Shown: piece after piece, positions 1 to 64,000 of the stretch
Numbering within the stretch: position 1 is the stretch's first letter
Layout of the letters: the number at the start of each line of letters is the position of its first letter
Translations under genes and position numbers: made by a program
Source: Nitrospiria bacterium
GTDB taxonomy: Bacteria > Nitrospirota > UBA9217
Length of the DNA stretch: 64,000 nucleotides
Direction of reading: 5' to 3'
Assembly (NCBI GenBank): GCA_919901555.1
Contig: CAKKPG010000012.1
Location: 10,654 to 74,653 of the forward strand
The notes under the pieces: generated by a model
The model's input: only the letters and a program-made list of their open reading frames with translations
What the model was told of the DNA's origin: nothing
Databases searched by the model: none

Positions 1-6
1 ACGGCA

Positions 7-546
7 TCAACGTTGACTCTCTTCTCCCCCGCGTATGAGTGCGCTTTCGTTCAAGGGGAGCAGATTGTGCCGCCGCGCGGGCAAAACCTGTTTGAGGGCA
101 GCGAGAACCGATTCGAGAGAGACGACGCCGGTCTTTTTAAGGAACGCCCCGAGCATCACCATATTCGCAATGCGGATGTCGCCGATTGTTTCGGCGATGT
201 CGTTGGCCTTTACTTCGATCCTGGCAATGTCGTCGCGCGTTGGCGGTTCATGGACGAGAGAAGTATTCAGGAAAAGCCGGCCTCCCGGCTTGATCCGCTT
301 CTCGAACTTTTTGAAGGACGCCTCGTTGAAAATGAGCATGGCCGACGGGTTTTGCACCACCGGAGAGCCGACCTCCTCGTCGGAGATGATGACCGTGCAG
401 TTCGCGGTCCCGCCGCGGATCTCCGCGCCGTAGGAAGGGAACCACGTTACGCGCTTGCCTTCGAGCATGCCTGCATAAGCGAGGAGCTTGCCCGCGAGGA
501 GCACCCCCTGCCCGCCGAAACCCGCTATCATCACGTCCTGATACAT
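7..546 (-). CDS. 2-oxoacid:ferredoxin oxidoreductase gamma subunit (KorC/OorC/PorG-like)
   Basis: Minus-strand ORF. The likely true start is the ATG at 546, preceded by a GGAGG Shine-Dalgarno sequence. The protein begins MYQDVMIAGFGGQGVLLAG...SYGAEIRGG, the conserved gamma-subunit signature. The stop is at 7-9. Confidence 0.8.
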   Translation of the reverse strand: MYQDVMIAGFGGQGVLLAGKLLAYAGMLEGKRVTWFPSYGAEIRGGTANCTVIISDEEVGSPVVQNPSAMLIFNEASFKKFEKRIKPGGRLFLNTSLVHEPPTRDDIARIEVKANDIAETIGDIRIANMVMLGAFLKKTGVVSLESVLAALKQVLPARRHNLLPLNESALIRGGEESQR

Positions 547-582
547 AATCCTCCCCGTCTGCTGTCTACTACCTAACCCGGA

Positions 583-660
583 CAAGCCGGAATTGTAAAA
601 TGCAAATTGAAAATTGAAAATTGCAAAATTGCGGTAAAAATAAAAAAATTGAAGAAATAT
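583..660. repeat. Intergenic CAAAATGC/GAAAATTG-unit repeat with a palindrome (beta-gamma spacer)
   Basis: aaatgcaaattgaaaattgaaaattgcaaaattgcgg followed by the palindrome gaagaaatattcttc. Confidence 0.5.
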
Positions 661-696
661 TCTTCCCATTTTGAGAAGAATTTGATTTGTAACTGA

Positions 697-1437
<741 letters not shown>

Positions 1438-1449
1438 GTCTTCTCACCC

Positions 1450-1700
1450 CGGACTAATCCTTCAGTTACGGGGATAAATGAGCAGGGGGTAGCAGCCCTT
1501 GAGCGATAGACGCGCTTTTCAGTGCCCCGCAGATCATGGTAAAACCACGTATCCCAAAGCAGGCACGTGCGAAGCGTACGTGCTGCGGGGACAGGACGGA
1601 TATCCTTGTGCAGCCATTGCCCAATGTGCACGCTTGCGCGGCAGAGCGAAAGGGCTGCTGCCCCCGTAACTGAAGCATTACTCCCCGTATAAAAATCCCC
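1450..1700. other. Structured non-coding region with nested inverted repeats between tRNA-Phe and the oxidoreductase beta gene
   Basis: cttcagttacgggg...gcagccctt (about 1459-1500) is complementary to aagggctgctgcccccgtaactgaag (about 1652-1679). Inside lie ccccgcag...ctgcgggg and the palindromic gcacgtgc. No convincing ORF. Confidence 0.4.
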
Positions 1701-1759
1701 TTGACAATCAACCCTCCACTCTGTTATCTTATCGACCTGTCAAGCCCGCGGCGCGCCAT

Positions 1760-1835
1760 GCCGAGGTAGCTCAGTTGGTAGAGCAGAGGCCTGAAAAGCC
1801 TCGTGTCCGCAGTTCGATTCTGCGCCTCGGCACCA
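1760..1835 (+). tRNA. tRNA-Phe (anticodon GAA)
   Basis: GCCGAGGTAGCTCAGTTGGTAGAGC...CTGAAAA...GGTTCGATTCTGCGCCTCGGCACCA. The 7-bp acceptor stem GCCGAGG pairs with CCTCGGC. The GAA anticodon sits in a CTGAAAA loop. T-loop GTTCGATTC and an encoded CCA are present. Confidence 0.9.
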
Positions 1836-1966
1836 TTTCTTACAACCCTTTTTCAGCCACGAATTAACACGAATCTTCACGAAAAATCAAAAGCAAAATT
1901 CGTTATTTTAAAGATTCTTTTTTTAATTCGTGTCAATTGGTGAAAATTCGCGGCAAAACTAATCAA

Positions 1967-3364
1967 TCAACCCTTATCGAACAATCCCAGCTGCGCGATC
2001 ATCTCGTCCGGGAACGGCACGGGATACTCGCCGTCGAAGCAGGCCACGCAATAGTTCAAGGGGCGCTGCACCACCTTCTGCACCCCCTCAAGGCTGAGGT
2101 AGCCGATGGTGTCCGCGGTGATGTACTTTCTGATCTCTTCGATGCTGTGTGTCGAAGCGATAAGCTCCTGACGCGTGGGCGTATCGATGCCGTAAAAACA
2201 GGGATACACGGTCGGCGGCGAACTGATGCGCATGTGGATCTCCGTCGCGCCCGCGTTCCGGATCATCTTGATGATCTTCTTGCTCGTCGTGCCGCGGACA
2301 ATGGAGTCGTCTACGATGATCACCCGCTTTCCCTTGAGGGCGTCCCGCACCGGGTTGAGCTTGATCTTGACGCCGAAGTGTCTGATGCTCTGGCGCGGCT
2401 CGATGAAGGTGCGGCCCACGTAGTGGTTTCTTATCAGACCTGTGTCAAAGGGGATGCCCGATTCCTCCGCGTACCCGAGGGCCGCGGGCAGACCGGAATC
2501 GGGTACGGGAATCACCACGTCCGCCTCCACTCCGGCCTCACGGGCCAGCTGCTTGCCGAATTCCTTCCGGATGGTGTAGACGTTCTGGCCGAACACCATG
2601 CTGTCGGGCCGGGCAAAGTAGATGAATTCGAAGATGCAGTGGGAGGGTTCTGCGCGGGTAAAGGGAAAGGACGAACGGAGCCCCTTATCGTTGATGACCA
2701 CCATTTCTCCCGGTTCAATTTCCCGTATATAGGTCGCCTCGATCAGATCGAAGGCGCATGTCTCCGACGCGAAAACATAGGCCCCATCGAGCTCGCCGAG
2801 CACAAGCGGCCTGAATCCGTGGGGGTCCCGCACCCCGATCAGCTCATCCTCCGTAATAAGGAGCAGGCTGTACGAACCCTGTACATGGCCCAGGGCGTCC
2901 ACGATCCGGTCGTGAATGTTGGCCATCCGTGACTGGGCGATGAGATGGATGATCACTTCGCTGTCCATGGTGGACTGGAAAATGGAGCCGTAGGCCTCGA
3001 GCTCGTCCTTGAGGATGCCGGCGTTCACCAGGTTCCCGTTGTGCGCGATAGCCAGGCCGCCCAGGGCGAAATTCACGCGGATCGGCTGGATGTTCATGCT
3101 CGTGCTCTCGCCGGTGGTGGAATAGCGGTTGTGGCCGATGGCAAGGTGCCCGGGGAGCTTCTTGATCCGTTCTTCGTCGAAGATGTCGGCCACGAGGCCC
3201 ATGGACTTCTCGCTGTACAGCACCTTGCCGTCCGACGATACGATCCCCGCCGACTCCTGGCCCCGGTGCTGGAGGGCATAGAGCCCCAGGTAGGTCAGGT
3301 TGGAAGCGTCGGGATGACCGTAGACCCCGAATACACCGCACTCTTCATGGAACTTGTCAAACAT
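1967..3364 (-). CDS. purF: Amidophosphoribosyltransferase with a short N-terminal propeptide before the catalytic Cys
   Basis: 465 aa. [16 protein letters not shown] (N-terminal nucleophile Cys after the propeptide), the PRTase motif [13 protein letters not shown], and a C-terminal Cys cluster for an Fe-S centre. Confidence 0.9.
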
Positions 3365-3404
3365 AATCCATACCAGCTTCCTCTTTCACCACGAAGACAC
3401 GAAG

Positions 3405-3535
3405 TCCGGCGAATGCAAAATGCAGAGTGCAAAATGCAAAAGTCAAAATGAATGAAGGAATAGAAATCATGGCCGAAGGCCATACCGTAATTTTGCAATT
3501 TGCATTTTGCAATTTGACTTTTGCATTGCTTTCCT
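3405..3535. repeat. Intergenic hairpin repeat built from CAAAATGC units (purB-purF spacer)
   Basis: gcaaaatgcagagtgcaaaatgcaaaagtcaaaatg faces its near-complement attttgcaatttgcattttgcaatttgacttttgcattgc. The loop contains the nested palindrome atggccgaaggccat. Confidence 0.6.
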
Positions 3536-3541
3536 TGTGTC

Positions 3542-4870
3542 TTAGTGCCTTGGTGCCTTCGTGGTGATATTTGTCCTTTTATTAAAAACCCTCTTGAAAA
3601 TGTAATCCACCTTCTTGAGCGTGTGCGACAGATCAAAGCAGGCGTCGATCTCCCGGTCCGTGAGCTGCTCCCCGATGACCCGATCGAGCTTCAGGCGCTC
3701 TTTGAAGTCGCCGCCGTGCTTCCAGATGTGCATCGCGTTCCGCTGCACGGCGGCGTAGGCGGTCTCGCGTTGCAGGCCTTTTCCCACCAGCGCCAGCATG
3801 ACCGCCTCCGAATGGAAGAGCCCCCGCGATATCTCCATGTTGCGCTTCATGTTCTCCGGGTAGACAAAGAGCCTGTCCACGAGGCTGGTGAACCGCGCAA
3901 GCATGTAGTCGATGAGGATGGTGCTGTCGGGGACGATGATCCGCTCTACCGAGGAATGGCTGATGTCCCGCTCGTGCCACAGGGCCACGTTCTCCATGGC
4001 CGCGAAGGCGTTCGCACGCACCACCCGCGCGAGGCCGGTGAGGTTCTCGGCGGAGATGGGGTTGCGCTTGTGCGGCATGGCCGATGAGCCCTTCTGGCCT
4101 TCGGAGAAATACTCCTCCGCTTCGAGCACCTCCGTCCGCTGGAGATGGCGGAGCTCGACGGAGAATTTTTCAAGGGATGATGCAATGAGGGCGAGCGTTG
4201 TCAGGAACTCGGCGTGGCGGTCACGCTGCACCACCTGGGTCGCCACGGGCTCGGGCTCGAGCCCGAGCTTCCGGCAGACATAGCGCTCCACGAAGGGGTC
4301 GATGTTCGCAAAAGTCCCCACCGCGCCGGACACCTTGCCCACGCTGATCACGTCCCTGGCGCGCAGCATGCGCTCCAGCGCCCTGTTCATCTCCTCGTAC
4401 CAGAGCGCCATCTTGAGACCGAACGTGACCGGCTCCGCATGCACCCCATGGGAGCGGCCGATCATGACGGTATCTTTGTATCGGCGCGCCTTTTTCCTGA
4501 GTACGCCCAGGAGGAGGCGGATGTCCTTGATGATGATGTCGGCGGCCCGGCGCATGAGGGCGGCCAGCGCCGTATCGAGGACGTCGGACGACGTGAGCCC
4601 CAGGTGGATGTAGCGCGAATCGGGGCCCACCTTTTCATTGACCGCCGTGAGAAAAGCGATGACGTCGTGCTTCACGGTCTTTTCGAGCTCATCGATCCGC
4701 TTGACGTTGAAGTCCGCTTTTTTTCTGATCGTCGCGAGGGCCCGGGCAGGGATCAAGCCCAGGCGGGCATTCGCCTCGCACGCGAGAATTTCGACCTCGA
4801 GCCATGTCCGGTACCTGTTTTCAGGTTCCCAGAGGCCGGCCATCTCCGGCCTGCTGTACCGAGAAATCAT
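3542..4870 (-). CDS. purB: Adenylosuccinate lyase
   Basis: Start taken at [10 protein letters not shown], the ATG at 4870 with a GGGAGG SD. The ORF track extends to 4963 without support. Body shows conserved fumarate-lyase signatures. Confidence 0.9.
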
Positions 4871-4898
4871 CGGGACCTCCCAGGTTCTCTCTGTGCTG

Positions 4899-5387
4899 TT
4901 ATCGTGCCGCCAGTTTCGATACCTTTTCGTATGAAGCGGCATCGGACACGAGCAGGGCGACATCCAGCGCCTGCGTTCCGGCCCCGTCCTGCAAACCGTT
5001 CCGCAGTGCCCGGATGCTCGCTGCGGGCTCCAGTCCGGCCGCGGGGAAGTATTCGAGCGCGGCGTTGGTAATGCCGGCGCCGACTGCGCTCGCCGCGGCC
5101 GTCCGGGCGACGCTTCGCAGCAACGCCGGCGAAAGCTCCTGCCGGCGGCCGAGGCCTATCATGAAGATCTTCCGTGCGGGGATTTTATTCTTCGAAGTCA
5201 GGAGGGCGACATCTCCCAGAGAGCCGCGGAGCTTGCCGCCGGCGATTAGGTCCGAAAGCGCGCCGCAGAGCAGCCAGTCGAGCTCGCCCGCAAGCCCTTT
5301 GAGCGGCCTTACATCCTCAAAAAAGCCGACGATCACGGCCTCGGTCTCGAGTTTCCTGATGTCTTGTAAGAGTACTTTCAAAACCAA
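4899..5387 (-). CDS. Stand-alone domain resembling the N-terminal domain of M17 leucyl aminopeptidase (PepA-N-like), no catalytic domain
   Basis: 162 aa. The pattern EAVIVGFFED...LD..L.GALSDLI..GKLRGSLGDVALL...KIFMIGLGRRQEL aligns with the PepA N-terminal domain (ACIVVGVFE...LDK.SDGYISALL.RGELEGKPGQTLLL...RILLIGCGKEREL). It is tightly packed between nusB and purB. Confidence 0.5.
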   Translation of the reverse strand: MVLKVLLQDIRKLETEAVIVGFFEDVRPLKGLAGELDWLLCGALSDLIAGGKLRGSLGDVALLTSKNKIPARKIFMIGLGRRQELSPALLRSVARTAAASAVGAGITNAALEYFPAAGLEPAASIRALRNGLQDGAGTQALDVALLVSDAASYEKVSKLAAR

Positions 5388-5405
5388 ACCGGGCCTCTCT
5401 GTCCG

Positions 5406-5837
5406 CTAATCTTCAACGTGCCTCTCGTCCAGCTTCCCCGTCATCCGCGCCGCGCTGTCAAGAATGCCGTTCACGAACGATCCCGACTCGTCGGAGCCGT
5501 ATTTCTTCGCGATCTCGATGGCCTCGTTGATGGTCACGCTCGTGGGAATATCCATCCGGTAGAGGATCTCGTACACCGCCATGCGGAGCACATTGCGATC
5601 GACCGTGGCCATACGGTCGAGAGTCCAGTTCTTTGCGGACGCTCGAATGATCTCGTCGATCTTCTTGAGATGCTTATAGGAGCCCTTCACGAGCTCTTCG
5701 GCGAAGGCTTTTGCTTCATCGTCGGGCGTGTGGCCGGCCCAGAAATGTTTGAAGACCGCGGCCGACGGTTTTTCTTTCCTGATATCGAGTTGGAACAGTA
5801 TCTGGAGCGCATATTCCCGAGCCTTGCGTCTCTTCAT
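5406..5837 (-). CDS. nusB: Transcription antitermination factor NusB
   Basis: 143 aa starting MKRRKAREYALQILFQLD. Classic position downstream of ribH. Confidence 0.85.
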   Translation of the reverse strand: MKRRKAREYALQILFQLDIRKEKPSAAVFKHFWAGHTPDDEAKAFAEELVKGSYKHLKKIDEIIRASAKNWTLDRMATVDRNVLRMAVYEILYRMDIPTSVTINEAIEIAKKYGSDESGSFVNGILDSAARMTGKLDERHVED

Positions 5838-5875
5838 ACCCTACCGTCTGTCCGCCGCGCATCCCCGGGCGTTCA

Positions 5876-6346
5876 TCACTGCGAAATCTGCCTCATGAGG
5901 TTCGCCATTTCTATGGCGGAGAGGGCCGCGTCCCACCCCTTGTTGCCGCTCTTGGTCCCTGCCCGTTCGATCGCCTGCTCGATGGTGTCCGTGGTCAGCA
6001 CGCCGAATATCACCGGAAGGCCCGATTCCATGGACACGGAGGCCACGCCCTTGCTCACCTCGGCGCTCACGTACTCGAAGTGCGGAGTGGCGCCGCGGAT
6101 CACGGCGCCGAGGCAGATGAGCGCGTTATATTTCTTGGACTGCGCCAGGACCCTGGCCGCAAGGGGGATCTCGAAGGAGCCGGGAACTTTGATGACCTCA
6201 ATGTCGGTTTCCGCCGCGCCGTGCCGCATGAGGGCGTCCATGGCGCCATCGAGGAGCCTGGCGGTGATGAAATCGTTGAACCGCGCGGCGATTATTCCGA
6301 ACTTGAGCCCTTTGGCAGTCAAATCTCCCTGGATCACTTTTGGCAT
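5876..6346 (-). CDS. ribH: 6,7-dimethyl-8-ribityllumazine synthase
   Basis: 156 aa. [19 protein letters not shown]...VPGSFEIP...HFEYV, typical lumazine synthase. Confidence 0.9.
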
Positions 6347-6356
6347 CTACTCCTCC

Positions 6357-6438
6357 TTCGGAGAAATGGAAATTGAAGATTGCAAAGTGCAAAAGTCAAA
6401 ATGGACAACTCCGTTCATTTTGCATTTTGCACTTTGAA

Positions 6439-6440
<2 letters not shown>
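6357..6440. repeat. Intergenic CAAAATGC-unit hairpin repeat (ribBA-ribH spacer)
   Basis: attgcaaagtgcaaaagtcaaaatg...cattttgcattttgcactttgaat forms an imperfect hairpin of the same family as at 583-660 and 3405-3535. Confidence 0.6.
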
Positions 6441-7644
<1,204 letters not shown>

Positions 7645-7699
7645 TTCTACACCACCTCATTCTGGTTCAAATTCCGCAATCCGCATTCCGCAATGCGTC

Positions 7700-8338
7700 T
7701 CACGCAAATCCCGTCTTCTTCAAGAGCTCCAGGTTTACGCCCTCTTCCATCCTCCCGGACAGAAGTTTCTCCACATACTTGCCGATAATATCGGTCTCCA
7801 GGTTCACGCTGTCGCCGGGAGACTTGAGCCCCAGCGTCGTCAGCCTGGCCGTATGGGGGATCATGGCGATGGAGAACCCCGACTTCTCCACGTCGGCCAC
7901 GGTCAGGCTGATGCCGTCTACGGCGATGGAGCCTTTTTTTATGATGTACCGGAGCGCCTGTTCCGGCGCCTCGATGACCACGCGCCAGGAATTGCCTTCC
8001 TGCCGCCTCTCGCGGATGCGGCCCACGGCGTCCACGTGGCCGGTGACCAGGTGGCCGCCGATCTTCGCCGAGAGCCGGAGCGCGCGTTCCAGGTTCACTT
8101 TCTCGCCGACCTTGAGTTCACCCAGGTTGGTCACTTTCAATGTTTCAAAAGCCACGTCCGCCGAGAACTCCGACCTTCCCATGTCCACCACGGTAAGACA
8201 GACGCCGTTGACGCAGATACTGTCACCCGGAACGGCGCCGTCAAGCACCAGGGAAGCCGATAGGGTGAGACGCGCCCCGCTTGCCTCCCGCCGGAGCGCC
8301 TTCACCACGCCCAGCTCTTCTATTATTCCCGTGAACAT
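7700..8338 (-). CDS. ribE: Riboflavin synthase (alpha chain)
   Basis: 212 aa starting [10 protein letters not shown]. It has internal duplicated lumazine-binding halves ([13 protein letters not shown] / GDSVNLE). Confidence 0.85.
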
Positions 8339-8344
8339 CAGGCC

Positions 8345-9052
8345 CTACTTGGTGAAGAGCGGCAGAAGCACGATCTCGATCCTGCGGTTTTTCCGCCTCC
8401 CCTTTTCCGTGTCATTGGAACCCACGGGCTGGAATTCCGAATACCCGGTGGCAGAGAGCAGTTTCGCATCGATCCCGCCGGCCTCCTGAAGATGCCTCAC
8501 CACCTCCGTGGCCCGGGCCGTCGAGAGCTCCCAGTTCGTGGGGAACCGTTTTTTGAGGGAACTCACGATGGGTACGTTGTCCGTGTGGCCCTCCACCTGG
8601 ATCCGCTTGTCCTTCACGTCCTTGAGGATGGTGATCACCTTGTCGAGCACCTCTTTTCCCTTTTTGCTGATCTCGGCGCTGCCCGACGGGAAGATGATCT
8701 TGTCCACCATGGTCACGGTGAGCCGGTTCTTCATCTCCGTGATCTCGATCTGACCTTCCTTGATCTCCTTCTCCAGTTTCTTCGCGAGATCCTGGTACGT
8801 CTGCGTGGCCTTTTCAAGCTGCTCCGCCTTCTCGGCCTTCGGTGACAGCTCGTCCACCTTGGTCTGAAGGGTGTCCTTCTCCTTCTTGAGCGCCTCCACA
8901 TCATCGCTCAGTTTCTTTATCTGGCCTTCCAGGTCCGATTTCTGCACGGCGAGGGCGTCCACTTCCTTGGCCTTGAGGTCGTACTTCACGGCCGACACGC
9001 ACCCCGATAACAACAATAAGGCAAACAGCGGAAAAACAAGTGCTTTTCTCAT
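8345..9052 (-). CDS. OmpA/MotB-family lipoprotein with a coiled-coil N-terminal region
   Basis: Lipoprotein signal LLLLSGC. K/E-rich coiled coil. C-terminal OmpA-like domain (VEGHTDN...NWELSTARA...NRRIEIVL). Its stop is 7 nt upstream of the ribE start. Confidence 0.8.
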   Translation of the reverse strand: MRKALVFPLFALLLLSGCVSAVKYDLKAKEVDALAVQKSDLEGQIKKLSDDVEALKKEKDTLQTKVDELSPKAEKAEQLEKATQTYQDLAKKLEKEIKEGQIEITEMKNRLTVTMVDKIIFPSGSAEISKKGKEVLDKVITILKDVKDKRIQVEGHTDNVPIVSSLKKRFPTNWELSTARATEVVRHLQEAGGIDAKLLSATGYSEFQPVGSNDTEKGRRKNRRIEIVLLPLFTK

Positions 9053-9103
9053 AATTATCCTCCCTATTATTGCAGGTTTGAATTGATGCTGATAAGCAGG
9101 GTT

Positions 9104-9132
9104 ATAATAACTTCAGCGGGATATATTGTCAA
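9104..9132 (-). promoter_or_regulatory. Sigma-70-like promoter for the OmpA-family gene (TTGACA-17 nt-TATTAT on the minus strand)
   Basis: The reverse complement reads ttgacaatatatcccgctgaagttattat. Perfect -35, 17-nt spacer and a 5/6 -10, about 50 nt upstream of the ATG at 9052. Confidence 0.5.
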
Positions 9133-9357
9133 GAATATTGTACTGCGGGGCCGTCGTTGGAAAGGAGAAAAAACACTCGGTCCGCCTCACGCGCTCATGC
9201 GGAGGGGACCGGGCTGAAGAAAATGCCTCCGATTGATGTAGCGTCGGGGTTTATCCCCGACGAACTGCCGTTGCCCGTCAAGGGCAGCGCCACAGTACGC
9301 ATTCGCGCCATTCGAAGAATTTGTGTAACTCGCGTTCAAAGGCTTTCGGGGTTCGTT

Positions 9358-12300
9358 TTATTCGGGTCCATATTCCATCCAATACCACTCCGCCTCCCGG
9401 AACTCAAGGATGCCGTCCAGCATCAGTCTGACGCCGGAGGCATCGGCGCTCGTAATCTGAAACAGGGAATTCACGGCCTTGAGGAGGTCATGGATGTTTT
9501 TTACGATGTCCTCTTCGGAGCTTGCCGTTCTGTCGCGGACTTTCCGCACATATTTTGCCGCATGGTCGAGCTTTTTCCTGTCCTTGCCGGCAGCTGAAAA
9601 AGCGTCAATGGCGGAGAGGAGATCAGCGGTCATTGCTGCGCTGTCTTTGCCTGCCGTGACGACCGCATCGAGATTCTGATACGGGACGTATGTCCCGTTC
9701 TCAACGTAACTCACCTCGGTCGAGAGCGTGTATGCTCCTTCTGCATCCGGCGTGAGGACGTAGGAGAGGATCGTCTTTGTCTCTCCTGGTTCGAGGTGGA
9801 TGTTTATGACCCACGGGTTGTCTGTTATCCATGCCTTTGTCGTCGAGTCGTAGGGCTTTACCCCTGCCGGATACGTCTCGGTCAGCCTGAGATCGGAGGC
9901 GGCGCCGAGGCTCTTGGCCTGTATCTCCACCGGAACGAGCTGATTCGGGTGGAAGGCGGTCGTATCCGGCGGCCTGTGGATGAATTCTAATGAATGTTTG
10001 ACTAAGGCTGTGAATCCGATGGTGTTTTCGCTGCCTGCCACGAGGTCGAAGGCGAAGTACAGGGCCTTGCCGTTGCCGTACTCACGCTTGATGATTGCCG
10101 GGTACTGCACCGGTTCTTTGTGCGTGGTCGCCGTAATCCATCCTATGGCGGTTTCCGGATCGGCTTCCTTGATCTTCATCACCCTGCCGAAAGACTGGAA
10201 GCTGCCCTGGATGCCGAGGTCGCTCTTAAGGATATCCACAGGATAGTTCCCTTCCGGAAGGCGGCCGTCCACCTTCATGCCGAAAAGTTCTCTCTCGATG
10301 TGCTCATGGCGGTAGCGTGAGAGGATGAGGCCCTTTCCTGCGTAGACCTGCTCCCTTAGTTCCTCGTCAAAGTGGTCTTCGAGATGATGCTGGTCGCCTA
10401 AGATCATGAAGTCCGTGTAGTATGGATTTCTCATCTCGGCCTGGAAGTCTTTTTTGTCGTAGACGATGCGGTAGTCTGTCACCGCCTCACGCAGAGCTTT
10501 CTCGAGTAGATCAACCCTCACACATTCTGCCTCGGGCAAATCCCCCCTCGCCCCCCTTTCATAAAGGGGGGTTGGGGGGATTTTCTTAGCATCTGCATCA
10601 TTCGCGTCCATTCGGGTCAATTCGCGGCTGAATTTGTTTTTCTCTGTGTCCTCTGCGTTCTCTGTGGCAAAGGGGTTTACATTTGCGTCGATTGGCGTCA
10701 ATTCGCGGCTGCCCTCTTCGCCTTCCATTTTTTGTTTTTCCCCATCTGCGTCACTCTGCGTTAATCTGCGGCCCACAGAGTCTTTTTCGCATTTCTCATT
10801 TATCCACACGAGGAGGTTCGTGACATCGGGTATTCTCTTCGTGACCTCGATCCCGGGCTTTACCTCAAAGGTCGCACTGGTTAGAGTCTTTGGCCGGGTC
10901 ATCTGGGCTGTCTGAACCTGGAGGACGGCGAGGTAGTTTTTCGGGGCAAGGCTTGAGGTCGTTATTGTTTGTGTGTTTGTGATGGTCTCTCCCCTTCTGA
11001 CTTCTGACTCCTGACTCCTGACTGCTGCCTTTGCTTCTCCGGTATCCGGATCGGCAATGACGAGTATTGCCGTGAGTCCGGCGATGTCTTCATTGCCGCT
11101 GTTCGTGACTGTGTAGGTGATCGTCTCATCCCTGCCCTGATACACGGGGTTCGGCGCTGCGGTGAGCGCGCCGGCAAGTCCCGCGCCGGTTGCGGTTGTG
11201 GACGAGAGTTCGAAGCTCGTAGTTGATGCAGAAAGGACGGCGCCGCCGGAGATGACTTCGAGCGTGACGGTGTAGGTTCCTTTCGGATTCGCGGCGGTGT
11301 TCCAGTAGCTCTTGAACGTGAACGAGGCCCCGGGCATGAGGGTGGTGAGGGTCTTGGTTTCCGTATATACCTGTATACCGCCTGCTGTATCCTGTCTGCT
11401 GATCGTGATTTTCGCCGTCAGGTTCTCGAAGATATAATTCCCGCTCTGGCTCGAGATCGTGGACGTGATGGCCGCTGTTTCATTCGGGTTGTAGCTGATC
11501 TTGTCCGTAACGACCTTTGCGCCGGCCCTTGTGTCGGGCAGTATCTCGAAGGAAGCGCGGTTTTCAGTCACCGGCCCCGCTCCTTGCGACAGGGTTGCAT
11601 GGACCTGATAAATCCCCGGCGCGGTTGTGCCCGTGTTCCAGGTGAACTGGAAGGTGCTCTCGGGAACACGCTCGGGACTGCCCGCAGCAAAACGAATTTC
11701 CGCCAATGCGGGTGAAGCACTTATGCCGAGGCCGGCACTCGCTATTTTTGCGATAGTGGTCTTTGGTCCGAATGTTCCATCACCGATTCCCGGGTAGAAT
11801 TCTAATGCCAGCTTGTCGTACGTGACTGCGATGATGTCCAGGTGGCCGTCGCTGTTGAAATCGCCCGCATCAAATGCAGCATGGCTGTGTGTGTTGAGTG
11901 AAGGGATGGCAACGGGGAGGTCAAACTGTCCCCCGCCCTTCCCTTTGTAAAAATTTGTTTCTCCGCTTGCTCCCGTATTGAAAATCAAATCAAGCTTTCC
12001 GTCCTCGTCGAAATCTCCAATTGCGCCGCCGTACGGATCCGTTCCGCTTGTTCCGATCTGTACCGGCGACACGAATGTGCCGTCCCCGTTACCCTGGTAA
12101 AGATAGAGTCCGCCGCCGCAGCAGGATGAGATGATCAAATCCAATTTACCATCACCAGTCACATCGGCAATCATTTTGCTTCTGAGAGCAACTGAGCCGG
12201 CCGGCGGTGTAAGGGTCGTTTTTGTGAACGTACCGTCCCCCTTGCCCTTGAACAGATACCAGGCGTTCAAGTTTACACTTGCGACGAAATCCTTGTTCCC

Positions 12301-15300
12301 GTCACCGTCGACATCTGCCGAAGTGATGTCCATCATATAGCTGTTCGGCGAAATATCACTTATTTTTACTTTTGCATTAAACGTATTCGTGCCGTCCGCC
12401 TTGTTCCGGAAATAGTATAATTCGCCTCGGTCACCCGACCCTGTGATGATATCGACAAACCCGTCATTATTGAAGTCGTCGAGAACGATGCCGCGGGTGA
12501 GATCGGTCCACGCGGACAGGTCTTCTATTTGCTTCACAGCGCCGAACGTCCCGTCACCCATATTTTCGACGGTAAATATCCTGCCGATCTCGTCACTAAA
12601 TGCAATAAGCTTTCCGGTCTTCGGCAGCCTCGTATTGACTGAAGGCGCTTTGGGTCCGTGGTCCACAGTATCGAAATAGATCGAGAAGTATCTCACTGAG
12701 CCCTTTGCGGCAACTCCGTCCATAAGCCAGGTGACCCTGGCGTCGGCATCCGACAGGAAGGCCGCCAGTGCCTGCTTTTCTCCTATGAGATCGCCTGCGG
12801 CGTCAAGTTCCATGACTCTGATGGAATTTTTATCAAGTACTTTGTCAGTGAGCCCCAGGTTCTGAAGGGCGGTAGTAAAAGCAATGGTTGTTTCTGCAAG
12901 CACGTCTTTCATGTCACGTGCTGCCGTTACTGTTGCGGGCATCCTGTACGACCATCCCTGATTTCCTGAGAATCTGAGATCGCTAACGGTAAATGTCGCC
13001 GCTGTCGCAACCCGGGCCCCTGACGCATCTTCGATGGAAATATCGCCCGTGCCCGACCATGCGGTTGCGTTATGGTTCTTCACTGTTACGGCAATATTCA
13101 CGTCTGATGATGCGCTATACGCCGTCTTGTCTGCCTCAAGTGTCGATGTTATCCCCGAGGTCTGAATGAACATTGTTTTTGCCGCCGCATTGTTGTCTTC
13201 GCGGGATTCAATGATGGCATTTCCGGGATCGACTGCCACGTATATCGTCTGCTGTCCCGCGAATCCGGTTGTTTTCAGCACACCCTGGACCGCTGCCCTC
13301 TCGCCCAGGGCCACTTGAGGATAGATGAACTGTTCCGTAATCAGAACACCACCGGATGCAGGGTCGCCAAAATAGAAATGCACGGGAATATTCCCGGTTG
13401 CCGCCCCCCGGTTTCGGATCGTTGCCGTGACCGTCACGGTATCGCCTTCTCGTGCCGACGCAGTTGAAAGCGCGATACTCTCATTCGTGATCTCAAGATC
13501 GGGCAGCCCGGGAGGACTCACCGTTATGGTAAAGGACGCGAGGTTGTTGTTCTCGTTCGATTCTGAGATGCTGTTGCCCGGATCAACGGAAACATAGAGC
13601 ACGTTGTCGCCCGACAGTCCGAGCGTGTCGAATGTAAATGCCACGGCTGCCGAACCGCCTGCGCCCACAGTCTGAATAACCTGATTGGTTCCAAGCTGCG
13701 TCCCGCCGGAAGCCGGGTTCCCGCAGTAAAGTCGAACACTCACATTGGAAGCTGCCGCTAAACCCTGATTCCTGACACCTGTCATTATCGGGACGAGGCT
13801 TCCCTCGGTGTACGGCGCAGGAGGAAGTGTGATGTCCGCAGCGGACGTCGTCAGATCCGGCAGCTCGCTTCCGAGGAAAGCGTCGAGGCTTGCCTGGTTG
13901 TCGTCTTCGTTGCATTCGGATACTGTGTTGTCTTTGTCCACCACTGCATAGAAATGGTGCGGCCCCGTGCTCAGGGCTTCGGTCCCGAAGGTGACGTCCT
14001 GGTACTCACCGGGCTGGAGGGCCCTCGTGGTGGGCGCGGCGCCGATGACGACGCCTGTTCCCGGCGCGCCATCATAGAACGTGACTGTTGCGCCTGCCGC
14101 CGCCTCTTTTGCCCCGCCGTTTCCGATCCTCACGGTCAAGGCGATGTAAGAGCCCACTTGTTCGGAACGGAGATGCGACGCCGTGAGGTTCGGGGCAAGG
14201 TATGGGTTGGGGCTCTCACCAACCCGCGCCTGGGTGCGGTAGGTGTTGTTCAGGAGCCAGGACGGGGATTCATACTGCGGTATGGTGCCGTCGTCATTGA
14301 CGTTCGTGACATGATAATTCGGCTGGTTCCAGATTTTGCGGGCGTTCACCCAATCGTCGTTCTTGGCTTTGTAGACCCGCAGGCTCTCGGCGCCATAGTC
14401 GTTCCCTGTCTGGGCCGCATATCCCGATACTACCGCGTCGGCATGGCCGTCGTTGTCTACGTCGGTGATTATGACGTTTTGGAAGCTGCCGCCCTCTCCG
14501 CCGAACTTTTCCTCGTACAGTAGTGTGCCGCTTTTGCCGTCGAATATGCGGAAATATTTCTGGCTGTTGATCAGCACCTCGGGCTTGCCGTCACCGTTCA
14601 GGTCGAATACAGTCGGCGCCGTTCTATCCTGCCATCCCCAGCCCCACCATTGATACGGCACATAATAGGACTGTTTTTTGTTGCCGTGCTTATCCAGAAT
14701 ATGGTAATAATTGACCCCGAGAATACCGATCTCCATCTCGCCGTCACCGTCGAAATCCGCGATAACGGGAGGACAGCCCAGATAACTTTGGGAAACGAGA
14801 GGCTCAAGGCTATTCAGACGCACCGGCCCCCATTTGACCGTGCCGTCATGCTCAAGGAGATACACGCTGCTGTTTGTGCCGTTTTCAGTTACAACGATTT
14901 CAGGATATGCGTCGTCGTCGAAATTGCCGATCGCGGTGGCTCCGCCGTCAAACGAGTTATTCCACCACCGAAGCGTTCCATCGGCATTCCAGACGGCATT
15001 GCCGGCAATGATCTCTGGTCTTCCATCGAGATCGATGTCGGCAACCGTGGACGCATAGGAACTCCAGTTAGTCGCGCCTGTCCCAACCCACGCCGGGTTC
15101 GAGATCGCGTTTGCCCACCGGATGCTTCCATCCGGGTTGATTACGGTCGATCCGGAAGTGATCTCCGGCATGCCGTCCGCATCGATGTCCGCGATAATCG
15201 GCGTCGCGTTCGAACGAATGGTTGGTTCCGGCGCATAGATGGAATGGGAATTGATCCAATCATTGACCTGTTGGCTATTGTCCCACTTTAATGTTCCGTC

Positions 15301-18276
15301 ATGCTCATAGACCAAAATACTGCATCGGGAACTGCTGGGGCAGTATTTAGGGATGACGATCTCCGGGAGACCGTCCTTGTCTATGTCGCCTGTGCTCACA
15401 TATGCATGCTGATCTAATCGGCGATTGCCATCATAGGTCGAAAATATGGTCGCTCCTGTATCGCCCCTGACCGCCCATAATTTTCCATCTCCGTAATAGA
15501 CAAGACTCGAAAATACGAGCGACGGCATGTCTTTATCATCTATCTTTCCATCACCATTGTCGTCCGTGAGGTTGGTTACGAGCACCTGTCGTGGGATCGG
15601 CTGTCCCCTCGTGCTCCACGTCCACTTCCTGACCGGCTCAATGGGATTTGCCGGCCGTTTCTCGCAATCGTCGCAGGAAATTAGGAGGTTGTTGGTTTCG
15701 CTCTGCTCAAGAATTGAGTCTGACGAGTCTATAAGTGCGTAGAGGGGCGAGTGCAGGAACTTGACGCTGCCTGAGAGGGTCACGTTGACCATGCCCGCGC
15801 CTTCGGGCCAGAGAGTGAGCGTGTTCGTGCCGGTCCCGAGCACGTTGTCCAGTCCGGGCGTATAGCTCCCGTCAAGGTCCGTGTCTTCGAACACGAGGAC
15901 GTCGAAGGAGCTGGTTATCTTGTCGTCGCCCTTGTTCTGGAACGTGACGGCGGCCGTGCCGGAAACTGACAGGGCCGAGGGGTCGGTAGTCAGGGCTGAA
16001 AGGTCGATCTTTGTGGGGACAAGGTCAGGCCCGAGGATTTCGCCCGGGGCCTTGATCTTGAGTGAGCGGATCGCCTGGTTGTTGTCTTCATAAAGTTCCG
16101 TTACGACGTTTTCGGTGTCCGCGATCGCGTAAAAACGGTACGTCCATGGCACAGCGGTAAAGGTGTAGGGGAGCGTTGTACTGCCGTCGCCGGCGATGTT
16201 GCTTATTGGGAATGTCTGGAGGAGAGCGCCGCCCTGTGCAGGATCGCCGTCGTAGAGGGCCAAGTTGAAGGCCCCGGTGTCCTTGATGCCGGTATTATGC
16301 GCCATGATGGACAGTACCACCGAATCGCCGTTCACGGGATGGGACGGAGTGAAGGTCAAGTCAGTGGCAGATATGGAAATGTCCACCATGTCGGCCATGA
16401 CGCGGGTGGAGGCACGGTTGTTGGTCTCGTTCGTCTCGATGATTGCGTTCGCCCTATCTAAGACAACATAGATGTCATGAATTCCGCTTGAAATCGTCCA
16501 ATTCGTCGTAATGGTTTCCTCTGCGCCCGCTGCGGTTGAAATAGTCGTCGTGTATATGAGATTTCCGCCAGATGGAGAAGGAGGCCCGTCATATATCTCC
16601 ACAGTAAAGCTATTTGCCGCTTCCAATCCCTCATTCCGGACAGATGCGGATATCTGAACGGTCTCAGTCGCATGGGGCCGTGATGGGGTGAGTGTTATGG
16701 TTCCAGCAACAAGATCAGCCTGCTGCTGCGCTCCGCCTGCCTGAATGGTGACTGTGCCGGTGTTGTTGGTCTCGGAGAGTTCGGTTATTGCGTTCCCGGA
16801 GTCGGCTACGAGGTACAGCATATGCGCCCCATCGCCGGTGAGCGTAACGCCGAAGGTCCCGGTGCGCACCTCGGTCCCATTGAGACCGGAGATGTGGACG
16901 GTCTGTAATAATGTGCCGCCTTGAGCGGGACTGCCATCATAGAGAGCGACGTCGAATCCGGCTGTGGATGATTCACCAATATTGCGGATAGTATAGCTGA
17001 GCGTAAAGGCCGTGCCGGATGCAGGTACATACGTCGAGGGCTTCAAATCCTCGGAGAAGACGGCAATATCAGGCGCTGTGGCGATCCAAATCCGAGTCGA
17101 GGCGATATTGTCCATCTCGTTGGTTTCTGAAATGATATTGTCAGGGTCTACTTTTACGAAGATCGTTTTTCCACCGGTGCCGGTGAAACTCTGCGTGATT
17201 GATACAGGTGCGGATGAGCTGATGGCAAGAGAGGTAATAATCTGATCAGAACCAATCTGAGTTCCACCAGCAGAAGGATCACCGAGATAGAAGCGGACGA
17301 TAATATTTGATGCGCTTTCGAAGCCGGTATTATGAACCGTCGCGGTAATAGTGACAGATTCATTTGCCTGGGGCATAGGCTTTGACAGCGAAATATCACC
17401 CGGGGAGATAGCAAGGTTCGCACGTGCGCTTGCGAGTGCGCGCAATGCGAGCGCAGTCGAATACGGGTCTTGATTCCACGAACCATCGGCGAGCTGAGTT
17501 GTGGTCAGATAATTTATCGCTCCAGGAACAGAGGCAGAAATATTCGCTCCGCTTGCGATAAGAGCATCGAGGGCGAGGGCGGATTCGTATACATTAGACG
17601 GACTTGAACCGAAACCTCCATCCGTGTTCTGCTTTGAGAGCAGATAGGCAACTCCCTTATCAATAGAACTTTGGACGTTGAAGGTGACGTTGTTGTATGA
17701 TGCCAACATCTGGAGCACAGTTGCAGTTATGTAAACATTGCTGACAATATTATCTTTGAATCCCCAGCCTCCATCTGCCCTTTGATTCGCAGTAATATAG
17801 TTTATCGCCTGGAATAGAACGCCATAGTCCGAATAATTTACGGAACGAAGAGCTTGCAGGGCGAGAGTGGTATCCAGAATGCCATCGTCAAAGCCCGCAT
17901 TTATTCCCCAACCGCCAACGGCAGGATCGCGATAATAGAGCAGCACTTCGACTTCAGCGGATGCATCCATACCTGCTCGTTTGAGCGCGGCAATCCGCCG
18001 TGAGAGATAATCCGTTGGCGAAACAGCCTGGCTGCTGAGCCACGTAAGACCCTCAGTATACGTCGAACTCGTTGGCTCAAAGACATAGACAGCATCCAGC
18101 GCAGCGGATGTGGAGTAGTACTCAGTCGTCTCTACAGCGGGCCAATTACCGGTAGTGGTCTGGGAGGAATTGAGCCAGACGAGGCCCGATGATATTTGTG
18201 GAGTTTGGGCGAAGACTGAAAAACTTATGGTCGATAACAGGATAAAAAAAACGAGGCCAAATGTACGCTTTCGCAT
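9358..18276 (-). CDS. Giant secreted multidomain protein: signal peptide, prenyltransferase/squalene-cyclase-like alpha/alpha-toroid repeat domain, CARDB modules, two FG-GAP/VCBS-like propeller-type blocks, and a unique roughly 700-aa C-terminal region
   Basis: 2972 aa. Signal peptide MRKRTFGLVFFILLSTISFSVFA. Residues about 30-300 carry repeated GGWG / DGGFG / DGSWN motifs. At least 8 CARDB-like modules follow (V.ItA.V.N.G...VD..N.I.E.NE.NN). Eight FG-GAP-like D.D.DG..E motifs occur (DIDKDGLPEIVI, DIDADGMPEI, DIDLDGRPEI, DFDGDGEMEI, DLNGDGKPEV, DVDNDGHADAVV). A second block of five follows (DFNNDGFVDI, DVDGDGNKDF, DVTGDGKLDL, DFDEDGKLDL, DFNSDGHLDI). Confidence 0.85.
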   Translation of the reverse strand: MRKRTFGLVFFILLSTISFSVFAQTPQISSGLVWLNSSQTTTGNWPAVETTEYYSTSAALDAVYVFEPTSSTYTEGLTWLSSQAVSPTDYLSRRIAALKRAGMDASAEVEVLLYYRDPAVGGWGINAGFDDGILDTTLALQALRSVNYSDYGVLFQAINYITANQRADGGWGFKDNIVSNVYITATVLQMLASYNNVTFNVQSSIDKGVAYLLSKQNTDGGFGSSPSNVYESALALDALIASGANISASVPGAINYLTTTQLADGSWNQDPYSTALALRALASARANLAISPGDISLSKPMPQANESVTITATVHNTGFESASNIIVRFYLGDPSAGGTQIGSDQIITSLAISSSAPVSITQSFTGTGGKTIFVKVDPDNIISETNEMDNIASTRIWIATAPDIAVFSEDLKPSTYVPASGTAFTLSYTIRNIGESSTAGFDVALYDGSPAQGGTLLQTVHISGLNGTEVRTGTFGVTLTGDGAHMLYLVADSGNAITELSETNNTGTVTIQAGGAQQQADLVAGTITLTPSRPHATETVQISASVRNEGLEAANSFTVEIYDGPPSPSGGNLIYTTTISTAAGAEETITTNWTISSGIHDIYVVLDRANAIIETNETNNRASTRVMADMVDISISATDLTFTPSHPVNGDSVVLSIMAHNTGIKDTGAFNLALYDGDPAQGGALLQTFPISNIAGDGSTTLPYTFTAVPWTYRFYAIADTENVVTELYEDNNQAIRSLKIKAPGEILGPDLVPTKIDLSALTTDPSALSVSGTAAVTFQNKGDDKITSSFDVLVFEDTDLDGSYTPGLDNVLGTGTNTLTLWPEGAGMVNVTLSGSVKFLHSPLYALIDSSDSILEQSETNNLLISCDDCEKRPANPIEPVRKWTWSTRGQPIPRQVLVTNLTDDNGDGKIDDKDMPSLVFSSLVYYGDGKLWAVRGDTGATIFSTYDGNRRLDQHAYVSTGDIDKDGLPEIVIPKYCPSSSRCSILVYEHDGTLKWDNSQQVNDWINSHSIYAPEPTIRSNATPIIADIDADGMPEITSGSTVINPDGSIRWANAISNPAWVGTGATNWSSYASTVADIDLDGRPEIIAGNAVWNADGTLRWWNNSFDGGATAIGNFDDDAYPEIVVTENGTNSSVYLLEHDGTVKWGPVRLNSLEPLVSQSYLGCPPVIADFDGDGEMEIGILGVNYYHILDKHGNKKQSYYVPYQWWGWGWQDRTAPTVFDLNGDGKPEVLINSQKYFRIFDGKSGTLLYEEKFGGEGGSFQNVIITDVDNDGHADAVVSGYAAQTGNDYGAESLRVYKAKNDDWVNARKIWNQPNYHVTNVNDDGTIPQYESPSWLLNNTYRTQARVGESPNPYLAPNLTASHLRSEQVGSYIALTVRIGNGGAKEAAAGATVTFYDGAPGTGVVIGAAPTTRALQPGEYQDVTFGTEALSTGPHHFYAVVDKDNTVSECNEDDNQASLDAFLGSELPDLTTSAADITLPPAPYTEGSLVPIMTGVRNQGLAAASNVSVRLYCGNPASGGTQLGTNQVIQTVGAGGSAAVAFTFDTLGLSGDNVLYVSVDPGNSISESNENNNLASFTITVSPPGLPDLEITNESIALSTASAREGDTVTVTATIRNRGAATGNIPVHFYFGDPASGGVLITEQFIYPQVALGERAAVQGVLKTTGFAGQQTIYVAVDPGNAIIESREDNNAAAKTMFIQTSGITSTLEADKTAYSASSDVNIAVTVKNHNATAWSGTGDISIEDASGARVATAATFTVSDLRFSGNQGWSYRMPATVTAARDMKDVLAETTIAFTTALQNLGLTDKVLDKNSIRVMELDAAGDLIGEKQALAAFLSDADARVTWLMDGVAAKGSVRYFSIYFDTVDHGPKAPSVNTRLPKTGKLIAFSDEIGRIFTVENMGDGTFGAVKQIEDLSAWTDLTRGIVLDDFNNDGFVDIITGSGDRGELYYFRNKADGTNTFNAKVKISDISPNSYMMDITSADVDGDGNKDFVASVNLNAWYLFKGKGDGTFTKTTLTPPAGSVALRSKMIADVTGDGKLDLIISSCCGGGLYLYQGNGDGTFVSPVQIGTSGTDPYGGAIGDFDEDGKLDLIFNTGASGETNFYKGKGGGQFDLPVAIPSLNTHSHAAFDAGDFNSDGHLDIIAVTYDKLALEFYPGIGDGTFGPKTTIAKIASAGLGISASPALAEIRFAAGSPERVPESTFQFTWNTGTTAPGIYQVHATLSQGAGPVTENRASFEILPDTRAGAKVVTDKISYNPNETAAITSTISSQSGNYIFENLTAKITISRQDTAGGIQVYTETKTLTTLMPGASFTFKSYWNTAANPKGTYTVTLEVISGGAVLSASTTSFELSSTTATGAGLAGALTAAPNPVYQGRDETITYTVTNSGNEDIAGLTAILVIADPDTGEAKAAVRSQESEVRRGETITNTQTITTSSLAPKNYLAVLQVQTAQMTRPKTLTSATFEVKPGIEVTKRIPDVTNLLVWINEKCEKDSVGRRLTQSDADGEKQKMEGEEGSRELTPIDANVNPFATENAEDTEKNKFSRELTRMDANDADAKKIPPTPLYERGARGDLPEAECVRVDLLEKALREAVTDYRIVYDKKDFQAEMRNPYYTDFMILGDQHHLEDHFDEELREQVYAGKGLILSRYRHEHIERELFGMKVDGRLPEGNYPVDILKSDLGIQGSFQSFGRVMKIKEADPETAIGWITATTHKEPVQYPAIIKREYGNGKALYFAFDLVAGSENTIGFTALVKHSLEFIHRPPDTTAFHPNQLVPVEIQAKSLGAASDLRLTETYPAGVKPYDSTTKAWITDNPWVINIHLEPGETKTILSYVLTPDAEGAYTLSTEVSYVENGTYVPYQNLDAVVTAGKDSAAMTADLLSAIDAFSAAGKDRKKLDHAAKYVRKVRDRTASSEEDIVKNIHDLLKAVNSLFQITSADASGVRLMLDGILEFREAEWYWMEYGPE

Positions 18277-18342
18277 AATTCCTCCAAAGACCTTGTTCCG
18301 CTGTCCATTTGTACGACCTGATATTCTTTTCAGGCGGTATGA

Positions 18343-18789
18343 CTACTCCCAATATTTTTTCTTAAAGTCACTCATAATATAAATTTCTTTCACCAGGAAT
18401 CCCATGAACACAAAGAATGATATAAGCCATACAGAATTAACAATAAAATTTGTTACGAGCAAAGCTGACAGAAATAAGGATTCTATTATGCAACTTTTCT
18501 TATTAAAAGTTTTAGCGAGCACACTTTTTATCTCTTCATAATTCTTCACTAACTGAATTACCACAATGAAGAAAAGCAGGGCTATCAAAATAATATCAAT
18601 ATAAAAAAATAACTTATTTCGCCAAAGTGCACTTCTGTAAATAATCAAAATAATTAAAACAAGAAAACCACTAAATAGTGCGTTAATAGCAAGCTTCAGA
18701 CGGTCTTTTGCAAATCTTCTAACTTTTAAATTGTGCATTATTAAATAAAGTGTTGTGTTTATAAATAACAACAGCGATTCATTATTCAT
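18343..18789 (-). CDS. Small AT-rich 4-TM membrane protein (cassette 1)
   Basis: Start MNNESLLLF at 18789 with a GGAGG SD. Very hydrophobic (I/L/F-rich). GC content is far below the flanking genes. It sits between the transglutaminase-like gene and the giant gene. Confidence 0.6.
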   Translation of the reverse strand: MNNESLLLFINTTLYLIMHNLKVRRFAKDRLKLAINALFSGFLVLIILIIYRSALWRNKLFFYIDIILIALLFFIVVIQLVKNYEEIKSVLAKTFNKKSCIIESLFLSALLVTNFIVNSVWLISFFVFMGFLVKEIYIMSDFKKKYWE

Positions 18790-18812
18790 AGTATCGACCT
18801 CCTTCACAAATT

Positions 18813-21800
18813 TTAATAAGCCAATCCATTGCCCAGGCAATTACTTTGAGTTGCGGAGCCAGCAAAATACATTCTTATCGAATTAATCAGTATTTGAACG
18901 GGTCGAAATGTAATAAAAACGATTAGAATATTTCGCACAGTGATTGCAGCCAAAATATTTAATGCTATAGCAGCAACACAGTCTTGTGCGGTACTACTTG
19001 CCTCAGTCATGAGCCAATTCAAGAAAGCCAGATAAATTGGCAAAAGCAACGATAGAATAGCAAATGCAATGGGTCCTGCCAATATTGATAAAGCTAACAG
19101 AAGTAGACCAACACCGATGAGAAGCAACGCGCCATTTTCACCCGAACTAATCATATACGCTCCTGCCCCTGTAACTGGATCAGTAATAATATAACCACAA
19201 AGTAGGCGGTCATTGTAGCTGACATTCGTTCTTGGAACAGTAACTTCTTTTCCTGCATTTACCGCGTTCGCAATAACGCTTTTCACATCTTCACTGACCT
19301 GCAATTGCGGAAGAATAATATTTATATTCGTTTGGTTGACAGTGTAGATGGAGATTCCTTGATCACTTGCTATTTGCAACGCTTTTACTGCTGAGATACC
19401 CTGCACCACATCGCTCGGCGTCGAATACATCCGTTCTGGGATCAGATGCTCCAAGGCTGATGACATACTGCCAGATGTGAGCATATATTTTCTGACATTA
19501 TCTGTGTTTCCGTTTTTACTGAATACGGCCTGCATGATTCTGTCCACATCCATCATCATACCCCCAAAACCAGTCCACGTCGGAATTCCGAATACGGCCT
19601 GAACAGCAAGCTGCGTCGAACACAGTCCGATAGAGGGAACTCGATACCGTATTGCATCTTGTGCTTTCGCGGCAATCTCATCACTTAAATCAAGCTCATT
19701 GAAATAGGTTGTAATTGTCATAAATAAGAGATCACCAACGACATCATCTTTCGTGATCCCGCCGTAAGTCTGAGTAACTATTTTTTCTTTCGTGGTTTCA
19801 AGCTTCGCTTTGAGAGCGTTAAGTCGATCCCCTCCAACTCGTCCTGTGTCCAGACCGATCCCGTAATATTCACCCGCCTGAATCATGTTATCGATATTGC
19901 TCAATCCTATTCCCGGCTCATTAAGCGACATGGTGAACGACTGCGCACTGCCCATCGTGCCAGGAGCGCCGGTTGCCACAATTTGTCCGTCTATACGTAG
20001 TTCAGACTTGAGATTGATAAGATACGCCGGGAATGATGACGGCAGTTCACTTGGCTGGATGGGTGTGCCATCTGGATGAGGCTGAGGTAAAAATGATTCT
20101 ATAACAGCTTGATCGTTGGCAGTTGCTGGTGAGAATGACAATGTGATCTTTTTGCCCGCAAGCTCCGGGAGGCTAGCACTATAGAAAAGCCCTGTACCTG
20201 CGCCTGTGGAATCGGGAATACTGAAGCTTATGGTCGCGCGCAGGTTGTCAGGAACTTGAGCAAACTGAGAGCCGATCTGCACGGTCTTGTACGGAAGTGT
20301 TTCGGGTAATATGCCGAACTCCTGCTTGATAATCTCCTTCTTGCCGACCACATCCCCTACTGTCGCATTGGGATGGTTCTGCTGAATGTAGTTCTGCACC
20401 TGCGTCTGGTAGTCCTGCATAGTCTGCTGGATCAGGGTGGAGTTCACGTTCGTTACATACCCTTCTGTTTCATTGATCGTCGAAGTCGATTGAAGCTGAT
20501 TGGCAAAGGTTTGTGCGTCAAAGGGCACGGCTGACTGGATGTCAATTCCCTGCGTATAGGCATACTGCTTGAATGAAGGATCAAGCTGGATCCAGGTATC
20601 GGGCTGTCGATGAACGGCCCCGCGGCTCGGGATATAATCGATGAACGCGCTGACCCATACGTGTTCCATCCTCACGTATTTATAGACGCTGCCGCTGGTT
20701 TTGAGAAGCGTAACGGGAACGCCGTTGGTGGCAAGAATCGTTCCGACCATCATCGGATTGGTCACATCGCCGACCCAGTTCATTGCTTTTTCGATGGGGA
20801 TATCGACGGTGCCGTAGGCGTAGCGTGCGGAGATGCCGGACGTGCGAAGCAAAGCGATGAGCAAACTGGCAGTGTCGGTGTCGTTGCAAATCCTTGACTG
20901 AAGGCACTGGTCCGCCCCTTGGATGCTGCCATAGGTGGGTGCATATTCGATATTATTGCGGACCCATTCGTAGATTCTGAGCGGTGAGTTGCCGAGTTCG
21001 GCGGCTTTGGCGCGGATTTCGGGCGTGAATTGGACTTCGGGAGTTTCGGATAGGTCAGCGGCGGTCGGAATATCCGCTGTCTGCTGCGCGAGAAGGATCG
21101 GTGCTGAATCGGCGAAGGCTACCTGCAGAATCGCCCCCTCCCCCCCTCCCTCTCCCACAAGGGGGCGAGGGAGTTGAAGCGGAACATCACTCGCAATTTC
21201 GTTGAATGCGAGGAGAACGGGTTTCGATTGCGGCTTGCTCGCCAGGAGATCAGGCATCAACCGGCTGTCGGAGATATTACGACTGCTGTGTGACTTTTGC
21301 TTTCGAAAATCGCGCTCGAACTCTTCCTTTTTCAAGCGCGGTGCGACCGTTTTGGTCGCTTTCCGGACGCGAAACGGCAGATTCTCCGGATCGAGCCGTT
21401 GCACGAGCTTTTTCGGCCGGGTCTTGTCTAGGTGCAAACGTACTTTCTCTATCTTCGCCTTTCGCTCCGCCGGGGTCCTGGCCGCGTCTATGTCGTTTAA
21501 CTCATCCCGGAGTTGCGTGTAGTTGGCGGTATAGTTTTTAACGAACGCCGTATGCCTATCGCGTATTTCGCGGGGCAAGCCAGCGATCTTCTTCTCCGTG
21601 GCGGCGAATTCCGCCTGGAGCTGCTCATTCAAATCAGCGAGTTGGGTTTTCCTGTTCCCGACCTCCCGGATTTCCGCGGAAGCATCCTCGCCCTTTGCAT
21701 TCTTCTCGCTTGCCTTGCCGACCTTCTCGCGTATTGCCTCAAGAACACCTTCAAATTTTTCTTCGGGCTTTTGCTCTCTGCTTACTGGCTTTCCGGGCGC

Positions 21801-21935
21801 CTGTTCCACGGACGCTGCTTTCTGTTTCTCTGCGGCAAATGCAGCGGGTATCTGGAATAAAGGGCCAAATGACCATAGAAAACAGGTGAGAACAGTCCAT
21901 ACCGTGACTCGGAAGCTGAAAGAATAGGCGCGCAT
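18813..21935 (-). CDS. Membrane-anchored transglutaminase-like (papain-fold Cys-His-Asp) domain protein, cassette 1
   Basis: 1040 aa. N-terminal signal/anchor, K/E-rich coiled coil, then the core: LRIYEWVRNNIEY...GADQCLQSRICNDTDTASLLIALLRTSGISARYAYG (Cys), HVWVSAFIDY (His) and WIQLDPS (Asp). The C-terminus has several TM helices. GGAGAG SD before the ATG. Confidence 0.8.
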   Translation of the reverse strand: MRAYSFSFRVTVWTVLTCFLWSFGPLFQIPAAFAAEKQKAASVEQAPGKPVSREQKPEEKFEGVLEAIREKVGKASEKNAKGEDASAEIREVGNRKTQLADLNEQLQAEFAATEKKIAGLPREIRDRHTAFVKNYTANYTQLRDELNDIDAARTPAERKAKIEKVRLHLDKTRPKKLVQRLDPENLPFRVRKATKTVAPRLKKEEFERDFRKQKSHSSRNISDSRLMPDLLASKPQSKPVLLAFNEIASDVPLQLPRPLVGEGGGEGAILQVAFADSAPILLAQQTADIPTAADLSETPEVQFTPEIRAKAAELGNSPLRIYEWVRNNIEYAPTYGSIQGADQCLQSRICNDTDTASLLIALLRTSGISARYAYGTVDIPIEKAMNWVGDVTNPMMVGTILATNGVPVTLLKTSGSVYKYVRMEHVWVSAFIDYIPSRGAVHRQPDTWIQLDPSFKQYAYTQGIDIQSAVPFDAQTFANQLQSTSTINETEGYVTNVNSTLIQQTMQDYQTQVQNYIQQNHPNATVGDVVGKKEIIKQEFGILPETLPYKTVQIGSQFAQVPDNLRATISFSIPDSTGAGTGLFYSASLPELAGKKITLSFSPATANDQAVIESFLPQPHPDGTPIQPSELPSSFPAYLINLKSELRIDGQIVATGAPGTMGSAQSFTMSLNEPGIGLSNIDNMIQAGEYYGIGLDTGRVGGDRLNALKAKLETTKEKIVTQTYGGITKDDVVGDLLFMTITTYFNELDLSDEIAAKAQDAIRYRVPSIGLCSTQLAVQAVFGIPTWTGFGGMMMDVDRIMQAVFSKNGNTDNVRKYMLTSGSMSSALEHLIPERMYSTPSDVVQGISAVKALQIASDQGISIYTVNQTNINIILPQLQVSEDVKSVIANAVNAGKEVTVPRTNVSYNDRLLCGYIITDPVTGAGAYMISSGENGALLLIGVGLLLLALSILAGPIAFAILSLLLPIYLAFLNWLMTEASSTAQDCVAAIALNILAAITVRNILIVFITFRPVQILINSIRMYFAGSATQSNCLGNGLAY

Positions 21936-22276
21936 AATGGCTCTCCATGTATTCAGTTTATTAAAGCAAAAAACGAAAATCAGGTAATGCGTTACAGCGA
22001 AAGCAGGAAATTCTGATACCGTTCAAAACGCGAACCGTCGACCGGGAAAAACAAGAAAGGTGTTTCGTAAGGTAAAGCCTTCATAGCACAACCCTGTGTG
22101 CCTGTCAATCATATTATTGCAGTAAGGGACCATCACAATAATATGGTTTATCATTCTGCGTTAAGACTTTAAACTATGATTATTGACGAGAATATTATAA
22201 ATAGGCCAAAATAGCAAAGGATTTATTGGCCTATAGCCTATTAATTTATTCAGCTTTTTGCCTTATCCTCTAATGC

Positions 22277-22630
22277 ATGAAAACTGCCAAACTGCTTGTC
22301 GTGCTGGGGGAGAAAATACGGGAGGTAAGGAAAGGGAAAAAGCTTTCCCAGGAACGGCTTGCCGAACTGTCGAATTTGCACCCGACATATATTTCCGACA
22401 TCGAAAACGGCAAGGTGAACGCCTCCCTCTACAGCTACTATCAAATTGCTCAAGCCCTTACTATCCCGCTGTCCGAACTTGTCGTATTGCCTCAACCAAA
22501 GGCTGAACGACAAATCGAATTCAAGCTTACGGAGTTATTCAGCCAAGCGAGAGCTCTCGACAGAAAAAAGAAAGCCGTATTCATAGCGGCTGCCCGTGGT
22601 CTTCTTTCAGGGATCGATGAAGTGCTGTAG
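22277..22630 (+). CDS. XRE-family helix-turn-helix transcriptional regulator (divergent from cassette 1)
   Basis: 117 aa. LGEKIREVRKGKKLSQERLAELSNLHPTYISDIENGK is a canonical HTH_3. Confidence 0.8.
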   Translation: MKTAKLLVVLGEKIREVRKGKKLSQERLAELSNLHPTYISDIENGKVNASLYSYYQIAQALTIPLSELVVLPQPKAERQIEFKLTELFSQARALDRKKKAVFIAAARGLLSGIDEVL

Positions 22631-22697
22631 GCGGCTCGAATGAATGATGACGCCGCTCGGCGCAAACCCGGACGCGAAGAAAAGGCATTGGATTGCG

Positions 22698-23573
22698 CTA
22701 TGTCTCCCCTCGCTCGCGGAACAGCCGCGACGCTCTTGCCCGCAGCGTGCATACGGGGCAGCCTCCTCTTCTGTATCTATCGATGATTCTTTCTCGATAT
22801 TCATGCCCTTTCCGGCATTTCCACCATACGAGGCGCGTGGAAAATGGGGAGACGTCCTTCGGCGTCCAGGTCCCGTTCTTCGCAGAATGCCACTCGCGGG
22901 ACAGCCACGGCGCTTTGGCCTCAAGGCAGTTCTCCTCGGCCGGCCTTCGCCCTGAACAGTAAGGGCATCCGTCTCCTTCGCTTCTGTTCTCTACAACAGA
23001 TTGCCATTCATGACCTTTTCGGCATATCCACCAGACTTTTTTGTTGGATTTAGGGAGAACATCCTTCGGCGTCAAAGGAGCATTCTTCGTATGATGCCAC
23101 TCGCGGGCAAGCTTTGGATCTACGGCCTGAAGGCAGGTATCAGCGGTTGCTTGTCGTCCTGAGCAACAAGGGCACCCGTAACCGGAGGTCCTTCTATATA
23201 AGGGGGCCGGCCACTCATGCCCTTTCTTGCACACCCACCAGACTTTCCTGCCGGAGCCGGCAGTGACATCTTTCGTCGTCAGAGGAGCATTTTTCGTCGG
23301 ATGCCACTCCCTGGCCAGCTTCGGATTTACGGTTTTTAGACAATTGTCTTTATTCACTCTTCGTCCAGAGCAATATGGGCAGCCTTCGTCTCGGCCTCTG
23401 TCCGAGATGCGAGCATCCCACTCATGACCTTTATCGCAGAGCCACCAGACTTTGATATGCGCGCCAGGGGTCACATCCTTCGGCGTAAGCGGTGCGTTCT
23501 TCGTGGGGTGCCACTGGCGTGCGAGCGCCCTGTTCACTTTAGCGAGTGTAGGTTTCACGTTCTGTTTTATCAT
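22698..23573 (-). CDS. Protein of four tandem treble-clef zinc-ribbon repeats (DUF4379-like)
   Basis: 291 aa. Four repeats of about 63 aa: LAREWHPTKNAPLTPKDV...KVWW.C.KGHEW.......GCPYCSGRR. Its ATG overlaps the stop of the upstream 527-aa ORF (ATGA). Confidence 0.7.
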   Translation of the reverse strand: MIKQNVKPTLAKVNRALARQWHPTKNAPLTPKDVTPGAHIKVWWLCDKGHEWDARISDRGRDEGCPYCSGRRVNKDNCLKTVNPKLAREWHPTKNAPLTTKDVTAGSGRKVWWVCKKGHEWPAPLYRRTSGYGCPCCSGRQATADTCLQAVDPKLAREWHHTKNAPLTPKDVLPKSNKKVWWICRKGHEWQSVVENRSEGDGCPYCSGRRPAEENCLEAKAPWLSREWHSAKNGTWTPKDVSPFSTRLVWWKCRKGHEYRERIIDRYRRGGCPVCTLRARASRLFRERGET

Positions 23574-25096
23574 GCAATGTTACTGGCTTTGGTGAGTTCG
23601 GTTATCTGATTGCCTGAATCTGCAACCAGATAAAGAGTATGCGCACCGTCTCCCCTGAGGGTCACGCCGATTGTCCCGGTGCGGACCTCCGTGCCCGTAA
23701 GGCCGGAAATATTTCCGGTCTGGAGGAGCGTCCCGCCAGAGGCGGGGTCCCCGTCGTAGAGAGATATGGTAAATGCCCCTGTCTCGGACTCGCCCAGGTT
23801 TCTGACCTTGTATTCCAGAGTGAAGGCAGTTCCGGCACTCGGAACATAGGTCGAAGGCTTGAGGTCTTCGGAGTAAACGGCAATATCAGGTTCGGTTGCT
23901 ACCCAGATGCGGGATGAGGATTTGTTGTCACTCTCTGATGTTTCGGAGATGGTATTGTCCGGGTCTGCGACAACGAAGATCGTCTTGCCGCCGGTGCCGG
24001 TAAAGGATTGAGAGATGGATGCTTGAGACGATGAATTGACGGATAAAGAAGGAAGGATTTGATCGACACCAATTTGCATGCCGCCGGCAGAGGGATCTCC
24101 AAGATAAAACCGAACAACAATATCCGATGCACTGTCATAGCCTGAATTGCGAACGTTTGCGGTGAGCGTTATCGTCTCCCCTTCTCGCGGCATGGGATTG
24201 GTGAACGATACCGATGCTACTGAAAGGTTTGGTCGTACACTCGCCAGCGCACGAAGAGCCAAAGCGGTCGAGTAAGGATCATCATTCCAACTGCCATTAG
24301 CTGATTGACTTGTAGTCAGATAATTTACCGTTGCAGGAACGACCGCTGAAACATTCGATCCGCTTGCTATCAGGGCATCAAGCGCCAGAGCTGATTCGTA
24401 AACTTTTGACGGCGAACTTCCAAAACCACCATCGGCATTCTGCTTTGAAAGCAGATAAGCGACAGCCTTGTCTATTGAGCTTTGGACATTGAAGGTAACA
24501 TTATTGTATGACGCTAACATTTGAAGTATAGTAGCAGTCAAGTAAACATTGCTGACCGCGTCATCCTTGAATCCCCAGCCGCCATCATTTTTTTGATTCG
24601 AAGTAAGATAATTTATCGCTTGGAAGAGAACGCCAAAGTCGGAATAATTTGCTGAACGAAGAGCTTGCAAGGCAAGGGTGGTATCTAAAATGCCGTCGTC
24701 AAAACCCTTATGTGTCCCCCAGCCGCCAACAACAAGATCGCGATAATAGAGCAGCACTTCGACTTCAGCGGATGCATCCATACCTGCTCGTTTGAGCGCG
24801 GCAATCCGCCGTGAGAGATAATCCGTTGGCGAAACAGCCTGGCTGCTGAGCCACGTAAGACCCTCAGTATACGTCGAACTCGTTGGCTCAAAGACATAGA
24901 CAGCATCCAGCGCAGCGGATGTGGAGTAGTACTCAGTCGTCTCTACAGCGGGCCAATTACCGGTAGTGGTCTGGGCGGAATTGAGCCACCTGAGGCCTGT
25001 CGGAATTTGCGGTATTTGAGCGGATGCAAAAGAGGTAAATAAAAACATTAAGAATGAACCAATCAGAAAGCTCAAGCGACTTGCTCTTTTGAACAT
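23570..25096 (-). CDS. Truncated paralog of the giant protein (signal peptide, alpha/alpha-toroid domain and about 2.5 CARDB modules); possibly a decayed copy
   Basis: Start MFKRASRLSFLIG at 25096 with a GGAGGAGG SD. About 80 aa of the mature N-terminus are identical to the giant protein. It ends inside a CARDB module (LYLVADSGNQITELTKASNIA-stop) where the giant protein continues. Confidence 0.6.
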   Translation of the reverse strand: MFKRASRLSFLIGSFLMFLFTSFASAQIPQIPTGLRWLNSAQTTTGNWPAVETTEYYSTSAALDAVYVFEPTSSTYTEGLTWLSSQAVSPTDYLSRRIAALKRAGMDASAEVEVLLYYRDLVVGGWGTHKGFDDGILDTTLALQALRSANYSDFGVLFQAINYLTSNQKNDGGWGFKDDAVSNVYLTATILQMLASYNNVTFNVQSSIDKAVAYLLSKQNADGGFGSSPSKVYESALALDALIASGSNVSAVVPATVNYLTTSQSANGSWNDDPYSTALALRALASVRPNLSVASVSFTNPMPREGETITLTANVRNSGYDSASDIVVRFYLGDPSAGGMQIGVDQILPSLSVNSSSQASISQSFTGTGGKTIFVVADPDNTISETSESDNKSSSRIWVATEPDIAVYSEDLKPSTYVPSAGTAFTLEYKVRNLGESETGAFTISLYDGDPASGGTLLQTGNISGLTGTEVRTGTIGVTLRGDGAHTLYLVADSGNQITELTKASNIA

Positions 25097-25160
25097 AGCT
25101 CCTCCTCCGACACCGATGATCCCAGCATGCATGATAACCACAGGCGCAAGCATAGAAAAA

Positions 25161-25484
25161 TTATCGTTTATAAAAAATAAACAAAAAAAGTAAAATCAGA
25201 ACAAAAAATATTATTGAGTATAAAATAACCTCTGCAGGTTTATAGCCCTGTTGTAACTTCAGAATAAGGGGATGCCGTTTTTCTTTAAGCAGAGCGAGAA
25301 GAATAGCGGCCAATGCGATAACGGATAATATAACAATTGCAAAAGGATCGTTCCGAGATTCAAAAATTCCTAAGCCAACAAAGAAAAGTGAAAAAAAGAA
25401 AATAATTATATTTTTGTTTGCTCGCAAGTAGCGAAAAAACAGGTACAAAGCAATCGATAGATTCAGAAATGCTATTTTATTCAT
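25161..25484 (-). CDS. Small AT-rich multi-TM membrane protein (cassette 2, third)
   Basis: 107 aa, hydrophobic. Overlaps the upstream ORF by 8 nt (translational coupling). Confidence 0.5.
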   Translation of the reverse strand: MNKIAFLNLSIALYLFFRYLRANKNIIIFFFSLFFVGLGIFESRNDPFAIVILSVIALAAILLALLKEKRHPLILKLQQGYKPAEVILYSIIFFVLILLFLFIFYKR

Positions 25485-25884
25485 TTTTCTGATCCCCCAT
25501 TATCTTATTGTCTAATCGTTCGTTTATAGTTTTCAAAAAAGACTCAAGTATCAATACAGCAGCACAAACTATCCAGACTTCGAATAAAACAAAAGGGAAA
25601 ATACTTTTAGGGAAATTTTTTAATAAGTCGTCTGGTAATAACCAGAGAGAGAGCATTGCAATGCTTACTATGATACAAGAATAAATTAATTCTTTCTTTA
25701 TTTGTCGGATTTTAGTGAGTGCTGTGCTGTTGCTAGCGATTATTGACTTAAAATCTTTTGTCTTATACATGAGTGAAGACGATAGACTATTAATCAACTT
25801 TTGCCTTTGATATTTACTAACCCTGACGGCAAAAATTGAAAAAAGGATTACTATTACTCCACTAAGCAATACGAATATCTTCAT
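25477..25884 (-). CDS. Small AT-rich multi-TM membrane protein (cassette 2, second)
   Basis: 135 aa with 3-4 TM segments. AT-rich. Confidence 0.5.
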   Translation of the reverse strand: MKIFVLLSGVIVILFSIFAVRVSKYQRQKLINSLSSSLMYKTKDFKSIIASNSTALTKIRQIKKELIYSCIIVSIAMLSLWLLPDDLLKNFPKSIFPFVLFEVWIVCAAVLILESFLKTINERLDNKIMGDQKNE

Positions 25885-25926
25885 TATATTATTTCACCAG
25901 CCAAGCGCCTACAGTTTTTGCGCCGT

Positions 25927-26349
25927 TTAATAGCTTTTCCGTGTTGCAAACCTGAAGTGTTGCTTGAAGCTAAAGTCTTCTACTCTTAATAATCTGTAGA
26001 AATAAATTATCGACGCCAATATGCTGAATGCCCCTGCGATAATAATTAAGAAAGCAAATACATTATCGATATCACGAAGTGAGATAAAGAGATTCCCGTC
26101 AAAAGTCGCAAATATTTTTGCAACTATAAAGTGCGCTAAGCTATTAAGCTCCATAAATATAAATGCAAATAACCAAAAACGATGCTTAATTAAAACGGCA
26201 AAAAAGAAAAAAATTAAAAGCGAAAATAAATAATCGCTCATATCATATTTTTTTAGTGGTACAACACTAAAAATTAATAGGAAGTTCCAAACGAATGCAT
26301 AGAAATTAACCAAAATTAAAACCTTTAAAATAACTCTCTCTTTCATCAT
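25927..26349 (-). CDS. Small AT-rich multi-TM membrane protein (cassette 2, first)
   Basis: 140 aa, 4 TM. Lies immediately downstream of the transglutaminase-like gene. Confidence 0.5.
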   Translation of the reverse strand: MMKERVILKVLILVNFYAFVWNFLLIFSVVPLKKYDMSDYLFSLLIFFFFAVLIKHRFWLFAFIFMELNSLAHFIVAKIFATFDGNLFISLRDIDNVFAFLIIIAGAFSILASIIYFYRLLRVEDFSFKQHFRFATRKSY

Positions 26350-26379
26350 AAACCTCCTTTTCTATTGCCTTTCCACTTC

Positions 26380-29300
26380 TCACTGAACAGGGGGGTCGCA
26401 GTGAGTAGCTAATTCTCTGCATTTTGCGCCCTGATTAACGGCCCATGCCACCATACCTGCGCCAATCAGTATTGCAGCAGCATATCCGAACCACCCTCCA
26501 AAGAATTGCATTACCATCGCTATTCCTAAAAATCCTTTAAACAGTTTCTCCAAGCTGCCACTAACAACGAGACCAACACAACCCCAATATTCACTACTAT
26601 GAAAATATTTTATACAATTGCCACCTGCCTGACTAATATAGGTTTCCTCGAGTTCCGCTGCAGCTGCTTCTGTTACTAAGAAGTGTAACGCGATATTAAC
26701 AAAGGGGGCCAGGAGGAAGCCTCCACTTGTCCCTCCGCTTATCATGTACGCTCCGGCACCCGTATTGGGATCTATAATTATATAGCCACACCCGTCCCAG
26801 CCGTTAATATTTATATTCCTTTTCGGAACCGCAATTATTTTTCCCGCATTCAGAGCATCTTGAATATGTTTTTTGACGTCAGCGGCGACTTGAAGTTGTG
26901 AATTAATTATGCTTGCATTTTCCTGATTAATACTATAAATCGGTATGCCCTGCTCACTTGCTATCTGTAACGCTTTAACCGCTGAAAGCCCCTCAACTGA
27001 ATTGCTTGGTGTAGAAAATATCTGCTCTGGGGTTCTGCTTTCGAAAGCAGAAGACACCCCGCCTGATGCGAGCATGTATTCTCTCAATTTGTTCATATCT
27101 CCGTCTTTGCTAAACACGGCTTGCATAATCCTGTCCACATCCATCATCATACCCTTGGAACTGACGGTTTTTGGTATGCCAAATATTTCCTCGACATTCA
27201 TGTGCAAATAGAACATTCCTACAGATGATGTCCTGTATCGAATCACATTTTTTACCTTAGCTGTAATTTCATCAACGGTATCGAGGTCGGCGAAATAATT
27301 AATAGCTGTAAAATACAGCAAATCACCGACAAGAGCATCTTTCGTAAGAGTGGTATAATCTTTTGTCACTAAAAGATTTTTCGTTTCGGCGAGTTTGTCC
27401 TTTATATTTCTCAAAACCTTCTCAGCAATCTTACCTGTATTTAAACCTATACCAAAATATTCACCAGCTTGAATTATATTATCGATACGGCTCACACCAA
27501 AACCCGGCTCAGTAAGCGACATGGTGAACGATTGTGCGCTTCCCATAGTGACAGAAGAACCAGTTGCCACAACCAGGCCCTCTATGCGGAGTTCTGGCTT
27601 GAGATTGATGAGATACGCTGGCAATGAGCCGGGGGTTGCTTGAAGATATGTTTCTATAATGGTTTTATCGTTGGCTGTAGCCGGTGAGAAGGAGAGCGTG
27701 ATCTTCTTTCCAGCTATCTGAGGCAGGCTGGTGCTATAGGAAAGTCCAGCACTCATGCCAGTGGGGTCGGGAATGCTGAAGCTGATGGTCGCGCGGAGAC
27801 TGTCGGGAATCTGTGCAAACTGCAATCCAACAAGGATGGTCTTATACGGCAGCGTCTCGGGCAGGATTCCGAATTCCTGTTTAATGATCTCCTTCTTCCC
27901 GAGAACATCGCCGACAGTGGCGTTGGGATAGTTTTGGTTGATGTAATTCTGAACCTGTGTTTGATAATCCTGCATGGTCTGCTGGACCAAAGCGGAGTTC
28001 ACATTCGTTACATACCCTTCTGTTTCGTTGATAGTGGCTGTTGCCTTGATCTGGTCTGCCAAAGCTTGGGCATCAAAGGGCACAGCTGTCTTGATATCGA
28101 TTCCCTGGGTGTAAGTGTACTGCTTGTAGCTCGGGTCGAGCGGCACCCAGGTATCGCCCTGTTTGTGGACCGCCCCGCGACTTGGAATATAGTCGATCCA
28201 AGCCCTTACGTAAACATGTTCGAGTTGTACGGCTTTATATGTTCCGCCGCTTGTCTTCATGAGTGTTACTGGTATGCCATTGGTGGCGAGAATCGTTCCA
28301 GCCATCTTTGGGTCAGTCACACCACCGACGAGGTTCATGGCTTTTTCGATGGGAATTTCGATTGTGGAATATTCGTAATGGGAGTATACCCCTGATACTC
28401 TGAGGAGAGCGATGAGCAAACTGGCAGTGTCGGTGTCGTTGCAAATCCTTGACTGAAGGCACTGGTCCGCCCCCTGGATACTGCCATAGGTGGGTGCGTA
28501 TTCGATGTTATTGCGAACCCATTCGTAGATTCTGAGCGGTGAGTAACTGAGTTCCTGGGCCTTGGCCTTGATGTCGTCAGTGAACTGTATTTCGATCCCG
28601 TTTTCGGCGAGGTCTTCGGCTGTCGGCGCGTCGCCCGCTTGCGCAAGGAGGAATGATGATGAATCGGAGAAAGCTAATTGTGATTGCAAGTTGAGGATTT
28701 CAGATTTCGGATTGAGACCACCCCTCACCCCCGCCCTCTCCCCTGATGGGCGAGGAATTTGGAAAGGAACGTCGCTCGCAGTTTCATTGAATGCCAGGAG
28801 AACGGGTTTGTATTGCCGGCGGCTCGACAGAAGATCAGGCATCAACCGGATTTCGGCAACCTTCCGTTTGTTCTGCGTCTTCTGTTGTGGAAAGTCACGC
28901 TCGAAGTCTTCCCGTTTCAAGCGCGGTTCGCGCGTCTTTGTAACCTTTCTGGCTTTAAACGGCAAATTGTTCGGATCAAGTTTTTGATGGCGCGAGGGGC
29001 CTTTGGTCTTTTCGAGAAATACCCTGACCTTCCCGGCTGCAATCCTGGCTTCGTCCCCTGTCTTTGCTTTTTCTACACCGTCCAGGTGGGTCCTGAGAGC
29101 GCTCAGGCCCTCACCGTATCTCTTCACGAACGCCCTCTGCCGCTGTTTAATCACCTCCGGGAGGTTTTTGATCTTGGTTTCGGTTTCCTTGAATTGCCTC
29201 TGTAATTCCGTGTCAAGCGTCTCCAACTCGCTCTTCTCGGCTTTGAGCTTCTCGCGGTCCTCTCCTGCTTCTCCTATCCGGTTGAGGCTCTCCCGGAATT

Positions 29301-29478
29301 TTTCTTCGGTCGATTTTCGTCTTTCCTGTCCGCTGGTCGCCGCCTTTTGCCCTTTCGTCCCCCTGGACCCCGCCGCGGCATAAGAGGCTGGAATTTGGAA
29401 TAAAGGCCCGAAACACCATAAATACAGCATGAGGGTGATACTGGCCGTGATTTTCAAATTCATAGAATAAGTCCGCAT
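26380..29478 (-). CDS. Membrane-anchored transglutaminase-like domain protein, cassette 2
   Basis: 1032 aa, a paralog of 18813..21935 with the same coiled coil, TGase core (ICNDTDTASLLIALLRVSG / HVYVRAWIDY / WVPLDPS) and C-terminal TM region. Confidence 0.8.
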   Translation of the reverse strand: MRTYSMNLKITASITLMLYLWCFGPLFQIPASYAAAGSRGTKGQKAATSGQERRKSTEEKFRESLNRIGEAGEDREKLKAEKSELETLDTELQRQFKETETKIKNLPEVIKQRQRAFVKRYGEGLSALRTHLDGVEKAKTGDEARIAAGKVRVFLEKTKGPSRHQKLDPNNLPFKARKVTKTREPRLKREDFERDFPQQKTQNKRKVAEIRLMPDLLSSRRQYKPVLLAFNETASDVPFQIPRPSGERAGVRGGLNPKSEILNLQSQLAFSDSSSFLLAQAGDAPTAEDLAENGIEIQFTDDIKAKAQELSYSPLRIYEWVRNNIEYAPTYGSIQGADQCLQSRICNDTDTASLLIALLRVSGVYSHYEYSTIEIPIEKAMNLVGGVTDPKMAGTILATNGIPVTLMKTSGGTYKAVQLEHVYVRAWIDYIPSRGAVHKQGDTWVPLDPSYKQYTYTQGIDIKTAVPFDAQALADQIKATATINETEGYVTNVNSALVQQTMQDYQTQVQNYINQNYPNATVGDVLGKKEIIKQEFGILPETLPYKTILVGLQFAQIPDSLRATISFSIPDPTGMSAGLSYSTSLPQIAGKKITLSFSPATANDKTIIETYLQATPGSLPAYLINLKPELRIEGLVVATGSSVTMGSAQSFTMSLTEPGFGVSRIDNIIQAGEYFGIGLNTGKIAEKVLRNIKDKLAETKNLLVTKDYTTLTKDALVGDLLYFTAINYFADLDTVDEITAKVKNVIRYRTSSVGMFYLHMNVEEIFGIPKTVSSKGMMMDVDRIMQAVFSKDGDMNKLREYMLASGGVSSAFESRTPEQIFSTPSNSVEGLSAVKALQIASEQGIPIYSINQENASIINSQLQVAADVKKHIQDALNAGKIIAVPKRNININGWDGCGYIIIDPNTGAGAYMISGGTSGGFLLAPFVNIALHFLVTEAAAAELEETYISQAGGNCIKYFHSSEYWGCVGLVVSGSLEKLFKGFLGIAMVMQFFGGWFGYAAAILIGAGMVAWAVNQGAKCRELATHCDPPVQ

Positions 29479-29742
29479 GGTTTGTTCTCCATTTATTCAG
29501 TTTTTAAAGCAAAAGCTAAAACAGGTAATGCCTGTCTGCGTGCGGTCACGCACAGGCAGGCGTTAATGCAAAAGCAGTAATTCTGATACTGATCTAATCG
29601 TGATTCGTCGAACCAGCAAATGTTGTAAGGAAGGTGCTGCTTTTAGATTGTCTTTTGTAGCATAATTTTATTTTACAGTCAATGCAAACTGCCACATCTT
29701 GACAGATTGATGAAATGGTGATATTTCCACGTATTGCCATTA

Positions 29743-29772
29743 TTTATACATGCAATAGACAGATATTGTCAA
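29743..29772 (-). promoter_or_regulatory. Candidate sigma-70 promoter for the cassette 2 transglutaminase-like operon (TTGACA-18 nt-TATAAA on the minus strand)
   Basis: The reverse complement reads ttgacaatatctgtctattgcatgtataaa. Sits about 260 nt upstream of the ATG at 29478 and would give a long leader containing the element conserved with cassette 1. Confidence 0.45.
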
Positions 29773-29830
29773 GTAATTTCTTTGTATTGCATTGTTTTCA
29801 TGACAAGCAAATGCTTCTATTATTGCACTC

Positions 29831-30163
29831 ATGAAAATCAAGAGCGCCTCTATTAAACAACAAGTGGGCTTACGCATCAAACATGTAAGAAAAACCAGGG
29901 GCCTATCTCAGGAAAAACTCTCCGAGAAGGTCGCCATGAGTTCGAAGTATTTGAGCAGTATCGAAAGAGGGAAAGAGAACCCTACTTTGGATACCTTCAT
30001 TAAATTGGCACAGGCATTGAACGTCGAAATTTCTGAATTGTTCAATTATGCCGGCGAAAAGTCCGTTCAGGAATCTAAAAAGTACCTCCTCGATTTAATG
30101 AAGGGCAGTGACAAGGAGAAGCTTGATCTCGCGGTTAAGATGCTAAGAGCGCTTTACTTGTAG
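29831..30163 (+). CDS. XRE-family helix-turn-helix transcriptional regulator (divergent from cassette 2)
   Basis: 110 aa. VGLRIKHVRKTRGLSQEKLSEKVAMSSKYLSSIERGK is an HTH_3. Confidence 0.8.
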   Translation: MKIKSASIKQQVGLRIKHVRKTRGLSQEKLSEKVAMSSKYLSSIERGKENPTLDTFIKLAQALNVEISELFNYAGEKSVQESKKYLLDLMKGSDKEKLDLAVKMLRALYL

Positions 30164-30212
30164 TTGTCCTTTTCCATTTCAAAACTCCTTTCTTATTCTC
30201 GCCGCCACGCGG

Positions 30213-32969
30213 TTACTTCTCCAGCGGCTTCAGATACCCGTCCTTATCAAGTATGATTTCGTTGCTATTGCTCTTGATTTTGATCTCAGTCTGTCCGTCT
30301 CCATCAAAATCCGAGATTACGAGAGCGCTGTCGTATGACGCGAACAGCGCATCGGGCGCAAGATTGTTCAGATACACCGGCCCCCATTTGATTTTGCCGT
30401 CATGCTCGGTCAAATAGACGCTCCCTTCCATATATTGTGCCGGAGAATACACCTGCGTAATGAGCAGAACAATCTCGGGCAAGCGATCGTCATTGAATTT
30501 AGCAATTGTATATGTGCCTGTTCCTAAGAACTTATCCACTCCTGCTGTATATCTGCCGTCGTTGTCTTTGTCTTCGAAAATGAGAATACTGGCGGAATCA
30601 GCAATCTTTGCGTTACCGGTGTTTTCGAATGCTGCTTTCACATGAGGGGACAAGGTTAAGGTCTGGCTGGTGAAGAGCATGCTTGTAAAGTTCGGCGCTG
30701 TTGGTACGTTATCGGGGCCGAGAATTTCGTCCGGCACCTTGATCTTGAGTGAGCGGATGGCCTGGTTGTTGGTCTCGTAGAGTTCGGTGACGACGCTTTC
30801 CGTGTCCGTGATGGCGTAGAACCGGTAGGTCCAGGGGACTGCGGTGAAGGTGTAGGGGAGCGTAGTTGTTCCGTCTCCCTGTATGCTGTCTACTGTATAC
30901 GTCGTTAAAAGCGTCCCTCCTGAAGCGGGGTCTCCGTCATAGAGCGCGAGGTTGAAGGCGCCCGTCTCCCTGATGCCCGCGTTGTGGACCGTGACGGAGA
31001 GGAGAACGGAGTCGCCGGAAACGGGATGGGACGGGGTAAAAGACAGGTCCGTTGCGGAAATGGTGATGTCCACCATATCGGTCATGACCCGGACCGCGGC
31101 GGTGTTGTTGCTTTCATCGGCTTCGGATATCGCGTTCGTTTGGTCAGCGATGACGTAGAGGTCATGAATGCCGGAACTGATCGTCCAGCTTGCGGTCGCC
31201 GTGTATGTCCCGCCTGAAGCGAGGGATGAGACTGTCTCGCTCTTGATGAGCGTGCCGCCGGATTCCGGCGCATTGTCGTAGATGTCCACGGTAAAGGAGC
31301 CTGCGTCCGCGTATCCCTGGTTCCGGATGATCGCGCTGATCTGGACAGTCTGGTTGGCTGTGGGCCGGCTGGGGGTGAGGGTGATTTCGCCGGACGTAAC
31401 CGCAAGGTCAACCTGTCCCTGCAAGCCCCCGACGGTGACCGTGACCGTGCCGGTGTTGTTGGTCTCGGATAATTCAGGGATCAGGGTTCCGGGGTCAGCG
31501 GTCAGGTAAAGCGTATGCGAGCCGTCGCCGGTAAGCGTGACGCCGAAAGAGCCCGTGCGGACCGCTGTGCCCACAAGACCGGAAATATTTCCGGTCTGAA
31601 GGAGCGTCCCGCCAGAGGCGGGGTCCCCATCGTAGAGAGATATGGTAAAAGCCCCTGTCTCGGACTCACCCAGGTTCCTGACCGTGTATTCCAGTGTGAA
31701 CGCAGTTCCGGCACTCGGAACATAGGTCGAAGGTTTCAGGTCTTCGGAGTAAACGGCAATATCCGGCCCCGTCGCGACCCAGATGCGGGCAGAGGATTTG
31801 TTGTCACTCTCTGAGGTTTCGGAGATGGTATTGTCCGGGTCCGCGACCACGAAGATGGTCTTGCCGCCCGTGCCGGTGAAGGATTGTGTGATCGAGACTT
31901 GAGATGATGAATTGACGGATAAAGAAGGAATGATTTGATCAGAACCAATTTGAGTTCCGCCAGCAGAAGGGTCACCGAGATAAAAACGAACGATTATATT
32001 AGAAGCGTTGTCGAATCCCGTGTTCTTTACTGCAGCAGTAATCGTGATGGACTCATTTTCTATCGGCATTGACTTTGAAAGGGAAATATCACTTGATGAA
32101 ATAACAAGATTAGGCCTCGCGCTCGCGAGCGCGCGCAAGGCAAGCGCCGTGGAATAGGGATCGTCATTCCAACTGCCGTCCGATAACTGATTTGTGGTGA
32201 GATAGGCGGCGCCGTTGGATACAACGGTTGTGATATTGGCCGCTCCGCTCGAAATCAATGCGTCGAGCGCTAAACCGGAATCGTAAACCATAGAAGGACT
32301 GGAGCCGAAACCACCGTCCGGATTCTGTTTCGTGAGGAGATACGCAATTGTCCTGTCAATCGAACTTTGAACGTTGAAGGTGACGCTATTATATGAAGAC
32401 AAGGTTTTCAAGACTGCGGCGGTTGCGAAAACATTGCTGTCCTCACCGGCCGCGAAGCCCCAGCCGCCGTCCGAATTTTGATTCGAGGTAATGAAATTTA
32501 CGGCCTGAAAAAGAACAGAATAATCGGAGTAAGCCAGTGCCTGGAGAGCCTGGAGGGCGAGAGCCGTGTCCAGGATATTGTAAAAATATTCCGAATCGCC
32601 TCCCCATGCGCCGTCGGAATTGCGGTAAAGAAGCAACCCCTCTAATTCGCTGGAAGTGTCCTGTCCGGCGCGTTTAAGCGCGATGATCCGTCTCGAGAGA
32701 TAATCCGTCGGCGATACGACTTGGCCGCTCATCCACTGAAAGGCCGTGCTGTATGCAGGGTTTAAGGGATCAAGGGCATAAACAGCATCCAGTGCCGCGG
32801 CCGTGGAGTAATAATCGGTGGTCGTGACCTCCGGCCAATTTCCGGCGGACGTCTGCGAAGAATAAAGCCACGTGAGGCCGGAGGAAATTTGGGGAGATTG
32901 GGCAAAAGCGAAAGAATGTATTGTCGATAATAAGATAAAAGCAGCGATGATTTGGACGCTTTTTCGCAT
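30213..32969 (-). CDS. Internally deleted and C-terminally truncated paralog of the giant protein (cassette 3)
   Basis: Start MRKSVQIIAAFILL at 32969 with a GGAGGAGC SD. Same alpha/alpha-toroid domain and CARDB series. It jumps from ...LGTGTYTIAKFNDDRLPEIV into an FG-GAP segment that lies about 300 aa further on in the giant protein, then terminates. Confidence 0.65.
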   Translation of the reverse strand: MRKSVQIIAAFILLSTIHSFAFAQSPQISSGLTWLYSSQTSAGNWPEVTTTDYYSTAAALDAVYALDPLNPAYSTAFQWMSGQVVSPTDYLSRRIIALKRAGQDTSSELEGLLLYRNSDGAWGGDSEYFYNILDTALALQALQALAYSDYSVLFQAVNFITSNQNSDGGWGFAAGEDSNVFATAAVLKTLSSYNSVTFNVQSSIDRTIAYLLTKQNPDGGFGSSPSMVYDSGLALDALISSGAANITTVVSNGAAYLTTNQLSDGSWNDDPYSTALALRALASARPNLVISSSDISLSKSMPIENESITITAAVKNTGFDNASNIIVRFYLGDPSAGGTQIGSDQIIPSLSVNSSSQVSITQSFTGTGGKTIFVVADPDNTISETSESDNKSSARIWVATGPDIAVYSEDLKPSTYVPSAGTAFTLEYTVRNLGESETGAFTISLYDGDPASGGTLLQTGNISGLVGTAVRTGSFGVTLTGDGSHTLYLTADPGTLIPELSETNNTGTVTVTVGGLQGQVDLAVTSGEITLTPSRPTANQTVQISAIIRNQGYADAGSFTVDIYDNAPESGGTLIKSETVSSLASGGTYTATASWTISSGIHDLYVIADQTNAISEADESNNTAAVRVMTDMVDITISATDLSFTPSHPVSGDSVLLSVTVHNAGIRETGAFNLALYDGDPASGGTLLTTYTVDSIQGDGTTTLPYTFTAVPWTYRFYAITDTESVVTELYETNNQAIRSLKIKVPDEILGPDNVPTAPNFTSMLFTSQTLTLSPHVKAAFENTGNAKIADSASILIFEDKDNDGRYTAGVDKFLGTGTYTIAKFNDDRLPEIVLLITQVYSPAQYMEGSVYLTEHDGKIKWGPVYLNNLAPDALFASYDSALVISDFDGDGQTEIKIKSNSNEIILDKDGYLKPLEK

Positions 32970-33043
32970 AGCTCCTCCGGATATCTCAATGAATATCTTC
33001 AATGCAGAGAGACAAAACATACTACCTCAAACGTCACTCGATT

Positions 33044-33544
33044 TTATAATGGTCGATTAAGCAACGAATACGTTAATTTCGCGCGAGACGCTCGCTTTCT
33101 AATCTCTGCTATTAATTCATTCAAGTATTTTGCGCGGTTCGCTTTCATTAAGTCGAATGAAGAAAGCGAAGGTTCGTTCGCTGGTTCAACCATGCCAATA
33201 GTAAAATTGCCTTTGTCAGTATATATTTTGTATCTGAAACTGGCTTTTAACGGAGTTAGCATTTTAATTTCTCTGACGCCTGTCCACTGCGCAAAAACTC
33301 TTTTTTTCCGTCCATTAAACAAAATTCCGTTTTCGTTCACCTCGATAAAGGTGTGTTTTTTGTTTAAGTATGCAAAAACGGGCACGATGATGCTTAATAT
33401 AGCCAAGATGAGAAAAAATAATTTACCCGACAAAGATATTTCTCTTATTGCAAAAAATATGGAAATTGTTGCCGCAACGATTGAAAAGCCAATAAATATC
33501 GCTTTAAAATCTTCGACGCTATGATAGTCATATCTTTTTTTCAT
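33044..33544 (-). CDS. Small membrane protein with two N-terminal TM helices and a soluble domain, possibly bacterial PH-like (cassette 3)
   Basis: Start MKKRYDYHS at 33544 with an AAGGAG SD. AT-rich. Confidence 0.5.
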   Translation of the reverse strand: MKKRYDYHSVEDFKAIFIGFSIVAATISIFFAIREISLSGKLFFLILAILSIIVPVFAYLNKKHTFIEVNENGILFNGRKKRVFAQWTGVREIKMLTPLKASFRYKIYTDKGNFTIGMVEPANEPSLSSFDLMKANRAKYLNELIAEIRKRASRAKLTYSLLNRPL

Positions 33545-33561
33545 CTTTCCGCTCCTTAGTT

Positions 33562-36500
33562 TCAATAACAAGGATTATTATAATTAATATCGCCAAACCA
33601 AAATTGGTAAGCGTCTATTATAACGGGAGCACAAGGAAGCGCACACCACCACGCCCTGCCTCTCGCAGATGTTTGTACTAATTTTACAAAAAACTGAAAA
33701 AGGATACTCGCAGCGAAAATGATCACTGGAAACCAAACTGCAAGTACTACAAGGAAGAAGGCCAGCATAAGAGATATCACTGTCATAATTGCTATAAACC
33801 AAATGTCAGCACTTGTCATGGACGACCAATTTAAAGCATTTCCTGATTCTAGGTAAGAATCAATCCAGCTTAAAGCTTCAACACTAAATGCATATCCAGC
33901 ACTTGGCGCGCCTATGTTGCAAAACATGAGGAGGATATCTTTTAAACAATCAGTCAACGCTTGCCAACCACCATTTGAACCTCCGCTGATTTTATATGCT
34001 CCAGCACCAGTAAATGGATCCTGAATTATATATCCTACACCAACCGACCCATAGTAGGATGCTGCCCTTGCGGGTACCGTTACAATCTTGCCAGCTCCGA
34101 TGGCATTATTAATGTCAGCTATAACATCAGATGACACCTGGAGTTTTGGAAGAATTGTTGCTATATTATTTGATGTGATAGTGTAAATGGGTATTCCAGC
34201 CTTATTTGCCGCATTAAGCAGGCTTATCGTCGAAATGGCAGGTATCTTTGAAAGTGTTTCTGCATGATTATGTTCTAAGCCTGATGATATATAGCCTGCC
34301 GTCTCCATGAATTGTTTTGTCTTTTCTTGGTCACCTGTTTTTGAAAACACAGTGAAAATATTTCTGTCGACATCGATTCCATAACCTTCGAGATCAAAGT
34401 TCTTAGGAATAGAAAAAAGATAAGTAACCGAAGGCACTGCAGATGTGATGGCCGCTGAGATGCCCTTTGCAGCGGTTACACCATTAAGCCATTCCGCTAT
34501 CCCAAGCATCTTGCCTTGTGCATAAAAATAATAGAGCCCTTGCAGCCATAACCAATCTCCTATCAATTTATCTCGTTCTACAACTGGCTGTTCTCCATTA
34601 TTCAATTGAGCCTTCATTGCTTCAAGAGTACTTTTAAATTTAAGTGCATTAGTCTCCAAAATACTATACAAAAACCGTTGTGGTTCCACGACGATTGCAG
34701 AATATCCACCGGCATCAAAAACATTTTGAACTCGATCAGTACCTATTCCTGGATCATAAAATGCCATGATGAAGTCATGTGAAACGCCTAATTGCATTTG
34801 TGGACCAGACGCTACCGTCGCACCGTCGATCTTTATCACGGGACGTAGGGTTAGGAGATAGGGCGGAACTTTCGTCACATCTCCCCCGTAACGATTCAGC
34901 AAATCAGAATCAGCCTGCGTAGCGGGATCATATGACAACGTGATCTTTTTCCCCGCAATCGATGGGAGCTGTGATGTATATGAGAACCCGCTATTTGAGC
35001 CGGACATATCAGAAATTTCAAATGTTAATGTCGCTCTGTACTTTGCTGGTACATCAGCGAATTCCGAGCCAATTTGAATAGTCTTGTACGGCAGGGTGCC
35101 CATGAGGTAAGGAAATTCCTGTTTGACGATCTCTTTTTTACCGATGACGTCTCCTACCGTAGCGTTCGGATGGTTCTGGGTGATGTAATCCTGGACCTGG
35201 GTCTGGTAGTCCTGCATGGCTTGCTGGATATACGCTGAATCGACGTTCGTTACATATCCTTCCGTTTCGTTGATCGTCGCCGTGGATTGGAGCTGGCTTA
35301 CGAATGTTTGAGCATCAAAAGGCACGGCAGAACTGATGTCGATACCCTGGGTGTAGGTGTATTGCTTGTAACTGGGGTCGAGCGGTATCCAGGTATCGCC
35401 CTGCTTGTGGACCGCGCCGCGTGAAGGGATATAGTCAATAAAAGCTTTTACGTAAACATGCTCCATCTGAACATTTTTGTAAACGCCGCCGCTCGTTTTC
35501 ATGAGGGTGACCGGTATGCCGTTCGTGGCCAGTATCGTTCCTGCCATCTTGTAATCGGTCACGCCCCCCACCCAGTTCATGACTTTATCAATCGGTATTT
35601 CGACGGTGCCGTACACGTACCGGGCGGAAATACCGGACGTGCGAAGCAAAGCGATTAGCAAGCTGGCAGTGTCGAAATCGTTGCAAATCTTCGTCTGGAG
35701 ACACATGTCGGCGCCCTGGATGGAGCCATAGGTAGGGACGAATTCGATGTTGTTCCTGACCCACTCGTAGATTTTGACCGGGCTGTATCCGAGTTCCGCT
35801 GCCTTGGCCTTGATATCGTCAGTAAATTGAATTTCGATCCCATTTTCGGCGAGATCGTCAGCAGTAGGCGCGTCTGCCGCCTGCGCAAGAAGGATCGGTG
35901 TTGAATCGCTGAGGGCTAATTGGGGAATGAAATCATTTATAGATGTCGATGAGGATGCTGAGAGTCGGTCTGATCGAAATGAAACCGGCTGATCACTAAA
36001 CGTCCCACTATCATTGAATGCCAACTGAATGGGCTTATGCTTGATGCGTGTTAATAAGCCTGTCCCCGAATAGTTTAATCGGGGATGATCATTCGCGGCA
36101 ATAGTATTTTCAACGCTTGCGAGCTTCTTAGCTTTTTTGTGTGACGGAAAATCTTTTTCAAACTCCTCTTTTTTTAACCTCGGCGCTCTTTCCTTGGCCT
36201 TGACGGTCCTGAACGGCAGCTTGTTCGGGTCGAGCGGAACGTGCTTCGTTGGAGGCTTGGTTTTATCGAGATGGGCCTTGGCTTTTTTCAGCGCCTCTCT
36301 TCCCTGTTTACTGCCTACTGCATACTTCCCTACTTCTTCCAGGTTGGCCCTTAACTCTGCAAGGTTGTCTTCGTAGTGCTTTACGAATTTATAATGCCGG
36401 TCGAGGATTTCCTTCGGCAGCTTCGCGTCTTTGAGCTTCTTCTCAGTTGCGGCGAATTCCGCTTTTAGCTCAATATCTATTTTCTCAATCTCTGTTCTCT

Positions 36501-36813
36501 TTGCCTTTACCTCCGCGACCTCAGCGGTGATGTCTGCCGTCCCTTCGACTTTGCTCAGGGCAAGCTTCTCCTGCGCTTTGTGGATCTTCTCGCGGACCGC
36601 CTCCAGCGCCTTCTCGAACTTTTCTTCCGGCCTCTGGACCAAGGCAACCGTGTTGCCGTCCTTTACGCCGACGCGGTCGGCTCGCTCCATATTCCGCACT
36701 CGCGGCGGCTCCGCCGCCCATACCACGGCCGCATACAGCGGCATGTACGTCCAGCAGAAGAAAAACAACGTAAGTGCAGAAACCATCTTCAAAATCCGAG
36801 AAAAAGTCCGCAT
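33562..36813 (-). CDS. Membrane-anchored transglutaminase-like domain protein, cassette 3
   Basis: 1083 aa, a paralog. Core IYEWVRNNIEFVPTYGSIQGADMCLQTKICNDFDTASLLIALLRTSG (Cys), HVYVKAFIDY (His), WIPLDPS (Asp). Confidence 0.8.
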   Translation of the reverse strand: MRTFSRILKMVSALTLFFFCWTYMPLYAAVVWAAEPPRVRNMERADRVGVKDGNTVALVQRPEEKFEKALEAVREKIHKAQEKLALSKVEGTADITAEVAEVKAKRTEIEKIDIELKAEFAATEKKLKDAKLPKEILDRHYKFVKHYEDNLAELRANLEEVGKYAVGSKQGREALKKAKAHLDKTKPPTKHVPLDPNKLPFRTVKAKERAPRLKKEEFEKDFPSHKKAKKLASVENTIAANDHPRLNYSGTGLLTRIKHKPIQLAFNDSGTFSDQPVSFRSDRLSASSSTSINDFIPQLALSDSTPILLAQAADAPTADDLAENGIEIQFTDDIKAKAAELGYSPVKIYEWVRNNIEFVPTYGSIQGADMCLQTKICNDFDTASLLIALLRTSGISARYVYGTVEIPIDKVMNWVGGVTDYKMAGTILATNGIPVTLMKTSGGVYKNVQMEHVYVKAFIDYIPSRGAVHKQGDTWIPLDPSYKQYTYTQGIDISSAVPFDAQTFVSQLQSTATINETEGYVTNVDSAYIQQAMQDYQTQVQDYITQNHPNATVGDVIGKKEIVKQEFPYLMGTLPYKTIQIGSEFADVPAKYRATLTFEISDMSGSNSGFSYTSQLPSIAGKKITLSYDPATQADSDLLNRYGGDVTKVPPYLLTLRPVIKIDGATVASGPQMQLGVSHDFIMAFYDPGIGTDRVQNVFDAGGYSAIVVEPQRFLYSILETNALKFKSTLEAMKAQLNNGEQPVVERDKLIGDWLWLQGLYYFYAQGKMLGIAEWLNGVTAAKGISAAITSAVPSVTYLFSIPKNFDLEGYGIDVDRNIFTVFSKTGDQEKTKQFMETAGYISSGLEHNHAETLSKIPAISTISLLNAANKAGIPIYTITSNNIATILPKLQVSSDVIADINNAIGAGKIVTVPARAASYYGSVGVGYIIQDPFTGAGAYKISGGSNGGWQALTDCLKDILLMFCNIGAPSAGYAFSVEALSWIDSYLESGNALNWSSMTSADIWFIAIMTVISLMLAFFLVVLAVWFPVIIFAASILFQFFVKLVQTSARGRAWWCALPCAPVIIDAYQFWFGDINYNNPCY

Positions 36814-36831
36814 GATATGTTCTCCTGAACT

Positions 36832-37191
36832 TTATTCCGTCTTATTCATCAGACGAATCCTTACACGATATCTATCCACGGTAATCAGAGCTTTCTGGTT
36901 TATAGCATCTTGATGCGTTTCGATCAATCGGAGCAATATCTTTCCTTGATCCCTCGCGGGGATATCCACCAGCCGTATGATTGTCGAGTGCGGCTTGCCG
37001 AAAACGAAGACGAGTTCGCCAAAATCCTTGTCGGCTGTGACCAAAATAGAGTCTTCGTCGACTGAGCGCTGAATAATGGCCTCATCACCCGGGTCTTTTC
37101 CCGTCTCGGGAATCCACACGACATCGAAGCCCGCCCCTCTGAGTGCTTTGACGGCAAAGCTCGATATGCAACTGTCGACAAGGAACTTCAT
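36832..37191 (-). CDS. DUF5615 PIN-like domain protein (putative toxin)
   Basis: 119 aa starting MKFLVDSC...GFDVVW...ILVTADKDFGEL. Follows the DUF433 gene with a 2-nt gap. Confidence 0.7.
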   Translation of the reverse strand: MKFLVDSCISSFAVKALRGAGFDVVWIPETGKDPGDEAIIQRSVDEDSILVTADKDFGELVFVFGKPHSTIIRLVDIPARDQGKILLRLIETHQDAINQKALITVDRYRVRIRLMNKTE

Positions 37192-37193
37192 CT

Positions 37194-37436
37194 CTAAGCT
37201 ACGAGAGCGGGCTCGATCCGCTCATGAGATACCATCCGATGGGCAAATACGAGGCACGCCTGAATATCTTCCTTTTCCAGGAAAGGATACGCCTCTAACA
37301 ACTCTTCGACAGTTGAACCGGCTGCCATCATCCCGAGAATATGTTCGACGGCTATCCTCATGCCACGAATGATCGGCTTCCCTCCGAAAATTGCGGGATT
37401 GAACGTGATACGTTTTAGAATCTCTTCCTCGTGCAT
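37194..37436 (-). CDS. DUF433 domain protein (putative antitoxin)
   Basis: 80 aa. FGGKPIIRGMRIAVEHILGMMAAGSTVEELLEAYPFLEKEDIQACLVFA is the DUF433 signature. Confidence 0.7.
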   Translation of the reverse strand: MHEEEILKRITFNPAIFGGKPIIRGMRIAVEHILGMMAAGSTVEELLEAYPFLEKEDIQACLVFAHRMVSHERIEPALVA

Positions 37437-37499
37437 TTTTTGACCTCCCCGTTTGATTTATGCTCAAGTATACATTATGTTCTTTGCGCTGTGCAAGGG

Positions 37500-37620
37500 G
37501 TTTTTATTGTCTCTTTCCGATGTCTCGGATATCTGATTGTCAGGATCAACAACGACGAAGATGGTCTTCCCGCCTGTGCCGGTGAAAGAAGCTGCTACTA
37601 AGGTCCTTGAGAGTCCTGAG
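37500..37620 (-). pseudogene. About 40-codon relic of a CARDB-module gene of the giant-protein family
   Basis: The minus-strand translation ...SFTGTGGKTIFVVVDPDNQISETSERD matches the paralogs (QSFTGTGGKTIFVKVDPDNIISETNEMDN). It is bounded by a stop upstream and non-coding DNA downstream. Confidence 0.6.
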
Positions 37621-37627
37621 TTCTAAG

Positions 37628-38050
37628 TCATTTTATCTGATTGCGGTTGGCCAAGTCCACCTTTATCTTTGAGTGCTCGATGGATAGGTCTATCCACTTT
37701 TCGGCCAGTTTTTTAAACTTCTTATAGGTCTTGATCTGCTCTCTCAGTTCAGCGACATGGTGCGTCCTGACATAGTTGGTCTTGCTTTTCATCTTATGCG
37801 TGTAGCTGAGTTGGTAGAACTCCCATTTTTTGTCCTTAACATTCCGGTACAGCTTGGTTAGTGAGCCTGGACGCATTTCGTCGATTCCCATCAGCTCCCG
37901 TTTGATCTCTTCTATCTGCTGTTTAATCCGCGCAAGCCTTTTGTCCGCCATAACCGCTCCTCTCTGTCTAGGTGAAGGGCATGGGGACAAAGGGCATGGG
38001 GACAGGTCTTGAAATATAAGAAACTGCCTTTTCAACGGGCTGTTGCCCAA
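37628..38050 (-). CDS. Small hypothetical protein (DUF6788-like), paralogous to the ORF at 44649..44993
   Basis: Similar to 44649..44993 in ...GSLTKLYRNVKDKKWEFYQLSYTHKMKSKTNYV..ELREQIKTYKKFKKLAEKW. Start uncertain (MADKRLARIK at 37951 plausible). Confidence 0.4.
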   Translation of the reverse strand: MGNSPLKRQFLIFQDLSPCPLSPCPSPRQRGAVMADKRLARIKQQIEEIKRELMGIDEMRPGSLTKLYRNVKDKKWEFYQLSYTHKMKSKTNYVRTHHVAELREQIKTYKKFKKLAEKWIDLSIEHSKIKVDLANRNQIK

Positions 38051-38159
38051 ATCACTTTACGGCAAATATGTCATTCTGAGCGTAGCGAAGAATCCCGCAT
38101 TTACAATACGATGGCAGACCCTTCACTGCGTTCAGGGTGACAAAATCGGTTTGGGCAAC

Positions 38160-38280
38160 AGGCCGTCAAGACTTGACCCCAAATGCCAAAAATGCCAAAA
38201 TGCCAAATGCTTTGACCCCAAATGCTTTGACCCCAAATGCTTAAATGCTTACATGACCCCAAATGCTTATTCTGCCTCTT
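38160..38280. repeat. Tandem simple repeats: ccaaaa(a)tg three times, then ccccaaatgctttga three times
   Basis: caaaaatgccaaaaatgccaaaatgccaaatgctttgaccccaaatgctttgaccccaaatgctt..., non-coding. Confidence 0.7.
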
Positions 38281-38485
38281 CATGACAAACGTTTGCACCT
38301 TCAAGAGCATATACCATCGTTGCACTAAACATGTCATGATACTTTCGGCCACCTTGACAAAGCAGTTTCCATATGATTTTATGAATATAAATCGTCTTTA
38401 CATCTAACCCTCTCTATAAATCTTAGTGACGGCCGAGGTGTGAACTCCAATTCTCCGGGCATTTGATGACGACACGCGAACTCTG

Positions 38486-39301
38486 ATGGTCTTGCAAAAA
38501 ATCAAATTCGACGTAGAGATCGGGGATGATACTGTCGGCAAAGGTTCAGTTATCATTATTGCCGAAATGGAAAGCCACGTGCTCTATAACGCCATCCGCC
38601 TCGAAGGAGAGCAGACGAAGATAGTCTGCCGGAAGGATGCTCTGGAGGCGATTCAAAATTCATCTCCTGATGTTATACTCCTCGACTGCGGCTCTGACAC
38701 CATCTGCGGCCTCGAACTTCTCAGAAAGATCAAGACGTTGAGAGTGGATACCCCGGTCATCTTCATCGCCGGGGAAAGCTCGATGGATGTAGTAGCAAAT
38801 ACTCTGCGAACGGGCGCAAGGGAGATCTTCGTAAAGCCTGTGGATATATTCGAGCTTAAAAGAGTTATCAGGAGGTTCCTCGATATCAAGAGAGCATCGA
38901 GGGAGAAGAGAATTCCCTTCATGACGAGCATCACGGCCGGCAACGATCTCTGCGCTACGTCCGATAAACCGCCCAATCTGCTGCGCGCCGCAAGCTATAT
39001 CGGAGACAATCTTTCCGAAAAAATAACCACCGAAGGCCTCTCACGTATGGCTAACCTGAGCAAGTACTATTTCTGCAGGAACTTCAAAAAACACTTTGGC
39101 ACGTCGCCCATGAAGTTCGTAACCCTCGTGAAAATAAACAAGGCAAAGGAACTCCTGAAGAGAGAAGACCTCAGGGTCAAGGAAGTGGCCTCCCATGCAG
39201 GATTTAATAACCTCGGGACATTCATAAGACAGTTTAAAAAGGCCGAGGGTCTCACCCCTACCTCCTACAAGGAACTGCGCAAAAAATCCTCTCTAAAATA
39301 A
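38486..39301 (+). CDS. Receiver-like domain / AraC-family HTH transcriptional regulator
   Basis: 271 aa. N-terminal receiver-like fold with an atypical acidic pocket (IIIAEME in place of the usual DD, DVILLD retained). C-terminal AraC-type HTH (YYFCRNFKKHFGTSPMKF...GFNNLGTFIRQFKKAEGLTP). Confidence 0.7.
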   Translation: MVLQKIKFDVEIGDDTVGKGSVIIIAEMESHVLYNAIRLEGEQTKIVCRKDALEAIQNSSPDVILLDCGSDTICGLELLRKIKTLRVDTPVIFIAGESSMDVVANTLRTGAREIFVKPVDIFELKRVIRRFLDIKRASREKRIPFMTSITAGNDLCATSDKPPNLLRAASYIGDNLSEKITTEGLSRMANLSKYYFCRNFKKHFGTSPMKFVTLVKINKAKELLKREDLRVKEVASHAGFNNLGTFIRQFKKAEGLTPTSYKELRKKSSLK

Positions 39302-39504
39302 TCTTTCCAAAATTTCATTTTTTACTCCTTAAGTCTGCGACAATTTCTGAATAAAGAAGAGCAAGAATGATAATTGACGAAGGGGCATCATCTGGTAGAG
39401 TTAATCAAGCAGCCGGTTCTAAATTGTAAAGGTATTCCCCGATCCGCATCACAAGAAGAGGCAGAAGACTTACGTTGTCCGAGAAAGAAAGGAGGTGACA
39501 GACC

Positions 39505-39651
39505 ATGTTCACGCTCAAGATCGAGGAATTAGAAGAGCGGATCGCGCCGGATTTTATCGGCAATCCGGGCAACAACAACCCGCCTCTCAACAACACGAAC
39601 AATCCGGGGAACGAAGGCGCCGGCGGCCAGGTGTCGACCGGCGGTGTGTGA
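39505..39651 (+). CDS. Small N/G/P-rich peptide (48 aa), a candidate precursor-like peptide
   Basis: ATG 7 nt after AAAGGAGGTGA. MFTLKIEELEERIAPDFIGNPGNNNPPLNNTNNPGNEGAGGQVSTGGV. Not in the ORF track (under 60 aa). Followed by a perfect 22-nt palindrome. Confidence 0.5.
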   Translation: MFTLKIEELEERIAPDFIGNPGNNNPPLNNTNNPGNEGAGGQVSTGGV

Positions 39652-39676
39652 GTTGTTAATGTGAACCTTGAGCAGA

Positions 39677-39698
39677 CTTGAAGCTGATCAGCTTCAAG
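39677..39698 (+). other. Perfect 22-nt palindrome cttgaagctgatcagcttcaag between the peptide gene and the NHL gene
   Basis: Could form a 9-bp stem with a 4-nt loop hairpin. No U-tract follows, so it may be an attenuator or processing site rather than an intrinsic terminator. Confidence 0.4.
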
Positions 39699-39738
39699 TT
39701 CAAGTCTGCAAGGTCAGGTCAGAAAAGGAGGCACGAAC

Positions 39739-40845
39739 ATGTTAAAGCTAAAATACGTGTATGCCGCCGCGATCCTCGCGGCGCTTGTCTTCGCACTTGG
39801 AATCTGGAATCCCTTCCCGGCGAAAGCAGACCGCGGTGTCTCGCTTGTCCCACCGAAGTTTAAGGTGGATCCGTTCTGGCCGAAGCCGCTGCCCGCTCCC
39901 GGCGGCCATCAGTGGGTGACGGGGGAGCCGGGTGGGAGCTGCGTCGACTCGCGGGATCACATCTTCACGGTCAACCGCGGGAACCTCACGGCGAATGACG
40001 GCACCACGTCGGTCGCCTCGCCCCCGGTGCTCGAGTACGATCCCGAGGGCAACCTGGTGAACTCCTGGGGGGACCGCACCATCCTGCCGGACGGCCTGCA
40101 CGGCTGCTTCTTCGATCAGCAGGATAACATCTATATCGCCGGCAACGCAGATGCCATCGTGCAGAAGTATACGCACGACGGCACCCTGCTGCTGCAGATC
40201 GGCACCAAGGGGCTGTTCGACACATCCGACGGGACTGCTACAGGCACGCCGTTGAACTCGAGTCACACGCTGCTCCACCGGCCGGCGGACATCGCGGTCG
40301 ATCCGGAGAACGGCGATATCTACATCGCGGACGGCTACGGCAACTTCCGCGTGGTGGTCTTCGACAAGAACGGCAACTTCCTCCGCCAGTGGGGCTCTGG
40401 CCCAGGCACCGACCCAGGGCAGTTCGGCACCAGCGGCCATCCGCACTGCGTTGTACTCGGCAAGGAGGGGCTCGTCTACACGTGCGACCGGGCCAACCAT
40501 CGGATCGAGGTCTTCGACAAGCAAGGCACCTGGCTGCGGGACATCCGCGTGGATCCCCCGAGCCCCCTCGATCAGTCAACCCTGCGGGCGTGTGACATCG
40601 ACTTCTCGATCGACAAGAACCAGACCTGGATATACGACACGGACCTCGGCAGCGACAAGGTCTGGATCATGAACCGCTCCCTCGGCACGATCGTCGGCAG
40701 CTTGGGCCGGGCCGGGCAGATGGCCGGCGAGTTCATCTTCCCGCACACGGCGACGGTCGACTCCAAGGGCAACCTCTACGTGGCGGAGACCGTCAACGGC
40801 CGCCGCATCCAGAAGTTTGTGAATCTAGGTCACTCACCGGAGTAG
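39739..40845 (+). CDS. Secreted NHL-repeat beta-propeller protein (peptidyl-hydroxyglycine amidating lyase-like fold)
   Basis: 368 aa with a signal peptide. Repeats GDIYIADGYGNFRVVVFDKNG / GQFGTSGHPHCVVLGKEGLVYTCDRANHRIEVFDKQG / GEFIFPHTATVDSKGNLYVAETVNGRRIQKF. Confidence 0.75.
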   Translation: MLKLKYVYAAAILAALVFALGIWNPFPAKADRGVSLVPPKFKVDPFWPKPLPAPGGHQWVTGEPGGSCVDSRDHIFTVNRGNLTANDGTTSVASPPVLEYDPEGNLVNSWGDRTILPDGLHGCFFDQQDNIYIAGNADAIVQKYTHDGTLLLQIGTKGLFDTSDGTATGTPLNSSHTLLHRPADIAVDPENGDIYIADGYGNFRVVVFDKNGNFLRQWGSGPGTDPGQFGTSGHPHCVVLGKEGLVYTCDRANHRIEVFDKQGTWLRDIRVDPPSPLDQSTLRACDIDFSIDKNQTWIYDTDLGSDKVWIMNRSLGTIVGSLGRAGQMAGEFIFPHTATVDSKGNLYVAETVNGRRIQKFVNLGHSPE

Positions 40846-40917
40846 GGCAACACATAGGTCCGCAATCGGCCGGCCGGGGGCCCGGGCGCTCCCGGCCGGC
40901 GCCACTCGCCACAGGAG

Positions 40918-42357
40918 GTGTTAGCCATGTCCAGCCGTTGGCTCAGACTTGCGGGCGCCGGTCTCGTCACCTTTCTGGCGCTCGGCTCCCTTCCAGCGAC
41001 TGCCCATCAGTTTCCGCTCAGCACGGTGATGAACGCCCTCGTCAAGATCGAGCCGACGCAGGCGCACCTCGTCCTCCGCGTGCCCCTGTCGGTGCTCGCG
41101 TCGGACATGAGCAGAGTCACCGTGGCCTTCCCGGTCATCGGGCCTGAGATTGATCTGGCAGCGGCCGGGCCCGCGATTCAGGAAGCCCTGGGAGGACTTG
41201 GCCAGGAAATCGCGCTCTGGGAGGACGGGGTCCGGCTGGTCCCGTCGCACGCGCGAGGCCGCTTGTCCTTACCCTCGGACCGCTCCTTTGAGCAATATGA
41301 TCAGGCTGCTGCGCACGTGGCCCAGCCAATGGCTCCCGGGGAGAGGATCTACCAGAACCAGGGCTTCTTCGACGCCCAGTTCACCTATCCCATCGGCTCG
41401 CCGACGTCCCGGTTCGCGATCCAGATGACGGTGGCGCCCGGGCTCCCGGAGGAATATCTGAAGCTCGTGGTTCGGTATCTGCCGCTCGACGAAGGGAGCC
41501 GGGCGTTCGTGATTTCGAATCGGTCGGGGCGCGTGAACCTCAACCCCGCGTGGTACCAAGCCGCTAGAGGGTTCGTCGCGCTCGGTATCGGGCATATCCT
41601 GAGCGGCGTGGATCACCTCCTGTTTCTCCTCTGCCTCATCATCCCCTTCCGGCGGCTCCGCGGCCTCATCCCGGTGGTCACGGCATTCACGGTCGCCCAT
41701 TCCATCACGCTCATCGCCTCGGCCTACGACCTCGTGCCGGTCGGCGCGTGGTTCCCCCCGCTGGTCGAGACCCTCATCGCGGCGTCCATCGTCTACATGG
41801 CGCTCGAAAACATTGTCGTGACGGACCTCCGGTATCGCTGGCTCATCACGGGCCTGTTCGGGCTGATGCACGGCTTCGGCTTCTCGTATGGCCTGGCCCA
41901 GAATCTCCAGTTCGCCGGCTCGCACCTCCTCGTATCGCTTCTGTCGTTCAACATCGGGATCGAGATCGGCCAGATCCTCATGCTGCTCGTCGCACTTCCG
42001 GCCCTGGCCCTGCTGTTCCGGTACGCGCTCACCGGGCGCGCCGTCGTGGTGATCCTGTCCGCGGTGGCCGCCCACACTGGCTGGCACTGGATGACGGAGC
42101 GGGCCGACGTGCTCTGGAAGGTCCAGTGGCCTGCTTTGGACGCCGCCGGTCTCACGGTGCTCGCCCGCTGGGCGCTGGTGGTGCTGCTTGCCGGCGGGGG
42201 CGCGTGGCTCCTCGCGGGACGGCTTGTGCGTCACCCCGACCTACAAAAGCCCAGAACCCAAGTTGAAGAGTTGGAAGAGCGGATCGTCCCGAGCGTGACC
42301 GGGACCGGTGGGTACGACGGTCAGCCAGGAAACCAGATGCAGGACAGAGGGGTCTAA
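40918..42357 (+). CDS. Membrane protein with a periplasmic N-terminal domain and a HupE/UreJ-like multi-TM domain
   Basis: 479 aa with a signal peptide. GIGHILSGVDHLLFLLCL and HSITLIASAY resemble the HupE/UreJ motif G.lHP..G.DHllaMlavG. The C-terminal tail TQVEELEERIVPSVTGTGGYDGQPGNQ...GV repeats the motif of the small peptide. Confidence 0.6.
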   Translation: MLAMSSRWLRLAGAGLVTFLALGSLPATAHQFPLSTVMNALVKIEPTQAHLVLRVPLSVLASDMSRVTVAFPVIGPEIDLAAAGPAIQEALGGLGQEIALWEDGVRLVPSHARGRLSLPSDRSFEQYDQAAAHVAQPMAPGERIYQNQGFFDAQFTYPIGSPTSRFAIQMTVAPGLPEEYLKLVVRYLPLDEGSRAFVISNRSGRVNLNPAWYQAARGFVALGIGHILSGVDHLLFLLCLIIPFRRLRGLIPVVTAFTVAHSITLIASAYDLVPVGAWFPPLVETLIAASIVYMALENIVVTDLRYRWLITGLFGLMHGFGFSYGLAQNLQFAGSHLLVSLLSFNIGIEIGQILMLLVALPALALLFRYALTGRAVVVILSAVAAHTGWHWMTERADVLWKVQWPALDAAGLTVLARWALVVLLAGGGAWLLAGRLVRHPDLQKPRTQVEELEERIVPSVTGTGGYDGQPGNQMQDRGV

Positions 42358-43105
42358 TCTTCAACCGTGACAGCGTTGTCATCATCGAAGATATGACTCT
42401 CTATCCGCATGGACGAGCTTATCATTCTTTCGCCCAGGTTAAAAAAACATAGATCCTGCAAAAAGTCCGTATATAGCAATAGTGCTCCATATCGAAATCA
42501 TTGTTGTGGTTGATGATGCGTCATAAAAATCTGTAATTATTTTTTGTTCTCTTTCGGTCGCGCCGTACTTTTTTGACAAAATGCTGCTTGCTGACACCGA
42601 ATGCAGGCAAGAACGATACGATATAGAAAATTAGATAGAATGTCGCCAACGCGAAAAGAAATTTCCTCATATCTTGGCACCTCTTTGGGTCTGTGTCGAC
42701 TTACCAGGCTGCCTCGGTGATGAGAAACGTATTCATATCTTTTTTCACAATTCGTGTTTTTGAATTCTTGACATCCAGATGCCAATTGTCACGGAGGTCA
42801 ACGGTGAGTATCTTTCTCAGGTTCTTTCCCGACTTATCGGCTATCCATAGAATCGTTGCCGTAGTTACTGCTTTTGTTTTTCTGTATTTTTCGCAATTCT
42901 TATCAATAGATTTACACCGATGTTCAGCACAACAAAGAACATTCCGACTGCCACACTGCACAGTACCAATGTGATCAAAAAAAGGGAAGGGGTAACAGTT
43001 TAGTCCTTTCGTCCCCCTGCCGAAGACAGTCCGGCCCTCTTAGTCCAGCAGACCTGCGAGGCCGGAAAGAGCTATGAGCGTATTGTACCGGCTCTGCATA
43101 TTTCT

Positions 43106-44680
43106 TCAACTCGAATTATTATACAGTGCGGCCTGGGCTGTTGCGGTATCGGCCGTATGGAGGGTCTGCAGAAACTCCCTTGGATGGACATTCTGCCTTC
43201 TGGCGGTCTGGATGAGCGTGGGGATGATACTGTGGGTCTTTATTCCGCTGTTCGATCTCGTCCCGAAGCACACCTTGCGGAAGATCACCATGTGCCGAAG
43301 CGACTGTTCGGCATGATTGTTCGTCGGCGGCACGCCGGGGATGCGCAGGAAGGTGAAGAGGCGCTTCTGCTCAGGGCCGATGAGGTACGACCGCAGAGTC
43401 TCGGCGGGTTTGAACCGGAGCGGCCGCTTGCAGATTTCATTGAGTTCAGCAACAAAGCGTTTTTCGATATCGGCCGCCTTCTTCCAGGGGAGGCCGCCGG
43501 ATTCTAGTTTCCGTCCCGCATCGCAGGCTTGTTTGCCGAGGTCTGCGACATTGCTCACGAGGGATTCCACGCAGCGGTCCTTTTCCGGCTGCGGCAAAAG
43601 CGCGTGCTCCCGGCCGAGGTCCTTGGCGTTGGTGATGATATGCGCCAGACACGCCTGCCAGTCGAGACCAATGCCGTTATATGCGGCATAGCGGTCGCGC
43701 ATCAGCGTACCGTCAAAATTATTTCCAAAGACAGTTTTCGCCGCATCCGCAGATCGGCGCCGGTCTATGTGGAAGAAGGCCAGATCGTCATTTCCCGCGA
43801 ACCATACAAAATACCCCTTGCCGTCATTTCTCCAGGAGGTTTCATCAGCATGGACTACAGGGGAAACCCGTATTTTCTCCCGCACATCCTCATAGATTGG
43901 TTCTCCCTTTTTTGCCGTCTTCCGGTCAAACCCCACGAGCGAGGCCGGAGCGCAGAAGAGCCCGAACAGGTCTTCAAGTATCAGCTGCGTCTTCCGGTAG
44001 GAGATGCCGACCCTATAGCGAAGATACCCGGCAGTGGATTTTGCAGCCGGCCCGATCGGGGCGTTCGGGATCTCGTCCGGCCCCGCTTGCACAACGGACC
44101 GGTTGCAGCGAGGGCAGAACGCCTCCGCATGCACATACTTCGTGACCATGGTCTTGGGCTTGACGACAATATCCTCCTGGATGTGCTCGTGGAACGTGTT
44201 CTCGGGCGTCAAATCATTTGACCCGCAGTGGGGACAGACGGTCGGAACGGGAACTGGGATAATCCGGTCAATCCGCGTCGGGATGGGCCTCGTCCATGCC
44301 GGATGCCCCTTCGGCGCCCCGCGCTTCTTTGGTTTCGCGTTGATAGATGATGAACCGTGCCTGCTGTCCGTCTCAGCCTGTTTTCGGTTCGGCTTGAACT
44401 GCTTTCTATGCAATGCCTGATACTTGGCCCGAAGCTCCGCATTCTCCCGTTCCAGGACCCGTATCCGCCCATCCCGCTCCTGTACCGCTTCCCGAAAATT
44501 ATCGATGATCCGCAGATGCCCATGATATACATCATCGGCCCGACGGTACTCGCTCAGGACCCACGACGTGGACAGACCGTCCAGATAAGGGCAGGTGTGC
44601 TCATAGAGACAGACAAAATCATGGGCGGCCAGGGATGCCGGGACATTCCTATTTGCTCTCCAAATTGAGCAGCTCCCAAT
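43106..44680 (-). CDS. IS66-family transposase (TnpC-like); the canonical start codon is missing or displaced
   Basis: The ORF track calls 43106..44413 from a TTG. The frame stays open to 44680 and encodes a leucine-zipper-like N-terminus (REAVQERDGRIRVLERENAELRAKYQALHRKQ) with no ATG/GTG/TTG, suggesting a frameshift from the upstream ORF or decay. Confidence 0.7.
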   Translation of the reverse strand: MGSCSIWRANRNVPASLAAHDFVCLYEHTCPYLDGLSTSWVLSEYRRADDVYHGHLRIIDNFREAVQERDGRIRVLERENAELRAKYQALHRKQFKPNRKQAETDSRHGSSSINAKPKKRGAPKGHPAWTRPIPTRIDRIIPVPVPTVCPHCGSNDLTPENTFHEHIQEDIVVKPKTMVTKYVHAEAFCPRCNRSVVQAGPDEIPNAPIGPAAKSTAGYLRYRVGISYRKTQLILEDLFGLFCAPASLVGFDRKTAKKGEPIYEDVREKIRVSPVVHADETSWRNDGKGYFVWFAGNDDLAFFHIDRRRSADAAKTVFGNNFDGTLMRDRYAAYNGIGLDWQACLAHIITNAKDLGREHALLPQPEKDRCVESLVSNVADLGKQACDAGRKLESGGLPWKKAADIEKRFVAELNEICKRPLRFKPAETLRSYLIGPEQKRLFTFLRIPGVPPTNNHAEQSLRHMVIFRKVCFGTRSNSGIKTHSIIPTLIQTARRQNVHPREFLQTLHTADTATAQAALYNNSS

Positions 44681-44993
44681 TTACCTTCGATAGTTTCTGG
44701 ATCAGCGTCCAGAGCTTCTTATACCACACGCTCATCTCCGTCGCCATGGGGGCGATGTCCTTCCTGACGTACAGTGTAACGGTTTTTCCTTCCACCTTGG
44801 TCGTCAGGTTGTGCCCGGACATGGAAGGGGATTTGGCGACGGTGCCGATCAGGTAGCTGTCGAGCATCGCCGAGATGTCCTCCCGCAGCCGGACTCGCTG
44901 TTTCTTTAAAAGATCGATTCGCTTCATGGGTTTTGGCCTCCTTCTTGCATGAGTATTAATACTCACATAGGTATACCGAAAAAGCGCCCACAA
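44649..44993 (-). CDS. Small DUF6788-like protein encoded at the 5' end of the IS
   Basis: 114 aa. ...LTTKVEGKTVTLYVRKDIAPMATEMSVWYKKLWTLIQKLSKVNWELLNLE. Overlaps the open transposase frame by about 30 nt. Confidence 0.5.
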   Translation of the reverse strand: MWALFRYTYVSINTHARRRPKPMKRIDLLKKQRVRLREDISAMLDSYLIGTVAKSPSMSGHNLTTKVEGKTVTLYVRKDIAPMATEMSVWYKKLWTLIQKLSKVNWELLNLESK

Positions 44994-45278
44994 GTCAAGA
45001 ACTATGTGGGCGCGTGATCAAAAAAGTTCAAAAACGGCTAAACTGTTACGCTTGTTTCTATCATACATGTCCCAAACAGTCATTCTTTTTTCCGCCCCCT
45101 GTCCAACGACTGGACTTTTATACCACAAGCCCATTGCTCACCTATTGCCGGATGCAGCAGAAAATAGTTTATCCTAAATGTTTTAGGTGCTCGCCGGAGG
45201 TGAGGAAAGACAGAATGGTTTTCAGAACCTGGAATTTTGACTGGAAAAGAGCAGACGTGATGGGTCAGGGAAAATTCG

Positions 45279-45749
45279 CTACAGGATGTTCATCCGCAGC
45301 GCCACGTTCAGGTTCATCTCGCCCACGCTCGCCCGCAGGGGAATGACCAGGGTTTCGATGTTGAGGCCGCTGGAGAAGCAGAGGTTCTGGCCGGTGAAGA
45401 TGAGCGGAGGGGTCAGGCGGAAGGTAAAGCCCCGGTCGTTCAGCGTGGATACCGCCCGGGCGACCATCACGTTCGTCAGTTCCATCACCGTATCAAGGGC
45501 ATAGGGGGTGAGTTCGGAGAACTTTTCCCCGTTCAGGGCGCCGGCCACGCTGAGGGCCGTATCTTTGCTCATTTCGAGGATGATGCGTCCCTCCACTTCG
45601 CCTGTCATCCCGATGACGGCGGCAACGTCCTTTTTCGGAGAAGCGTCGCCGTGGAGCTCCATGCTGCCCCGCTCGGCACGCGAGCCGGTGAACTCTGACA
45701 GGACGTTTACCGCGGATTCAACGATGGGATTGATATAGTCGAGACGCAT
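45279..45749 (-). CDS. cheX: CheX/CheC-family chemotaxis phosphatase
   Basis: 156 aa with the size and hydrophobic pattern of CheX. Adjacent to cheY and cheB. Confidence 0.6.
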   Translation of the reverse strand: MRLDYINPIVESAVNVLSEFTGSRAERGSMELHGDASPKKDVAAVIGMTGEVEGRIILEMSKDTALSVAGALNGEKFSELTPYALDTVMELTNVMVARAVSTLNDRGFTFRLTPPLIFTGQNLCFSSGLNIETLVIPLRASVGEMNLNVALRMNIL

Positions 45750-45868
45750 AGGTTTACCTCAAATTTCAAATCCTCAATCCGAAATTCAAAACCCTGAACT
45801 GCCACACGCGAAGAATACAGAAGCGTCAAATCCAAAGCGCCAAACGAAAAATTTAAGATTTTTCGATC

Positions 45869-46252
45869 TCAGTGCGCCAGCACGAACCGAACGATCTCCT
45901 TCATGGGCACGTTCTGCACCGGCTTGGTAATAAAATGCTTGGCCCCTTTTTTCAGCGCGTCCTTCACGAGCTGGTGATGGCCGAGGGACGAGACCATGAT
46001 GATCTTTGCCCGGCTGTCGTCGCGAATGATCATTTCAAGGGCGTCGATTCCCTCCATCCCGGGCATGGTGATGTCCATGAACACGATATCGGGCTTCAAC
46101 GTCCGGTACTTCTGCACCCCGTCCTGGCCTGAAACCGCCTCGCCCGCAAGCGTCCCCCCGATGCCGGCGAGCACCTTGATGAGCGACTTGCGCGCAAATT
46201 CGGAATCATCCACAACGAGAAAGTTAAACGGTCTGTCCTGGTTTCCCTGCAT
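45869..46252 (-). CDS. cheY: Single-domain response regulator (CheY-like)
   Basis: 127 aa. FLVVDDSEFARKSLIKVL...DIVFMDITMPGMEGIDAL...MVSS...K. Confidence 0.75.
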   Translation of the reverse strand: MQGNQDRPFNFLVVDDSEFARKSLIKVLAGIGGTLAGEAVSGQDGVQKYRTLKPDIVFMDITMPGMEGIDALEMIIRDDSRAKIIMVSSLGHHQLVKDALKKGAKHFITKPVQNVPMKEIVRFVLAH

Positions 46253-47318
46253 AGGTGTTTACCTCCCGTACCAGTGCTGACAGTCTGTCGGGTATGTCCC
46301 CGAGCGCAAGAACTTCCTGAACGTGCCCCATTTCGACGGCGACCTTGGGCATGCCGTACACCACGCAGCTTTCTTCGTCCTGCGCCATGGTGTGGCCGCC
46401 GCAGGCCCTGATCCTCCCCAGGCCGCGCGCCCCGTCCTCGCCCATGCCCGTCATGATGACCCCGATGACGTCGGCGCCGTAGAGCTGCGAAACTGAATCG
46501 AACAGCACGTCGGCCGACGGGCGGTGGCCGTTCACCGGCGGGGCCGCGGAAAGCACGGCCACGCTGCCTTTGCCGATCTTCGTTATTTTTAAATGCCTGT
46601 TGCCGGGCGCAATGAGCGCGGACCCCGGAAGCAGCCGGTCGCCCTCCTGCGCCTCCTTCACCTGGATCTTGCACGCCTGGTTCAGCCTGTCGGCGAACAT
46701 CCTGGTGAACCCCTCGGGCATATGCTGCACAATGAGGACAGCTGCGGGGAAATCCTCGGGCAGACGGGGGAGCATGTAGCTGATGGCGTTCGGGCCTCCG
46801 GTAGATATGCCGATGGCGACGACGGTCTTGAGGAGCTCCGTCTGCGACCGCTTCTTCGGCGCGGGGACCGGTTGAGGCGGGAACCGCTCCGATGCGGGGA
46901 AGACGGCCTTCCCCACTTTCACGCGGCTGGCCATTTTTACTTTCTTGATCAGTTCTTCGGCGATTTCATGGAGATGCAGGGAGATGGCGTCTTTGGGCTT
47001 GGTAATGAAATCCACGGCCCCCAGCGCCAGCCCCTCCAGTGTCAGCCGTCCGCCCTTGGTCGTGAGGGAGCTCACGAGCACCACCGGTATACGATGGTCG
47101 TTCACAATATACCGGAGCGCGGTGAGGCCGTCCATCCGCGGCATATCCAGGTCCAGGGTAATGACGTCGGGCTTTGCCTGCGGTATCTTCTTGAGCGCGA
47201 ACAGGCCGTCCATGGCGGTGTTCACCACTTCCAGGTCGGGGTCCTTCATGAGAATATCGCTGATGAGCTTGCGCATGAGCGCTGAATCATCGACGACCAT
47301 TACCCGAATTCTATTCAT
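46224..47318 (-). CDS. cheB: Protein-glutamate methylesterase CheB (receiver domain plus methylesterase)
   Basis: Start MNRIRVMVVDDSALMRK at 47318. Methylesterase core VVAIGISTGGPNAISYMLPRL...VLIVQHMPEGFT. Confidence 0.85.
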   Translation of the reverse strand: MNRIRVMVVDDSALMRKLISDILMKDPDLEVVNTAMDGLFALKKIPQAKPDVITLDLDMPRMDGLTALRYIVNDHRIPVVLVSSLTTKGGRLTLEGLALGAVDFITKPKDAISLHLHEIAEELIKKVKMASRVKVGKAVFPASERFPPQPVPAPKKRSQTELLKTVVAIGISTGGPNAISYMLPRLPEDFPAAVLIVQHMPEGFTRMFADRLNQACKIQVKEAQEGDRLLPGSALIAPGNRHLKITKIGKGSVAVLSAAPPVNGHRPSADVLFDSVSQLYGADVIGVIMTGMGEDGARGLGRIRACGGHTMAQDEESCVVYGMPKVAVEMGHVQEVLALGDIPDRLSALVREVNTYAGKPGQTV

Positions 47319-47422
47319 GGCTTTCCCTGTCTGGACCAAGGCAACCGCGCCTGCACCCGCGTTTTCGCAAGAGCAGGGTGTTGCCGTTATCTCTGACGCC
47401 AACTCGGTTGGCTCGCTCCATA

Positions 47423-49396
47423 TCATGCTCTCCCCGCCTCTCGCCGCATCTCTTTGGCGATCAATGCCGGCGCGTCCAGGATCAGGACCACCTTGCCATT
47501 GCCGAGGATCGAGGCGCCGGCGGTGCAATTGACCATGCCCCAGTGGTCGTCGAGCGCCTTGATCACCAGTTCCTGCTGGCCCACAAGCCTGTCCACGGCG
47601 AACCCGAAGAACTTGTCGCCGAGACTGACGATGATGACGAACTTCCGCTGGCCCGGCGCGCCGCGGTTTTCGGGAATGACCAAGGTGTCCTTCAGGGATA
47701 TCAGGCTGATCACCGTCTCACGGAAGCGCAGGACGTCGCTCCCTCCGACGGTCTGAATGTCGGACTCCCGGACCCGGGCGATCCGTTCGATCGTGGTCAT
47801 GGGCAATGCGAAGAGCCGGCCGCCGACCCAGAACAGCATGGCCCTGATGATGGCGAGGGTGAGGGGGAGCCGGAGCGTGAATATTGCCCCCTCGCCCGGT
47901 CTGGACCTCGCCTGGATCCTGCCCCGCAGCGACTCCACCGTCGTCCTGACGATGTCCATGCCGAACCCCCTGCCCGAGATGTCCGTAACCGCCTCGGCCG
48001 TGCTGAACCCCGAAAGGAATATGAGGTCCAGGACCTCTTCGTCCGAAAGCCGGTCCATCTCGTCCTGGGTCCTGACGCCCTTCTCCACTGCCTTTCTCCG
48101 GAGTTTCCGCGGGTCGAGCCCTGCGCCGTCGTCAATAATATCGATGACGATCTGGTTCCCATCGTGGAACGCCCGGAGCGTAATGGTGCCCGTCCGGGGT
48201 TTCCCGGACCGCTCGCGCTCATCGGGCAGCTCGATTCCGTGGTCCACGGCATTTCGCACGAGATGGATCATGGGCTCCCCGATGACGTCGAGGATGCTCT
48301 TGTCCAGCTCGGTCTTTTCGCCCTCCATCACGAGATTGATCTGCTTCCCCTTTTCCGTTGCCAGGTCCCGGACAACGCGCGGGAATTTCCTGAACACCTG
48401 GGAGATGGGCAGCATGCGGATCTTCATCACGTTCTTCTGGAGCTGCGTAAGGGTCTTTTCCATGAAGGCGTTGGCATCGGCAAGCCTCTTGACGAGGACG
48501 TCCTTCTTATGCCGCTCCTCGATCTCCGACAGGATCTGGCCCACCATGGAACGCCCGATCACGAGTTCGCCGACGAGATTGAGGATCTTGTCGACCCGCT
48601 GCGCTTCAACGCGCAGCATTTGCGCCGCGTCGTCCTGGACCGGAGCGTTCTTCTGTTCCTGCTTCGGCAGCGCCGTTTCTCCCGTTTCGTGTCTCCGGAT
48701 GTCCACGCTGTCGGTGATACCGGGCATATCGATGAGCTCTCTGGGCGGGGCCATGCCGTCGGGCGAGCCGAAGCGAACGGAGAACCGCGCGGCCTGTTCG
48801 ATCATTCCCGGTTCCAGGGCAGGTTCCACGCCGAGGATCTCGCCGAGCGCCGAAAGCCGCTCCACGATCAGATTGGCGCCTCCTGATTTCATGTCGCACC
48901 GGGGATCGAAGGTCACGACGATGTCATAGACGGCCCCGCTCTGCTCGCTCACCGGCGTTGAGGCCGGGTGCGGCTCGTCGCCGTTGCCGTTGCCCATGGT
49001 CGAGAGTCTGCCTTCAACGCGCTCAAGGAGCCGCTCGTCGAGCTTTACCTCGGCATTGGCCTTATACCCGTCAAGATAAATTTGGAGCGTGTCGTTGATG
49101 GCAAAAAGGAGGTCGATCATTCCCTGATCTACGTCCATGGCGCTGTCCTGGATCGCCTTCAGCAGGCCCTCTGACTTGTGGGTGAGGGTATTCAGGCAGG
49201 TGAATCCGAGGGCCCGTGAATTCCCCTTGAGCGTGTGGAGATGCCGCTGGATATTCTTGAGCGAGCTGTCCCGGTCCTGGCCGGTCTCAAGACTCAGCAC
49301 TTCCTGGTCGAGGGCCTGGAGTATCTCATAGGCTTCGCTGAAAAAAATTTCCTTCAGCTCCTGCAGTTCCTGTTCGGTAAAGGTATATTCACTCAT
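47423..49396 (-). CDS. cheA: Chemotaxis histidine kinase CheA
   Basis: Start MSEYTFTEQELQELKEIF at 49396 (ATG with a GAGG SD). The ORF track starts at an upstream TTG. HPt motif HLHTLKGNSRALG, HATPase HLVRNAVDHGIE, and a C-terminal CheW-like domain. Confidence 0.85.
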   Translation of the reverse strand: MSEYTFTEQELQELKEIFFSEAYEILQALDQEVLSLETGQDRDSSLKNIQRHLHTLKGNSRALGFTCLNTLTHKSEGLLKAIQDSAMDVDQGMIDLLFAINDTLQIYLDGYKANAEVKLDERLLERVEGRLSTMGNGNGDEPHPASTPVSEQSGAVYDIVVTFDPRCDMKSGGANLIVERLSALGEILGVEPALEPGMIEQAARFSVRFGSPDGMAPPRELIDMPGITDSVDIRRHETGETALPKQEQKNAPVQDDAAQMLRVEAQRVDKILNLVGELVIGRSMVGQILSEIEERHKKDVLVKRLADANAFMEKTLTQLQKNVMKIRMLPISQVFRKFPRVVRDLATEKGKQINLVMEGEKTELDKSILDVIGEPMIHLVRNAVDHGIELPDERERSGKPRTGTITLRAFHDGNQIVIDIIDDGAGLDPRKLRRKAVEKGVRTQDEMDRLSDEEVLDLIFLSGFSTAEAVTDISGRGFGMDIVRTTVESLRGRIQARSRPGEGAIFTLRLPLTLAIIRAMLFWVGGRLFALPMTTIERIARVRESDIQTVGGSDVLRFRETVISLISLKDTLVIPENRGAPGQRKFVIIVSLGDKFFGFAVDRLVGQQELVIKALDDHWGMVNCTAGASILGNGKVVLILDAPALIAKEMRREAGRA

Positions 49397-49444
49397 GTGC
49401 GACCTCTGTGGTGCGACGGCAGACAACGCCGCCGGCGCCGTGGC

Positions 49445-50263
49445 TCAACCCGTCTTTTGATACACCGCTCCCTTGTCATGGTAGATGAATTTGAACTTGT
49501 CGGTGATGCCCTGGAGGCTCTCGGAATGGCCCAGGAACAGATAGCCTCCGTCGGCAAGGCTCGTGTAAAATTTGTCGATGAGCCTCTTTTGTTCTTCCCG
49601 GTCGAAATAGATCATCACGTTCCTGCAAAAAATTCCGTCCAGACCCTTCAGGCCGTTCTCGTGCTTCAGGTTGTGGTAATCGAAGACCACGAGCTTCTTC
49701 ACCTGCGGTTTGACGTGGTAATGGCCGTCTATTTTCTCAAAATAGGCGTGGAGGTACGGCGGAGACACCGTCTCGGCCTCAAAGGGCGAGTAGGCGCCTC
49801 GCTGGGCGTTCTCGAGAACCCGCAGACTGATATCGGAAGCGACGATCTTGATGTCCCAGGCGTTCGAAAATTCCCGATGGGAGAGAATGCTCATGGCGAT
49901 GGAATATGCCTCCTGCCCCTTGGAGCAGCCTGCGCTCCAGAACCTGAGCTTCAGGTTTCCCGCTTTCCTCCTCTTCAATTCGGGGATGACGAGGCTGGTA
50001 AGCAGGTCGAACTGCGGCCTGTTCCGGAAGAACGAGGTCTCGTTGATCGTCAGGCTGTCCACCAGGTCCATGAGTTCCCGCCGGCCCTGGGTCTTGTCCG
50101 TCACAAACTTATAGTAGCGGTAATAGCTGCCCATCTGGATGGCCTGGAGTCTCTTCTGCAGCCTGGCCTGGAGGAAGTCCCTCTTCGTATCCCTGATGGC
50201 AATGCCGCTTTCATCGTAAATAAGCTGTGAAAACAGTCTGAATTCATCATCCGTTAGTATCAT
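49445..50263 (-). CDS. cheR: Chemotaxis protein methyltransferase CheR
   Basis: N-terminal domain LTDDEFRLFSQLIYDESGIAI plus an SAM-methyltransferase core (LRFWSAGCSKGQEAYSIAMSI). Start MILTDDEF inferred by counting codons from the ORF-track end coordinate. My line-based position for this codon is one base lower, so the start is uncertain by 1 nt. Confidence 0.8.
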   Translation of the reverse strand: MILTDDEFRLFSQLIYDESGIAIRDTKRDFLQARLQKRLQAIQMGSYYRYYKFVTDKTQGRRELMDLVDSLTINETSFFRNRPQFDLLTSLVIPELKRRKAGNLKLRFWSAGCSKGQEAYSIAMSILSHREFSNAWDIKIVASDISLRVLENAQRGAYSPFEAETVSPPYLHAYFEKIDGHYHVKPQVKKLVVFDYHNLKHENGLKGLDGIFCRNVMIYFDREEQKRLIDKFYTSLADGGYLFLGHSESLQGITDKFKFIYHDKGAVYQKTG

Positions 50264-50365
50264 AGAGCTCACGTTCAAAACCATCGCCCCGATGCATTTC
50301 CGCCGAATCAACAGTACGATCATCCCGCCGGGCTTCGGCCGCCTGACGGTCCCTGACGGCGGTCC

Positions 50366-50872
50366 TTATGCCGCCGCCTCGAGGTGGTTCCCTTTTCCTG
50401 AACCGGCGCGTTCATCGGTTGAAAGCTTGCGGATCTCCTCGGGATTGAGAATGTTTTTCAGATCCAGAAGGATAATCAGCTTATCAGGCATCTTGCCGAC
50501 ACCCATGATATACTCCGTCCCCACGGCAGTGGCGATATCGGGCGCCGGTTCGATGGCCTCGGGCGGTATCCGGAGGATCTCCGTGACGGCATCCACGAGA
50601 AGGCCGATGACTTTCTTCTCCACCTCGACAATAAGGACCCGGTTCGATCGTGACTTCACGGACTCGCCGATCTTGAGCCGCTTGTTCAGGTCCACGATGG
50701 AAACGATCTTTCCCCGGAGGTTGATGACCCCTTCAACAAAGATCGGCATCTCGGGAACGGGTGTGATCTCCGGCACGCGGACGATCTCCTGGACCATGTG
50801 GATGTAGACACCGAAGAGCTCCCTCCCTATCTTGAAGCTCACCACCTGATTTTTTTTGTTCGCGTTCATCAT
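50366..50872 (-). CDS. cheW: Chemotaxis coupling protein CheW
   Basis: 168 aa. VVSFKIGRELFGVYIHMVQEIVRVPEITPVPEMPIFVEGVINLRGKIVSIVDL. Confidence 0.85.
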   Translation of the reverse strand: MMNANKKNQVVSFKIGRELFGVYIHMVQEIVRVPEITPVPEMPIFVEGVINLRGKIVSIVDLNKRLKIGESVKSRSNRVLIVEVEKKVIGLLVDAVTEILRIPPEAIEPAPDIATAVGTEYIMGVGKMPDKLIILLDLKNILNPEEIRKLSTDERAGSGKGNHLEAAA

Positions 50873-50901
50873 CTTACCCTCTCTCTCCGGCTGGTTCCCG
50901 G

Positions 50902-51321
50902 CTAGGCGGCGATCAGTTCCATGCCGCGGCCGGCATGACGCCTGCCGAGCACGATGCGGATCAGCCTTTCCAGCTCGTGCAGGCCGACGGGCCTCATATT
51001 GATATAAAAATTCAGACTTCGGGACATGGTAAATGCCCCGAAGGCAAGGCCGCGCAATCTCGCTTCAGGGCCGCAGTAATCCGACAGGAATATCACCGGA
51101 ACCTGGGGCTTCCGCTCACGGACGTCTGCGAGAAACTCGGACCGGTCCCGTTCCGTGGCCCCGGCGAGCACCATGTCCATTGGCGGCGATGCGGCGAGGA
51201 TGGCCAGCGCCGTCGCCTCATCCCGCGCCTGGCGGACCGTGAAGCCCCTTTTCCTCAGCACTTTTGCCAGGGCTTCCCTTCCCTCCTGGTCTTCTTCAAG
51301 CAGCAGCAGGTTTTTCATCAT
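50902..51321 (-). CDS. Atypical receiver-like domain protein (degenerate acidic pocket)
   Basis: 139 aa. LLLLEEDQEGREAL in place of the usual LLVDDE. Likely a non-phosphorylatable receiver-like protein. Confidence 0.5.
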   Translation of the reverse strand: MMKNLLLLEEDQEGREALAKVLRKRGFTVRQARDEATALAILAASPPMDMVLAGATERDRSEFLADVRERKPQVPVIFLSDYCGPEARLRGLAFGAFTMSRSLNFYINMRPVGLHELERLIRIVLGRRHAGRGMELIAA

Positions 51322-51474
51322 ACCCTCCTGTAGTATAGGTTCGTGGGGCAGGACCGAACAGACGCGCTTTCTCCGATAAATTTCTCCTGTTCTCCTGCCT
51401 GCCTCCGCTTCGATAAAATTCCCGCTTTCCTTGCTTCGAACGACCGACTCAGATTTCCCGGCGCACGAAGCAGT

Positions 51475-51903
51475 TCAAAGCGGTTTCATGGACTGCACAC
51501 CGGGAGCAGCCTGGCCGCCCCCGGGAGCCTGGCCGGGGTCCGATCCGTCGAGAGCGGCCTTCACGATCCGGCCGAGCTCCTTGGCTTTCACCGGCTTGTT
51601 CACGTACTCGAACACCCCCAGGCTCAGGGACTTCAGATAGGTCTCAACCGCTCCGTAGGCGGTCAGCATGATCACCGGGAGGGAGGGAGCAACCTGCTTC
51701 AAAGCAGTGAGAAACTCGAGACCGTCCATGCCGGGCATGCGGTAATCGGTGATAACAAGGTCAACCTTGGTATGGTCCTGAACCACGGACAACGCGGACC
51801 GTCCGTCGGGTTTGGCGATAACTTTGTATCCGAACCGGTTCAGGATCTCCCCGAGACTTCTCAGGTTCTCCAGTTCATCGTCCACCAGAAGTATGGTTTT
51901 CAT
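51475..51903 (-). CDS. Single-domain response regulator receiver protein
   Basis: 142 aa. MKTILLVDDELENLRSL...DLVITDYRMPGMDGLEFL...MLTAYG...K. Confidence 0.8.
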   Translation of the reverse strand: MKTILLVDDELENLRSLGEILNRFGYKVIAKPDGRSALSVVQDHTKVDLVITDYRMPGMDGLEFLTALKQVAPSLPVIMLTAYGAVETYLKSLSLGVFEYVNKPVKAKELGRIVKAALDGSDPGQAPGGGQAAPGVQSMKPL

Positions 51904-52020
51904 TGCTCTCTCCGTCCGATCGGTTCATGATCCACGATTCGCGATGCAAGATGCATGATAAAGTGGATGAGTTCCCGCATCCTGCACAATCCGCAATCCG
52001 AAATCCGCACTCCGCAATAC

Positions 52021-54561
52021 CTATGCATCCCCGAGGGGAATGGTGAATCTGAATTTCGTACCGCCGCCTTCGGCCCGCTCCGCCCATATCCTGCCGCCAT
52101 GGGCCTCTACAATCTCCCTGGTTATCGAAAGCCCCAGGCCGGTGCCGTCGGCAGCTTCTTCGGGCGCATTCTCCACCCGGTAAAATTTGCCGAAAACGCT
52201 TTCAAGTTCCCCGGCGGGAATACCCGCGCCGGTGTCCTCTACAGAGACCTCCACATAGTGTTCATCGTCAGCCTGCGGCGCGCTGTCGTCCGATTGCACT
52301 CCGCATGCCGCAATCCGGGCGGACATCCTCACACTGCCCCCGCCGGGGGTGAATTTTATGGCATTGCTCAGCAGGTTGTTCAGTACGCGTTTGATCAGAT
52401 CGGAGTCGGCCCGGACCTTGAGCACGCCGTTCGTGTCGGGCCCTAAGAGAGCAACACCTTTGACCCGCGCCATGCCTTCCATCTCCTGGAGCGCAGACAG
52501 CACGGCGTCTTTGATATCGATCTCCTCTTCCCGCACCTCGAGTTTTACGTTCTTGCTCCGATAGGCGGCAAGGAGATTGTTGATGATCGTGTTCATAACG
52601 GACGCGCTGTTCTCCATGAGCTTGAGATGCCGTTTCTGCCCGTCGGGGAGGGTCCCCTGCTCGTTCAGGATCTCGATAAAGCCCATGATCGATGTGAGAG
52701 GGGCCCTGAGGTCATGGGCCAGGGCGTGCACAAAGGAGTCCTTGAGATTCTCCACTTCCTTGATCTTGTCCATATTCTTGACGACCTTGACCCAGCCGGT
52801 CATCTTCCCTTCGCTGTCATGGATGGGAGCGAGGCTCACGTACACGGAGAGGGACCCTTCCGCCCCGTTTTCTATGGTTGATTCGAAGAATTCCTCGGCA
52901 GTCGTGCTCCCCCGGGCGCCTCTCACCGGGCAGCCCTCGGCGCAGTGCTCCATGGTGAAGACCTCGTGACAGGGTCTGCCCACGACATCGTCTTCACGGA
53001 CCCCGAGCATCTTAAGCATGGCCTCATTGACGTAGGAAATCCTGCCCGTCGGCGCAACATTCACGACGCCGTCGGCCATGTTGTCGAGCACGATGTCCAT
53101 CTTGCTTTTTTCCGTGATGATCTTCTCCCGGGATTTCTTGATCGCTTCGAAGAGCTGGGAATTGAGCAAGACCTCGGAAGCGTGCCTCGCGAAGAGGTGA
53201 AGGAGGTGGAGATCCCGCTGGTCGAAGGTCTTTCCTTCGGTCTTGTAAAAGACCGTAAGCCCCCCCAGATCTTCCCACTCATAGATAAGCGGGACATAGG
53301 CAAGGCTCCGGATGCCGAGGGAGTAGAGGGCAAGGGAATTCACCCGGGGGTCCATAACGGGGTCGTTCGAGAAGAACGCCTCTTTCCTGGCGGTCTTGGG
53401 AATGAGCCAGTCCTGGGAACCGCGCTTCATCTCCTTGTGGAAGCCCAGGTCCCGATGGAAAATAAAATTCTTTATGGACCCCGGTTCGAGCGAGGTCTGG
53501 AGCAGCGAGCCCGCCGCTCCGGTGATGTCCACGGCGCCTTCACAGATCGCCTTGATGGAGTCGCTGATCTTGAGCGACTGGTTCAGCTTCAGGCTCAGAT
53601 TGTAGAGGAGCTCGATCTCCTTGCTCCGTTCCTCGATCTCCAGGTAGCTGAGGGCCTTCGCCAGCGCCAGGGACGCCTGGTTCACAAGGGCCGTTAACAG
53701 CGTGATATCAATGTCCGTGAACGGGCTCTCCTTCGTGCTGCATACGTCCACGATACCGACGGTTTTGCCCTTAATAACGAGCGGCATGATGACGGCCTGG
53801 GCGACCCCTTCGCGGGCCATCGCCTGTTCCACGAGCATTCGCCGGGGGTCGGGCTGCACGTCCCCAGATGCGGAGCCCGCCGTAATCCGGAGCGGCTCCG
53901 ATATCCACTCCGCGATCCCGGCGAGCGACAGGCTGATGCCGTTTCCGGCTGACAGCACGGGCATCTGTTCGCGGTTCTTAAGATAGTAGAGTTCGGAAAC
54001 GGCCTTCGGGAAGATGAAAAGGGAGGACCGGTCGGTTTCGGAGATTTTTTTCAGACGGTCGATGGTTACGTCTATGACCTCGCGCAGATCAAGAGAAGCA
54101 TTAAGGGTGGCGGTAAAGTCGGATACCAGCGAGAAATACTCCATCCAGTCCTTGAGCTTCCGGTCCAGACGTTTCGGCTCCGGCTCCTGCGTTTCGGGCG
54201 CCAGCGAGAGCGCTCGACGGATGGCTTTTTTCAGTCCTTTGATGTCGATCGGCTTGATGAGATAATCACAGACGCCCCGATGCTGGGCCTTTACCGCTGT
54301 TTCGAGGGAGCCGTACCCCGTGATAACCATCACCTTGGGCTGCGGGGTAAATCCTCTGACCCGCTCAACCATGTCAAGGCCGCTGATACCCGGCATCCTG
54401 ATATCCGTTATCACGAGGTCGTAGCGCTTCTCTTTGAGGATGTTCAGCGCCTCGTCTCCGCTCCGTGCGCAGTCCACGGCATATCCTTCTTTTGAGAGGA
54501 TCGCGCTGAGACTGTCCAGGATCATTTCCTCATCGTCAACAAGCAGTATCGTTTCGGACAT
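52021..54561 (-). CDS. Hybrid sensor histidine kinase (REC-GAF-GAF-PAS-HisKA-HATPase)
   Basis: 846 aa. N-terminal receiver (MSETILLVDDEEM...), HisKA HDLRAPLTSIMGFIEIL, and HATPase GTGLGLSITREIVEAHGGRIWAE. Confidence 0.8.
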   Translation of the reverse strand: MSETILLVDDEEMILDSLSAILSKEGYAVDCARSGDEALNILKEKRYDLVITDIRMPGISGLDMVERVRGFTPQPKVMVITGYGSLETAVKAQHRGVCDYLIKPIDIKGLKKAIRRALSLAPETQEPEPKRLDRKLKDWMEYFSLVSDFTATLNASLDLREVIDVTIDRLKKISETDRSSLFIFPKAVSELYYLKNREQMPVLSAGNGISLSLAGIAEWISEPLRITAGSASGDVQPDPRRMLVEQAMAREGVAQAVIMPLVIKGKTVGIVDVCSTKESPFTDIDITLLTALVNQASLALAKALSYLEIEERSKEIELLYNLSLKLNQSLKISDSIKAICEGAVDITGAAGSLLQTSLEPGSIKNFIFHRDLGFHKEMKRGSQDWLIPKTARKEAFFSNDPVMDPRVNSLALYSLGIRSLAYVPLIYEWEDLGGLTVFYKTEGKTFDQRDLHLLHLFARHASEVLLNSQLFEAIKKSREKIITEKSKMDIVLDNMADGVVNVAPTGRISYVNEAMLKMLGVREDDVVGRPCHEVFTMEHCAEGCPVRGARGSTTAEEFFESTIENGAEGSLSVYVSLAPIHDSEGKMTGWVKVVKNMDKIKEVENLKDSFVHALAHDLRAPLTSIMGFIEILNEQGTLPDGQKRHLKLMENSASVMNTIINNLLAAYRSKNVKLEVREEEIDIKDAVLSALQEMEGMARVKGVALLGPDTNGVLKVRADSDLIKRVLNNLLSNAIKFTPGGGSVRMSARIAACGVQSDDSAPQADDEHYVEVSVEDTGAGIPAGELESVFGKFYRVENAPEEAADGTGLGLSITREIVEAHGGRIWAERAEGGGTKFRFTIPLGDA

Positions 54562-54766
54562 TTGCAGCTCCGTGCGGAATAGATCAGGTTAAAAAAAGAC
54601 GCAGCATTCCTACGCATATTCTTAATGCAAGAGAAGTGCCTACTTGCTTTGCTCTTAATATCAATGAGTTAGGCTTTTGTACAGTGACGGGTTTTGGACA
54701 GTGCCTGCGGAGGGGAGAAACATCGAAGGAGTATAACTATTTGATTTACAAGGACATTGCATCCGT

Positions 54767-56209
54767 CTAATTCTGGACAATGGCTAAATCCTTGTCATCC
54801 AGCTTATTCTGGCTGCAAGAGAGGCTGTCCGACTCCGATTTCTCAGCGACGACGATGCCGTGCTTCTGGATCTTGCTGTAAAGCGTTGACCGGGGAATTC
54901 TGAGAATCTTCGCGGCAAGGTGCTTGTTTCCGCGGCATTCCTTGAGCGCCTTGATGATAAGGTCCCTCTCGGTGTCCTTCAGGGAGAGCGTCTCGCCCGC
55001 CTGCTGCTGCGGCAGCGTCACCTGCCCTGCCTGTTTGCGCTGGACCGTATCGGGAAGATCGGAGGGCATGATCTGGACGCCCTTCGCCATGACGACGGCA
55101 TATTCGATTGCATTCACCAGTTCTCTCACATTTCCCGGCCAGGCATAGGACATGAGCATGCCCATCGCCTCGGGCGACACGGACTGTACCTTGGTGCGTC
55201 CGCGGTACTTCTCCAGAAAGTAGTTTGCGAGCAAGGGGATATCGCTGCTCCGTTCCATGAGCTCCGGCAGGATGATGGTGATGACGTTGAGGCGGTAGTA
55301 GAGGTCGTCCCTGAACTGCCTCTTCGCCACGGCCTCCTGAAGGTTCACGTTGGTGGCCGCGATGAGCCTGAAATCCACGTAAATCGTCTTGGTCCCGCCG
55401 ATGCGCTGGAAACAGCGCTCTTCAATCACCCGGAGGAGCTTTACCTGCGAGCTGAGCGGCATGGTATCGATCTCGTCGAGAAAGAGCGAGCCCCCGGCCG
55501 CTGATTCCACCCTTCCGATGGAGCGCTGCACGGCCCCGGTATAGGCCCCTTTCTCGTGGCCGAAGAGTTCGTTCTCTATGAGGGTCTCGGTGAACACGCC
55601 GCAGTTCACCGCCTGAAACGGCCCGTCGGCGCGAAGGGAACGATTGTGGATCTCCCTCGCCACCAGTTCCTTGCCGGTCCCGCTCTTGCCCTGGATAAGC
55701 ACGGTGCTGTCGGAGGGGGCGATATTCTCGATGATATCGTTGATGCGCTTTATCTTGGTGTGGGTGCCGACGATCTCGTAATTTTTTTTGAGCCGCCTGA
55801 TCTCGTCCTTGAGCTGGCGGTTTTCCACGAGGGACTCATAATAGGCGCGCGCTCGGTCGAGTATCTGGAGCAGATGCGGAGGGGAGTAAGGCTTGGTGAG
55901 AAAGTCAAAGGCCCCCATTTTCATGGCCTCTACCGCCAGGTCTATGGTCCCCTTGCCGCTCACCATGATGACCTGGGTCTCGGGCATGTTCTCTTTCACG
56001 GATTTCAGGAGCTCATTCCCCGTCATGTCCGTGAGCATAAGATCGGTGATGATGACGGCATAGCTCTCGGCGTTGATCTTTTCGAGCGCCCTGCGGCCGC
56101 TCTCCGCGGCATCCACCTGGTACCTGCCGTCACGGCTTACGAGGGCGCTGAGCGAGTCAAGCACCAGGGGCTCGTCATCAACCAGCAGCACTCTCGGTTT
56201 TGTGGCCAT
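54767..56209 (-). CDS. Sigma-54-dependent response regulator (NtrC family)
   Basis: 480 aa. REC domain, AAA+ sigma-54 activator (GKSGTGKELVAREIHNRS, the GAFTGA-like loop EKGAYTGA), and a C-terminal Fis-type HTH. Confidence 0.85.
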   Translation of the reverse strand: MATKPRVLLVDDEPLVLDSLSALVSRDGRYQVDAAESGRRALEKINAESYAVIITDLMLTDMTGNELLKSVKENMPETQVIMVSGKGTIDLAVEAMKMGAFDFLTKPYSPPHLLQILDRARAYYESLVENRQLKDEIRRLKKNYEIVGTHTKIKRINDIIENIAPSDSTVLIQGKSGTGKELVAREIHNRSLRADGPFQAVNCGVFTETLIENELFGHEKGAYTGAVQRSIGRVESAAGGSLFLDEIDTMPLSSQVKLLRVIEERCFQRIGGTKTIYVDFRLIAATNVNLQEAVAKRQFRDDLYYRLNVITIILPELMERSSDIPLLANYFLEKYRGRTKVQSVSPEAMGMLMSYAWPGNVRELVNAIEYAVVMAKGVQIMPSDLPDTVQRKQAGQVTLPQQQAGETLSLKDTERDLIIKALKECRGNKHLAAKILRIPRSTLYSKIQKHGIVVAEKSESDSLSCSQNKLDDKDLAIVQN

Positions 56210-56431
56210 CCCCCCTCACCTCCGATTACGCACTTCAACCCTGCCGGAACGCAATCACATCCCGGCCTCGGACCCTATCCGGAAAAACTTCTGGAAACTA
56301 TACACCACGGAGCAAAAAAAAACCAGTTTTTTTGTTTGCCGACGGCCGGGCAATTCGCCGCATAATTGTGCGACCGGCGCGGCGCGACGGTTGTTATTTC
56401 CTAACGAGCAGGTGAGGAAGTAATGGTTTTT

Positions 56432-58144
56432 TTATGTTGCAGGCCCGCCATCTGCCTGTGTGGCCTTGCCTGAGAGAGGCAGAAGAATGGTAAATGTGGT
56501 CCCCTCGCCAACCCTGCTGGAAACCCGCATATCTCCCCCGTGCTGACAGACAATATTATAGCATATTGTGAGACCCAGGCCTGTCCCGCGTTTTTCCTGC
56601 GTCTTTTTCGTCGTGAAAAACGGATCGAAGATCCGCTGGATATGTTCCCCGGGAATGCCTGCTCCCGTATCTCCGAATTCAAGGACAAACCGCCCCGGTC
56701 TGCATGACGTAGATATCATGATCCGCCCGTTCGCCTGCATGGCGTCCAGGGCATTGAGCGTCAGGTTGAGAAGCACCTGCTGCAGCATGCGCTCGGAGCC
56801 CATGACGGGGCCGGCCTGACAGCCGTAGTTCTTCGTGACCTCGACCCGCTTATCATGGATGTATTTACCCGCGAACTCAAGAGAATTGTCGATGACCTTG
56901 TGCACGTCCAGGGGCACGAACACATCGATCTGGGGCCGGGAAAACTCGAGGAGGTCCCGGGTGAGGGCCGCGAGGTTGTCGATCCCGGCCTCCATTTTTT
57001 TCAGGTACTCGTGCTTATCGAAATCGGGGGGGAGGGAATCAGAGAGCAGGAATAGATAATTGTTGATGTAGTCGAGAGGATTATTGATTTCGTGGGCGAT
57101 CTCGGCGGCAAGTTTTCCGATGGCCGCCATCTTTTCGGACTGAAAAAGCTTGTCCTTCAGGCTTTTTTGCTCCGTAATGTCCCGGAATACGTGAACAGCG
57201 CCGTGGAGCTTTCCCTGAGAGTCGAAAAAGGGGAAAAACGATGCGGCAAAGAGCGAGTCGCCCATTTTCACTTCCATATCCTGTTCGACAGGCTTGCCGG
57301 CTTGCATCACCCGGTGGAAGGGGCAATAGAGCGGCGGAGAGTCGGAGCCGTGAATAACTTCGTGGCAGGCCGCGCCGATGAGTTTATCGTAGGGCCTCTT
57401 CAACCGGGCGCTGAATGCCCGGTTCACCCGCGTGATCCGGGCGTCCCGATCCAGGATGCAAATGAGGTCGGAAATGGAGTCAAAGGTGCCCTGCCAGTCC
57501 GCTTTTACCTTGATGAGCTGGGCATTGAGTTTTTGGAGGTGCTCGTTCTTGTTTTCCAGCTCCTGATAGAGGAGTGCCCTGTCCATGGAGATGCTGAACC
57601 GGTCGGCAAGAAGCTGAATGATCGTTACGTCCTGCTCACTGAACGGAACAGGTTTGATCCGCGCCAGCCAGAGCGCCCCGAGGAATGTGCCCCGCTGCCG
57701 TAGGGGAGCGACAAACTGGGATTTGTACTTCGTGAGCGCAGGATCGAACAGATTGACCGGTTCGCCCTTCGACAGCACTTCCTGCAAGAGCGGCGAGAGG
57801 AGCAGCGACCGGGACTCCTGTTCGCGCTCTTTCTGGCTGAGCCCGTATGACGCTTCGGTGGAAAGCTCGCCGGCCTTGAGCAGGTGGAAAGAGGCGCGAT
57901 CGCAGGAGAACGCATCGGCCAAACCCCGTAGAAAGGAGGCCGTCTCCTTTTCGAGGTTCAGCGAGGTCCCGATGGACAGCGACAGGTCATGAATGACGGC
58001 CAGGCCGTCGGTCATGTGATTGCGTGATTTGCTCTCCGTCTTCGGCATAGACACCTGGAAAAAAAACACAACGGCCGCCCGCAGGCAGCCTGAGTACAGC
58101 GCACAGGAGTCACTCCCCGGGCAAAGTCCCCGGGAGTGAACCAT
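56432..58144 (-). CDS. Sensor histidine kinase (GAF-PAS-HisKA-HATPase)
   Basis: HisKA AAEIAHEINNPLDYINNYL and HATPase GTGLGLTICYNIVCQHGGDMRVSS. Start ambiguous. The ATG at 58144 directly abuts the TAG of the upstream ORF in the same frame. Alternative ATG at 58048. Confidence 0.75.
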   Translation of the reverse strand: MVHSRGLCPGSDSCALYSGCLRAAVVFFFQVSMPKTESKSRNHMTDGLAVIHDLSLSIGTSLNLEKETASFLRGLADAFSCDRASFHLLKAGELSTEASYGLSQKEREQESRSLLLSPLLQEVLSKGEPVNLFDPALTKYKSQFVAPLRQRGTFLGALWLARIKPVPFSEQDVTIIQLLADRFSISMDRALLYQELENKNEHLQKLNAQLIKVKADWQGTFDSISDLICILDRDARITRVNRAFSARLKRPYDKLIGAACHEVIHGSDSPPLYCPFHRVMQAGKPVEQDMEVKMGDSLFAASFFPFFDSQGKLHGAVHVFRDITEQKSLKDKLFQSEKMAAIGKLAAEIAHEINNPLDYINNYLFLLSDSLPPDFDKHEYLKKMEAGIDNLAALTRDLLEFSRPQIDVFVPLDVHKVIDNSLEFAGKYIHDKRVEVTKNYGCQAGPVMGSERMLQQVLLNLTLNALDAMQANGRIMISTSCRPGRFVLEFGDTGAGIPGEHIQRIFDPFFTTKKTQEKRGTGLGLTICYNIVCQHGGDMRVSSRVGEGTTFTILLPLSGKATQADGGPAT

Positions 58145-59497
58145 CTATCCGATATCCGTCATCTTCTGTCCCTTGATGAATTCGACTGATTTTGCATCTT
58201 TGATCTCGGTCAGTTTTTTTACGACATCCCTGATGCGCATGGCCATGTCGAATATGACCTGAAATTTCTTGCGGAGCTCGGGGTCGATGGCATCATCTTC
58301 CCGGTAGATCTCCGCCCAATTGACGATCACGTTCAGCGGGTTATTGATCTCGTGTTCCACCGTCCTCGTCACCTCTCCCAGCGCGGACAGCCGTTCAGCC
58401 TTGACGACCTTGTCGTGCGACACCTGCAGGTCGTGCCGGGCATTCGTAAGCCGCTCATAGCACCACCACAGGTTGATCCCGACGGACACCTGTCTGCTGA
58501 TGGCAACGGCGAGCTGTATCTTCTCATTGGTGAACGGCGAGCGCGCCCAGTCCCGCTCTTCGCCGAAAATCATCAGGCCTACATTCTCTGCGGCGATCCT
58601 GATGGGGACCGCCAGGAGGGACCGCGTTTCCCTGGTGATGATCTTTTTCAGGTCTTCGTCGATTTCGTCGGTTTCCAGCCGGAATACCCGGGGCTGCCGC
58701 CCTTCGAGCACGGCGCTCACCTTCGCCAGCCGGTCCGGGCTGAACACCGTTCCGATCGCGGGTTCCCACGTGAGCGAGCGAACGGGGCACGCGATCCGCA
58801 GGGCAAGGTTGGACTTGTCATCATACAGCATCACCACCGCGTAGGTGGACGGAATGTGGTCTTTGAGCCGTTCCGACAATGCATCGAGGAGAGCGTCCCT
58901 TTCCATGTCCCGGAGCAGCCCCGACGTGATGGCGTACAGGTCGGTGAGCTCGGCGTTGAGGTCCTCGAGGACGGCGTTCTTCTTCAGCACGAACCGGGTC
59001 ACGCCGTACAGGATGTACGTGCCGAGATAGAAGAACAGGACCGTGACCGCCGCTGTGGCAAAGTCTTTCGGCCGCGGACTACCATAGAGAAACGGAAGAA
59101 GATAGAACAGGGACACCACCGTGGCCAGGGAGAGCATTTCCGCGAGATTGTAGAAATAGGAAAAGAGGATAATGAGGAAAAACAGCAGGCCGTAGCTGCT
59201 CTGGAGTCCGCCGGAGAACAGCACGAGGAGGGCCACGAGGGAAGAGCTGGAGAACAGGTGCGCCAGGGTGAAGACGCGCGGTTCGTATGCGTCCCAGGGG
59301 AACGCGTGGAGAAAAATCATCATGCCCGCGGCGAGCACGGCGAGGGACATGAGCCAGACAGGGTGAAATGTGACCTGATGCGGAAGGTAGATCGTGGATG
59401 CGACAAGAATAATGCCGAAAATATAAAATCGCTCAGCCACCCGGGCCATGGCCACACCAATGCCCGGCGCTATCCGTGGAGCAAGGAAAGACATCAT
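58145..59497 (-). CDS. Polytopic membrane sensor with GAF and HisKA(DHp)-only; no ATP-binding catalytic domain
   Basis: 450 aa with about 6 N-terminal TM helices, GAF, and H-box TVEHEINNPLNVIVNWAEI. It ends about 60 aa after the His box with no N/G1/G2 boxes. Confidence 0.6.
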   Translation of the reverse strand: MMSFLAPRIAPGIGVAMARVAERFYIFGIILVASTIYLPHQVTFHPVWLMSLAVLAAGMMIFLHAFPWDAYEPRVFTLAHLFSSSSLVALLVLFSGGLQSSYGLLFFLIILFSYFYNLAEMLSLATVVSLFYLLPFLYGSPRPKDFATAAVTVLFFYLGTYILYGVTRFVLKKNAVLEDLNAELTDLYAITSGLLRDMERDALLDALSERLKDHIPSTYAVVMLYDDKSNLALRIACPVRSLTWEPAIGTVFSPDRLAKVSAVLEGRQPRVFRLETDEIDEDLKKIITRETRSLLAVPIRIAAENVGLMIFGEERDWARSPFTNEKIQLAVAISRQVSVGINLWWCYERLTNARHDLQVSHDKVVKAERLSALGEVTRTVEHEINNPLNVIVNWAEIYREDDAIDPELRKKFQVIFDMAMRIRDVVKKLTEIKDAKSVEFIKGQKMTDIG

Positions 59498-59726
59498 ATC
59501 CTCCTGAGGTCGTAATTAAAATTATACACGACAACAGGTGGTTGTCAAGGTTAGCGGGCTTTTTTAGAAAAGATAACCGCCGCTTCTGCCGCCCCTCTGA
59601 TCATCTCGATGCATCGGCACGCGTGCTCCTCGGCCTGCCGGCCGACCGCTCCGCCGCCGGCGAAGGAATTTCTTCTTGACTATACATGTAACATGTGTTA
59701 CGTTGTAAACAGATGATACATATTGC

Positions 59727-60788
59727 TTGAGCAATTCATCGAGTGCGATGCGTCCTTTGGCTCTCCGGGGACAAGGAATGCGGAAGGAGAGGGAGAGAAA
59801 TCTGATGGCTTCGACATCCCGCGAGAAGTGGCTTCTGTTTTTTTACACGGTGCCTTCGAAACCGGTCAGCAACCGGATGAAGATATGGAGAAAGCTCTCT
59901 CAGGCCGGCGCCTTTCAACTGAAGGGCGCCGTCTACATCCTCCCCGCGACCGATGAGCACGTGGAATTCTTCCAGTGGCTGATTTCCGAAGTCACGTCCA
60001 TGAGTGGAGACGGGGTCTTTGTCCGCGTCACGCGGGTGGAAACGGTAAGCGACGCCGATATCATGGAGCTCTTTAACCGGCAGAGGGCCGTGGAATACCG
60101 TCGCATCGAGAAACAGCTGGAGGACCTCGACCGGAGGGCGAGCAGCATCAGGAAGGGCGCAGATGGGCAGGGAAGTAAAAAGGTTTCTGAACAGTTCCAG
60201 AAGCTGCTGAAGGAATATGACGGGGTGAAAAAGATCGATTTCTTCTCGTCAAAAACGGGCGAGACGCTCAAAAAGAGGATCCGGGCCCTGGAGGCTGAAA
60301 TGAAAACCCTCACGGGACCGGAAACGAAAGCGAGGAGCATCGAGGCGCCTCATCGGCGCGTTGAGGACTACTCCGGGAGGACCTGGACCACTCGCAAGAG
60401 GCCCTTCGTGGACAGAATGGCCTCGGCATGGCTCATTAAGCGCTTCATCGACGACAAAGCGGTCTTCCTGTTCATCGATGAACAGGACATGCAGGCCCTG
60501 GGCGAAGACGCGGTCACGTTCGATATTCGGGGAGGAGAATTCACCCACGTAGGCGATTTATGCACCTTCGAGGCGCTCATCAAGTCGTTCAGCCTCAAAG
60601 CAAAGTTGCTGCCTAAGATCGCCGAGATTGTCCACGAACTCGACATGAAGGACGGTAAGTACGAGAACCCGGAAACTGCCGGTCTGGAAGAGATCCTCGC
60701 CGGGATCCGAAAGACGGCCAAAGAGGACGCCGAAGCCCTCGAAAAAGGTATGGCCGTATTTGACATGCTGTACGCTTCGAAAACCTGA
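59727..60788 (+). CDS. chrB: ChrB-family chromate resistance regulatory protein
   Basis: WLLFFYTVPSKPVSNRMKIWRKLSQAGAFQLKGAVYILP (ChrB N-terminal) and FVDRMASAWLIKRFIDDKAVFLFI (ChrB C-terminal). Immediately upstream of chrA. The start may be M27 (MASTSREK, about 59805). Confidence 0.7.
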   Translation: MSNSSSAMRPLALRGQGMRKERERNLMASTSREKWLLFFYTVPSKPVSNRMKIWRKLSQAGAFQLKGAVYILPATDEHVEFFQWLISEVTSMSGDGVFVRVTRVETVSDADIMELFNRQRAVEYRRIEKQLEDLDRRASSIRKGADGQGSKKVSEQFQKLLKEYDGVKKIDFFSSKTGETLKKRIRALEAEMKTLTGPETKARSIEAPHRRVEDYSGRTWTTRKRPFVDRMASAWLIKRFIDDKAVFLFIDEQDMQALGEDAVTFDIRGGEFTHVGDLCTFEALIKSFSLKAKLLPKIAEIVHELDMKDGKYENPETAGLEEILAGIRKTAKEDAEALEKGMAVFDMLYASKT

Positions 60789-60820
60789 GCACGCGGTAAG
60801 CGGTAAAAGGAGAAAAGCAC

Positions 60821-62128
60821 ATGACTCCGCCCGGAATATCATTCGCTGAAGCCTTCCGGTACTGGCTCAAACTGGGGTTTATCAGTTTCGGAGGCCCCAC
60901 CGGCCAGATCGCCATCATGCACAAGGACCTGGTCGAGAAAAAGAAGTGGATAGAAGAAGAGCACTTCCTCCAGGCCCTCAACTTCTGCATGCTCCTGCCA
61001 GGCCCCGAGGCCCAGCAGCTCGCCACGTACATCGGCTGGATGTTGAACGGGAAATGGGGCGGCATCATGGCGGGCGGGCTCTTCGTCCTTCCCTCCATTT
61101 TTATCCTGTGGCTGCTCGCCTGGATGTATGCCTCGCTCGGCAGCGTGCCCGCGGTGGCGGCGTTGTTCTACGGCTTGAAACCTGCCGTTGTTGCCATTGT
61201 CCTTGAGGCGGTGCTGCGCATCGGGAAAAAGGCGTTAAAGACGAAATTTTTATACACCCTTGCGGCAGCAGCCTTTGTCGGCATCTATTTTTTCAATGTT
61301 CCCTTCCCGGTCATTGTATTGTCTGCCGGACTGATCGGGTACCTTTCCGGAACATTCGCGCCGGGTTTGCTCTCTGCAAAGGCGGGAAACACGCCTTCCG
61401 CCGGTCCATCCCCTGCCCGTGCAACGCCGGTGAACGCCGGCAAGGGCGTCAAGAGCGGGTGGAGGCGCTCGTTAAAAGTTCTCACGGTCTCTCTTGCCCT
61501 GTGGTTCCTTCCGATCGCTGTCCTCGGATTATGGAGAGGTTGGCAGGATACGTTCATTGATATCGGGATCCTGTTCAGCAAAGCCGCGGTCGTGACCTTC
61601 GGCGGAGCCTATGCGGTGCTCGGCTACATCAGCCAGCAGGCCGTGGGTCACTACCATTGGATCATGCCCGAGCAGATGATGGATGGCCTGGGCCTGGCCG
61701 AAACCACACCGGGGCCGCTCATCATGGTGAACCAGTTCGTCGGCTACTTAGCGGGGTATTATCACGCACAGGGTCTTCCCCCTGCCCTCGGAGGGGCCAT
61801 CGGCGGCCTGCTCACCACGTGGGTGACATTCATACCATCATTCATGATGATATTCCTGCTGGCGCCGTATATTGAAAAACTCAGGAGGAATAAGAGCCTG
61901 GGTACAGCGCTCTCTGCCATCACCGCTGCCGTGGTGGGCGTGGTGCTGAACCTCGCGGTACTCTTCACCCGTCACACGCTCGTCCCCGATGCCGGAGGTT
62001 TTGACTGGTATGCGCTCGCGGCGTCGATAGTCGCTTTCATCGGCATGCAGCGATTCAAATGGGGCATGGTCCCGGTGATTCTCGGGTCAGCCGCTGCAGG
62101 ATACCTCTGGAAGATGCTGCTAAACTAG
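60821..62128 (+). CDS. chrA: Chromate ion transporter ChrA (CHR family, two-domain)
   Basis: 435 aa. FRYWLKLGFISFGGPTGQIAIMHKDLVEKKKWI...FCMLLPGPEAQQLATYIGW, repeated in the second half (VVTFGGAYAVLGYI...). Confidence 0.85.
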   Translation: MTPPGISFAEAFRYWLKLGFISFGGPTGQIAIMHKDLVEKKKWIEEEHFLQALNFCMLLPGPEAQQLATYIGWMLNGKWGGIMAGGLFVLPSIFILWLLAWMYASLGSVPAVAALFYGLKPAVVAIVLEAVLRIGKKALKTKFLYTLAAAAFVGIYFFNVPFPVIVLSAGLIGYLSGTFAPGLLSAKAGNTPSAGPSPARATPVNAGKGVKSGWRRSLKVLTVSLALWFLPIAVLGLWRGWQDTFIDIGILFSKAAVVTFGGAYAVLGYISQQAVGHYHWIMPEQMMDGLGLAETTPGPLIMVNQFVGYLAGYYHAQGLPPALGGAIGGLLTTWVTFIPSFMMIFLLAPYIEKLRRNKSLGTALSAITAAVVGVVLNLAVLFTRHTLVPDAGGFDWYALAASIVAFIGMQRFKWGMVPVILGSAAAGYLWKMLLN

Positions 62129-62177
62129 AAACATACGATTCACGTCGGGAAGCATCCCGGGTAGCAAGGACAGGGAT

Positions 62178-64000
62178 ATGAAGAATCCTTTTAAACTGTT
62201 TTCAAAGAATGACGTATGCAAACCTCTCACCAATATCCAGGGAAGGCATGTTAAGAAATACCGGTCCTTCAAGACCTTTCTTGGCCATAATCATGCCGCA
62301 CTGAACAGCATGGCAGCGCTGGAACAGCGGTACCACAGCGGCCGGCCTTTCAGCCTTGCACAGGTAAAAATCAACTATGAAGAGCTTCTCGAAGCGGCTT
62401 TCGGCGTTCTCTATTCCCTTGAATCTCTTGCAGCCGGAACATTCCCTGCCCTCGAATCAGCGCTTCGCGATATTGATGCCGCGATCTCCGGGGAGCTCGA
62501 ACCATCATACACCGTTTCAACGAGGGACCTCGTCCTTCCCTTCGAGCAGTTAACACCGGAACGGGAAAATTCCGTTGGCGCGAAAGCGGCCCATCTTGCC
62601 CGCATCAAGAATCAACTCGGACTGCCTGTTCCGCACGGTTTCGTTGTCACCGCACATGCCTTTCAACGGTTCATGATGGAAAACGACCTCGCGCTGCCCG
62701 TGGCGAGAAAGTTGGCGCGGATTTCCCTGGATTCATTAGGAGAGATGGAAAAAGTCTGCGCTGAAATCCAGAAAATGGTTGCCGGCGCCTCCGTGCCTGA
62801 AGACCTAGCGGATGAGATTCTGAAGGCTTACAGCCTGCTTGAAGGAAAAACCTTTCAAGGGGCGCCTATCGCGATGAGGAGCAGTGCCGTTGGAGAAGAC
62901 ACCGAAGCGACCTTTGCCGGTCAGTACACAACGGTCCTGAACGTTACGAAGGGACACGTCCTCGACGCCTACAGGACGGTGCTCGCCGGCAAATACTCGG
63001 CAAAAGCCGTCTCCTCCCTTATGCGATACGGGCTCGATGACCGGGAAACTCCCATGTGCGTGGCGGGAATCGTCATGGTTGATGCTCGATCGAGCGGCGT
63101 CATGTACACGGCCGACCCTTCTTCGGGGAATACGGACATCATCAAGATACACTCGCTCTGGGGGCTGGGAGAACACCTGGTTGATGGAAGCGCCTCACCC
63201 GATACGTTCCTCGTGGACCGGAAGCGGCATGCGATCATCAGGAGAGAGCTCAGCAGAAAGGAAAACCGGCTTATCATCCGCAAGAACGGCGGCACGAAGC
63301 TGGAGACCGTTTCGGACAGCGAAAAGAACCTATCGTCGATCAGCGACGACGAAATCGCAAAACTCGCTGAATACGGGCGGAAACTGGAAGAATTATTCGA
63401 GGGTCCGCAGGACATTGAATGGGCCCTCGACAAACAGGGCATCTTGTTCATCCTGCAGTCGCGGCCGCTCCGGCTTCCCGCGGTTGCCGCGGTTGCCGCG
63501 GACCGGAACGACTTCAAACCGGATCCGGACCGTAATCCGGTCCTGCTTACGGGAGGCAGACCGGCGTCGCCGGGCATTGCCGCGGGTAACGTGTTCATCC
63601 TCCCGGAAGGCCCGGATATGCGGACCGTGCCTGAAGGCTGCATCGTGGTCGCGAAGACGGCCTCGCCGGATCATGCAAAGCTCATCGGGAGGATAAACGG
63701 GATCATCACGGAGATCGGCAGCACCACGAGCCATCTTGCCTCCGTTGCCCGTGAATTCGGCGTCCCCGCCGTCTTCGACATGAAGAACGCCGCGTCCCGG
63801 CTGCACGACAACGACCCCGTTACGCTGGACGCTTCGCACACCGTTGTCTATCAGGGAATCGTCGACGGGCCGGCGGGAGAAATACAGCTCCGGAAAAAAC
63901 CTTCCCTGGAGAGCCCGGTCCTTCGCAGGACAAGGCGTGTCCTCGACAGGATCTCTCCGCTGAACCTGACCGACCCCGGGCAGCCCTCGTTCTCGCCTGA
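62178..64000 (+). CDS. PEP-utilising enzyme family protein (PEP synthase / rifampicin-phosphotransferase-like), 3'-partial at the window edge
   Basis: Not in the ORF track (no stop before the window end). ATG at 62178 follows AAGGA. Open frame to position 64000. Pyruvate-phosphate-dikinase-type PEP/pyruvate-binding N-domain (VGAKAAHLARIKNQLGLPVPHGFVVTAHAF) and a swivel phospho-His domain (ITEIGSTTSHLASVAREFGVPAV). Confidence 0.7.
   Translation, partial: MKNPFKLFSKNDVCKPLTNIQGRHVKKYRSFKTFLGHNHAALNSMAALEQRYHSGRPFSLAQVKINYEELLEAAFGVLYSLESLAAGTFPALESALRDIDAAISGELEPSYTVSTRDLVLPFEQLTPERENSVGAKAAHLARIKNQLGLPVPHGFVVTAHAFQRFMMENDLALPVARKLARISLDSLGEMEKVCAEIQKMVAGASVPEDLADEILKAYSLLEGKTFQGAPIAMRSSAVGEDTEATFAGQYTTVLNVTKGHVLDAYRTVLAGKYSAKAVSSLMRYGLDDRETPMCVAGIVMVDARSSGVMYTADPSSGNTDIIKIHSLWGLGEHLVDGSASPDTFLVDRKRHAIIRRELSRKENRLIIRKNGGTKLETVSDSEKNLSSISDDEIAKLAEYGRKLEELFEGPQDIEWALDKQGILFILQSRPLRLPAVAAVAADRNDFKPDPDRNPVLLTGGRPASPGIAAGNVFILPEGPDMRTVPEGCIVVAKTASPDHAKLIGRINGIITEIGSTTSHLASVAREFGVPAVFDMKNAASRLHDNDPVTLDASHTVVYQGIVDGPAGEIQLRKKPSLESPVLRRTRRVLDRISPLNLTDPGQPSFSP

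Follow-up and report, generated by a model that had tools for sequence, protein, structure and literature searches.

A DUF4379 zinc-ribbon array gene on the CARDB-module end of a short surface-protein gene in groundwater Nitrospirota

Introduction

Stop and start codons that overlap as ATGA or TGATG mark translationally coupled gene pairs in bacterial operons. We analyzed a window of 64,000 nucleotides from a groundwater Nitrospirota genome (contig CAKKPG010000012.1), in which such an overlap joins the gene of an apparently truncated surface protein to the gene of a zinc-ribbon protein. The two are the last two genes of the middle one of three tandem cassettes. The locus raises the question of whether the pair is the debris of a recently broken giant gene, two halves of a split module, or an old and maintained arrangement.

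Results

The cassettes have the order divergent XRE regulator, transglutaminase-like protein, small membrane protein(s) and TED-CARDB surface protein. The features of the middle cassette and its border are as follows.

29831..30163, plus strand: XRE-family HTH gene (110 aa), divergent from the 1,032-aa transglutaminase-like gene
26380..29478, minus strand: transglutaminase-like protein (1,032 aa), first gene of the cassette
25161..26349, minus strand: three small membrane-protein ORFs (140, 135 and 107 aa; 30-31% GC), between the transglutaminase-like gene and the short form
23570..25153, minus strand: short-form TED-CARDB protein, maximal ORF of 527 codons (p527; ORF list, Pfam)
23570..23573, minus strand: ATGA overlap of the short-form TGA (23572-23570) and the DUF4379-gene ATG (23573-23571)
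22698..23573, minus strand: nuclease-less array of 291 aa with four DUF4379 treble-clef zinc ribbons (p291; ORF list, Pfam, AlphaFold)
22277..22630, plus strand: XRE-family HTH gene (117 aa), paralogue of the HTH gene at 29831-30163

The HTH gene at 29831..30163 is the probable regulator of this cassette, and the one at 22277..22630 is convergent with the zinc-ribbon gene and divergent from the transglutaminase-like gene of the next cassette. PADLOC matched the XRE HTH genes to generic 'control protein' models. It recognised no other protein of the cassette (p527, p291, the small ORFs and the transglutaminase-like protein), so that no known anti-phage defence system was identified. A 14.3-kb block with both genes is missing from strains about 99% identical in the flanks, and no zinc-ribbon gene is found in the 2,972-aa and 935-aa cassettes of the window or in the single-cassette strains L004/L005. 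The literature that we searched held nothing relevant on a cassette of CARDB, transglutaminase and FG-GAP proteins or on giant or zinc-ribbon genes of Nitrospirota.

Both minus-strand ORFs, of 527 codons (23570-25153) and 291 codons (22698-23573), were found in the window. The plus-strand tcat at 23570-23573 is ATGA on the minus strand, so that the stop of the first ORF and the start of the second overlap by 4 nt at 23573-23570, just as a sequence-only reading of the window had described. The stop at 23570-23572 was checked as a possible sequencing error and found to be genuine: the junction-spanning Logan assemblies ERR3858120 and ERR3858121, independent of each other, are exact substrings of the window, and an ENA assembly is 99.98% identical to the window over 19 kb.

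The probable true start of the short form is the ATG at 25096-25094, which is preceded by a Shine-Dalgarno sequence (ggaggaggag) and gives a protein of 508 aa, in agreement with the NCBI call (P0143, named 'CARDB domain-containing protein'). NCBIfam offered no informative name for either this protein or the zinc-ribbon protein. The parts of the short form are these.

25013..25096, minus strand: signal peptide (MFKRASRLSFLIGSFLMFLFTSFASAQ, followed by I), aligning with the N-termini of the 2,972-aa and 935-aa paralogues
24239..25012, minus strand: prenyltransferase/squalene-cyclase/TED-like alpha/alpha toroid (Pfam; 13 helices in the AlphaFold model, pLDDT >90)
23915..24232, minus strand: CARDB module 1, residues 308-413 of the 527-codon ORF, Pfam profile positions 2-100 of 101
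23579..23890, minus strand: CARDB module 2, residues 422-525, Pfam profile positions 2-97 of 101, ending in ADSGNQITELTKASNIA and the stop

The AlphaFold model of the short form has a pLDDT of 90.5, with a low-pLDDT N-terminal helix in the signal-peptide region. The toroid matched the TED profile at 34.7 bits (cutoff 22), and CARDB (PF07705) matched in two stretches at 102.5 bits (cutoff 22.7). The protein carries a signal peptide, has a pI of 4.4 and has no cysteine. It therefore cannot hold a thioester, and a thioester protein of the TED, alpha-2-macroglobulin/complement type was ruled out, there being no Cys for a CGEQ-type motif; the toroid is, by profile and model, prenyltransferase/TED-like in fold only. 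That the ORF stops inside a CARDB module turned out to be barely true. Module 2 covers the profile up to position 97, compared with positions 2-99 for the same module in the intact paralogue, and in the AlphaFold model it lacks only the short strand after the NN motif, which module 1 has (E391-399).

Alignment of the 527-, 935- and 2,972-aa proteins confirmed that the giant gene has a shorter paralogue in the short form. Residues 20-525 match residues 1-505 of the 2,972-aa protein at 76% identity, and identity to the 935-aa protein is 69%. Short form and 2,972-aa CARDB/FG-GAP paralogue share the signal peptide, the toroid and CARDB modules 1 and 2, but the short form has about 2,460 residues fewer (six further CARDB modules, FG-GAP repeats and the C-terminal region) and, unlike the giant protein, is a member of a length class of 505-515 aa that is conserved. 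It has a mosaic N-terminus drawn from the paralogues of its own genome. DNA homology with the paralogues extends to 23578, 6 nt short of the stop codon (23572-23570).

The downstream gene encodes the four tandem CHCC zinc-ribbon repeats that had been predicted, and both Pfam and a check of the ligands bear them out.

23340..23546, minus strand: DUF4379 repeat 1, residues 10-78, ligands C46 H50 C65 C68
23133..23339, minus strand: DUF4379 repeat 2, residues 79-147, ligands C115 H119 C134 C137
22926..23132, minus strand: DUF4379 repeat 3, residues 148-216, ligands C184 H188 C203 C206
22719..22925, minus strand: DUF4379 repeat 4, residues 217-285, ligands C253 H257 C272 C275, then a short C-terminal helix

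DUF4379 (PF14311), a family described as 'probable treble-clef zinc finger', matched p291 at 267.6 bits (cutoff 24.5) in four stretches, the best covering profile positions 1-56 of 56. The repeat period in the gene is 207 nt, and the copies are 62-73% identical to each other in nucleotides. As in other DUF4379 repeat proteins, the tandem repeats are about 69 aa long and have the same fold and CHCC ligands. The ligand set is intact in all four repeats, and most ligands are invariant in 22 homologues. The AlphaFold model (pLDDT 94) shows a beta-hairpin and a helix in each repeat and matches solved DUF4379 chains. The protein has no signal peptide, a pI of 9.8 and 16 Cys. The four repeats fill all 291 aa, with no nuclease, helicase or methylase domain; lacking a nuclease, p291 cannot mobilise itself. 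The only other Pfam match is a sub-threshold one of the ZnF_RZ type (17.3 bits, cutoff 27). Neither direct nor inverted repeats flank the gene, which speaks against a transposon-like element. GC3 of the p291 gene is 0.59 as against 0.49-0.63 in the other large cassette genes, so that foreignness inside the cassette is not evident from this measure, although the three-cassette array as a whole differs from the core genes (GC3 = 0.80).

The dN/dS of p527 was 0.14 against the N-terminus of the 2,972-aa protein and 0.13 against the 935-aa protein, compared with 0.13 between the intact paralogues. For p291 and the 293-aa protein of locus L092 (see below) it was 0.14. These ratios indicate that both genes are under purifying selection, and neither ORF has a frame disruption. 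Together with the conserved length class of the short form, they rule out a pseudogene and contradict the suggestion of a decayed copy. A functional split module is also unlikely: the short form is predicted to be exported (pI 4.4, no Cys) and p291 to stay in the cytoplasm (pI 9.8, 16 Cys), and products of different compartments would not be two halves of one module.

We found the same kind of junction in at least 11 loci of other Nitrospirota genomes and metagenomes, in which a DUF4379-array gene sits directly on a CARDB-module end and the proteins are 51-66% identical. In each of these loci the CARDB-module end lies in front of the DUF4379 gene. Seven of the loci have a short form of 505-515 aa that ends at the same residue, and nine short forms share one end column in the alignment. 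The module-end leader stands after module 2 in seven loci and after module 3 in two; in two further loci a decayed leader lies behind unrelated ORFs. Locus L092 (513 + 293 aa, four repeats) is colinear with the window pair and is followed by a convergent HTH gene and the next transglutaminase-like gene. A same-residue short form followed by an array at 51-66% identity is also found in L170 (508 + 428 aa), L171 (511 + 425 aa, then an HTH gene), L090/L091, L093 and L009b. Further junctions are those of L009a, L012/L006 (924 aa + 495 aa, ATGA), L013 (after module 3, ATGA) and L192 (module-3 leader). L172/L173 have the short form without a DUF4379 gene. DUF4379 fused in frame to CARDB was found nowhere among the loci and listed matches examined; there was only the overlapping two-gene form. 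In the literature that we searched, there was no description of a secreted-protein gene whose 3' end carries a DUF4379-array gene with a CARDB-end leader and an overlapping start.

These data bear on the proposal that a zinc-ribbon gene replaced about 2,400 distal codons of a giant gene. Paralogous homology does end a few bases before the zinc-ribbon start, as the proposal requires, but the replacement is neither private nor recent because loci with no more than 51-66% protein identity show the same architecture. The comparison indicates that the junction event is old and that many uncultured Nitrospirota have kept the pair of short form and DUF4379 gene. The short forms of the other loci form no clade with p527, whose N-terminus is mosaic, and inheritance of the entire pair from one ancestor is not separable from repeated transfer of the junction. 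In a neighbour-joining tree built from the arrays, which is not robust for proteins made of repeats, CARDB-linked genes did not group apart from unlinked ones. The homologues listed for the short form did not include the window's own 935-aa and 2,972-aa paralogues and so give no census of long versus short forms.

The junction offset is constant (NN + 2-4 codons) after two different modules, and cacgATG before the start is common to the module-2 and module-3 junctions. Recombination between repeats would explain the fixed offset and the strain-variable block as well as homing to a conserved target site would.

How p291 might be translated was approached through its start region. No Shine-Dalgarno or GGAG-type motif is present in the 30 nt before the p291 ATG, unlike most neighbouring genes, which carry GGAG(G). 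Downstream of 25507, a consensus scan of the minus strand gave no promoter-like site; promoter and terminator scans did not exceed the shuffled expectation and gave nothing on that strand near the junction. Rfam had no match in 21800-30300. Since p291 has neither a Shine-Dalgarno sequence nor a promoter-like site of its own, coupling to the short form is plausible and is the likeliest route of its translation. The part of the earlier proposal that spoke of preserving coupling was wrong: no earlier coupling existed, and at every site where it occurs the zinc-ribbon gene brings its own CARDB-end leader and overlapping start. The final A of ATGA is the first base of codon 2 in the zinc-ribbon gene (MIK.../MKK...), and comparison of the family indicates that this A is a trait of its conserved N-terminus. 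In related loci with a visible upstream stop the overlap can be as short as 1 nt or as long as about 100 nt: six loci have ATGA, one has TAATG, two overlap by 16 nt, and L090/L091 overlap by about 100 nt and start with GTG. With an overlap that varies in this way, selection for tight termination-reinitiation is not demonstrated. The pair thus resembles coupled bacterial gene pairs in its 4-nt overlap and in the missing downstream Shine-Dalgarno sequence, but differs from them in that the A of ATGA comes from the family N-terminus, in that the overlap length varies among relatives, and in that the products, predicted for separate compartments, are not subunits of one complex.

We scored more than 7,500 DUF4379-array relatives from many bacterial phyla and viruses; p291 relatives are present on viral contigs. 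We know of no bacterial DUF4379 array with an experimentally assigned function. Some long homologues have 10-12 repeats around a weak, sub-threshold REase_MTES_1575 match, which is confined to the longer homologues, and others have seven repeats with a ResIII/SNF2 helicase and a methyltransferase. Homologues 50-58% identical to p291 (best segment) show the weak restriction-endonuclease-like match in mid-protein. Larger arrays elsewhere sit in defence or mobile islands, and unlinked arrays of the Nitrospirota type adjoin HNH_repeat, restriction-modification, Mrr, SNIPE/T5orf172, NERD and HU genes; the HNH_repeat genes, which are homing-endonuclease-associated, lie beside arrays in L009 and L011.

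Free-standing homing-endonuclease genes of phages, such as T4 seg/mob, lie between host genes or at their ends. The p291 gene is likewise a small, strain-variable accessory gene at a host-gene end with modular repeats that probably bind DNA, but it lacks a catalytic domain, is old and under purifying selection, and truncates its host gene at a domain boundary instead of being intergenic. DUF4379/CapR-like repeats are combined with an EDxHD/Vsr nuclease in phage homing-endonuclease genes of group II introns (PMC12350094), and four DUF4379 repeats with a restriction endonuclease domain in Lausannevirus and marseilleviruses (PMC5513546). From these, p291 and its Nitrospirota relatives differ in having no nuclease, helicase or methylase; p291 thus lacks the catalytic domain by which a homing endonuclease is recognised. 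Its gene lies in no intron or intein and, unlike those of the described DUF4379 nucleases, is joined by a CARDB-end leader and an overlapping start to the 3' end of a gene for a secreted protein.

A PDB fold search with p291 returned only DUF4379 proteins of the kinetoplastid mitoribosome, namely mt-SAF33 (6SGA/7PUA) and chain E2 of 6YXX (sequence E = 5e-6; Foldseek E = 1e-13 to 1e-4), and no DNA-bound relative. These mitoribosomal proteins and assembly factors share the fold, but they are components of eukaryotic organellar ribosomes and are 16-28% identical to p291 over the aligned regions, suggesting only that a DUF4379 fold can sit in RNA-protein complexes. DNA binding by p291 is inferred from its family context; RNA or protein binding is possible instead, because the only solved relatives lie in kinetoplastid mitoribosome assembly complexes.

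Discussion

The reading that we favor, and that we hold to be somewhat likelier true than false, is an old landing of a nuclease-less DNA-binding gene, related to homing endonucleases, at a CARDB boundary, where it became a hitch-hiking accessory gene. A DUF4379-array gene, kin of the arrays that in homing-endonuclease-like proteins flank restriction-endonuclease-like regions of the Vsr/PD-(D/E)xK type, would long ago have landed at a CARDB module boundary and so have created the short form. Since then, the unit of module end and DUF4379 gene would have been passed on by descent and also carried from cassette to cassette through recombination in the conserved CARDB-end sequence. With no ribosome-binding site of its own, p291 would be made by ribosomes that terminate on the upstream ORF or read through its end. 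It would then stay in the cytoplasm and bind nucleic acid while the short form is exported, which would make it a hitch-hiker and not a structural partner of the CARDB protein.

Purifying selection and the deep conservation of the pairing would fit a partner that benefits the host equally well. In its fullest form, p291 would be a dedicated cytoplasmic DNA- or RNA-binding regulator, tied stoichiometrically to short-form translation, that feeds back on cassette expression or switching, perhaps with the XRE regulators. Such a role would suit a basic protein with a dN/dS of 0.14 whose gene has no ribosome-binding site, keeps its pairing and overlap over 51-66% protein identity, and is always last in the cassette, right before the HTH or transglutaminase-like gene of the next one. 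We regard it as unlikely, though worth keeping in view, since most cassettes (those of the 2,972-aa and 935-aa proteins and of strains L004/L005) do without a p291-type gene and L172/L173 keep the short form without the array. Moreover, close p291 relatives occur in unrelated defence and mobile-island contexts, and the decayed leaders behind unrelated ORFs show that the gene is mobile.

The array might also be a sequence-reading module for CARDB-end DNA, with the CARDB end and array gene forming a boundary-seeking cassette that is moved by a trans nuclease or by stimulated recombination, an idea that we find improbable. Slightly less probable still is homing that goes on today, in which the array would recognise the DNA encoding the module end (..E.NE.NN..) and a nuclease acting in trans would copy the gene into boundaries, truncating giant genes at varying module numbers. 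No nuclease was found in p291 or its neighbours in the window, although full-size relatives have the sub-threshold endonuclease-like match, phage homing-endonuclease genes pair such repeats with EDxHD/Vsr nucleases (PMC12350094), and HNH_repeat genes lie beside arrays in L009 and L011. The constant offset after two different modules and the presence or absence of the block by strain are what homing would leave, but the cacgATG common to module-2 and module-3 junctions means that homologous recombination between CARDB ends suffices, with no site-specific cleavage. Nor does the remainder of a split giant gene lie downstream of any array, or any repeat flank the gene.

Very improbable is the earlier reading of a recent, private recombination that swapped the distal part of a giant gene for the zinc-ribbon gene and left a pseudogene or split module. 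The stop of homology a few bases from the zinc-ribbon start and the variation of the block between strains agree with it, but many divergent genomes share an architecture that ends at the same residue, the 51-66% protein identity excludes recent spread of one mobile DNA, dS of p527 to its nearest paralogue exceeds 1 with a dN/dS of 0.14, and the two products are predicted for different compartments. An artefact, with an erroneous stop and a frame that runs on, has next to no probability: we found no point in its favor, the Logan and ENA assemblies show the identical junction, the upstream frame past the stop has no similarity to CARDB sequence, and at least 11 other loci have homologous junctions.

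On the conservative reading, an apparent pseudogene becomes a conserved 508-aa short form, and the giant-gene cassettes of groundwater Nitrospirota are seen to be rearranged between closely related strains. Through this locus family DUF4379 arrays gain a defined and recurrent genomic behaviour: here the DUF4379 gene sits exactly on a domain boundary of a repeat-protein gene, carries the boundary sequence along and apparently borrows the ribosomes of its host gene. If the unit were a boundary-seeking cassette, it would set the cut points of giant surface-protein genes and so produce heritable short and long forms in Nitrospirota populations, a previously undescribed way to diversify giant repeat proteins. 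If the array recognises CARDB-end DNA, it would represent a new class of modular DNA reader and a natural mechanism for resizing giant surface proteins.

The gene of a short exported protein overlaps a zinc-ribbon gene

The pair under study consists of two minus-strand ORFs:

25153-23570, minus strand, 527-codon ORF of the short TED-CARDB protein (p527)
23573-22698, minus strand, 291-codon ORF of the zinc-ribbon protein (p291)

The TGA of p527 and the ATG of p291 share the sequence ATGA, which reads tcat on the plus strand at 23570-23573. The window belongs to a Nitrospirota MAG recovered from Hainich groundwater, whose samples underlie ERZ1292619 and ERR3858120/1. Two independent Logan assemblies (ERR3858120, ERR3858121) spanning the junction are exact substrings of the window, and an ENA assembly is 99.98% identical to it over 19 kb; a sequencing error at the p527 stop (23570-23572), which the sequence-only reading had considered, is ruled out by their agreement with the window. 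The short ORF with its overlapping zinc-ribbon gene, as described in that reading, was thus confirmed by the ORFs, the tcat, the Pfam domains and the independent assemblies. The real start of the p527 gene is probably the ATG at 25096, which has ggaggaggag upstream and matches the N-termini of the paralogues in alignment; the protein is then 508 aa long, the length that NCBI records.

In p527, Pfam recognises a toroid of the prenyltransferase/squalene-cyclase/TED-like kind, and CARDB in two stretches. The protein has a signal peptide, a pI of 4.4 and no cysteine, and therefore no thioester; it is predicted to be an exported toroid with two CARDB modules. It shares 76% identity with residues 1-505 of the window's giant paralogue (p2972) and 69% with the 935-aa paralogue (p935), and it is a mosaic, with a toroid nearest p2972 (83%) and CARDB modules nearest p935 (77-82%). 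DNA homology with the paralogues ends at 23578, 6 nt before the stop codon; p527 ends in ...YLVADSGNQITELTKASNIA where the paralogues read ...ITELSETNNTGTVTIQ..., and the CARDB end itself has the sequence GAAACNAACGAAACNAACAAC and variants. The ORF had been described as stopping inside a CARDB module. Its second CARDB covers positions 2-97 of the 101 in the Pfam profile, compared with 2-99 in the intact paralogue module, and the AlphaFold model (pLDDT 90.5) shows a strand after the NN motif in module 1 that is absent from module 2. By this profile coverage and strand comparison, p527 terminates at the extreme edge of the module, short of one small terminal strand.

Pfam found four DUF4379 'treble clef' stretches in p291 (267.6 bits, cutoff 24.5), which repeat with a period of 207 nt and share 62-73% DNA identity between copies. 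No C-H-C-C ligand is missing from any of the four sets, and most ligands do not vary across 22 homologues; a confident AlphaFold model (pLDDT 94) presents the repeats as four beads on a string. The protein lacks a signal peptide, contains 16 Cys, and has a pI of 9.8 with a net charge of about +28. Because the two proteins differ in compartment, cysteine content and pI, they are not halves of one extracellular module, which speaks against the functional split module that the sequence-only reading had raised as a possibility.

The pair is old and recurs in other Nitrospirota

Related loci were found by looking up relatives of p291 and of the short form. L092 is a contig of 15.6 kb from soil or groundwater. 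Its TED + 2xCARDB protein (513 aa) shares 53% identity with p527, and the adjoining gene encodes a four-repeat DUF4379 protein of 293 aa that aligns colinearly with p291 from end to end at 62% identity; beyond it lie an HTH gene in convergent orientation and then the next transglutaminase-like gene. The same pair is present in L170 (508 + 428 aa) and L171 (511 + 425 aa, then HTH), and the module-2 junction is the same in L090/L091, L093 and L009b. Nine short forms (505-541 aa, 51-65% identical to p527) share one terminal alignment column, and the short form is a conserved protein class. The 935-aa form (30213-33020) is likewise a conserved length class: its homologue in L012 (6999-9773; 924 aa, 58-60% identical) has the same FG-GAP-like tail, beyond which the frame continues into the remnant of a CARDB end, and a DUF4379 gene comes next.

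The DUF4379 gene is not confined to module 2. It follows the end of module 3 in L013 (..DRVNQLAETNETNNRASR before the stop) and L192 (..DRNNQINETNNTARW), it comes after the 924-aa homologue in L012/L006, and in L009a the ORF before it is unrelated and contains HNH_repeat domains of the homing-endonuclease-associated type. L012/L006 and L009a still have, ahead of the DUF4379 start, the decayed remnant of a CARDB end (..PLNQINETNETNNTAR before the stop), and the start codon is invariably 2-4 codons past the NN motif. As these module-2, module-3 and decayed-remnant junctions show, the gene travels together with a leader, and this leader is a CARDB module end. In L172 (2286-3978) and L173, a 515-aa short form with the same end residue (..NNIGTKRSLI before the stop) has a Shine-Dalgarno sequence and a gene for a membrane protein after it, in place of a DUF4379 array. 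The bases past NN there faintly resemble the 5' end of the DUF4379 gene (aaacgttcatt vs aaaccttcact), a hint that the array was lost from these loci.

By the Nei-Gojobori method, dN/dS was 0.14 for p527 against the giant N-terminus, 0.13 for p527 against p935 and 0.14 for p291 against the L092 protein, the same as between intact paralogues (0.13). Neither gene is in decay, which speaks against a decayed copy. With dS >1, the divergences are old. The sequence-only reading had a recombination replace the distal part of a giant gene with the zinc-ribbon gene while keeping coupling. Replacement at a module boundary stands and coupling is plausible, but a recent one-off event does not fit the pairs in L092, L170, L171 and others or the dS values; the replacement is ancient and recurrent.

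Recombination among the cassettes

Three cassettes lie in tandem on the minus strand of the window. Each consists of a gene for a transglutaminase-like protein (1,083, 1,032 and 1,040 aa), ORFs for small membrane proteins and a gene for a TED-CARDB protein (935, 527 and 2,972 aa); between cassettes, the plus strand carries XRE HTH genes that diverge from the transglutaminase-like gene that comes next. L004 and L005, whose flanks are about 99% identical to the window, have one cassette only. Their giant gene (2,967 aa) joins the p935 N-terminus (94% over residues 18-839) to p2972, which takes over at about residue 700 (about 100%) and contributes its 2,270 C-terminal codons. The breakpoints correspond to window positions 30712 and about 16405, and the 14.3-kb block between them (16405-30712), two whole cassettes including p527 and p291, is strain-variable and absent from L004/L005. 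Either insertion or deletion, by recombination between paralogous CARDB regions, would account for the difference. The variable block and the p527 mosaic together indicate that recombination among CARDB-protein genes is ongoing, and such recombination would be sufficient to shift a unit of module end plus DUF4379 gene between modules and cassettes.

Several features of the array were observed besides. The small membrane-protein ORFs (18343-18840, 25161-26349, 33044-33571) have 30-36% GC, vs 54% for the window, and no mutual similarity; the transglutaminase-like C-termini diverge too and are rich in transmembrane segments, and both resemble variable toxin/immunity-type ends. The end of the 1,083-aa gene (33541) and the start of a 175-aa ORF (33610) belong to a single 1,250-aa gene in L005, which differs there by two 1-nt indels, one in an A-run (AAAAAA vs AAAAAAA); either a genuine frameshift polymorphism or a mistake in assembly would explain them. 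At 36832-37436 the array is flanked by a toxin-antitoxin-like pair, DUF5615/DUF433; L009 has a pair of this type (8286-8956) beside its DUF4379 genes and its giant CARDB gene. GC3 is 0.29-0.63 in the cassette genes (9358-36813) and about 0.80 in the core neighbours (7700-9052: riboflavin synthase, OmpA-like); the entire array looks like acquired DNA. Some transglutaminase-like proteins carry an NlpC/P60 (+ weak CHAP) peptidoglycan-hydrolase domain (L006/L012 11676-15149, L170 5493-8837), a hint that related cassettes act on cell walls.

Translation and origin of the zinc-ribbon gene

Most genes of the neighbourhood have GGAG(G) 5-10 nt before the start, which is absent at p291, and no promoter-like site was found on the minus strand downstream of 25507. 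The overlap in relatives is ATGA in six loci, TAATG in L093, 16 nt in L092 and L171, and about 100 nt with a GTG start in L090/L091. The final A of ATGA opens codon 2 of a conserved DUF4379-gene N-terminus (MKK.../MIK...), found also in relatives without an upstream ORF. Ribosomes arriving from upstream are the likeliest route to p291 translation, and coupling to p527 is plausible. The main rival to the explanation favoured below, that p291 is a dedicated regulatory partner, we hold to be unlikely, if worth keeping in view.

The only solved relatives of p291 are DUF4379 proteins of kinetoplastid mitoribosome assembly complexes. In other bacteria, 10-12 DUF4379 copies surround a weak (sub-threshold) REase_MTES_1575 match, or seven copies are fused to a ResIII/SNF2 helicase and a methyltransferase. 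DUF4379/CapR-like repeats are presumed DNA-binding modules of EDxHD/Vsr-type homing endonucleases in phage group II introns (PMC12350094), and in Lausannevirus DUF4379 repeats occur together with a restriction endonuclease domain (PMC5513546). Away from CARDB genes, Nitrospirota-type arrays neighbour HNH_repeat, restriction-modification, Fic, Mrr, SNIPE/T5orf172, NERD and HU genes, and viral contigs also carry relatives. The homologues number more than 7,500. At two unrelated loci (L009 4943-6004, L011 11315-12256), HNH_repeat genes (PF18780, 'homing endonuclease associated repeat') without a recognisable nuclease directly adjoin DUF4379 arrays.

No description of a CARDB end with an overlapping DUF4379 gene was found in the searched literature; the arrangement varies known kinds, namely DUF4379 arrays, free-standing homing-endonuclease-like genes and translational coupling. 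We infer that p291 is an accessory gene carried on islands, that its product binds nucleic acid, and that it descends from a homing endonuclease whose nuclease has been lost. The explanation that we favour, by a modest balance of probability, is that p291 is a conserved hitch-hiking, putative DNA-binding gene that defines the short form of the TED-CARDB protein.

Follow-up and report, generated by a model that had tools for sequence, protein, structure and literature searches.

The window analysed here is a stretch of 64,000 nucleotides from a Nitrospiria bacterium that carries an array of related cassettes. Every cassette opens with a gene coding a Transglut_core protein of ~1040-1250 aa that bears a Cys/His/Asp motif (hereafter TGase-like). 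Its partner is a protein with a toroid and CARDB domains, which comes in three lengths: a giant or long form (L), a form of ~920 aa (S) and a very short form of ~508 aa (T). The S form of cassette 3 is o935, a real ORF that was called mechanically at 30213-33020 on the reverse strand (935 aa). The features of this cassette are the following.

33562-36813, reverse strand: TGase-like membrane protein of cassette 3, 1083 aa (Pfam Transglut_core, 47.7 bits)
33044-33571, reverse strand: small hydrophobic ORF, lying between the genes of the TGase-like protein and of the S form; probable start at ATG 33544 (166 aa), with an AAGGAG site
30213-32969, reverse strand: S-form toroid-CARDB gene, 918 aa from its ATG (mechanical ORF to 33020, 935 aa), the start resting on the Shine-Dalgarno site and homolog amino termini
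32898-32969, reverse strand: predicted Sec signal peptide, MRKSVQIIAAFILLSTIHSFAFA cleaved before QSP, read from the sequence
32070-32897, reverse strand: alpha/alpha toroid (squalene-hopene-cyclase / prenyltransferase / TED-like), from Pfam, PDB matches and a motif scan
30735-32087, reverse strand: four CARDB (Ig-like) domains, boundaries approximate, from Pfam and PDB
30504-30734, reverse strand: amino-terminal half of a fifth CARDB-like domain, ending in FEDKDNDGRYTAGVDKFLGTGT, which is the left side of the junction; collinear with giant residues 745-820
30216-30503, reverse strand: carboxyl-terminal tail specific to the S form (aa 823-918, counted from ATG 32969); its homolog in the giant is DxDxDG units 5-6 of the first FG-GAP region
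30213-30215, reverse strand: o935 stop codon
29831-30163, forward strand: divergent XRE-family HTH gene directly beyond the S-form stop (Pfam HTH_3, E = 9e-16)

Translation of o935 likely starts at the ATG at 32969, which is preceded 5 nt upstream by the Shine-Dalgarno sequence GGAGGA and is equivalent in position to the start Met of all o935 homologs. The resulting protein has a hydrophobic amino terminus with an AxA-Q motif that is kept in homologs, and Sec cleavage is predicted there. The toroid scores 57 bits with Pfam SQHop_cyclase_C (cut-off 26.1) and 35.5 bits with TED_complement, and its PDB matches are 8zg5, 7xqz and 2sqc. A motif scan showed a single barrel of ~280 aa with no D.DD motif (DxDD) in residues 1-300, and no cysteine in the mature protein, hence no CxEQ thioester. 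CARDB (PF07705) is recognised in four stretches with 208 bits (cut-off 22.7; E = 1.9e-62), the PDB matches of this region being 2kut and 2l0d. The tail retains one canonical DFDGDGQTE loop and features two DxDxDG-type units only, while no FG-GAP Pfam family is detected in o935 at E <= 0.01. The protein is named 'CARDB domain-containing protein' at NCBI (MEK6697672.1).

In the TGase-like protein of cassette 3 the core-motif residues Cys, His and Asp are present (ICND / MEHV / LDPS). The small hydrophobic ORF that follows its gene also codes 166 aa in an independent assembly and is fused to the TGase-like gene in L016, a contig of a 99%-identical strain.

The short form and the giant of the window

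The o935 protein matches the giant in two stretches that are separated in the latter by 291 residues. BLASTP aligns o935 residues 18-839 with giant residues 1-820 at 67% identity (E = 0), and residues 835-931 with giant residues 1112-1201 at 45% identity (E = 2e-16), where the ORF ends. An earlier note on this DNA, made from its letters, had described o935 as following the giant through the toroid and CARDB series and then skipping about 300 aa; the alignment bears out both points, ...LGTGT passing into ...PEIV...YL.EHDG.VKWGPV. Its statement that the protein stops after one FG-GAP-like unit is correct for the type of unit and incorrect for the number, as the tail matches units 5 and 6 of the eight DxDxDG units in the giant's first FG-GAP region (next-best unit, E = 6e-6), one of the two being degenerate. 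The fifth CARDB-like domain runs ~55 residues further in the giant, up to an ...EQSETNN end motif. The segments of the giant, together with the T form, its partner and a relic found in the window, are located as follows.

15817-18276, reverse strand: giant residues 1-820, collinear with the S form (BLASTP)
14944-15816, reverse strand: giant residues 821-1111, missing from the S form (second half of CARDB5, Cys-containing linker, propeller units 1-4)
14674-14943, reverse strand: giant residues 1112-1201, counterpart of the S tail (units 5-6, from the alignment)
23570-25096, reverse strand: very short form T (o527), toroid and two CARDB domains, 508 aa when counted from the homologous Met, with a stop overlapping the DUF4379 gene start
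22698-23573, reverse strand: DUF4379 treble-clef zinc-finger protein (Pfam, E = 3.7e-81)
37503-37610, reverse strand: relic of the CARDB1 end (...SFTGTGGKTIFVVVDPDNQISETSERDNK), with stops on both sides

An architecture that equals giant residues 1-820 plus 1112-1201 followed by a stop could have arisen by recent deletion and truncation in situ of a copy of this giant, with a multi-copy family in decay and o935 as one of the stages. The presence nearby of a 527-aa copy and of a relic fragment fits such a history, and both are real as the earlier note had held: the copy (o527) is 76% identical to giant residues 1-505, and the relic has 73-77% protein identity to o935 and the giant over 31-37 codons. 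It is also in keeping with it that a giant lies behind the cassette-3 TGase-like gene in a near-identical strain. However, o935 and the giant are saturated at synonymous sites along the whole alignment (pS 0.58-0.80 in every 60-codon window; dS 2.0 and dN/dS 0.14 overall). Their nucleotide identity is 51-73% by windows and the longest exact DNA match found in an exact-match scan is 23 nt. Direct repeats at the junction amount to a weak G-x-T-(I/L) similarity at most, when LGTGT/NTLTL and DGG/ATAIG of the giant are compared with LGTGT/YTIAK of the S form at these saturated sites, and the region 29479-30212 on the 3' side of the o935 stop holds no giant-like relic.

A recent deletion is also opposed by the identity of the tail to giant units 5-6, which is only 45%, and by the observations detailed below on collinear S forms in conserved synteny, on selection acting on the tail and on the chimeric make-up of the giant in the near-identical strain, all of which render it extremely improbable. 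The earlier view of o935 as an internally deleted derivative of the giant is therefore retained in a deep evolutionary sense, its architecture being probably derived from a long form, and abandoned for descent from the giant of this window and, given the saturated dS, for a recent event.

Conservation of the short form in other assemblies

Collinearity with o935 runs from end to end in ten other S proteins of 913-949 aa, which come from five or more other assemblies, are 50-67% identical to it and have the same junction. The collinear and conserved short-form family that the earlier note had set against its own reading thus exists. The set compared comprises P0002-P0009 and P0012, with 97-100% query coverage by o935, and MFD03899 S-916, which is 66% identical over 921 aa. 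In all of them the junction reads L.xG. followed by a unit-5-like segment. Nine of the ten end 1-8 residues past DGYLK, while MFD03899 S-924 (DGYLW) extends further, and the pattern Y-L..G...WGP.Y...G...DGYL in the tail is invariant across the forms. The seven S forms closest to o935 feature a loop (ITQVYSPAQYMEG) that is 6-7 residues longer than in the giant of the window. At the DNA level, o935 and the eight orthologs or paralogs examined with it, nine S genes in total, are all intact.

The synteny of the S cassette is also conserved, with the TGase-like gene and the small membrane ORF upstream, the divergent XRE-HTH gene downstream and more cassettes beyond. In the array of the MAG MFD03899, S-916 is followed by an HTH gene in the same position, then by S-924 with a DUF4379 gene and by a 3195-aa giant. 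S-927 precedes a 2497-aa giant in GCA_040961615.1, and tandem S cassettes are found in L012 and L013. The arrangement of the window itself was assembled independently from another sample with 99.98% identity. The ~508-aa T form is a conserved class as well, with a conserved stop overlapping the start of the zinc-finger gene; the DUF4379 gene is apparently coupled translationally to it. Pairing with DUF4379 recurs with a T form in L014 and behind an S form in L001.

The long arrangement is widespread: it gave 701 matches in a representative library, in which long proteins hit both halves of the module as separate stretches, and long forms have hundreds of representatives, the largest of 5998 aa. 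The S module as a contiguous unit is restricted there to a few Nitrospirota sequences in about four representative clusters, a family size that is a lower bound because the library is clustered at 50% identity and S forms collapse into few representatives. A profile search of a large protein index with the carboxyl-terminal module yielded 7 matches, 3 of them additional S-tail fragments; as the known S forms were not among the matches, this is no census. Nothing was found on this gene combination in the full-text literature.

In sequence identity, the tail of o935 reaches 48-67% with nine other S tails and 37% with that of P0012, which diverges most, compared with 34-46% for units 5-6 of any long form. 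Purifying selection acts on the S tail, whose pN/pS is 0.25-0.64 overall (0.33 when o935 is compared with its ortholog S-916, 0.25 for an unsaturated pair). These values bear on the idea that o935 is a non-functional remnant whose frame is kept open only by conversion repair from functional paralogs. The gene did exchange sequence with o527, and AlphaFold2 found no confident fold for the S carboxyl-terminal module (179 aa, 9-sequence alignment; mean pLDDT 40). Yet the tail, which has no donor paralog in the window, keeps its low pN/pS, the motif and stop region are conserved across genomes as is the cassette synteny, and o935 is equipped with a Shine-Dalgarno site and a signal peptide of its own, which makes a remnant very improbable. 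Annotation of o935 as a pseudogene is rejected, the ORF being intact, its tail constrained and giant-like sequence absent from 29479-30212. Old, conserved in position and under purifying selection, the S form is therefore a stable gene class and not a product of recent decay.

Paralog exchange and the origin of the short form

Co-resident paralogs of the array have exchanged DNA, as seen from two tracts in the window.

17925-18164 of the giant, reverse strand, and 24736-24975 of the T form: conversion tract of 240 identical nt (sequence comparison)
31503-31991 of the S form, reverse strand, and 23627-24115 of the T form: older conversion tract, 87% DNA identity against ~62% elsewhere in both genes

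The identical tract sits in genes that otherwise have dS above 0.7. From codon 720 on, o935 is 73-80% identical to S-916 and 33-55% to its own giant, while the reverse is found in codons 181-360. MFD03899 S-916 and S-924 are likewise a mosaic, with 93-100% identity in codons 541-720 and 32-34% in codons 1-120. Over the 820 residues at the start of the giant, the 67% identity with o935 is a conversion mosaic among co-resident paralogs and no sign of recent descent. The repeated deletion that had been proposed for this family does not hold as stated; what stands in modified form is recombination and gene conversion between paralogs, plus an old indel of ~1.25 kb by which S and T forms of the middle cassette differ.

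Contig L016 carries a full giant at the position of cassette 3. The gene is chimeric (S/L), its 3' part matching the cassette-1 giant at 99.5-100% identity, and may be a true recombinant or may have been created in assembly. Its chimeric make-up rules it out as the undeleted ancestor of o935.

A tree of the 500 amino-terminal residues has the S, T and L forms polyphyletic and grouped by genome, the giant pairing with o527 (100% bootstrap) and S_P0002 with T_P0021 (96%). Taken alone, this clustering would fit independent truncations in each lineage, the short form arising recurrently from the local giant at one deletion hotspot. Against such parallel events, all S forms have in common the junction and DGYLK with a nearby stop, the seven closest share the longer loop, and S tails resemble one another more closely than they resemble any long-form unit. 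The grouping by genome is accounted for by the conversion tracts, since exchange of DNA between paralogs makes their shared 5' regions cluster by genome, and parallel deletion is quite improbable. In a neighbour-joining tree of the tail (96 columns), none of 200 bootstrap replicates paired o935 with the giant of the window; S-form monophyly reached 30% bootstrap in this poorly resolved tree, from which the negative result is the only one used.

When the tail tree is rooted, the clade of units 5-6 from long forms nests among the S tails, which are then paraphyletic, with weak support. This would suit a short ancestral form from which giants grew by insertion and extension. That direction is highly improbable: S proteins hold half an Ig-like domain and two of eight propeller units whose folds are complete in the long forms, and the latter are widespread while the S module is confined to the few clusters mentioned. 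The S architecture is best read as derived from the long form, for the same reasons: the half domain and two propeller units it keeps, the wide occurrence of the long arrangement and the rarity of its own module.

The o935 protein is thus very probably an intact member of a conserved, secreted toroid-CARDB class of ~920 aa, which arose once from the long form, long ago, and has since been kept as a cassette of its own. A long-form ancestor would have lost ~290 internal residues, beginning midway through the fifth CARDB-like domain and ending where propeller unit 5 starts, and a stop would then have arisen after unit 6. The S form would have been maintained together with the membrane TGase-like enzyme and the small membrane protein, ahead of the divergent XRE-HTH gene, in a cassette that sits upstream of a T or second S cassette and of the giant cassette in several Nitrospirota genomes. 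The protein is presumably exported by Sec. Its toroid lacks DxDD, the thioester motif and any cysteine, and may for that reason be a binding module rather than an enzyme; the TGase-like partner might process the S protein or anchor it in the envelope. In its three length classes the array could then offer alternative surface or extracellular modules on one common amino-terminal head.

A bolder reading, which is rather unlikely, takes the array as a set of recombining surface-protein cassettes in which three fixed carboxyl-terminal formats (~508 aa, ~920 aa and giant) swap one toroid-CARDB head by conversion and crossover. The conserved two-unit FG-GAP tail of the S form would, on this reading, complete a propeller by oligomerising or by docking onto a second protein. 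If this were true, the chimeric giant of the 99%-identical strain would be a live example of such exchange.

Likeness to known systems

On the preferred reading, a gene that resembles a broken copy of its giant neighbour is a stable and selected length class, the resemblance being due in part to gene conversion, and proteins of ~920 and ~508 aa in such arrays should not be flagged as pseudogenes or fragments. What emerges for uncultivated groundwater Nitrospirota is a conserved locus of several cassettes, in which a TGase-like enzyme is combined with a toroid-CARDB protein in three length formats. Recombination between paralogs is demonstrable in this locus, which offers a concrete target for metaproteomics and structural work.

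Like bacterial and archaeal cell-surface proteins with CARDB domains (PF07705; for instance the NMR structures 2kut and 2l0d), o935 has four CARDB repeats behind a signal peptide. It differs from them by the amino-terminal toroid that precedes the repeats and by its end in half a fifth repeat and a two-unit FG-GAP fragment. The toroid belongs, at the sequence level, to the alpha/alpha superfamily of class II terpene cyclases, prenyltransferase beta subunits and the TED of alpha-2-macroglobulin and complement, but it is one barrel of ~280 aa devoid of DxDD, CxEQ and cysteine. A role as terpene cyclase or thioester trap is rejected as these motifs are absent; binding is the more likely function. 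With the integrin-alpha-like FG-GAP / VCBS beta-propellers of giant bacterial surface proteins the tail has in common its homology to giant units 5-6 and the canonical loop. It differs in that two of eight units are left in o935, so that a monomer cannot close a propeller, and Pfam FG-GAP stays below threshold.

The cassette partners carry Transglut_core and the Cys/His/Asp motif like bacterial transglutaminase-like membrane proteins (PF01841), and no solved relative was found by sequence. The copies that belong to giant cassettes in other genomes have additional NlpC/P60 or M23 peptidase domains.

The pilE/pilS genes of Neisseria and the vlsE cassettes of Borrelia are paralogous surface-protein families reshaped by segmental gene conversion. 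As in these systems, co-oriented paralogs that reside together in the array swap internal segments, leading to mosaic identity and to trees clustered by genome. In contrast to them, each copy is complete, looks expressed and is accompanied by a partner enzyme of its own, there is no hint of programmed variation or silent donor cassettes, and the conversion tracts are few and mostly old.

Organization of the three cassettes

The locus is composed of three tandem cassettes whose genes are all on the minus strand. They encode transglutaminase-like (TGase-like) membrane proteins, small ORFs and proteins of an alpha/alpha toroid-CARDB family that is found in a short (S, ~920 aa), a very short (T, ~508 aa) and a long (L) form.

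Genes of the three cassettes and associated HTH genes (window positions, strand, description)
33562-36813, minus: o1083, TGase-like, cassette 3
33044-33571, minus: o175, small hydrophobic ORF, cassette 3
30213-33020, minus: o935, S-form, cassette 3
29831-30163, plus: XRE-type HTH gene after cassette 3 (HTH_3, E = 9e-16)
26380-29478, minus: o1032, TGase-like, cassette 2
25161-26349, minus: three small hydrophobic ORFs, cassette 2
23570-25153, minus: o527, T-form, cassette 2
22698-23573, minus: DUF4379 zinc-finger gene, cassette 2
22277-22630, plus: XRE-type HTH gene after cassette 2
18813-21935, minus: o1040, TGase-like, cassette 1
18343-18840, minus: o165, small ORF, cassette 1
9358-18276, minus: giant, L-form, 2972 aa, cassette 1

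The opposite-strand XRE-family HTH genes after cassettes 3 and 2 are candidate regulators of the cassette that follows. Housekeeping and signalling genes (purF, purB, ribBA, CheA, histidine kinases) flank the locus. NCBI has a Nitrospirota MAG of the same organism, in which MEK6697667.1 is identical to o527. Window positions 36394-20213 are also reproduced at 99.98% identity in an assembly from Hainich groundwater (ENA ERZ1292619), so the three-cassette arrangement is not an artefact of one assembly.

The small hydrophobic ORFs between TGase-like and toroid genes (18343-18840, 25161-26349, 33044-33571) have a GC content of 0.30-0.36 versus 0.58 in their flanks. Similarity between o165 and o175 was undetectable, and none of the window's small hydrophobic ORFs matched the 297-328-aa proteins found at the same position in the other loci compared. 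Two single-base differences at the TGase-like/membrane ORF boundary (window 33541 and 33610, L016 9361 and 9429; TT versus T, A7 versus A6) distinguish the window and an independent assembly, L017, from contig L016 of a near-identical strain (ENA ERZ2470813, NODE_20, 119.5 kb). The window and L017 have a 1083-aa TGase-like ORF separate from a 166-aa membrane ORF with its own AAGGAG-ATG, while L016 has a single 1250-aa ORF. The relic reported earlier is real, as is the 527-aa copy; it derives from CARDB1 and is located at 37503-37610. The relic adjoins a toxin-antitoxin-like pair, DUF433 (80 aa) and DUF5615/PIN-like (119 aa), at 36832-37436, and a DUF6788 gene is also beside it. A stretch of 130 nt of the window (38036-38165) is missing from L016.

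Short and very short forms as conserved classes

The earlier note had described o935 as a giant derivative with an internal deletion of about 300 aa, and the alignment bears out the architecture. O935 residues 18-839 correspond to giant residues 1-820 through the toroid and CARDB series (67% identity), and residues 835-931 to giant 1112-1201 (45%, E about 1e-16), followed by the end of the ORF; 291 residues are skipped. Translation probably starts at the ATG at 32969, preceded by a GGAGGA site, which gives a protein of 918 aa. Pfam identifies the toroid and four CARDB repeats. The left breakpoint cuts a fifth CARDB-like domain midway, whose copy in the giant extends to the typical ...EQSETNN end. 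The first FG-GAP region of the giant features eight DxDxDG units (residues 905, 964, 1030, 1080, 1118, 1174, 1225 and 1272); the o935 tail, initially read as one FG-GAP-like unit, corresponds to units 5 and 6.

A search with o935 retrieved nine proteins of 913-949 aa that cover 97-100% of its length at 49-63% identity. A tenth S-form, S-916 of MAG MFD03899, has 66% identity over 921 residues. All S-forms follow a common junction path in the multiple alignment (...L.xG. then YxIxxF/L-D..-PE/VIVLLIT...), with a loop 6-7 residues longer than that of the window giant in the seven closest to o935 and a shorter version in four others. Y-L, G, W-G-P, Y, G and D-G-Y-L are invariant among the aligned S-forms. 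The stop is 1-8 residues past DGYLK in nine of them, while S-924 of MFD03899 (DGYLW) extends further. A collinear, conserved short-form family, which the earlier note itself had named as refuting its deletion-derivative reading, was therefore found. One related protein, P0010 (806 aa, 42-kb ENA contig), is family-like through CARDB4, after which its tail is unrelated and apparently out of frame; this copy may be one that has genuinely decayed.

Sequence divergence also bears on the age of the class. O935 and the window giant show synonymous differences of 0.58-0.80 in each 60-codon window (overall dS about 2.0, dN/dS 0.14), and their longest exact DNA match is 23 nt. The ORF is intact in all nine S genes checked, from five assemblies, and pN/pS of the last 100 codons is 0.33 against S-916 and 0.25 in an unsaturated pair (pS 0.19). 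Compared with the other S tails, that of o935 shows 48-67% identity in nine cases and 37% in the case of P0012, the most divergent one; its identity to units 5-6 of the long forms is 34-46% (46% for its own giant). In a neighbour-joining tree, otherwise weakly resolved (S monophyly 30%), the tails of o935 and its own giant paired in 0/200 bootstraps.

The gene context of the S-form is found in other genomes. On a 1.72-Mb contig of MFD03899, a first cassette (TGase-like, 328 aa, S-916, 150 aa, divergent HTH) and a second one (TGase-like, 297 aa, S-924, DUF4379) accompany a last one with a TGase-like gene carrying an NlpC/P60 domain, small ORFs and a 3195-aa giant. GCA_040961615.1 has a TGase-like gene, a 329-aa ORF, an M48 peptidase gene and S-927, then a TGase-like gene whose product includes an M23 domain, small ORFs and a 2497-aa giant. 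Tandem S cassettes are present in GCA_040960995.1 and one ENA metagenome. The HTH gene directly past the o935 stop matches the one after S-916, and no giant-like sequence is left in the 734 bp downstream of that stop. A second MFD03899 giant gene (P0011, 1276 aa as called; L008 9995-19675) is split by a 410-aa transposase-like gene that is also present upstream of the cassette array (L003 1058-2290); the remainder of this giant forms ORFs of 355 and 923 aa.

O527 (P0018) likewise belongs to a conserved class, with nine further proteins of 505-541 aa at 50-66% identity. T-forms terminate no more than a few residues from the CARDB2 close (...TELSKTNNTA and stop), and their stop overlaps the ATG of the DUF4379 gene as GCATGA in the window (23570-23575) and in contig L014 (3809-3812). 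The same DUF4379 gene directly follows S-924 in MFD03899, and the last ~45 nt of S-924 (LNQINKSNVTNNTSR and stop) align with the 3' end of T-form genes. A ~1.25-kb indel, with one edge at a CARDB terminal-strand motif, therefore distinguishes the middle cassettes of different genomes. A toroid-CARDB stop/DUF4379 ATG overlap is also found after S-924 (L001 12772-12775); DUF4379 is a treble-clef zinc finger.

Gene conversion and a chimeric giant

The S, T and L forms group by genome in a tree based on the first ~500 residues, with bootstraps of 100% for the giant and o527, 96% for S_P0002 and T_P0021, and 100% for a mixed clade around the MFD MAGs. Sliding windows reveal a strongly mosaic identity among paralogs: giant and o527 share 98% in codons 61-120 versus 60-67% elsewhere, o935 and o527 90-95% in codons 361-480 versus 55-60% elsewhere, and S-916 and S-924 93-100% in codons 541-720 versus 32-34% in codons 1-120. 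A 240-nt tract without differences between giant (17925-18164) and o527 (24736-24975), outside which the two genes are saturated at synonymous sites and dS is above 0.7, is a recent gene conversion. The 490-nt o935/o527 tract (31503-31991 versus 23627-24115; 87% identity, dS 0.44) is a conversion tract as well. Such tracts account for the clustering by genome and for the 67% identity of o935 and giant. Conversion with the long form does not extend past codon 720, and from there onward o935 is 73-80% identical to S-916 versus 33-55% to its own giant.

P0268, a 2967-aa protein in the 90%-identity cluster of o935, is encoded at 10001-18904 of L016, whose strain is 99% identical in the flanks, and is composed of three segments. 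The first segment of L016 is 99-99.6% identical to window 43135-30712, and the first ~720 codons of P0268 are o935-type (window 32969-30750). Around codons 720-755 there is a patchy zone in which informative sites change to giant-type, after which ~1550 codons are 99.5-100% identical to the window giant (about 16050 down to 11300). The last ~600 codons share 44-61% protein identity with that giant, and the downstream genes of L016 are different. P0268 could be a genuine S/L recombinant, with 14.7 kb lost between paralogs, or else reflect an assembly path through repeats; that exact matches within the window are short (23 nt) weakly favours a real recombination event. P0268 as the undeleted ancestor of o935 was rejected, the sequence past the switch being that of cassette 1 and not the o935 tail.

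Direction of change and putative function

In the representative library, 701 proteins were matched by a profile built from the S C-terminal module. Its CARDB5 half and propeller part are matched as separate stretches in long proteins of up to 5998 aa, while a single contiguous match running to or near the C-terminus is found in only four representatives (P0012, P0121, P0122, P0140); a second search added three S-tail fragments. The long arrangement is widespread. The S-form carries fragments of folds that are complete in long forms, and the S class is therefore most simply explained by a single derivation from a long form that predates the split of the sampled Nitrospirota lineages. Recent decay in situ is rejected, and the deletion-derivative idea is plausible in the sense of an ancient derivation.

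S, T and L proteins are predicted to carry Sec-type signal peptides. The toroid lacks DxDD and CxEQ motifs as well as any cysteine, and is therefore probably a binding module, judging from its sequence. The AlphaFold2 prediction for the S C-terminal module was not usable as a model. The TGase-like partners feature an N-terminal hydrophobic segment and a Cys/His/Asp motif; sequence comparison found no solved relative. In other genomes the TGase-like genes of giant cassettes add NlpC/P60, CHAP or M23 peptidase domains (L001 14678-18151; L014 5493-8837; L015 12899-16156), none of which was detected in the three TGase-like genes of the window. These extra domains point to the cell envelope and hint at a peptidoglycan-related activity. 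No literature was found on this combination of genes. The locus is an ordinary but neatly documented case of paralogs that fall into fixed length classes and among which gene conversion is ongoing.

Follow-up and report, generated by a model that had tools for sequence, protein, structure and literature searches.

A CARDB-module relic between an IS701-like remnant and a DUF433/DUF5615 module in a Nitrospirota surface-protein locus

The window, by which we mean the whole stretch of 64,000 nucleotides analyzed here, belongs to a Nitrospirota population of the Hainich groundwater metagenomes and carries an array of three cassettes on its minus strand, each with a transglutaminase-like gene and a TED/CARDB gene. 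Upstream of cassette 3, between a DUF6788 gene and a DUF433/DUF5615 pair, lies a short stretch whose minus-strand frame from 37628 translates as T*NSGLSRTLVAASFTGTGGKTIFVVVDPDNQISETSERDNKNPLHSAKNIMYT*. The first-pass annotation had read this peptide as an orphan relic of a CARDB module, and the features of the locus are collected in Table 1.

Table 1. Features at and around the relic, with the corresponding elements in the cassette array and in other contigs
Feature	Position	Strand	Remarks
CARDB relic	37500-37605	-	End of module 1 of a lost TED/CARDB paralogue; last beta-strands
Intact relic counterpart, cassette-3 CARDB gene	31794-31904	-	aa 373-409
Intact relic counterpart, cassette-2 CARDB gene	23918-24028	-	aa 376-412
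Intact relic counterpart, cassette-1 giant CARDB gene	17107-17199	-	aa 360-390
Right terminal inverted repeat of decayed IS701-like element	37606-37627	-	CTTAGAACTCAGGACTCTCAAG; homology of other copies stops at 37606
DUF6788 gene	37628-37951	-	107 aa from ATG at 37951; predicted accessory gene of IS701-like element
Sigma-70-like promoter candidate for TA operon	37467-37495	-	TGCACA-17-TATACT; consensus match only
DUF433 (COG2442) antitoxin-like gene	37194-37436	-	Pfam 85.3 bits
DUF5615/Mut7-C-like PIN toxin-like gene	36832-37191	-	Pfam 74.2 bits; 2 nt past antitoxin stop
Surviving native transglutaminase leader	36814-36840	-	Includes RBS AGGAG
Transglutaminase-like gene, cassette 3	33562-36813	-	1083 aa; starts 18 nt after toxin stop
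Complete DUF6788-carrying IS	L037 4459-6347; L038 4455-6346; L049 ~2480-4362		

In cassettes 1 and 2 a divergent XRE/HTH_3 gene lies upstream of the transglutaminase gene (22277-22630 and 29831-30163), whereas in cassette 3 the DUF433/DUF5615 pair stands at that position, an arrangement already recognized in the first-pass annotation. The cassette-2 CARDB gene has only 527 aa (22698-25153 region), with its stop codon overlapping a gene that encodes four DUF4379 treble-clef zinc-finger repeats (267 bits). Three small open reading frames without a Pfam match (107, 135, and 140 aa) are found in cassette 2, and one of 165 to 175 aa in each of cassettes 1 and 3. These differences are additional indications that the cassette is decaying or being remodeled.

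With the three transglutaminases as queries, the genome collection yielded 26 loci, all from Nitrospirota and Geobacterales and none above 52% identity; one CARDB-XRE-transglutaminase arrangement was seen among them (L015). Since DUF6788, DUF433, and DUF5615 lie near the cassette in none of these 26 loci, no close relative provides synteny for the region. The cassette of transglutaminase and TED-like/CARDB genes is itself widespread in Nitrospirota and in Geobacterales/Desulfuromonadota (L011 to L036), and tandem pairs are frequent there (L015, L021, and L022). The literature that we searched held no paper combining CARDB, transglutaminase, and thioester and none describing the cassette.

A coding fragment of a CARDB domain

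The relic peptide was searched against the window by tblastn and matches the CARDB genes of cassette 2 (73% identity over 37 aa, E = 5e-15), cassette 3 (73% over 37 aa, E = 7e-15), and cassette 1 (77% over 31 aa, E = 1e-12), with weaker matches to other CARDB modules. The three counterparts lie at the equivalent position in all three genes, and a reciprocal search with the three CARDB proteins returned the relic site as the sole match outside the cassette array. At the nucleotide level, positions 37503 to 37589 are 78% identical to 31797-31883 and 77% identical to 23921-24007 over 87 nt (blastn, E = 2e-14 and 2e-13). Chance similarity to CARDB was rejected on the tblastn E-values, and the peptide comes from the same gene family and is truncated on either side, just as the first-pass annotation had it.

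Scored alone against the Pfam CARDB profile (PF07705), the relic reaches 20.7 bits (E = 5e-4) over profile positions 73 to 98 of 101, slightly less than the gathering score of 22.7 bits, which is expected because it represents only a quarter of the domain. The reference CARDB genes pass with 208 bits for cassette 3 and 102 bits for cassette 2. The relic is a piece of a CARDB domain, not a domain, and its alignment places it in module 1, which follows a TED/prenyltransferase-like toroid and of which it represents the C-terminal quarter.

The firm core of the relic comprises 30 codons (37500-37589). The eight codons upstream of SFTG cannot be aligned to the local paralogues at the DNA level, while the "VAAS" ahead of FTG resembles "IIAS" and "ITAS" in two distant homologues. 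As the neighboring element ends at 37606, this resemblance indicates that the relic probably reaches 37605, and its length is therefore refined from the 40 codons first estimated to about 35. No Rfam family matches the relic, and in the whole window Rfam yields a single tRNA (1760-1832).

Within the core, 16 to 17 of the 21 to 22 mismatches to cassettes 2 and 3 fall at third codon positions, and over 29 codons pS is 0.68 to 0.73 against a pN of 0.097 in the same two comparisons. This third-position bias, with pS far above pN, argues that the sequence diverged while it was coding, and its truncation would be recent enough for neither a frameshift nor an excess of replacements to have appeared. 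The segment is 93% identical between cassettes 2 and 3, and cassette 1 is as distant from both as the relic is, which argues for a separate paralogue as parent. Judged by this pattern of divergence, the parent appears to be a functional, distinct paralogue under selection and not a recent copy of any of cassettes 1 to 3.

The frame as it now stands has no ATG, GTG, or TTG to open it, carries an in-frame TAG upstream at 37623-37625, and is offset from the frame of the DUF6788 gene. Its GC3 of 0.57 is inside the range for local genes, and GC and GC3 were set aside as uninformative tests of foreign origin. The intact parent gene was seen in no contig found. A word-index protein search with a 41-aa relic query gave no candidate parent, and a degenerate DNA pattern for GKTIFVxxDPDN produced only two matches among metagenome contigs, both of them distant homologues (72 to 78% amino acid identity to the relic) and neither of them the donor. 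A 10-nt direct repeat, TATCTGATTG (37530-37539 and 37634-37643), was considered as deletion microhomology and rejected as a probable chance match, since roughly one such pair per 1.8 kb is estimated to arise by chance.

The two borders of the relic

The families flanking the relic had been named correctly in the first-pass annotation. On the 5' side, the region 37628-38050 matches Pfam DUF6788 (PF20586) with 41.9 bits, above the cut-off of 27.2. Its homologues number 1,143, many of them on contigs of 1 to 4 kb, as is typical of repeated elements. In three loci (L037, L038, and L049) the DUF6788 gene lies 98 to 113 nt from a divergent DDE_5 transposase of 426 to 466 aa; such transposases match Pfam DDE_5, and those of L037 and L038 score 129 to 138 bits against the IS701 model NF049999, whose cut-off is 170 bits. 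Inverted repeats of 20 to 21 nt, (A)CTTGAGAGTGCGGT, are found in L037 and L038 at a spacing of about 1.9 kb, and the left repeat is also present in L049. No direct repeat was recognized as a target-site duplication around the three complete copies. The arrangement of these copies suggests that DUF6788 is a divergently transcribed accessory gene of an IS701-like element of about 1.9 kb with defined inverted repeats.

Conservation across seven DUF6788 loci stops at ...ACTCTCAAG, 23 nt beyond the stop codon. Five independent copies (L037, L038, L039, L046, and L049) are 79 to 88% identical to the window in blastn, and all five alignments terminate at 37606. This shared end identifies 37606-37627 as the right inverted repeat, with the relic starting at the next base, so that an IS end, which the first-pass annotation had suggested looking for in this area, lies directly against the relic. 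On the upstream side, the window resembles the IS for no more than about 20 nt ahead of the DUF6788 ATG. What remains of the element is 358 bp (37606-37963), from which the transposase and the left repeat are missing. Orphan DUF6788 copies without a transposase are found in the window and also in L046 to L048.

The predicted fold of DUF6788 consists of a helix, a three-stranded sheet, and a long helix (pLDDT 84.6); the model has no match in the PDB with an E-value below 0.2, and we found no paper on the family in the literature searched. A second DUF6788-like gene, which had been proposed within an IS66 element at 44649-44993, could not be upheld: it scores 16.5 bits in Pfam against the cut-off of 27.2, and its comparison with the first gene gives an E-value of 0.11 in BLASTP and of 0.048 in hhalign, with a probability of 1%. 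The IS66-family transposase of that element (43106-44993) matches NF033517 with 214 bits and is preceded by a 92-aa open reading frame that is weakly DUF6788-like, and TTTTTTGATCAC flanks the element on both sides, near 45020-45030 and 42975-42985.

The 3' edge of the relic lies at about 37500, where similarity to cassettes 1 to 3 stops. The promoter candidate starts 5 nt past this point, overlapping the palindrome TTGCACAGCGCAA, and is followed by a ribosome binding site, the DUF433 gene, and the DUF5615 gene. Both genes are above their Pfam cut-offs and adjacent, with the antitoxin first. Relatives of the DUF433 protein with 80 to 91% identity are found beside unrelated genes in several phyla, which argues that the module is mobile, and by its families and order the pair would be a VapBC-type module. 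Its left boundary rests solely on where the similarity to the cassettes stops, and because the DNA upstream of its relatives is not conserved, these cannot confirm that border.

In VapBC10 of Synechocystis, which pairs a DUF433/COG2442 antitoxin with a PIN-like toxin, both toxicity and neutralization have been validated (PMC3834315), and COG2442/PIN-like pairs are classified with the COG4634/PIN_10 group (PMC5499597). The pair in the window is like VapBC10-type modules in its Pfam families, its bicistronic organization with the antitoxin first, and the many unrelated genomic contexts of its relatives. It is unlike them in that the predicted pair here stands immediately upstream (18 nt, 36814-36831) of a large transglutaminase gene lacking its own leader.

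Cassettes 1 and 2 have a conserved leader of about 170 nt in common, of which cassette 3 retains only the last 25 nt or so. No further promoter-like site was found on the minus strand between 36813 and 37467, and it is reasonable to suppose that transglutaminase 3 may be transcribed from the putative TA promoter. With the leader and the XRE partner lost, the cassette-3 operon may now depend on that promoter.

Variation of the locus between strains

We compared the window with 12 related metagenome contigs (L001 to L010, L040, and L043). The relic is unchanged in all 12, and over the part of 37250-38035 that each contig covers, none differs from the window. Differences between strains start inside the toxin gene, where about 10 substitutions are clustered in 28 nt (37120-37147 of the DUF5615 gene); the 800 bp upstream of this cluster, which hold DUF433, the relic, and DUF6788, are invariant. 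At 38035-38218, strain divergence rises from 0.03% to about 1%.

In four contigs (L001 to L003 and L040) there is a single cassette, in which the cassette-3 head (to 30712) is joined directly to the giant-gene body (from 16025), with the junction in L001 at about 16710. In the window this body bears a different head, that of cassette 1, with 67% amino acid identity. Compared with the single-cassette contigs, the window is longer by 14.7 kb, made up of the cassette-3 tail, an XRE gene, cassette 2, a second XRE gene, transglutaminase 1, a membrane gene, and the cassette-1 head. The single-cassette contigs represent either real head swapping between strains or assembly collapse. The difference in cassette content among strains indicates that turnover at the locus is real; none of the contigs compared has a variant that restores the relic parent.

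One contig, L005, contains the DUF6788-relic-DUF433 block with 100% identity over 888 bp (window 38035-37148), adjoining a ComEC-like gene where the window has an AraC-type regulator. This different upstream gene indicates that the block, or its upstream junction, has moved at least once. The switch between L005 and the window falls in an array of GACCCCAAAT(G/A)C repeats. In the window, GACCCCAAATGC direct repeats are found at 38173-38271, upstream of the DUF6788 stump, with four exact copies where 0.68 would be expected, and L005 has a related GACCCCAAATAC array at 2640-2700, beside the ComEC-like gene. The repeat array upstream of the stump looks like a recombination border.

The same stretch of the window also holds a MITE of 130 bp (38036-38165) with 16-bp terminal inverted repeats (CGGGCTGTTGCCCAAA and TTTGGGCAACAGGCCG). 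It encloses a hairpin (GTCATTCTGAGCG...CGTTCAGGGTGAC) and is flanked by a 4-bp target duplication, TCAA, at 38032-35 and 38166-69. This element is polymorphic, being present in the window and L007, and the empty site (GAAACTGCCTTTTCAAGACTTGACCCC) is found in L001, L002, and L008.

Origin and meaning of the relic

We consider it probable that the relic is an inert fragment of a pseudogene, delimited by insertion of an IS on one side and by replacement with a TA module on the other. An IS701-like element, with DUF6788 divergent from its DDE transposase, would have entered the first CARDB module of the parent gene and so set the 5' edge at 37605/37606. The transposase half of the element would then have been lost together with all of the sequence upstream. 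The mobile DUF433/DUF5615 module, bringing its own promoter, would have replaced the 3' remainder of the gene and, in doing so, taken away the XRE regulator along with the transglutaminase-3 leader, except for the last 25 nt or so. The relic would now be no more than inert DNA separating the DUF6788 stop from the TA promoter. The order of these steps is the one that we infer from the present arrangement. The structure of the relic requires at least three events; the proposal in the first-pass annotation that DUF6788 was delivered by an insertion or deletion is right in that the gene arrived by insertion, with the repeat end of its IS701-like element at 37606, and falls short in assuming a single event.

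Whether this was the site of a fourth cassette containing the parent gene, destroyed in place as first proposed, is a more even matter. The relic belongs to the same family as the array genes, lies on the same strand, and sits where the next tandem cassette would be, all of which counts for a fourth cassette decayed in situ. Against this, the search of the window with the three CARDB proteins revealed no further remnant of such a cassette outside the array. We regard the idea as plausible and unproven, with about an even chance of being correct.

The main alternative is that the relic was flanking DNA of the IS remnant or TA module at a previous site, whether in this genome or a different one, and that recombination brought it in with DUF6788 and/or the TA pair. 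The identical block beside a different gene in L005, the jump in divergence at 38035-38218 as a sign of recombination at a border, and the lack of other fourth-cassette remnants in the window would all fit such a history. The strand and position of the relic, however, are those expected for a tandem cassette of the paralogous array, its GC3 is that of local genes, and the L005 breakpoint is upstream of DUF6788 rather than between the relic and cassette 3, and we regard transport from elsewhere as unlikely. Retention of the relic for a function, whether it served the TA promoter as an upstream element, encoded a small peptide, or acted as a silent recombination donor for the CARDB genes, is very improbable. 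Its location directly upstream of a promoter-like site and its invariance in 12 of 12 contigs might suggest a role, but since all of 37250-38035 is invariant, this says nothing about the relic in particular. Moreover, a start codon is absent and a stop lies upstream in frame, which speaks against a peptide, efficient homologous recombination needs a longer and more similar tract than 87 nt at 77 to 78% identity, and Rfam offers no family. As a short noncoding copy of a segment of a surface-protein gene, the relic also recalls the template repeat of a diversity-generating retroelement targeting the CARDB modules. The mismatch spectrum contradicts this reading, the relic base being A at only 7 to 10 of 21 to 30 mismatches, with a third-position bias instead, and no reverse transcriptase is present among the genes annotated up to 10 kb upstream or scanned across the downstream cassette array; we give it practically no credence.

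A broader and, in our judgment, doubtful reading takes the relic as the footprint of an ongoing replacement of "head cassettes." The transglutaminase, the small membrane protein, and the N-terminal TED/CARDB head would be swapped as a unit before a common giant CARDB/FG-GAP body, and displaced heads would become truncated genes (527 aa and 935 aa) and finally relics. The same reading includes the possibility that the TA module may be the only promoter for the downstream transglutaminase operon, which is the sole cassette in single-cassette strains. If this were true, expression of the surface system would be coupled to TA autoregulation.

The inert fragment that we favor can be compared with other remnants of genes disrupted by an IS. 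As in these, the coding sequence is cut off precisely where the terminal inverted repeat of an IS has its outer end, and the fragment keeps its frame and a synonymous-biased divergence while the start and the rest of the gene are gone. It is unlike them in that the IS has been reduced to a 358-bp stump, with the accessory gene and one inverted repeat, and in that the other side of the relic was removed by a separate element, the TA module. Polymorphic surface-protein and toxin loci such as Rhs and CdiA contain orphan or displaced cassettes. The present locus shares with them the tandem, partly truncated paralogues beside one full-length gene and the differences between strains in the head joined to a common body. 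In contrast to Rhs and CdiA, it is the N-terminal heads and the transglutaminase partner that are duplicated here, not C-terminal toxin tips; there are no immunity genes, and a relic of this length could not act as a module.

The relic itself is of little import, being a case of ordinary genome decay with both borders explained. The by-products of the analysis may be more useful, namely, the DUF6788-carrying IS, the polymorphic 130-bp MITE, and a TA pair occupying the site where a large operon would otherwise have its own regulator and leader. As a datable scar, the relic indicates that this Nitrospirota groundwater population remodels its transglutaminase/TED-CARDB surface-protein locus, and it points to IS insertion, TA-module insertion, and cassette recombination as the routes by which it does so.

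Follow-up and report, generated by a model that had tools for sequence, protein, structure and literature searches.

A leader-bearing peptide gene and a HupE tail of peptide origin in a Nitrospiria contig, probable remnants of a daptide-like processing and export module

A 2.85-kb block of DNA from a Nitrospiria bacterium, located in the 64-kb stretch that we analyzed as a whole (the window), carries a 48-aa ORF behind a strong ribosome-binding site, a hairpin, and two larger genes on the same strand. A preliminary description had recognized in the latter a secreted NHL propeller and a HupE/UreJ-like membrane protein, both of which are indeed present, and had read the layout as a precursor peptide gene followed by the genes for its maturation. 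The locus therefore raises the question of what the small ORF encodes and which of its neighbors, if any, belong to it. The features are collected in Table 1.

Table 1. Features of the peptide locus (positions in the window)
Feature	Position	Strand	Remarks
Sigma-70-like promoter candidate, TTGACG-16-TAGAGT, with TG	39374..39401	+	∼100 nt upstream of the peptide gene
Shine-Dalgarno sequence AAGGAGGTGA	39489-39498	+	6 nt before the ATG; read directly from the sequence
Small ORF, type-A precursor	39505-39651	+	48 aa; product MFTLKIEELEERIAPDFIGNPGNNNPPLNNTNNPGNEGAGGQVSTGGV
Type-A leader MFTLKIEELEERIAP	39505..39549	+	Homologue alignment; predicted cleavage after Pro, by analogy with daptides
Type-A core DFIGNPGNNNPPLNNTNNPGNEGAGGQVSTGGV and stop codon	39550..39651	+	361 clusters; codon-position differences
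Stem-loop	39672..39709	+	Directly 3′ of the precursor gene; contains the 24-nt palindrome
NHL-repeat β-propeller, secreted	39739..40845	+	Pfam NHL 6.9e-22; first gene of the predicted independent NHL–HupE cassette
HupE_UreJ_2 membrane protein proper	40927..42238	+	Signal peptide, ∼190-aa periplasmic domain, HupE-type transmembrane bundle
Type-B 5′ part, in-frame HupE tail	42260..42336	+	Leader VEELEERIVP at 42262-42291, then 15 core residues SVTGTGGYDGQPGNQ
Six unrelated codons (MQDRGV) and stop	42337..42357	+	Breakpoint: type-B truncation and end of the ∼64% G+C block

Our analyses revealed that the small ORF, with its strong Shine-Dalgarno sequence, is a genuine precursor-type gene whose product bears an N-terminal recognition leader. 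The preliminary description had left its conservation in relatives to be checked, and relatives were found by the hundreds, as proteins of 48 to 84 aa encoded in MAGs of about ten phyla; 361 clusters of such proteins matched the window peptide. Members of the family consist of a short variable N terminus, a leader of the form (V/I/L)E-x-LE(E/Q/P/A)RIAP and a hydrophilic core in which G, N, P, and S abound, and they end in ...STG followed by zero to three variable residues (...STGGV in the window peptide). Among 22 aligned homologues, leader residues E7, L9, E10, R12, A14, and P15 were invariant, and the window peptide, a member of type A, keeps all 28 invariant positions of the homologue alignment. 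Translated in six frames, the window has LE.R[IV].P followed by a G-rich stretch in the small ORF and the HupE tail only, plus one unrelated match. The promoter candidate is weak, as the consensus scan gave one site versus 0.8 expected.

The 27-residue core is ∼94% identical among relatives, with third codon positions near saturation. Specifically, pairwise core differences at codon positions 1, 2, and 3 were 0.046, 0.038, and 0.457, respectively, across 35 type-A genes from about ten phyla, indicating strong purifying selection on the type-A core. Such identity across phyla, at near-saturated synonymous sites, is unusual for secreted peptides and argues for a conserved function. P0001, a strain variant of the A peptide, has an Asp at an otherwise invariant Gly, which hints at relaxed constraint on the A peptide. 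Neither Pfam nor NCBIfam (the latter at E ≤ 0.1) gave a match for the family, represented by the window peptide and LEPRIAP-containing relatives. The leader may resemble the LEPR-XLL N-terminal domain; assignment to LEPR-XLL or to other curated leader or sorting domains was rejected because the peptides lack an NCBIfam or Pfam match. Literature searches for LEERIAP or ELEERIAP and for five core motifs returned nothing relevant except the daptide motif. As judged from these comparisons, the 48-aa gene is a member of a large, apparently undescribed family of leader-bearing secreted peptides.

The hairpin reported after the precursor gene is also present and is typical of related loci, where strong hairpins lie 3′ of 44% of 137 leader-peptide genes. 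Its palindrome, given earlier as 22 nt at 39677-39698, is real and perfect, and its actual size is 24 nt (39676-39699, with the half-sites ACTTGAAGCTGA and TCAGCTTCAAGT), within a longer imperfect stem in which 39672-39687 pairs with 39694-39709. No palindrome of this kind appeared in 100 shuffles, even when up to three mismatches were allowed, and folding of the 101-nt sequence gives −31.9 kcal/mol (z = −2.4). Because no T-run follows, the hairpin is not a canonical intrinsic terminator. The possibility that the palindrome is a repeated element was rejected, as it is unique to this organism's locus.

For the gene context of the family we analyzed 39 other loci, gathered via the type-A peptide. 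These contain 138 leader peptides (median 3 per locus, range 1 to 9) that have the leader …ELE(E/Q)RIAP in common, with G/N/P-rich cores of about ten distinct types. The preliminary description had proposed to look for co-location of the small ORF with NHL and HupE genes in relatives; instead, 31 of the 39 loci encode a fusion protein of a RiPP recognition element (RRE), a site-2 protease and an HlyD adaptor, and none has an NHL protein or a true HupE. In neighbor clustering of the 39 loci, the fusion gene was the sole cluster common to more than four of them, antisense ORFs overlapping the fusion gene aside. The fusion protein (740 to 870 aa) has an N-terminal PqqD-type RRE (PF05402 at 5.4e-07, with weak lasso PqqD matches), followed by a site-2-type intramembrane metalloprotease bearing the motifs HExxH and NxxPxxxxDG and a C-terminal HlyD-type periplasmic adaptor; Pfam finds PqqD, HlyD_3, and HlyD_D23 in it, and NCBIfam daptide_HExxH matches at 1.7e-65. 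Of 29 fusion proteins, 28 have intact catalytic motifs, and the order A, fusion gene, B occurs in L014, L015, L025, L031, L036, and L048. We found no description of the PqqD/HlyD/M50 fusion architecture in the literature searched, RRE surveys included. In the window itself, no frame of the 64 kb contains an HE[FLIVM][AGS]H[GA] (HExxH-type) or FWSWW motif, and a phmmer search of the window ORFs with the fusion protein of locus L001 gave no match.

This domain content recalls the daptides, in which the RRE-fused site-2 protease MpaP removes the motif ELExMEAP at leader positions −8 to −1 (PMC10036551; for the MpaA precursors and MpaP, see Ren et al. 2023, Nat Commun 14:1624, and NCBIfam NF041824). 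Similar to daptides, the arrays elsewhere comprise several short precursor genes per locus, the leader has the spacing E-L-E-x-x-x-A-P (ELE(E/Q)RIAP compared with ELExMEAP), and the protease of related loci combines a PqqD-type RRE with a site-2-protease membrane domain (NF041824, the daptide_HExxH match given above). Specifically, the window motif ELEERIAP and the daptide motif agree at E(−8), L(−7), E(−6), A(−2), and P(−1), whereas positions −4/−3 are R,I in the former and M,E in the latter. However, the partner proteins score 212 to 222 bits against the NF041824 cutoff of 300, and the organisms that encode them belong mostly to Gram-negative phyla represented solely by MAGs. The cores of the window family are hydrophilic and G/N/P-rich, whereas those of daptides are aliphatic helices, and the family lacks the invariant C-terminal Thr that is the amine modification site of daptides. 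Genes of the MpaB, C, D, and M types (an oxidative decarboxylase pair, an aminotransferase, and a methyltransferase) are not conserved beside the arrays in the 39 loci, nor is an ABC transporter, and the protease instead carries its extra C-terminal HlyD adaptor. The window contains none of this machinery; a general Pfam scan of the flanking genes revealed no MpaB/C/D/M-type enzymes.

Other known systems share parts of this organization. As in the RRE-dependent RiPP pathways of PQQ and lasso peptides, the partner has PqqD at its N terminus and a short conserved leader lies N-terminal to the core, but no modifying enzyme is conserved beside the arrays; in addition, conservation of the core exceeds that of the leader in the array family, opposite to the pattern in most RiPP families. 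As in bacteriocin/NHLP export with HlyD (TIGR03794, TIGR01000), arrays of small leader peptides adjoin an HlyD-family adaptor, and the fusion protein gives weak NHLM_micro_HlyD matches (9.4e-09 and 4.2e-11). Unlike those systems, the array module has no double-glycine leader (the alignment contains no GG/GA cleavage motif), C39 peptidase, or ABC ATPase, and its adaptor is fused to a metalloprotease.

The second trace of the family in the window lies in the membrane protein, a member of HupE_UreJ_2 (PF13795; 1.3e-41 over residues 219-367, 142.3 bits against a cutoff of 24.5). Its start is likely the ATG at 40927, which is preceded by GGAGG and used in public gene calls, giving 476 aa, and not the GTG at 40918. 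Apart from this shift of the start, a check of the 3′ reading frame left the gene as described and uncovered no frameshift: the identical 476-aa HupE and the same gene order were recovered in at least six independently assembled metagenome contigs from several samples, although these six assemblies may simply represent one population. The tail does repeat the EELEERI[AV]P pattern of the peptide, as had been noted, and at the DNA level the leader-coding part forms a 27-nt direct repeat (39523-39549 and 42265-42291; 81% identical) that includes the shared 13-mer gaagagcggatcg.

The tail, VEELEERI(A/V)PSVTGTGGYDGQPGNQ, is near-identical to free-standing type-B peptides of 51 to 71 aa (E = 5e-8 to 8e-6 against 5.8 billion proteins), and its DNA is ∼88% identical to one type-B gene, as counted by hand from the alignment. 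It keeps the complete leader motif, with a single A-to-V change, and then 15 of the about 40 residues of the B core before unrelated sequence begins. Similarity to type-B genes ends after ..AACCAG at 42336; continuation of the type-B gene in another frame past this point was considered and gave no convincing similarity. The tail is missing from all 119 closest HupE homologues, and close homologues end about where it begins (e.g., ..RPRTEEEPA compared with ..KPRTQVEELEERIVP). Ahead of the tail come the final hydrophobic segment and a basic stretch, RLVRHPDLQKPR; by the positive-inside rule, this suggests that the tail is cytoplasmic, where an RRE would act. By these sequence comparisons, the HupE tail consists of the first 25 residues of a type-B family member, fused in frame. 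Of the two roles proposed for it, that of a fused second copy stands, and that of a recognition motif shared by HupE as a partner is not supported.

The locus is probably a remnant, an orphan as far as the 64-kb window extends, of a daptide-like peptide processing and export module, with the NHL and HupE genes as bystanders. In such a module, by analogy with daptides and from domain content, the leader would be bound by the cytoplasmic recognition element of the fusion protein, the membrane protease would cut after ...RIAP, as MpaP does after ELExMEAP, and the core would be passed outward with the help of the HlyD domain; from the window peptide, cleavage would yield DFIGNPGNNNPPLNNTNNPGNEGAGGQVSTGGV. 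The window would retain two pieces of this module, an intact type-A gene with its hairpin and the first 25 codons of a type-B gene. Between them, the NHL–HupE cassette would fill the place that the fusion gene has in many arrays (A…fusion…B). The type-B fragment would have lost its own start, to be read as the HupE tail, and would have been cut where the 64% G+C block meets lower-G+C sequence beside an IS66 transposase (43106-44413). At either end of the 2.85-kb block, G+C content drops from 0.64 to 0.42-0.49. Most likely, recombination left this remnant, either by insertion of the cassette into an array or by capture of array pieces around the cassette, and maturation of the A peptide would be possible only with a cognate fusion protein encoded elsewhere in the genome.

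An unlikely but still serious alternative is that the rearranged locus is functional, with a fusion protein encoded elsewhere processing the A peptide in trans and also clipping the HupE tail, thereby releasing a short B-derived peptide or regulating HupE. A type-A core with every invariant residue, behind an excellent ribosome-binding site, fits a gene in use better than a relic, and the whole arrangement is unchanged across the six or more metagenome assemblies. The complete leader of the tail and its predicted cytoplasmic location also agree with such processing, as does the occurrence of a peptide array in another Nitrospirae MAG (L018). Against this, the fusion gene is absent from the window, only this one of 120 HupE sequences has the tail fusion, the truncated B core ends in unrelated sequence, and the Asp in P0001 hints that constraint on the A peptide has been relaxed.

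In the remnant reading, which we prefer, the NHL and HupE genes have no part in the peptide pathway. The opposite proposal was a precursor and enzyme operon, in which a PAL-like NHL protein tailors the peptide, for example by amidation of its Gly-rich C terminus, HupE serves in export or immunity, and the shared EELEERI[AV]P is a recognition tag. The closely spaced genes on one strand, with strong ribosome-binding sites and a hairpin 3′ of the precursor gene, are what such an operon would look like, and the ...STG ends of the peptide family agree with it. The NHL protein has a signal-peptide-like N terminus ending in AKA before D, as read from the sequence, and PAL (PDB 3FVZ/3FW0), likewise an NHL-type six-bladed propeller, is among its PDB matches (E = 1.6e-13). 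This match, however, is repeat-level, spans 92 residues only and ranks below TRIM-type NHL domains; the best matches are generic, nonenzymatic NHL proteins such as Thin and TRIM71. A ScyF-like model scored 99 bits only, against a cutoff of 350. No copper monooxygenase (PHM) partner was found near the NHL gene, and assignment as a PAL-type enzyme is doubtful. The leader, moreover, fits the cytoplasmic RRE class, whereas the NHL protein is exported.

Gene context weighs most heavily against the operon. The absence of NHL and HupE from all 39 other peptide loci, and of the tail from the closest HupE homologues, speaks against the role of the former as tailoring enzyme and of the latter as a partner sharing a recognition motif, and NHL–HupE pairs occur without peptides. 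HupE homologues number at least 8000, and the window protein falls in a very large group of 430- to 480-aa homologues; unlike the HupE/UreJ nickel/cobalt permease superfamily to which it belongs by its PF13795 match, it has a long N-terminal periplasmic domain and is constantly paired with an NHL propeller. The peptide-derived tail is unique to this lineage among the 119 homologues compared. In the two closest pairs, L011 and L012, a homologous NHL gene lies directly upstream of HupE and no leader motif is nearby; these are the only two HupE contexts read directly, and rare links between NHL/HupE and peptides may exist elsewhere. The HupE-region DNA is 87% identical to L011 over 40861-42172, homology to L012 stops at 42238, and homology to both is limited to 39754-42238. 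A plasmid collection matched with distant HupE genes only. On this comparative evidence, NHL–HupE is a separate two-gene cassette, independent of the peptide, and probably a periplasmic and membrane metal-handling pair. The operon model is thus already largely refuted by the co-occurrence data, and we consider it very improbable.

The sharp G+C steps could also suggest an artefact (a chance ORF, a frameshift-made tail, or a chimeric assembly of high- and lower-G+C DNA), for which we see practically no chance, as the independent contigs with an identical product rule out assembly chimera and frameshift, purifying selection acts on the peptide and its hundreds of homologues, and the in-frame match of the tail is significant against 5.8 billion proteins.

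The preliminary description is therefore right on the precursor and the fused second copy and wrong on the enzymes. The operon model is attractive but wrong, and annotation of NHL and HupE as peptide-maturation genes should be avoided; the unusual tail of HupE is the scar of a gene fusion. The small ORF itself opens onto a peptide family for which neither Pfam nor NCBIfam has a model. Leader and protease of this family resemble those of daptides, but its output differs and its protease is fused to an adaptor domain. We tentatively suggest, at somewhat less than even confidence, that the ELE-x-RIAP arrays and their RRE–site-2-protease–HlyD partner constitute an undescribed two-part leader-based processing and export system, of which the window retains a broken copy. 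If so, this system would be widespread among uncultured bacteria from soil and groundwater, with about ten phyla represented, and would operate with no dedicated tailoring enzymes and no ATPase in the module; the leader would work in the same way in a sister family of multi-core polyproteins (LEERIAP…NHNETL repeats). Its fixed repertoire of about ten disordered G/N/P-rich peptides, with very strongly conserved cores, would act together on a conserved target or as extracellular material.

A search of 5.8 billion proteins matched the 48-aa peptide to 361 clusters, and the best 120 of these (E <= 5e-14, length 48-84 aa) contained no Pfam domain. The homologs share the consensus x(5-20)-(V/I/L)EELE(E/Q)RIAP-x(3-5)-GNPGNNNPPxNNTNNPGNEGTGGxVSTG-x(0-3), with 28 invariant positions in an alignment of 22 sequences. 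The ORF also proved to be conserved in relatives: scanning of species-representative genomes located 36 loci, every one in a MAG, in Gemmatimonadota, Verrucomicrobiota, Planctomycetota, Acidobacteriota, Nitrospirae, Methylomirabilota, Rokubacteria, Eisenbacteria, Cyclobacteriaceae, Haliangiales, and Burkholderiales. Across the 27-codon core of 35 genes encoding the core type found in the window (type A), mean pairwise differences at codon positions 1, 2, and 3 were 0.046, 0.038, and 0.457, respectively, and the mean amino acid difference was 6.5%. These patterns show that the type-A gene is translated and that very strong purifying selection acts on its core, the leader being less constrained, in agreement with the preliminary description, which had proposed the ORF as a candidate precursor peptide gene.

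Together with three long metagenome contigs, the 36 genome loci gave a comparison set of 39 loci that contain 138 leader peptides in tandem arrays (median 3 per locus, range 1-9). The leader, for which the earlier suggestion of a recognition motif in EELEERI[AV]P is supported, is common to all 138, and the cores fall into ~10 recurring G/N/P/S-rich types (A to K), among them type B (SVTGTGGYDGQPGNQxxxxxNPSGSANPEGSANPEG) and type C (DSVNGVPGESNGNPGNEVSNGxKPQPGNNTADSHGN). A strong stem-loop (z < -2) lies directly 3' of 44% of 137 array peptide genes; therefore, the hairpin that follows the window's 48-aa ORF belongs with the peptide gene, as had been proposed. Its palindrome did not arise by chance in any of 100 shuffles and the fold energy is -31.9 kcal/mol (z = -2.4), with no T-run following it. 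In one Burkholderiales MAG (L046) the peptide-gene block is duplicated, giving nine peptide genes in all. Six proteins outside the window (P0289, P0291, P0298, P0301, P0302, and P0285) are polyproteins of 3-7 tandem units, each unit consisting of a …(V/I)(K/E)LEERIAP leader and a short core ending in NHNE(T/S)(L/M)(V/L). These look like multi-core precursors with the same leader motif, and hence like another peptide family served by a recognition element of this kind.

Clustering of all neighboring ORFs revealed a sole conserved partner of the arrays, a fusion protein of 740-870 aa present in 31 of the 39 loci; the loci without it are mostly contigs that end near the array. The protein has an N-terminal PqqD domain (a RiPP recognition element), a membrane metalloprotease domain, and a C-terminal HlyD/RND-adaptor domain, and in most cases ends in …EFWSWW. 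Of 29 fusion proteins, 28 retain an intact HExxH motif and 28 an intact NxxPxxxxDG motif, both of the site-2-protease type, and the protease domain matches the NCBIfam daptide intramembrane metalloprotease model at 1.7e-65 (222 bits, below the 300-bit cutoff). Many arrays have the gene order A-(C/D/E/F)-[fusion gene]-B (e.g., L014, L015, L025, L031, L036, and L048); at L027, too, the fusion gene has the type-B gene on its downstream side and A/C/D/E/F genes upstream. From this domain content, and by analogy with daptides, the recognition element would bind the leader, the protease would cleave after the leader Pro, and the HlyD domain would help pass the core outward.

Daptide clusters encode several precursors each, with the leader motif ELExMEAP at positions -8 to -1, and the leader is removed by MpaP, an RRE-fused intramembrane site-2 protease (PMC10036551). 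The array leader ELE(E/Q)RIAP is spaced identically and agrees with the daptide motif at E(-8), L(-7), E(-6), A(-2), and P(-1). However, the array peptides lack the invariant C-terminal Thr and have hydrophilic cores, their loci lack conserved tailoring genes, and their protease is fused to an adaptor and scores under the daptide family cutoff; on these grounds, membership in the daptide family was rejected. Curated models of other leaders or sorting signals did not match the peptides, and the literature searched contained no description of the leader, core motifs, or fusion architecture. Among RRE-dependent, daptide-like leader-peptide systems, the family is a notable variant that is apparently undescribed, "undescribed" being provisional because literature coverage was incomplete.

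Features of the peptide locus and its flanks (window positions)
Feature	Position	Strand	Remarks
Very large genes (935-2972 aa)	9358-18276, 18813-21935, 26380-29478, 30213-33020, 33562-36813	-	
DUF433/DUF5615 gene pair	~36.9-37.5 kb (L005 7118-7722)		Toxin-antitoxin-like arrangement; just upstream of regulator gene
DUF6788 protein	37628-38050	-	Just upstream of regulator gene
Short perfect tandem repeats	37975-38004, 38181-38242		15-nt unit x2.0 (AAGGGCATGGGGACA); 15-nt unit x2.7 (CCAAATGCTTTGACC); 8-9-nt unit x3; low-G+C stretch upstream of regulator gene
AraC-type response regulator gene	38486-39301		Left flank of high-G+C block
48-aa ORF	39505-39651	+	Shine-Dalgarno AAGGAGGTGA 6 nt upstream of ATG
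Perfect 24-nt palindrome within longer stem	39676-39699		Between 48-aa ORF and NHL gene
NHL-repeat protein	39739-40845	+	Pfam NHL, 6.9e-22; signal-peptide-like N-terminus
HupE_UreJ_2 membrane protein	Best start ATG 40927, stop 42357	+	PF13795, 1.3e-41
IS66 transposase gene	43106-44413	-	Right flank, 750 nt downstream of high-G+C block; NF033517, 2.2e-63

The HupE protein of the window ends in …PRTQVEELEERIVPSVTGTGGYDGQPGNQMQDRGV, repeating the EELEERIAP of the 48-aa ORF, and the leader-coding stretches of the two genes form a 27-nt direct repeat (81% identical). Along VEELEERI(A→V)PSVTGTGGYDGQPGNQ, this tail is near-identical to free-standing type-B peptides of 51-71 aa (E = 5e-8 to 8e-6 in the full database; down to 4e-11 by local phmmer), and across 42260-42336 its DNA is ~88% identical to that of the L004 type-B gene (counted by hand from the alignment). 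The similarity ends after …AACCAG at 42336, followed by six unrelated codons and a stop, and G+C drops. A tail of this kind is absent from all of the 119 closest HupE homologs (60-84% identity), whose C-termini fall near its starting point (e.g., …RPRTEEEPA vs. …KPRTQVEELEERIVP in the window). The HupE tail is therefore the 5' part of a type-B precursor gene that has lost its own start, become fused in frame, and been truncated on its 3' side; the fused second peptide copy envisaged earlier is upheld. The layout and identical proteins recur in six or more metagenome contigs that were assembled independently, ruling out an assembly or frameshift artifact, for the tail and for the peptide-NHL-HupE layout as a whole.

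The preliminary description had also cast the NHL and HupE proteins as maturation or recognition partners, which the data contradict: neither an NHL gene nor a true HupE gene occurs in any of the 39 peptide loci, where the only "HupE" matches are type-B peptides aligning to the tail. DNA homology to the nearest two NHL-HupE pairs (L011 and L012) is confined to 39754-42238 (87% identity between the window HupE and that of L011), and no leader-motif ORF lies near either pair. The best matches of the NHL protein are generic NHL domains (Thin, 3.9e-30; TRIM71), with PAL at 1.6e-13 over 92 residues only and ScyF at 99 bits, far under the 350-bit cutoff. NHL and HupE are a cassette separate from the peptide genes. 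HupE homologs exceed 8000 and NHL-HupE_UreJ_2 pairs are very common, and these pairs appear uncharacterized. Cleavage of the predicted HupE signal peptide at …PATA|HQFP (40927-41010) would leave a mature protein beginning with His, which would suit an N-terminal metal ligand in the large periplasmic domain.

The block at 39.5-42.36 kb has a G+C content of ~64%, compared to 42-49% on either side and 54% for the whole window. Equivalents of the very large genes at L005-L007 encode transglutaminase-core, FG-GAP, CARDB, and prenyltransferase/TED-like domains; their lengths vary among assemblies (1078 vs. 1250 aa), and G+C across this stretch ranges from 0.37 to 0.57. Gene calls for the IS66 transposase vary likewise (368 vs. 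435 aa).

In the window, NHL-HupE occupies exactly the place of the fusion gene in A…B arrays, flanked on one side by an intact A gene and hairpin and on the other by a B gene that lacks its start and is cut short at the 3' side. Read most simply, recombination swapped out the central part of an A…B module, and with it the processing/export gene, for an NHL-HupE cassette; the E-rich HupE end and the EELEE leader offer microhomology for such a swap. The resulting 2.85-kb high-G+C piece now lies within lower-G+C DNA, adjoining the IS66 transposase. The intact core and strong ribosome-binding site point to continued use of the A peptide. Pointing to decay are the truncated B gene, the failure to find a fusion gene in the 64-kb window, and a strain variant, P0001 (ENA contig, 1026 bp), which is 98% identical to the window peptide and carries Asp (GNPDNNN) at a position where Gly is invariant elsewhere, a substitution that may signal relaxed constraint in this lineage. 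The observation of the preliminary description is confirmed and its interpretation partly supported: the locus is most likely a remnant, of modest interest, and it is the peptide family that is notable.
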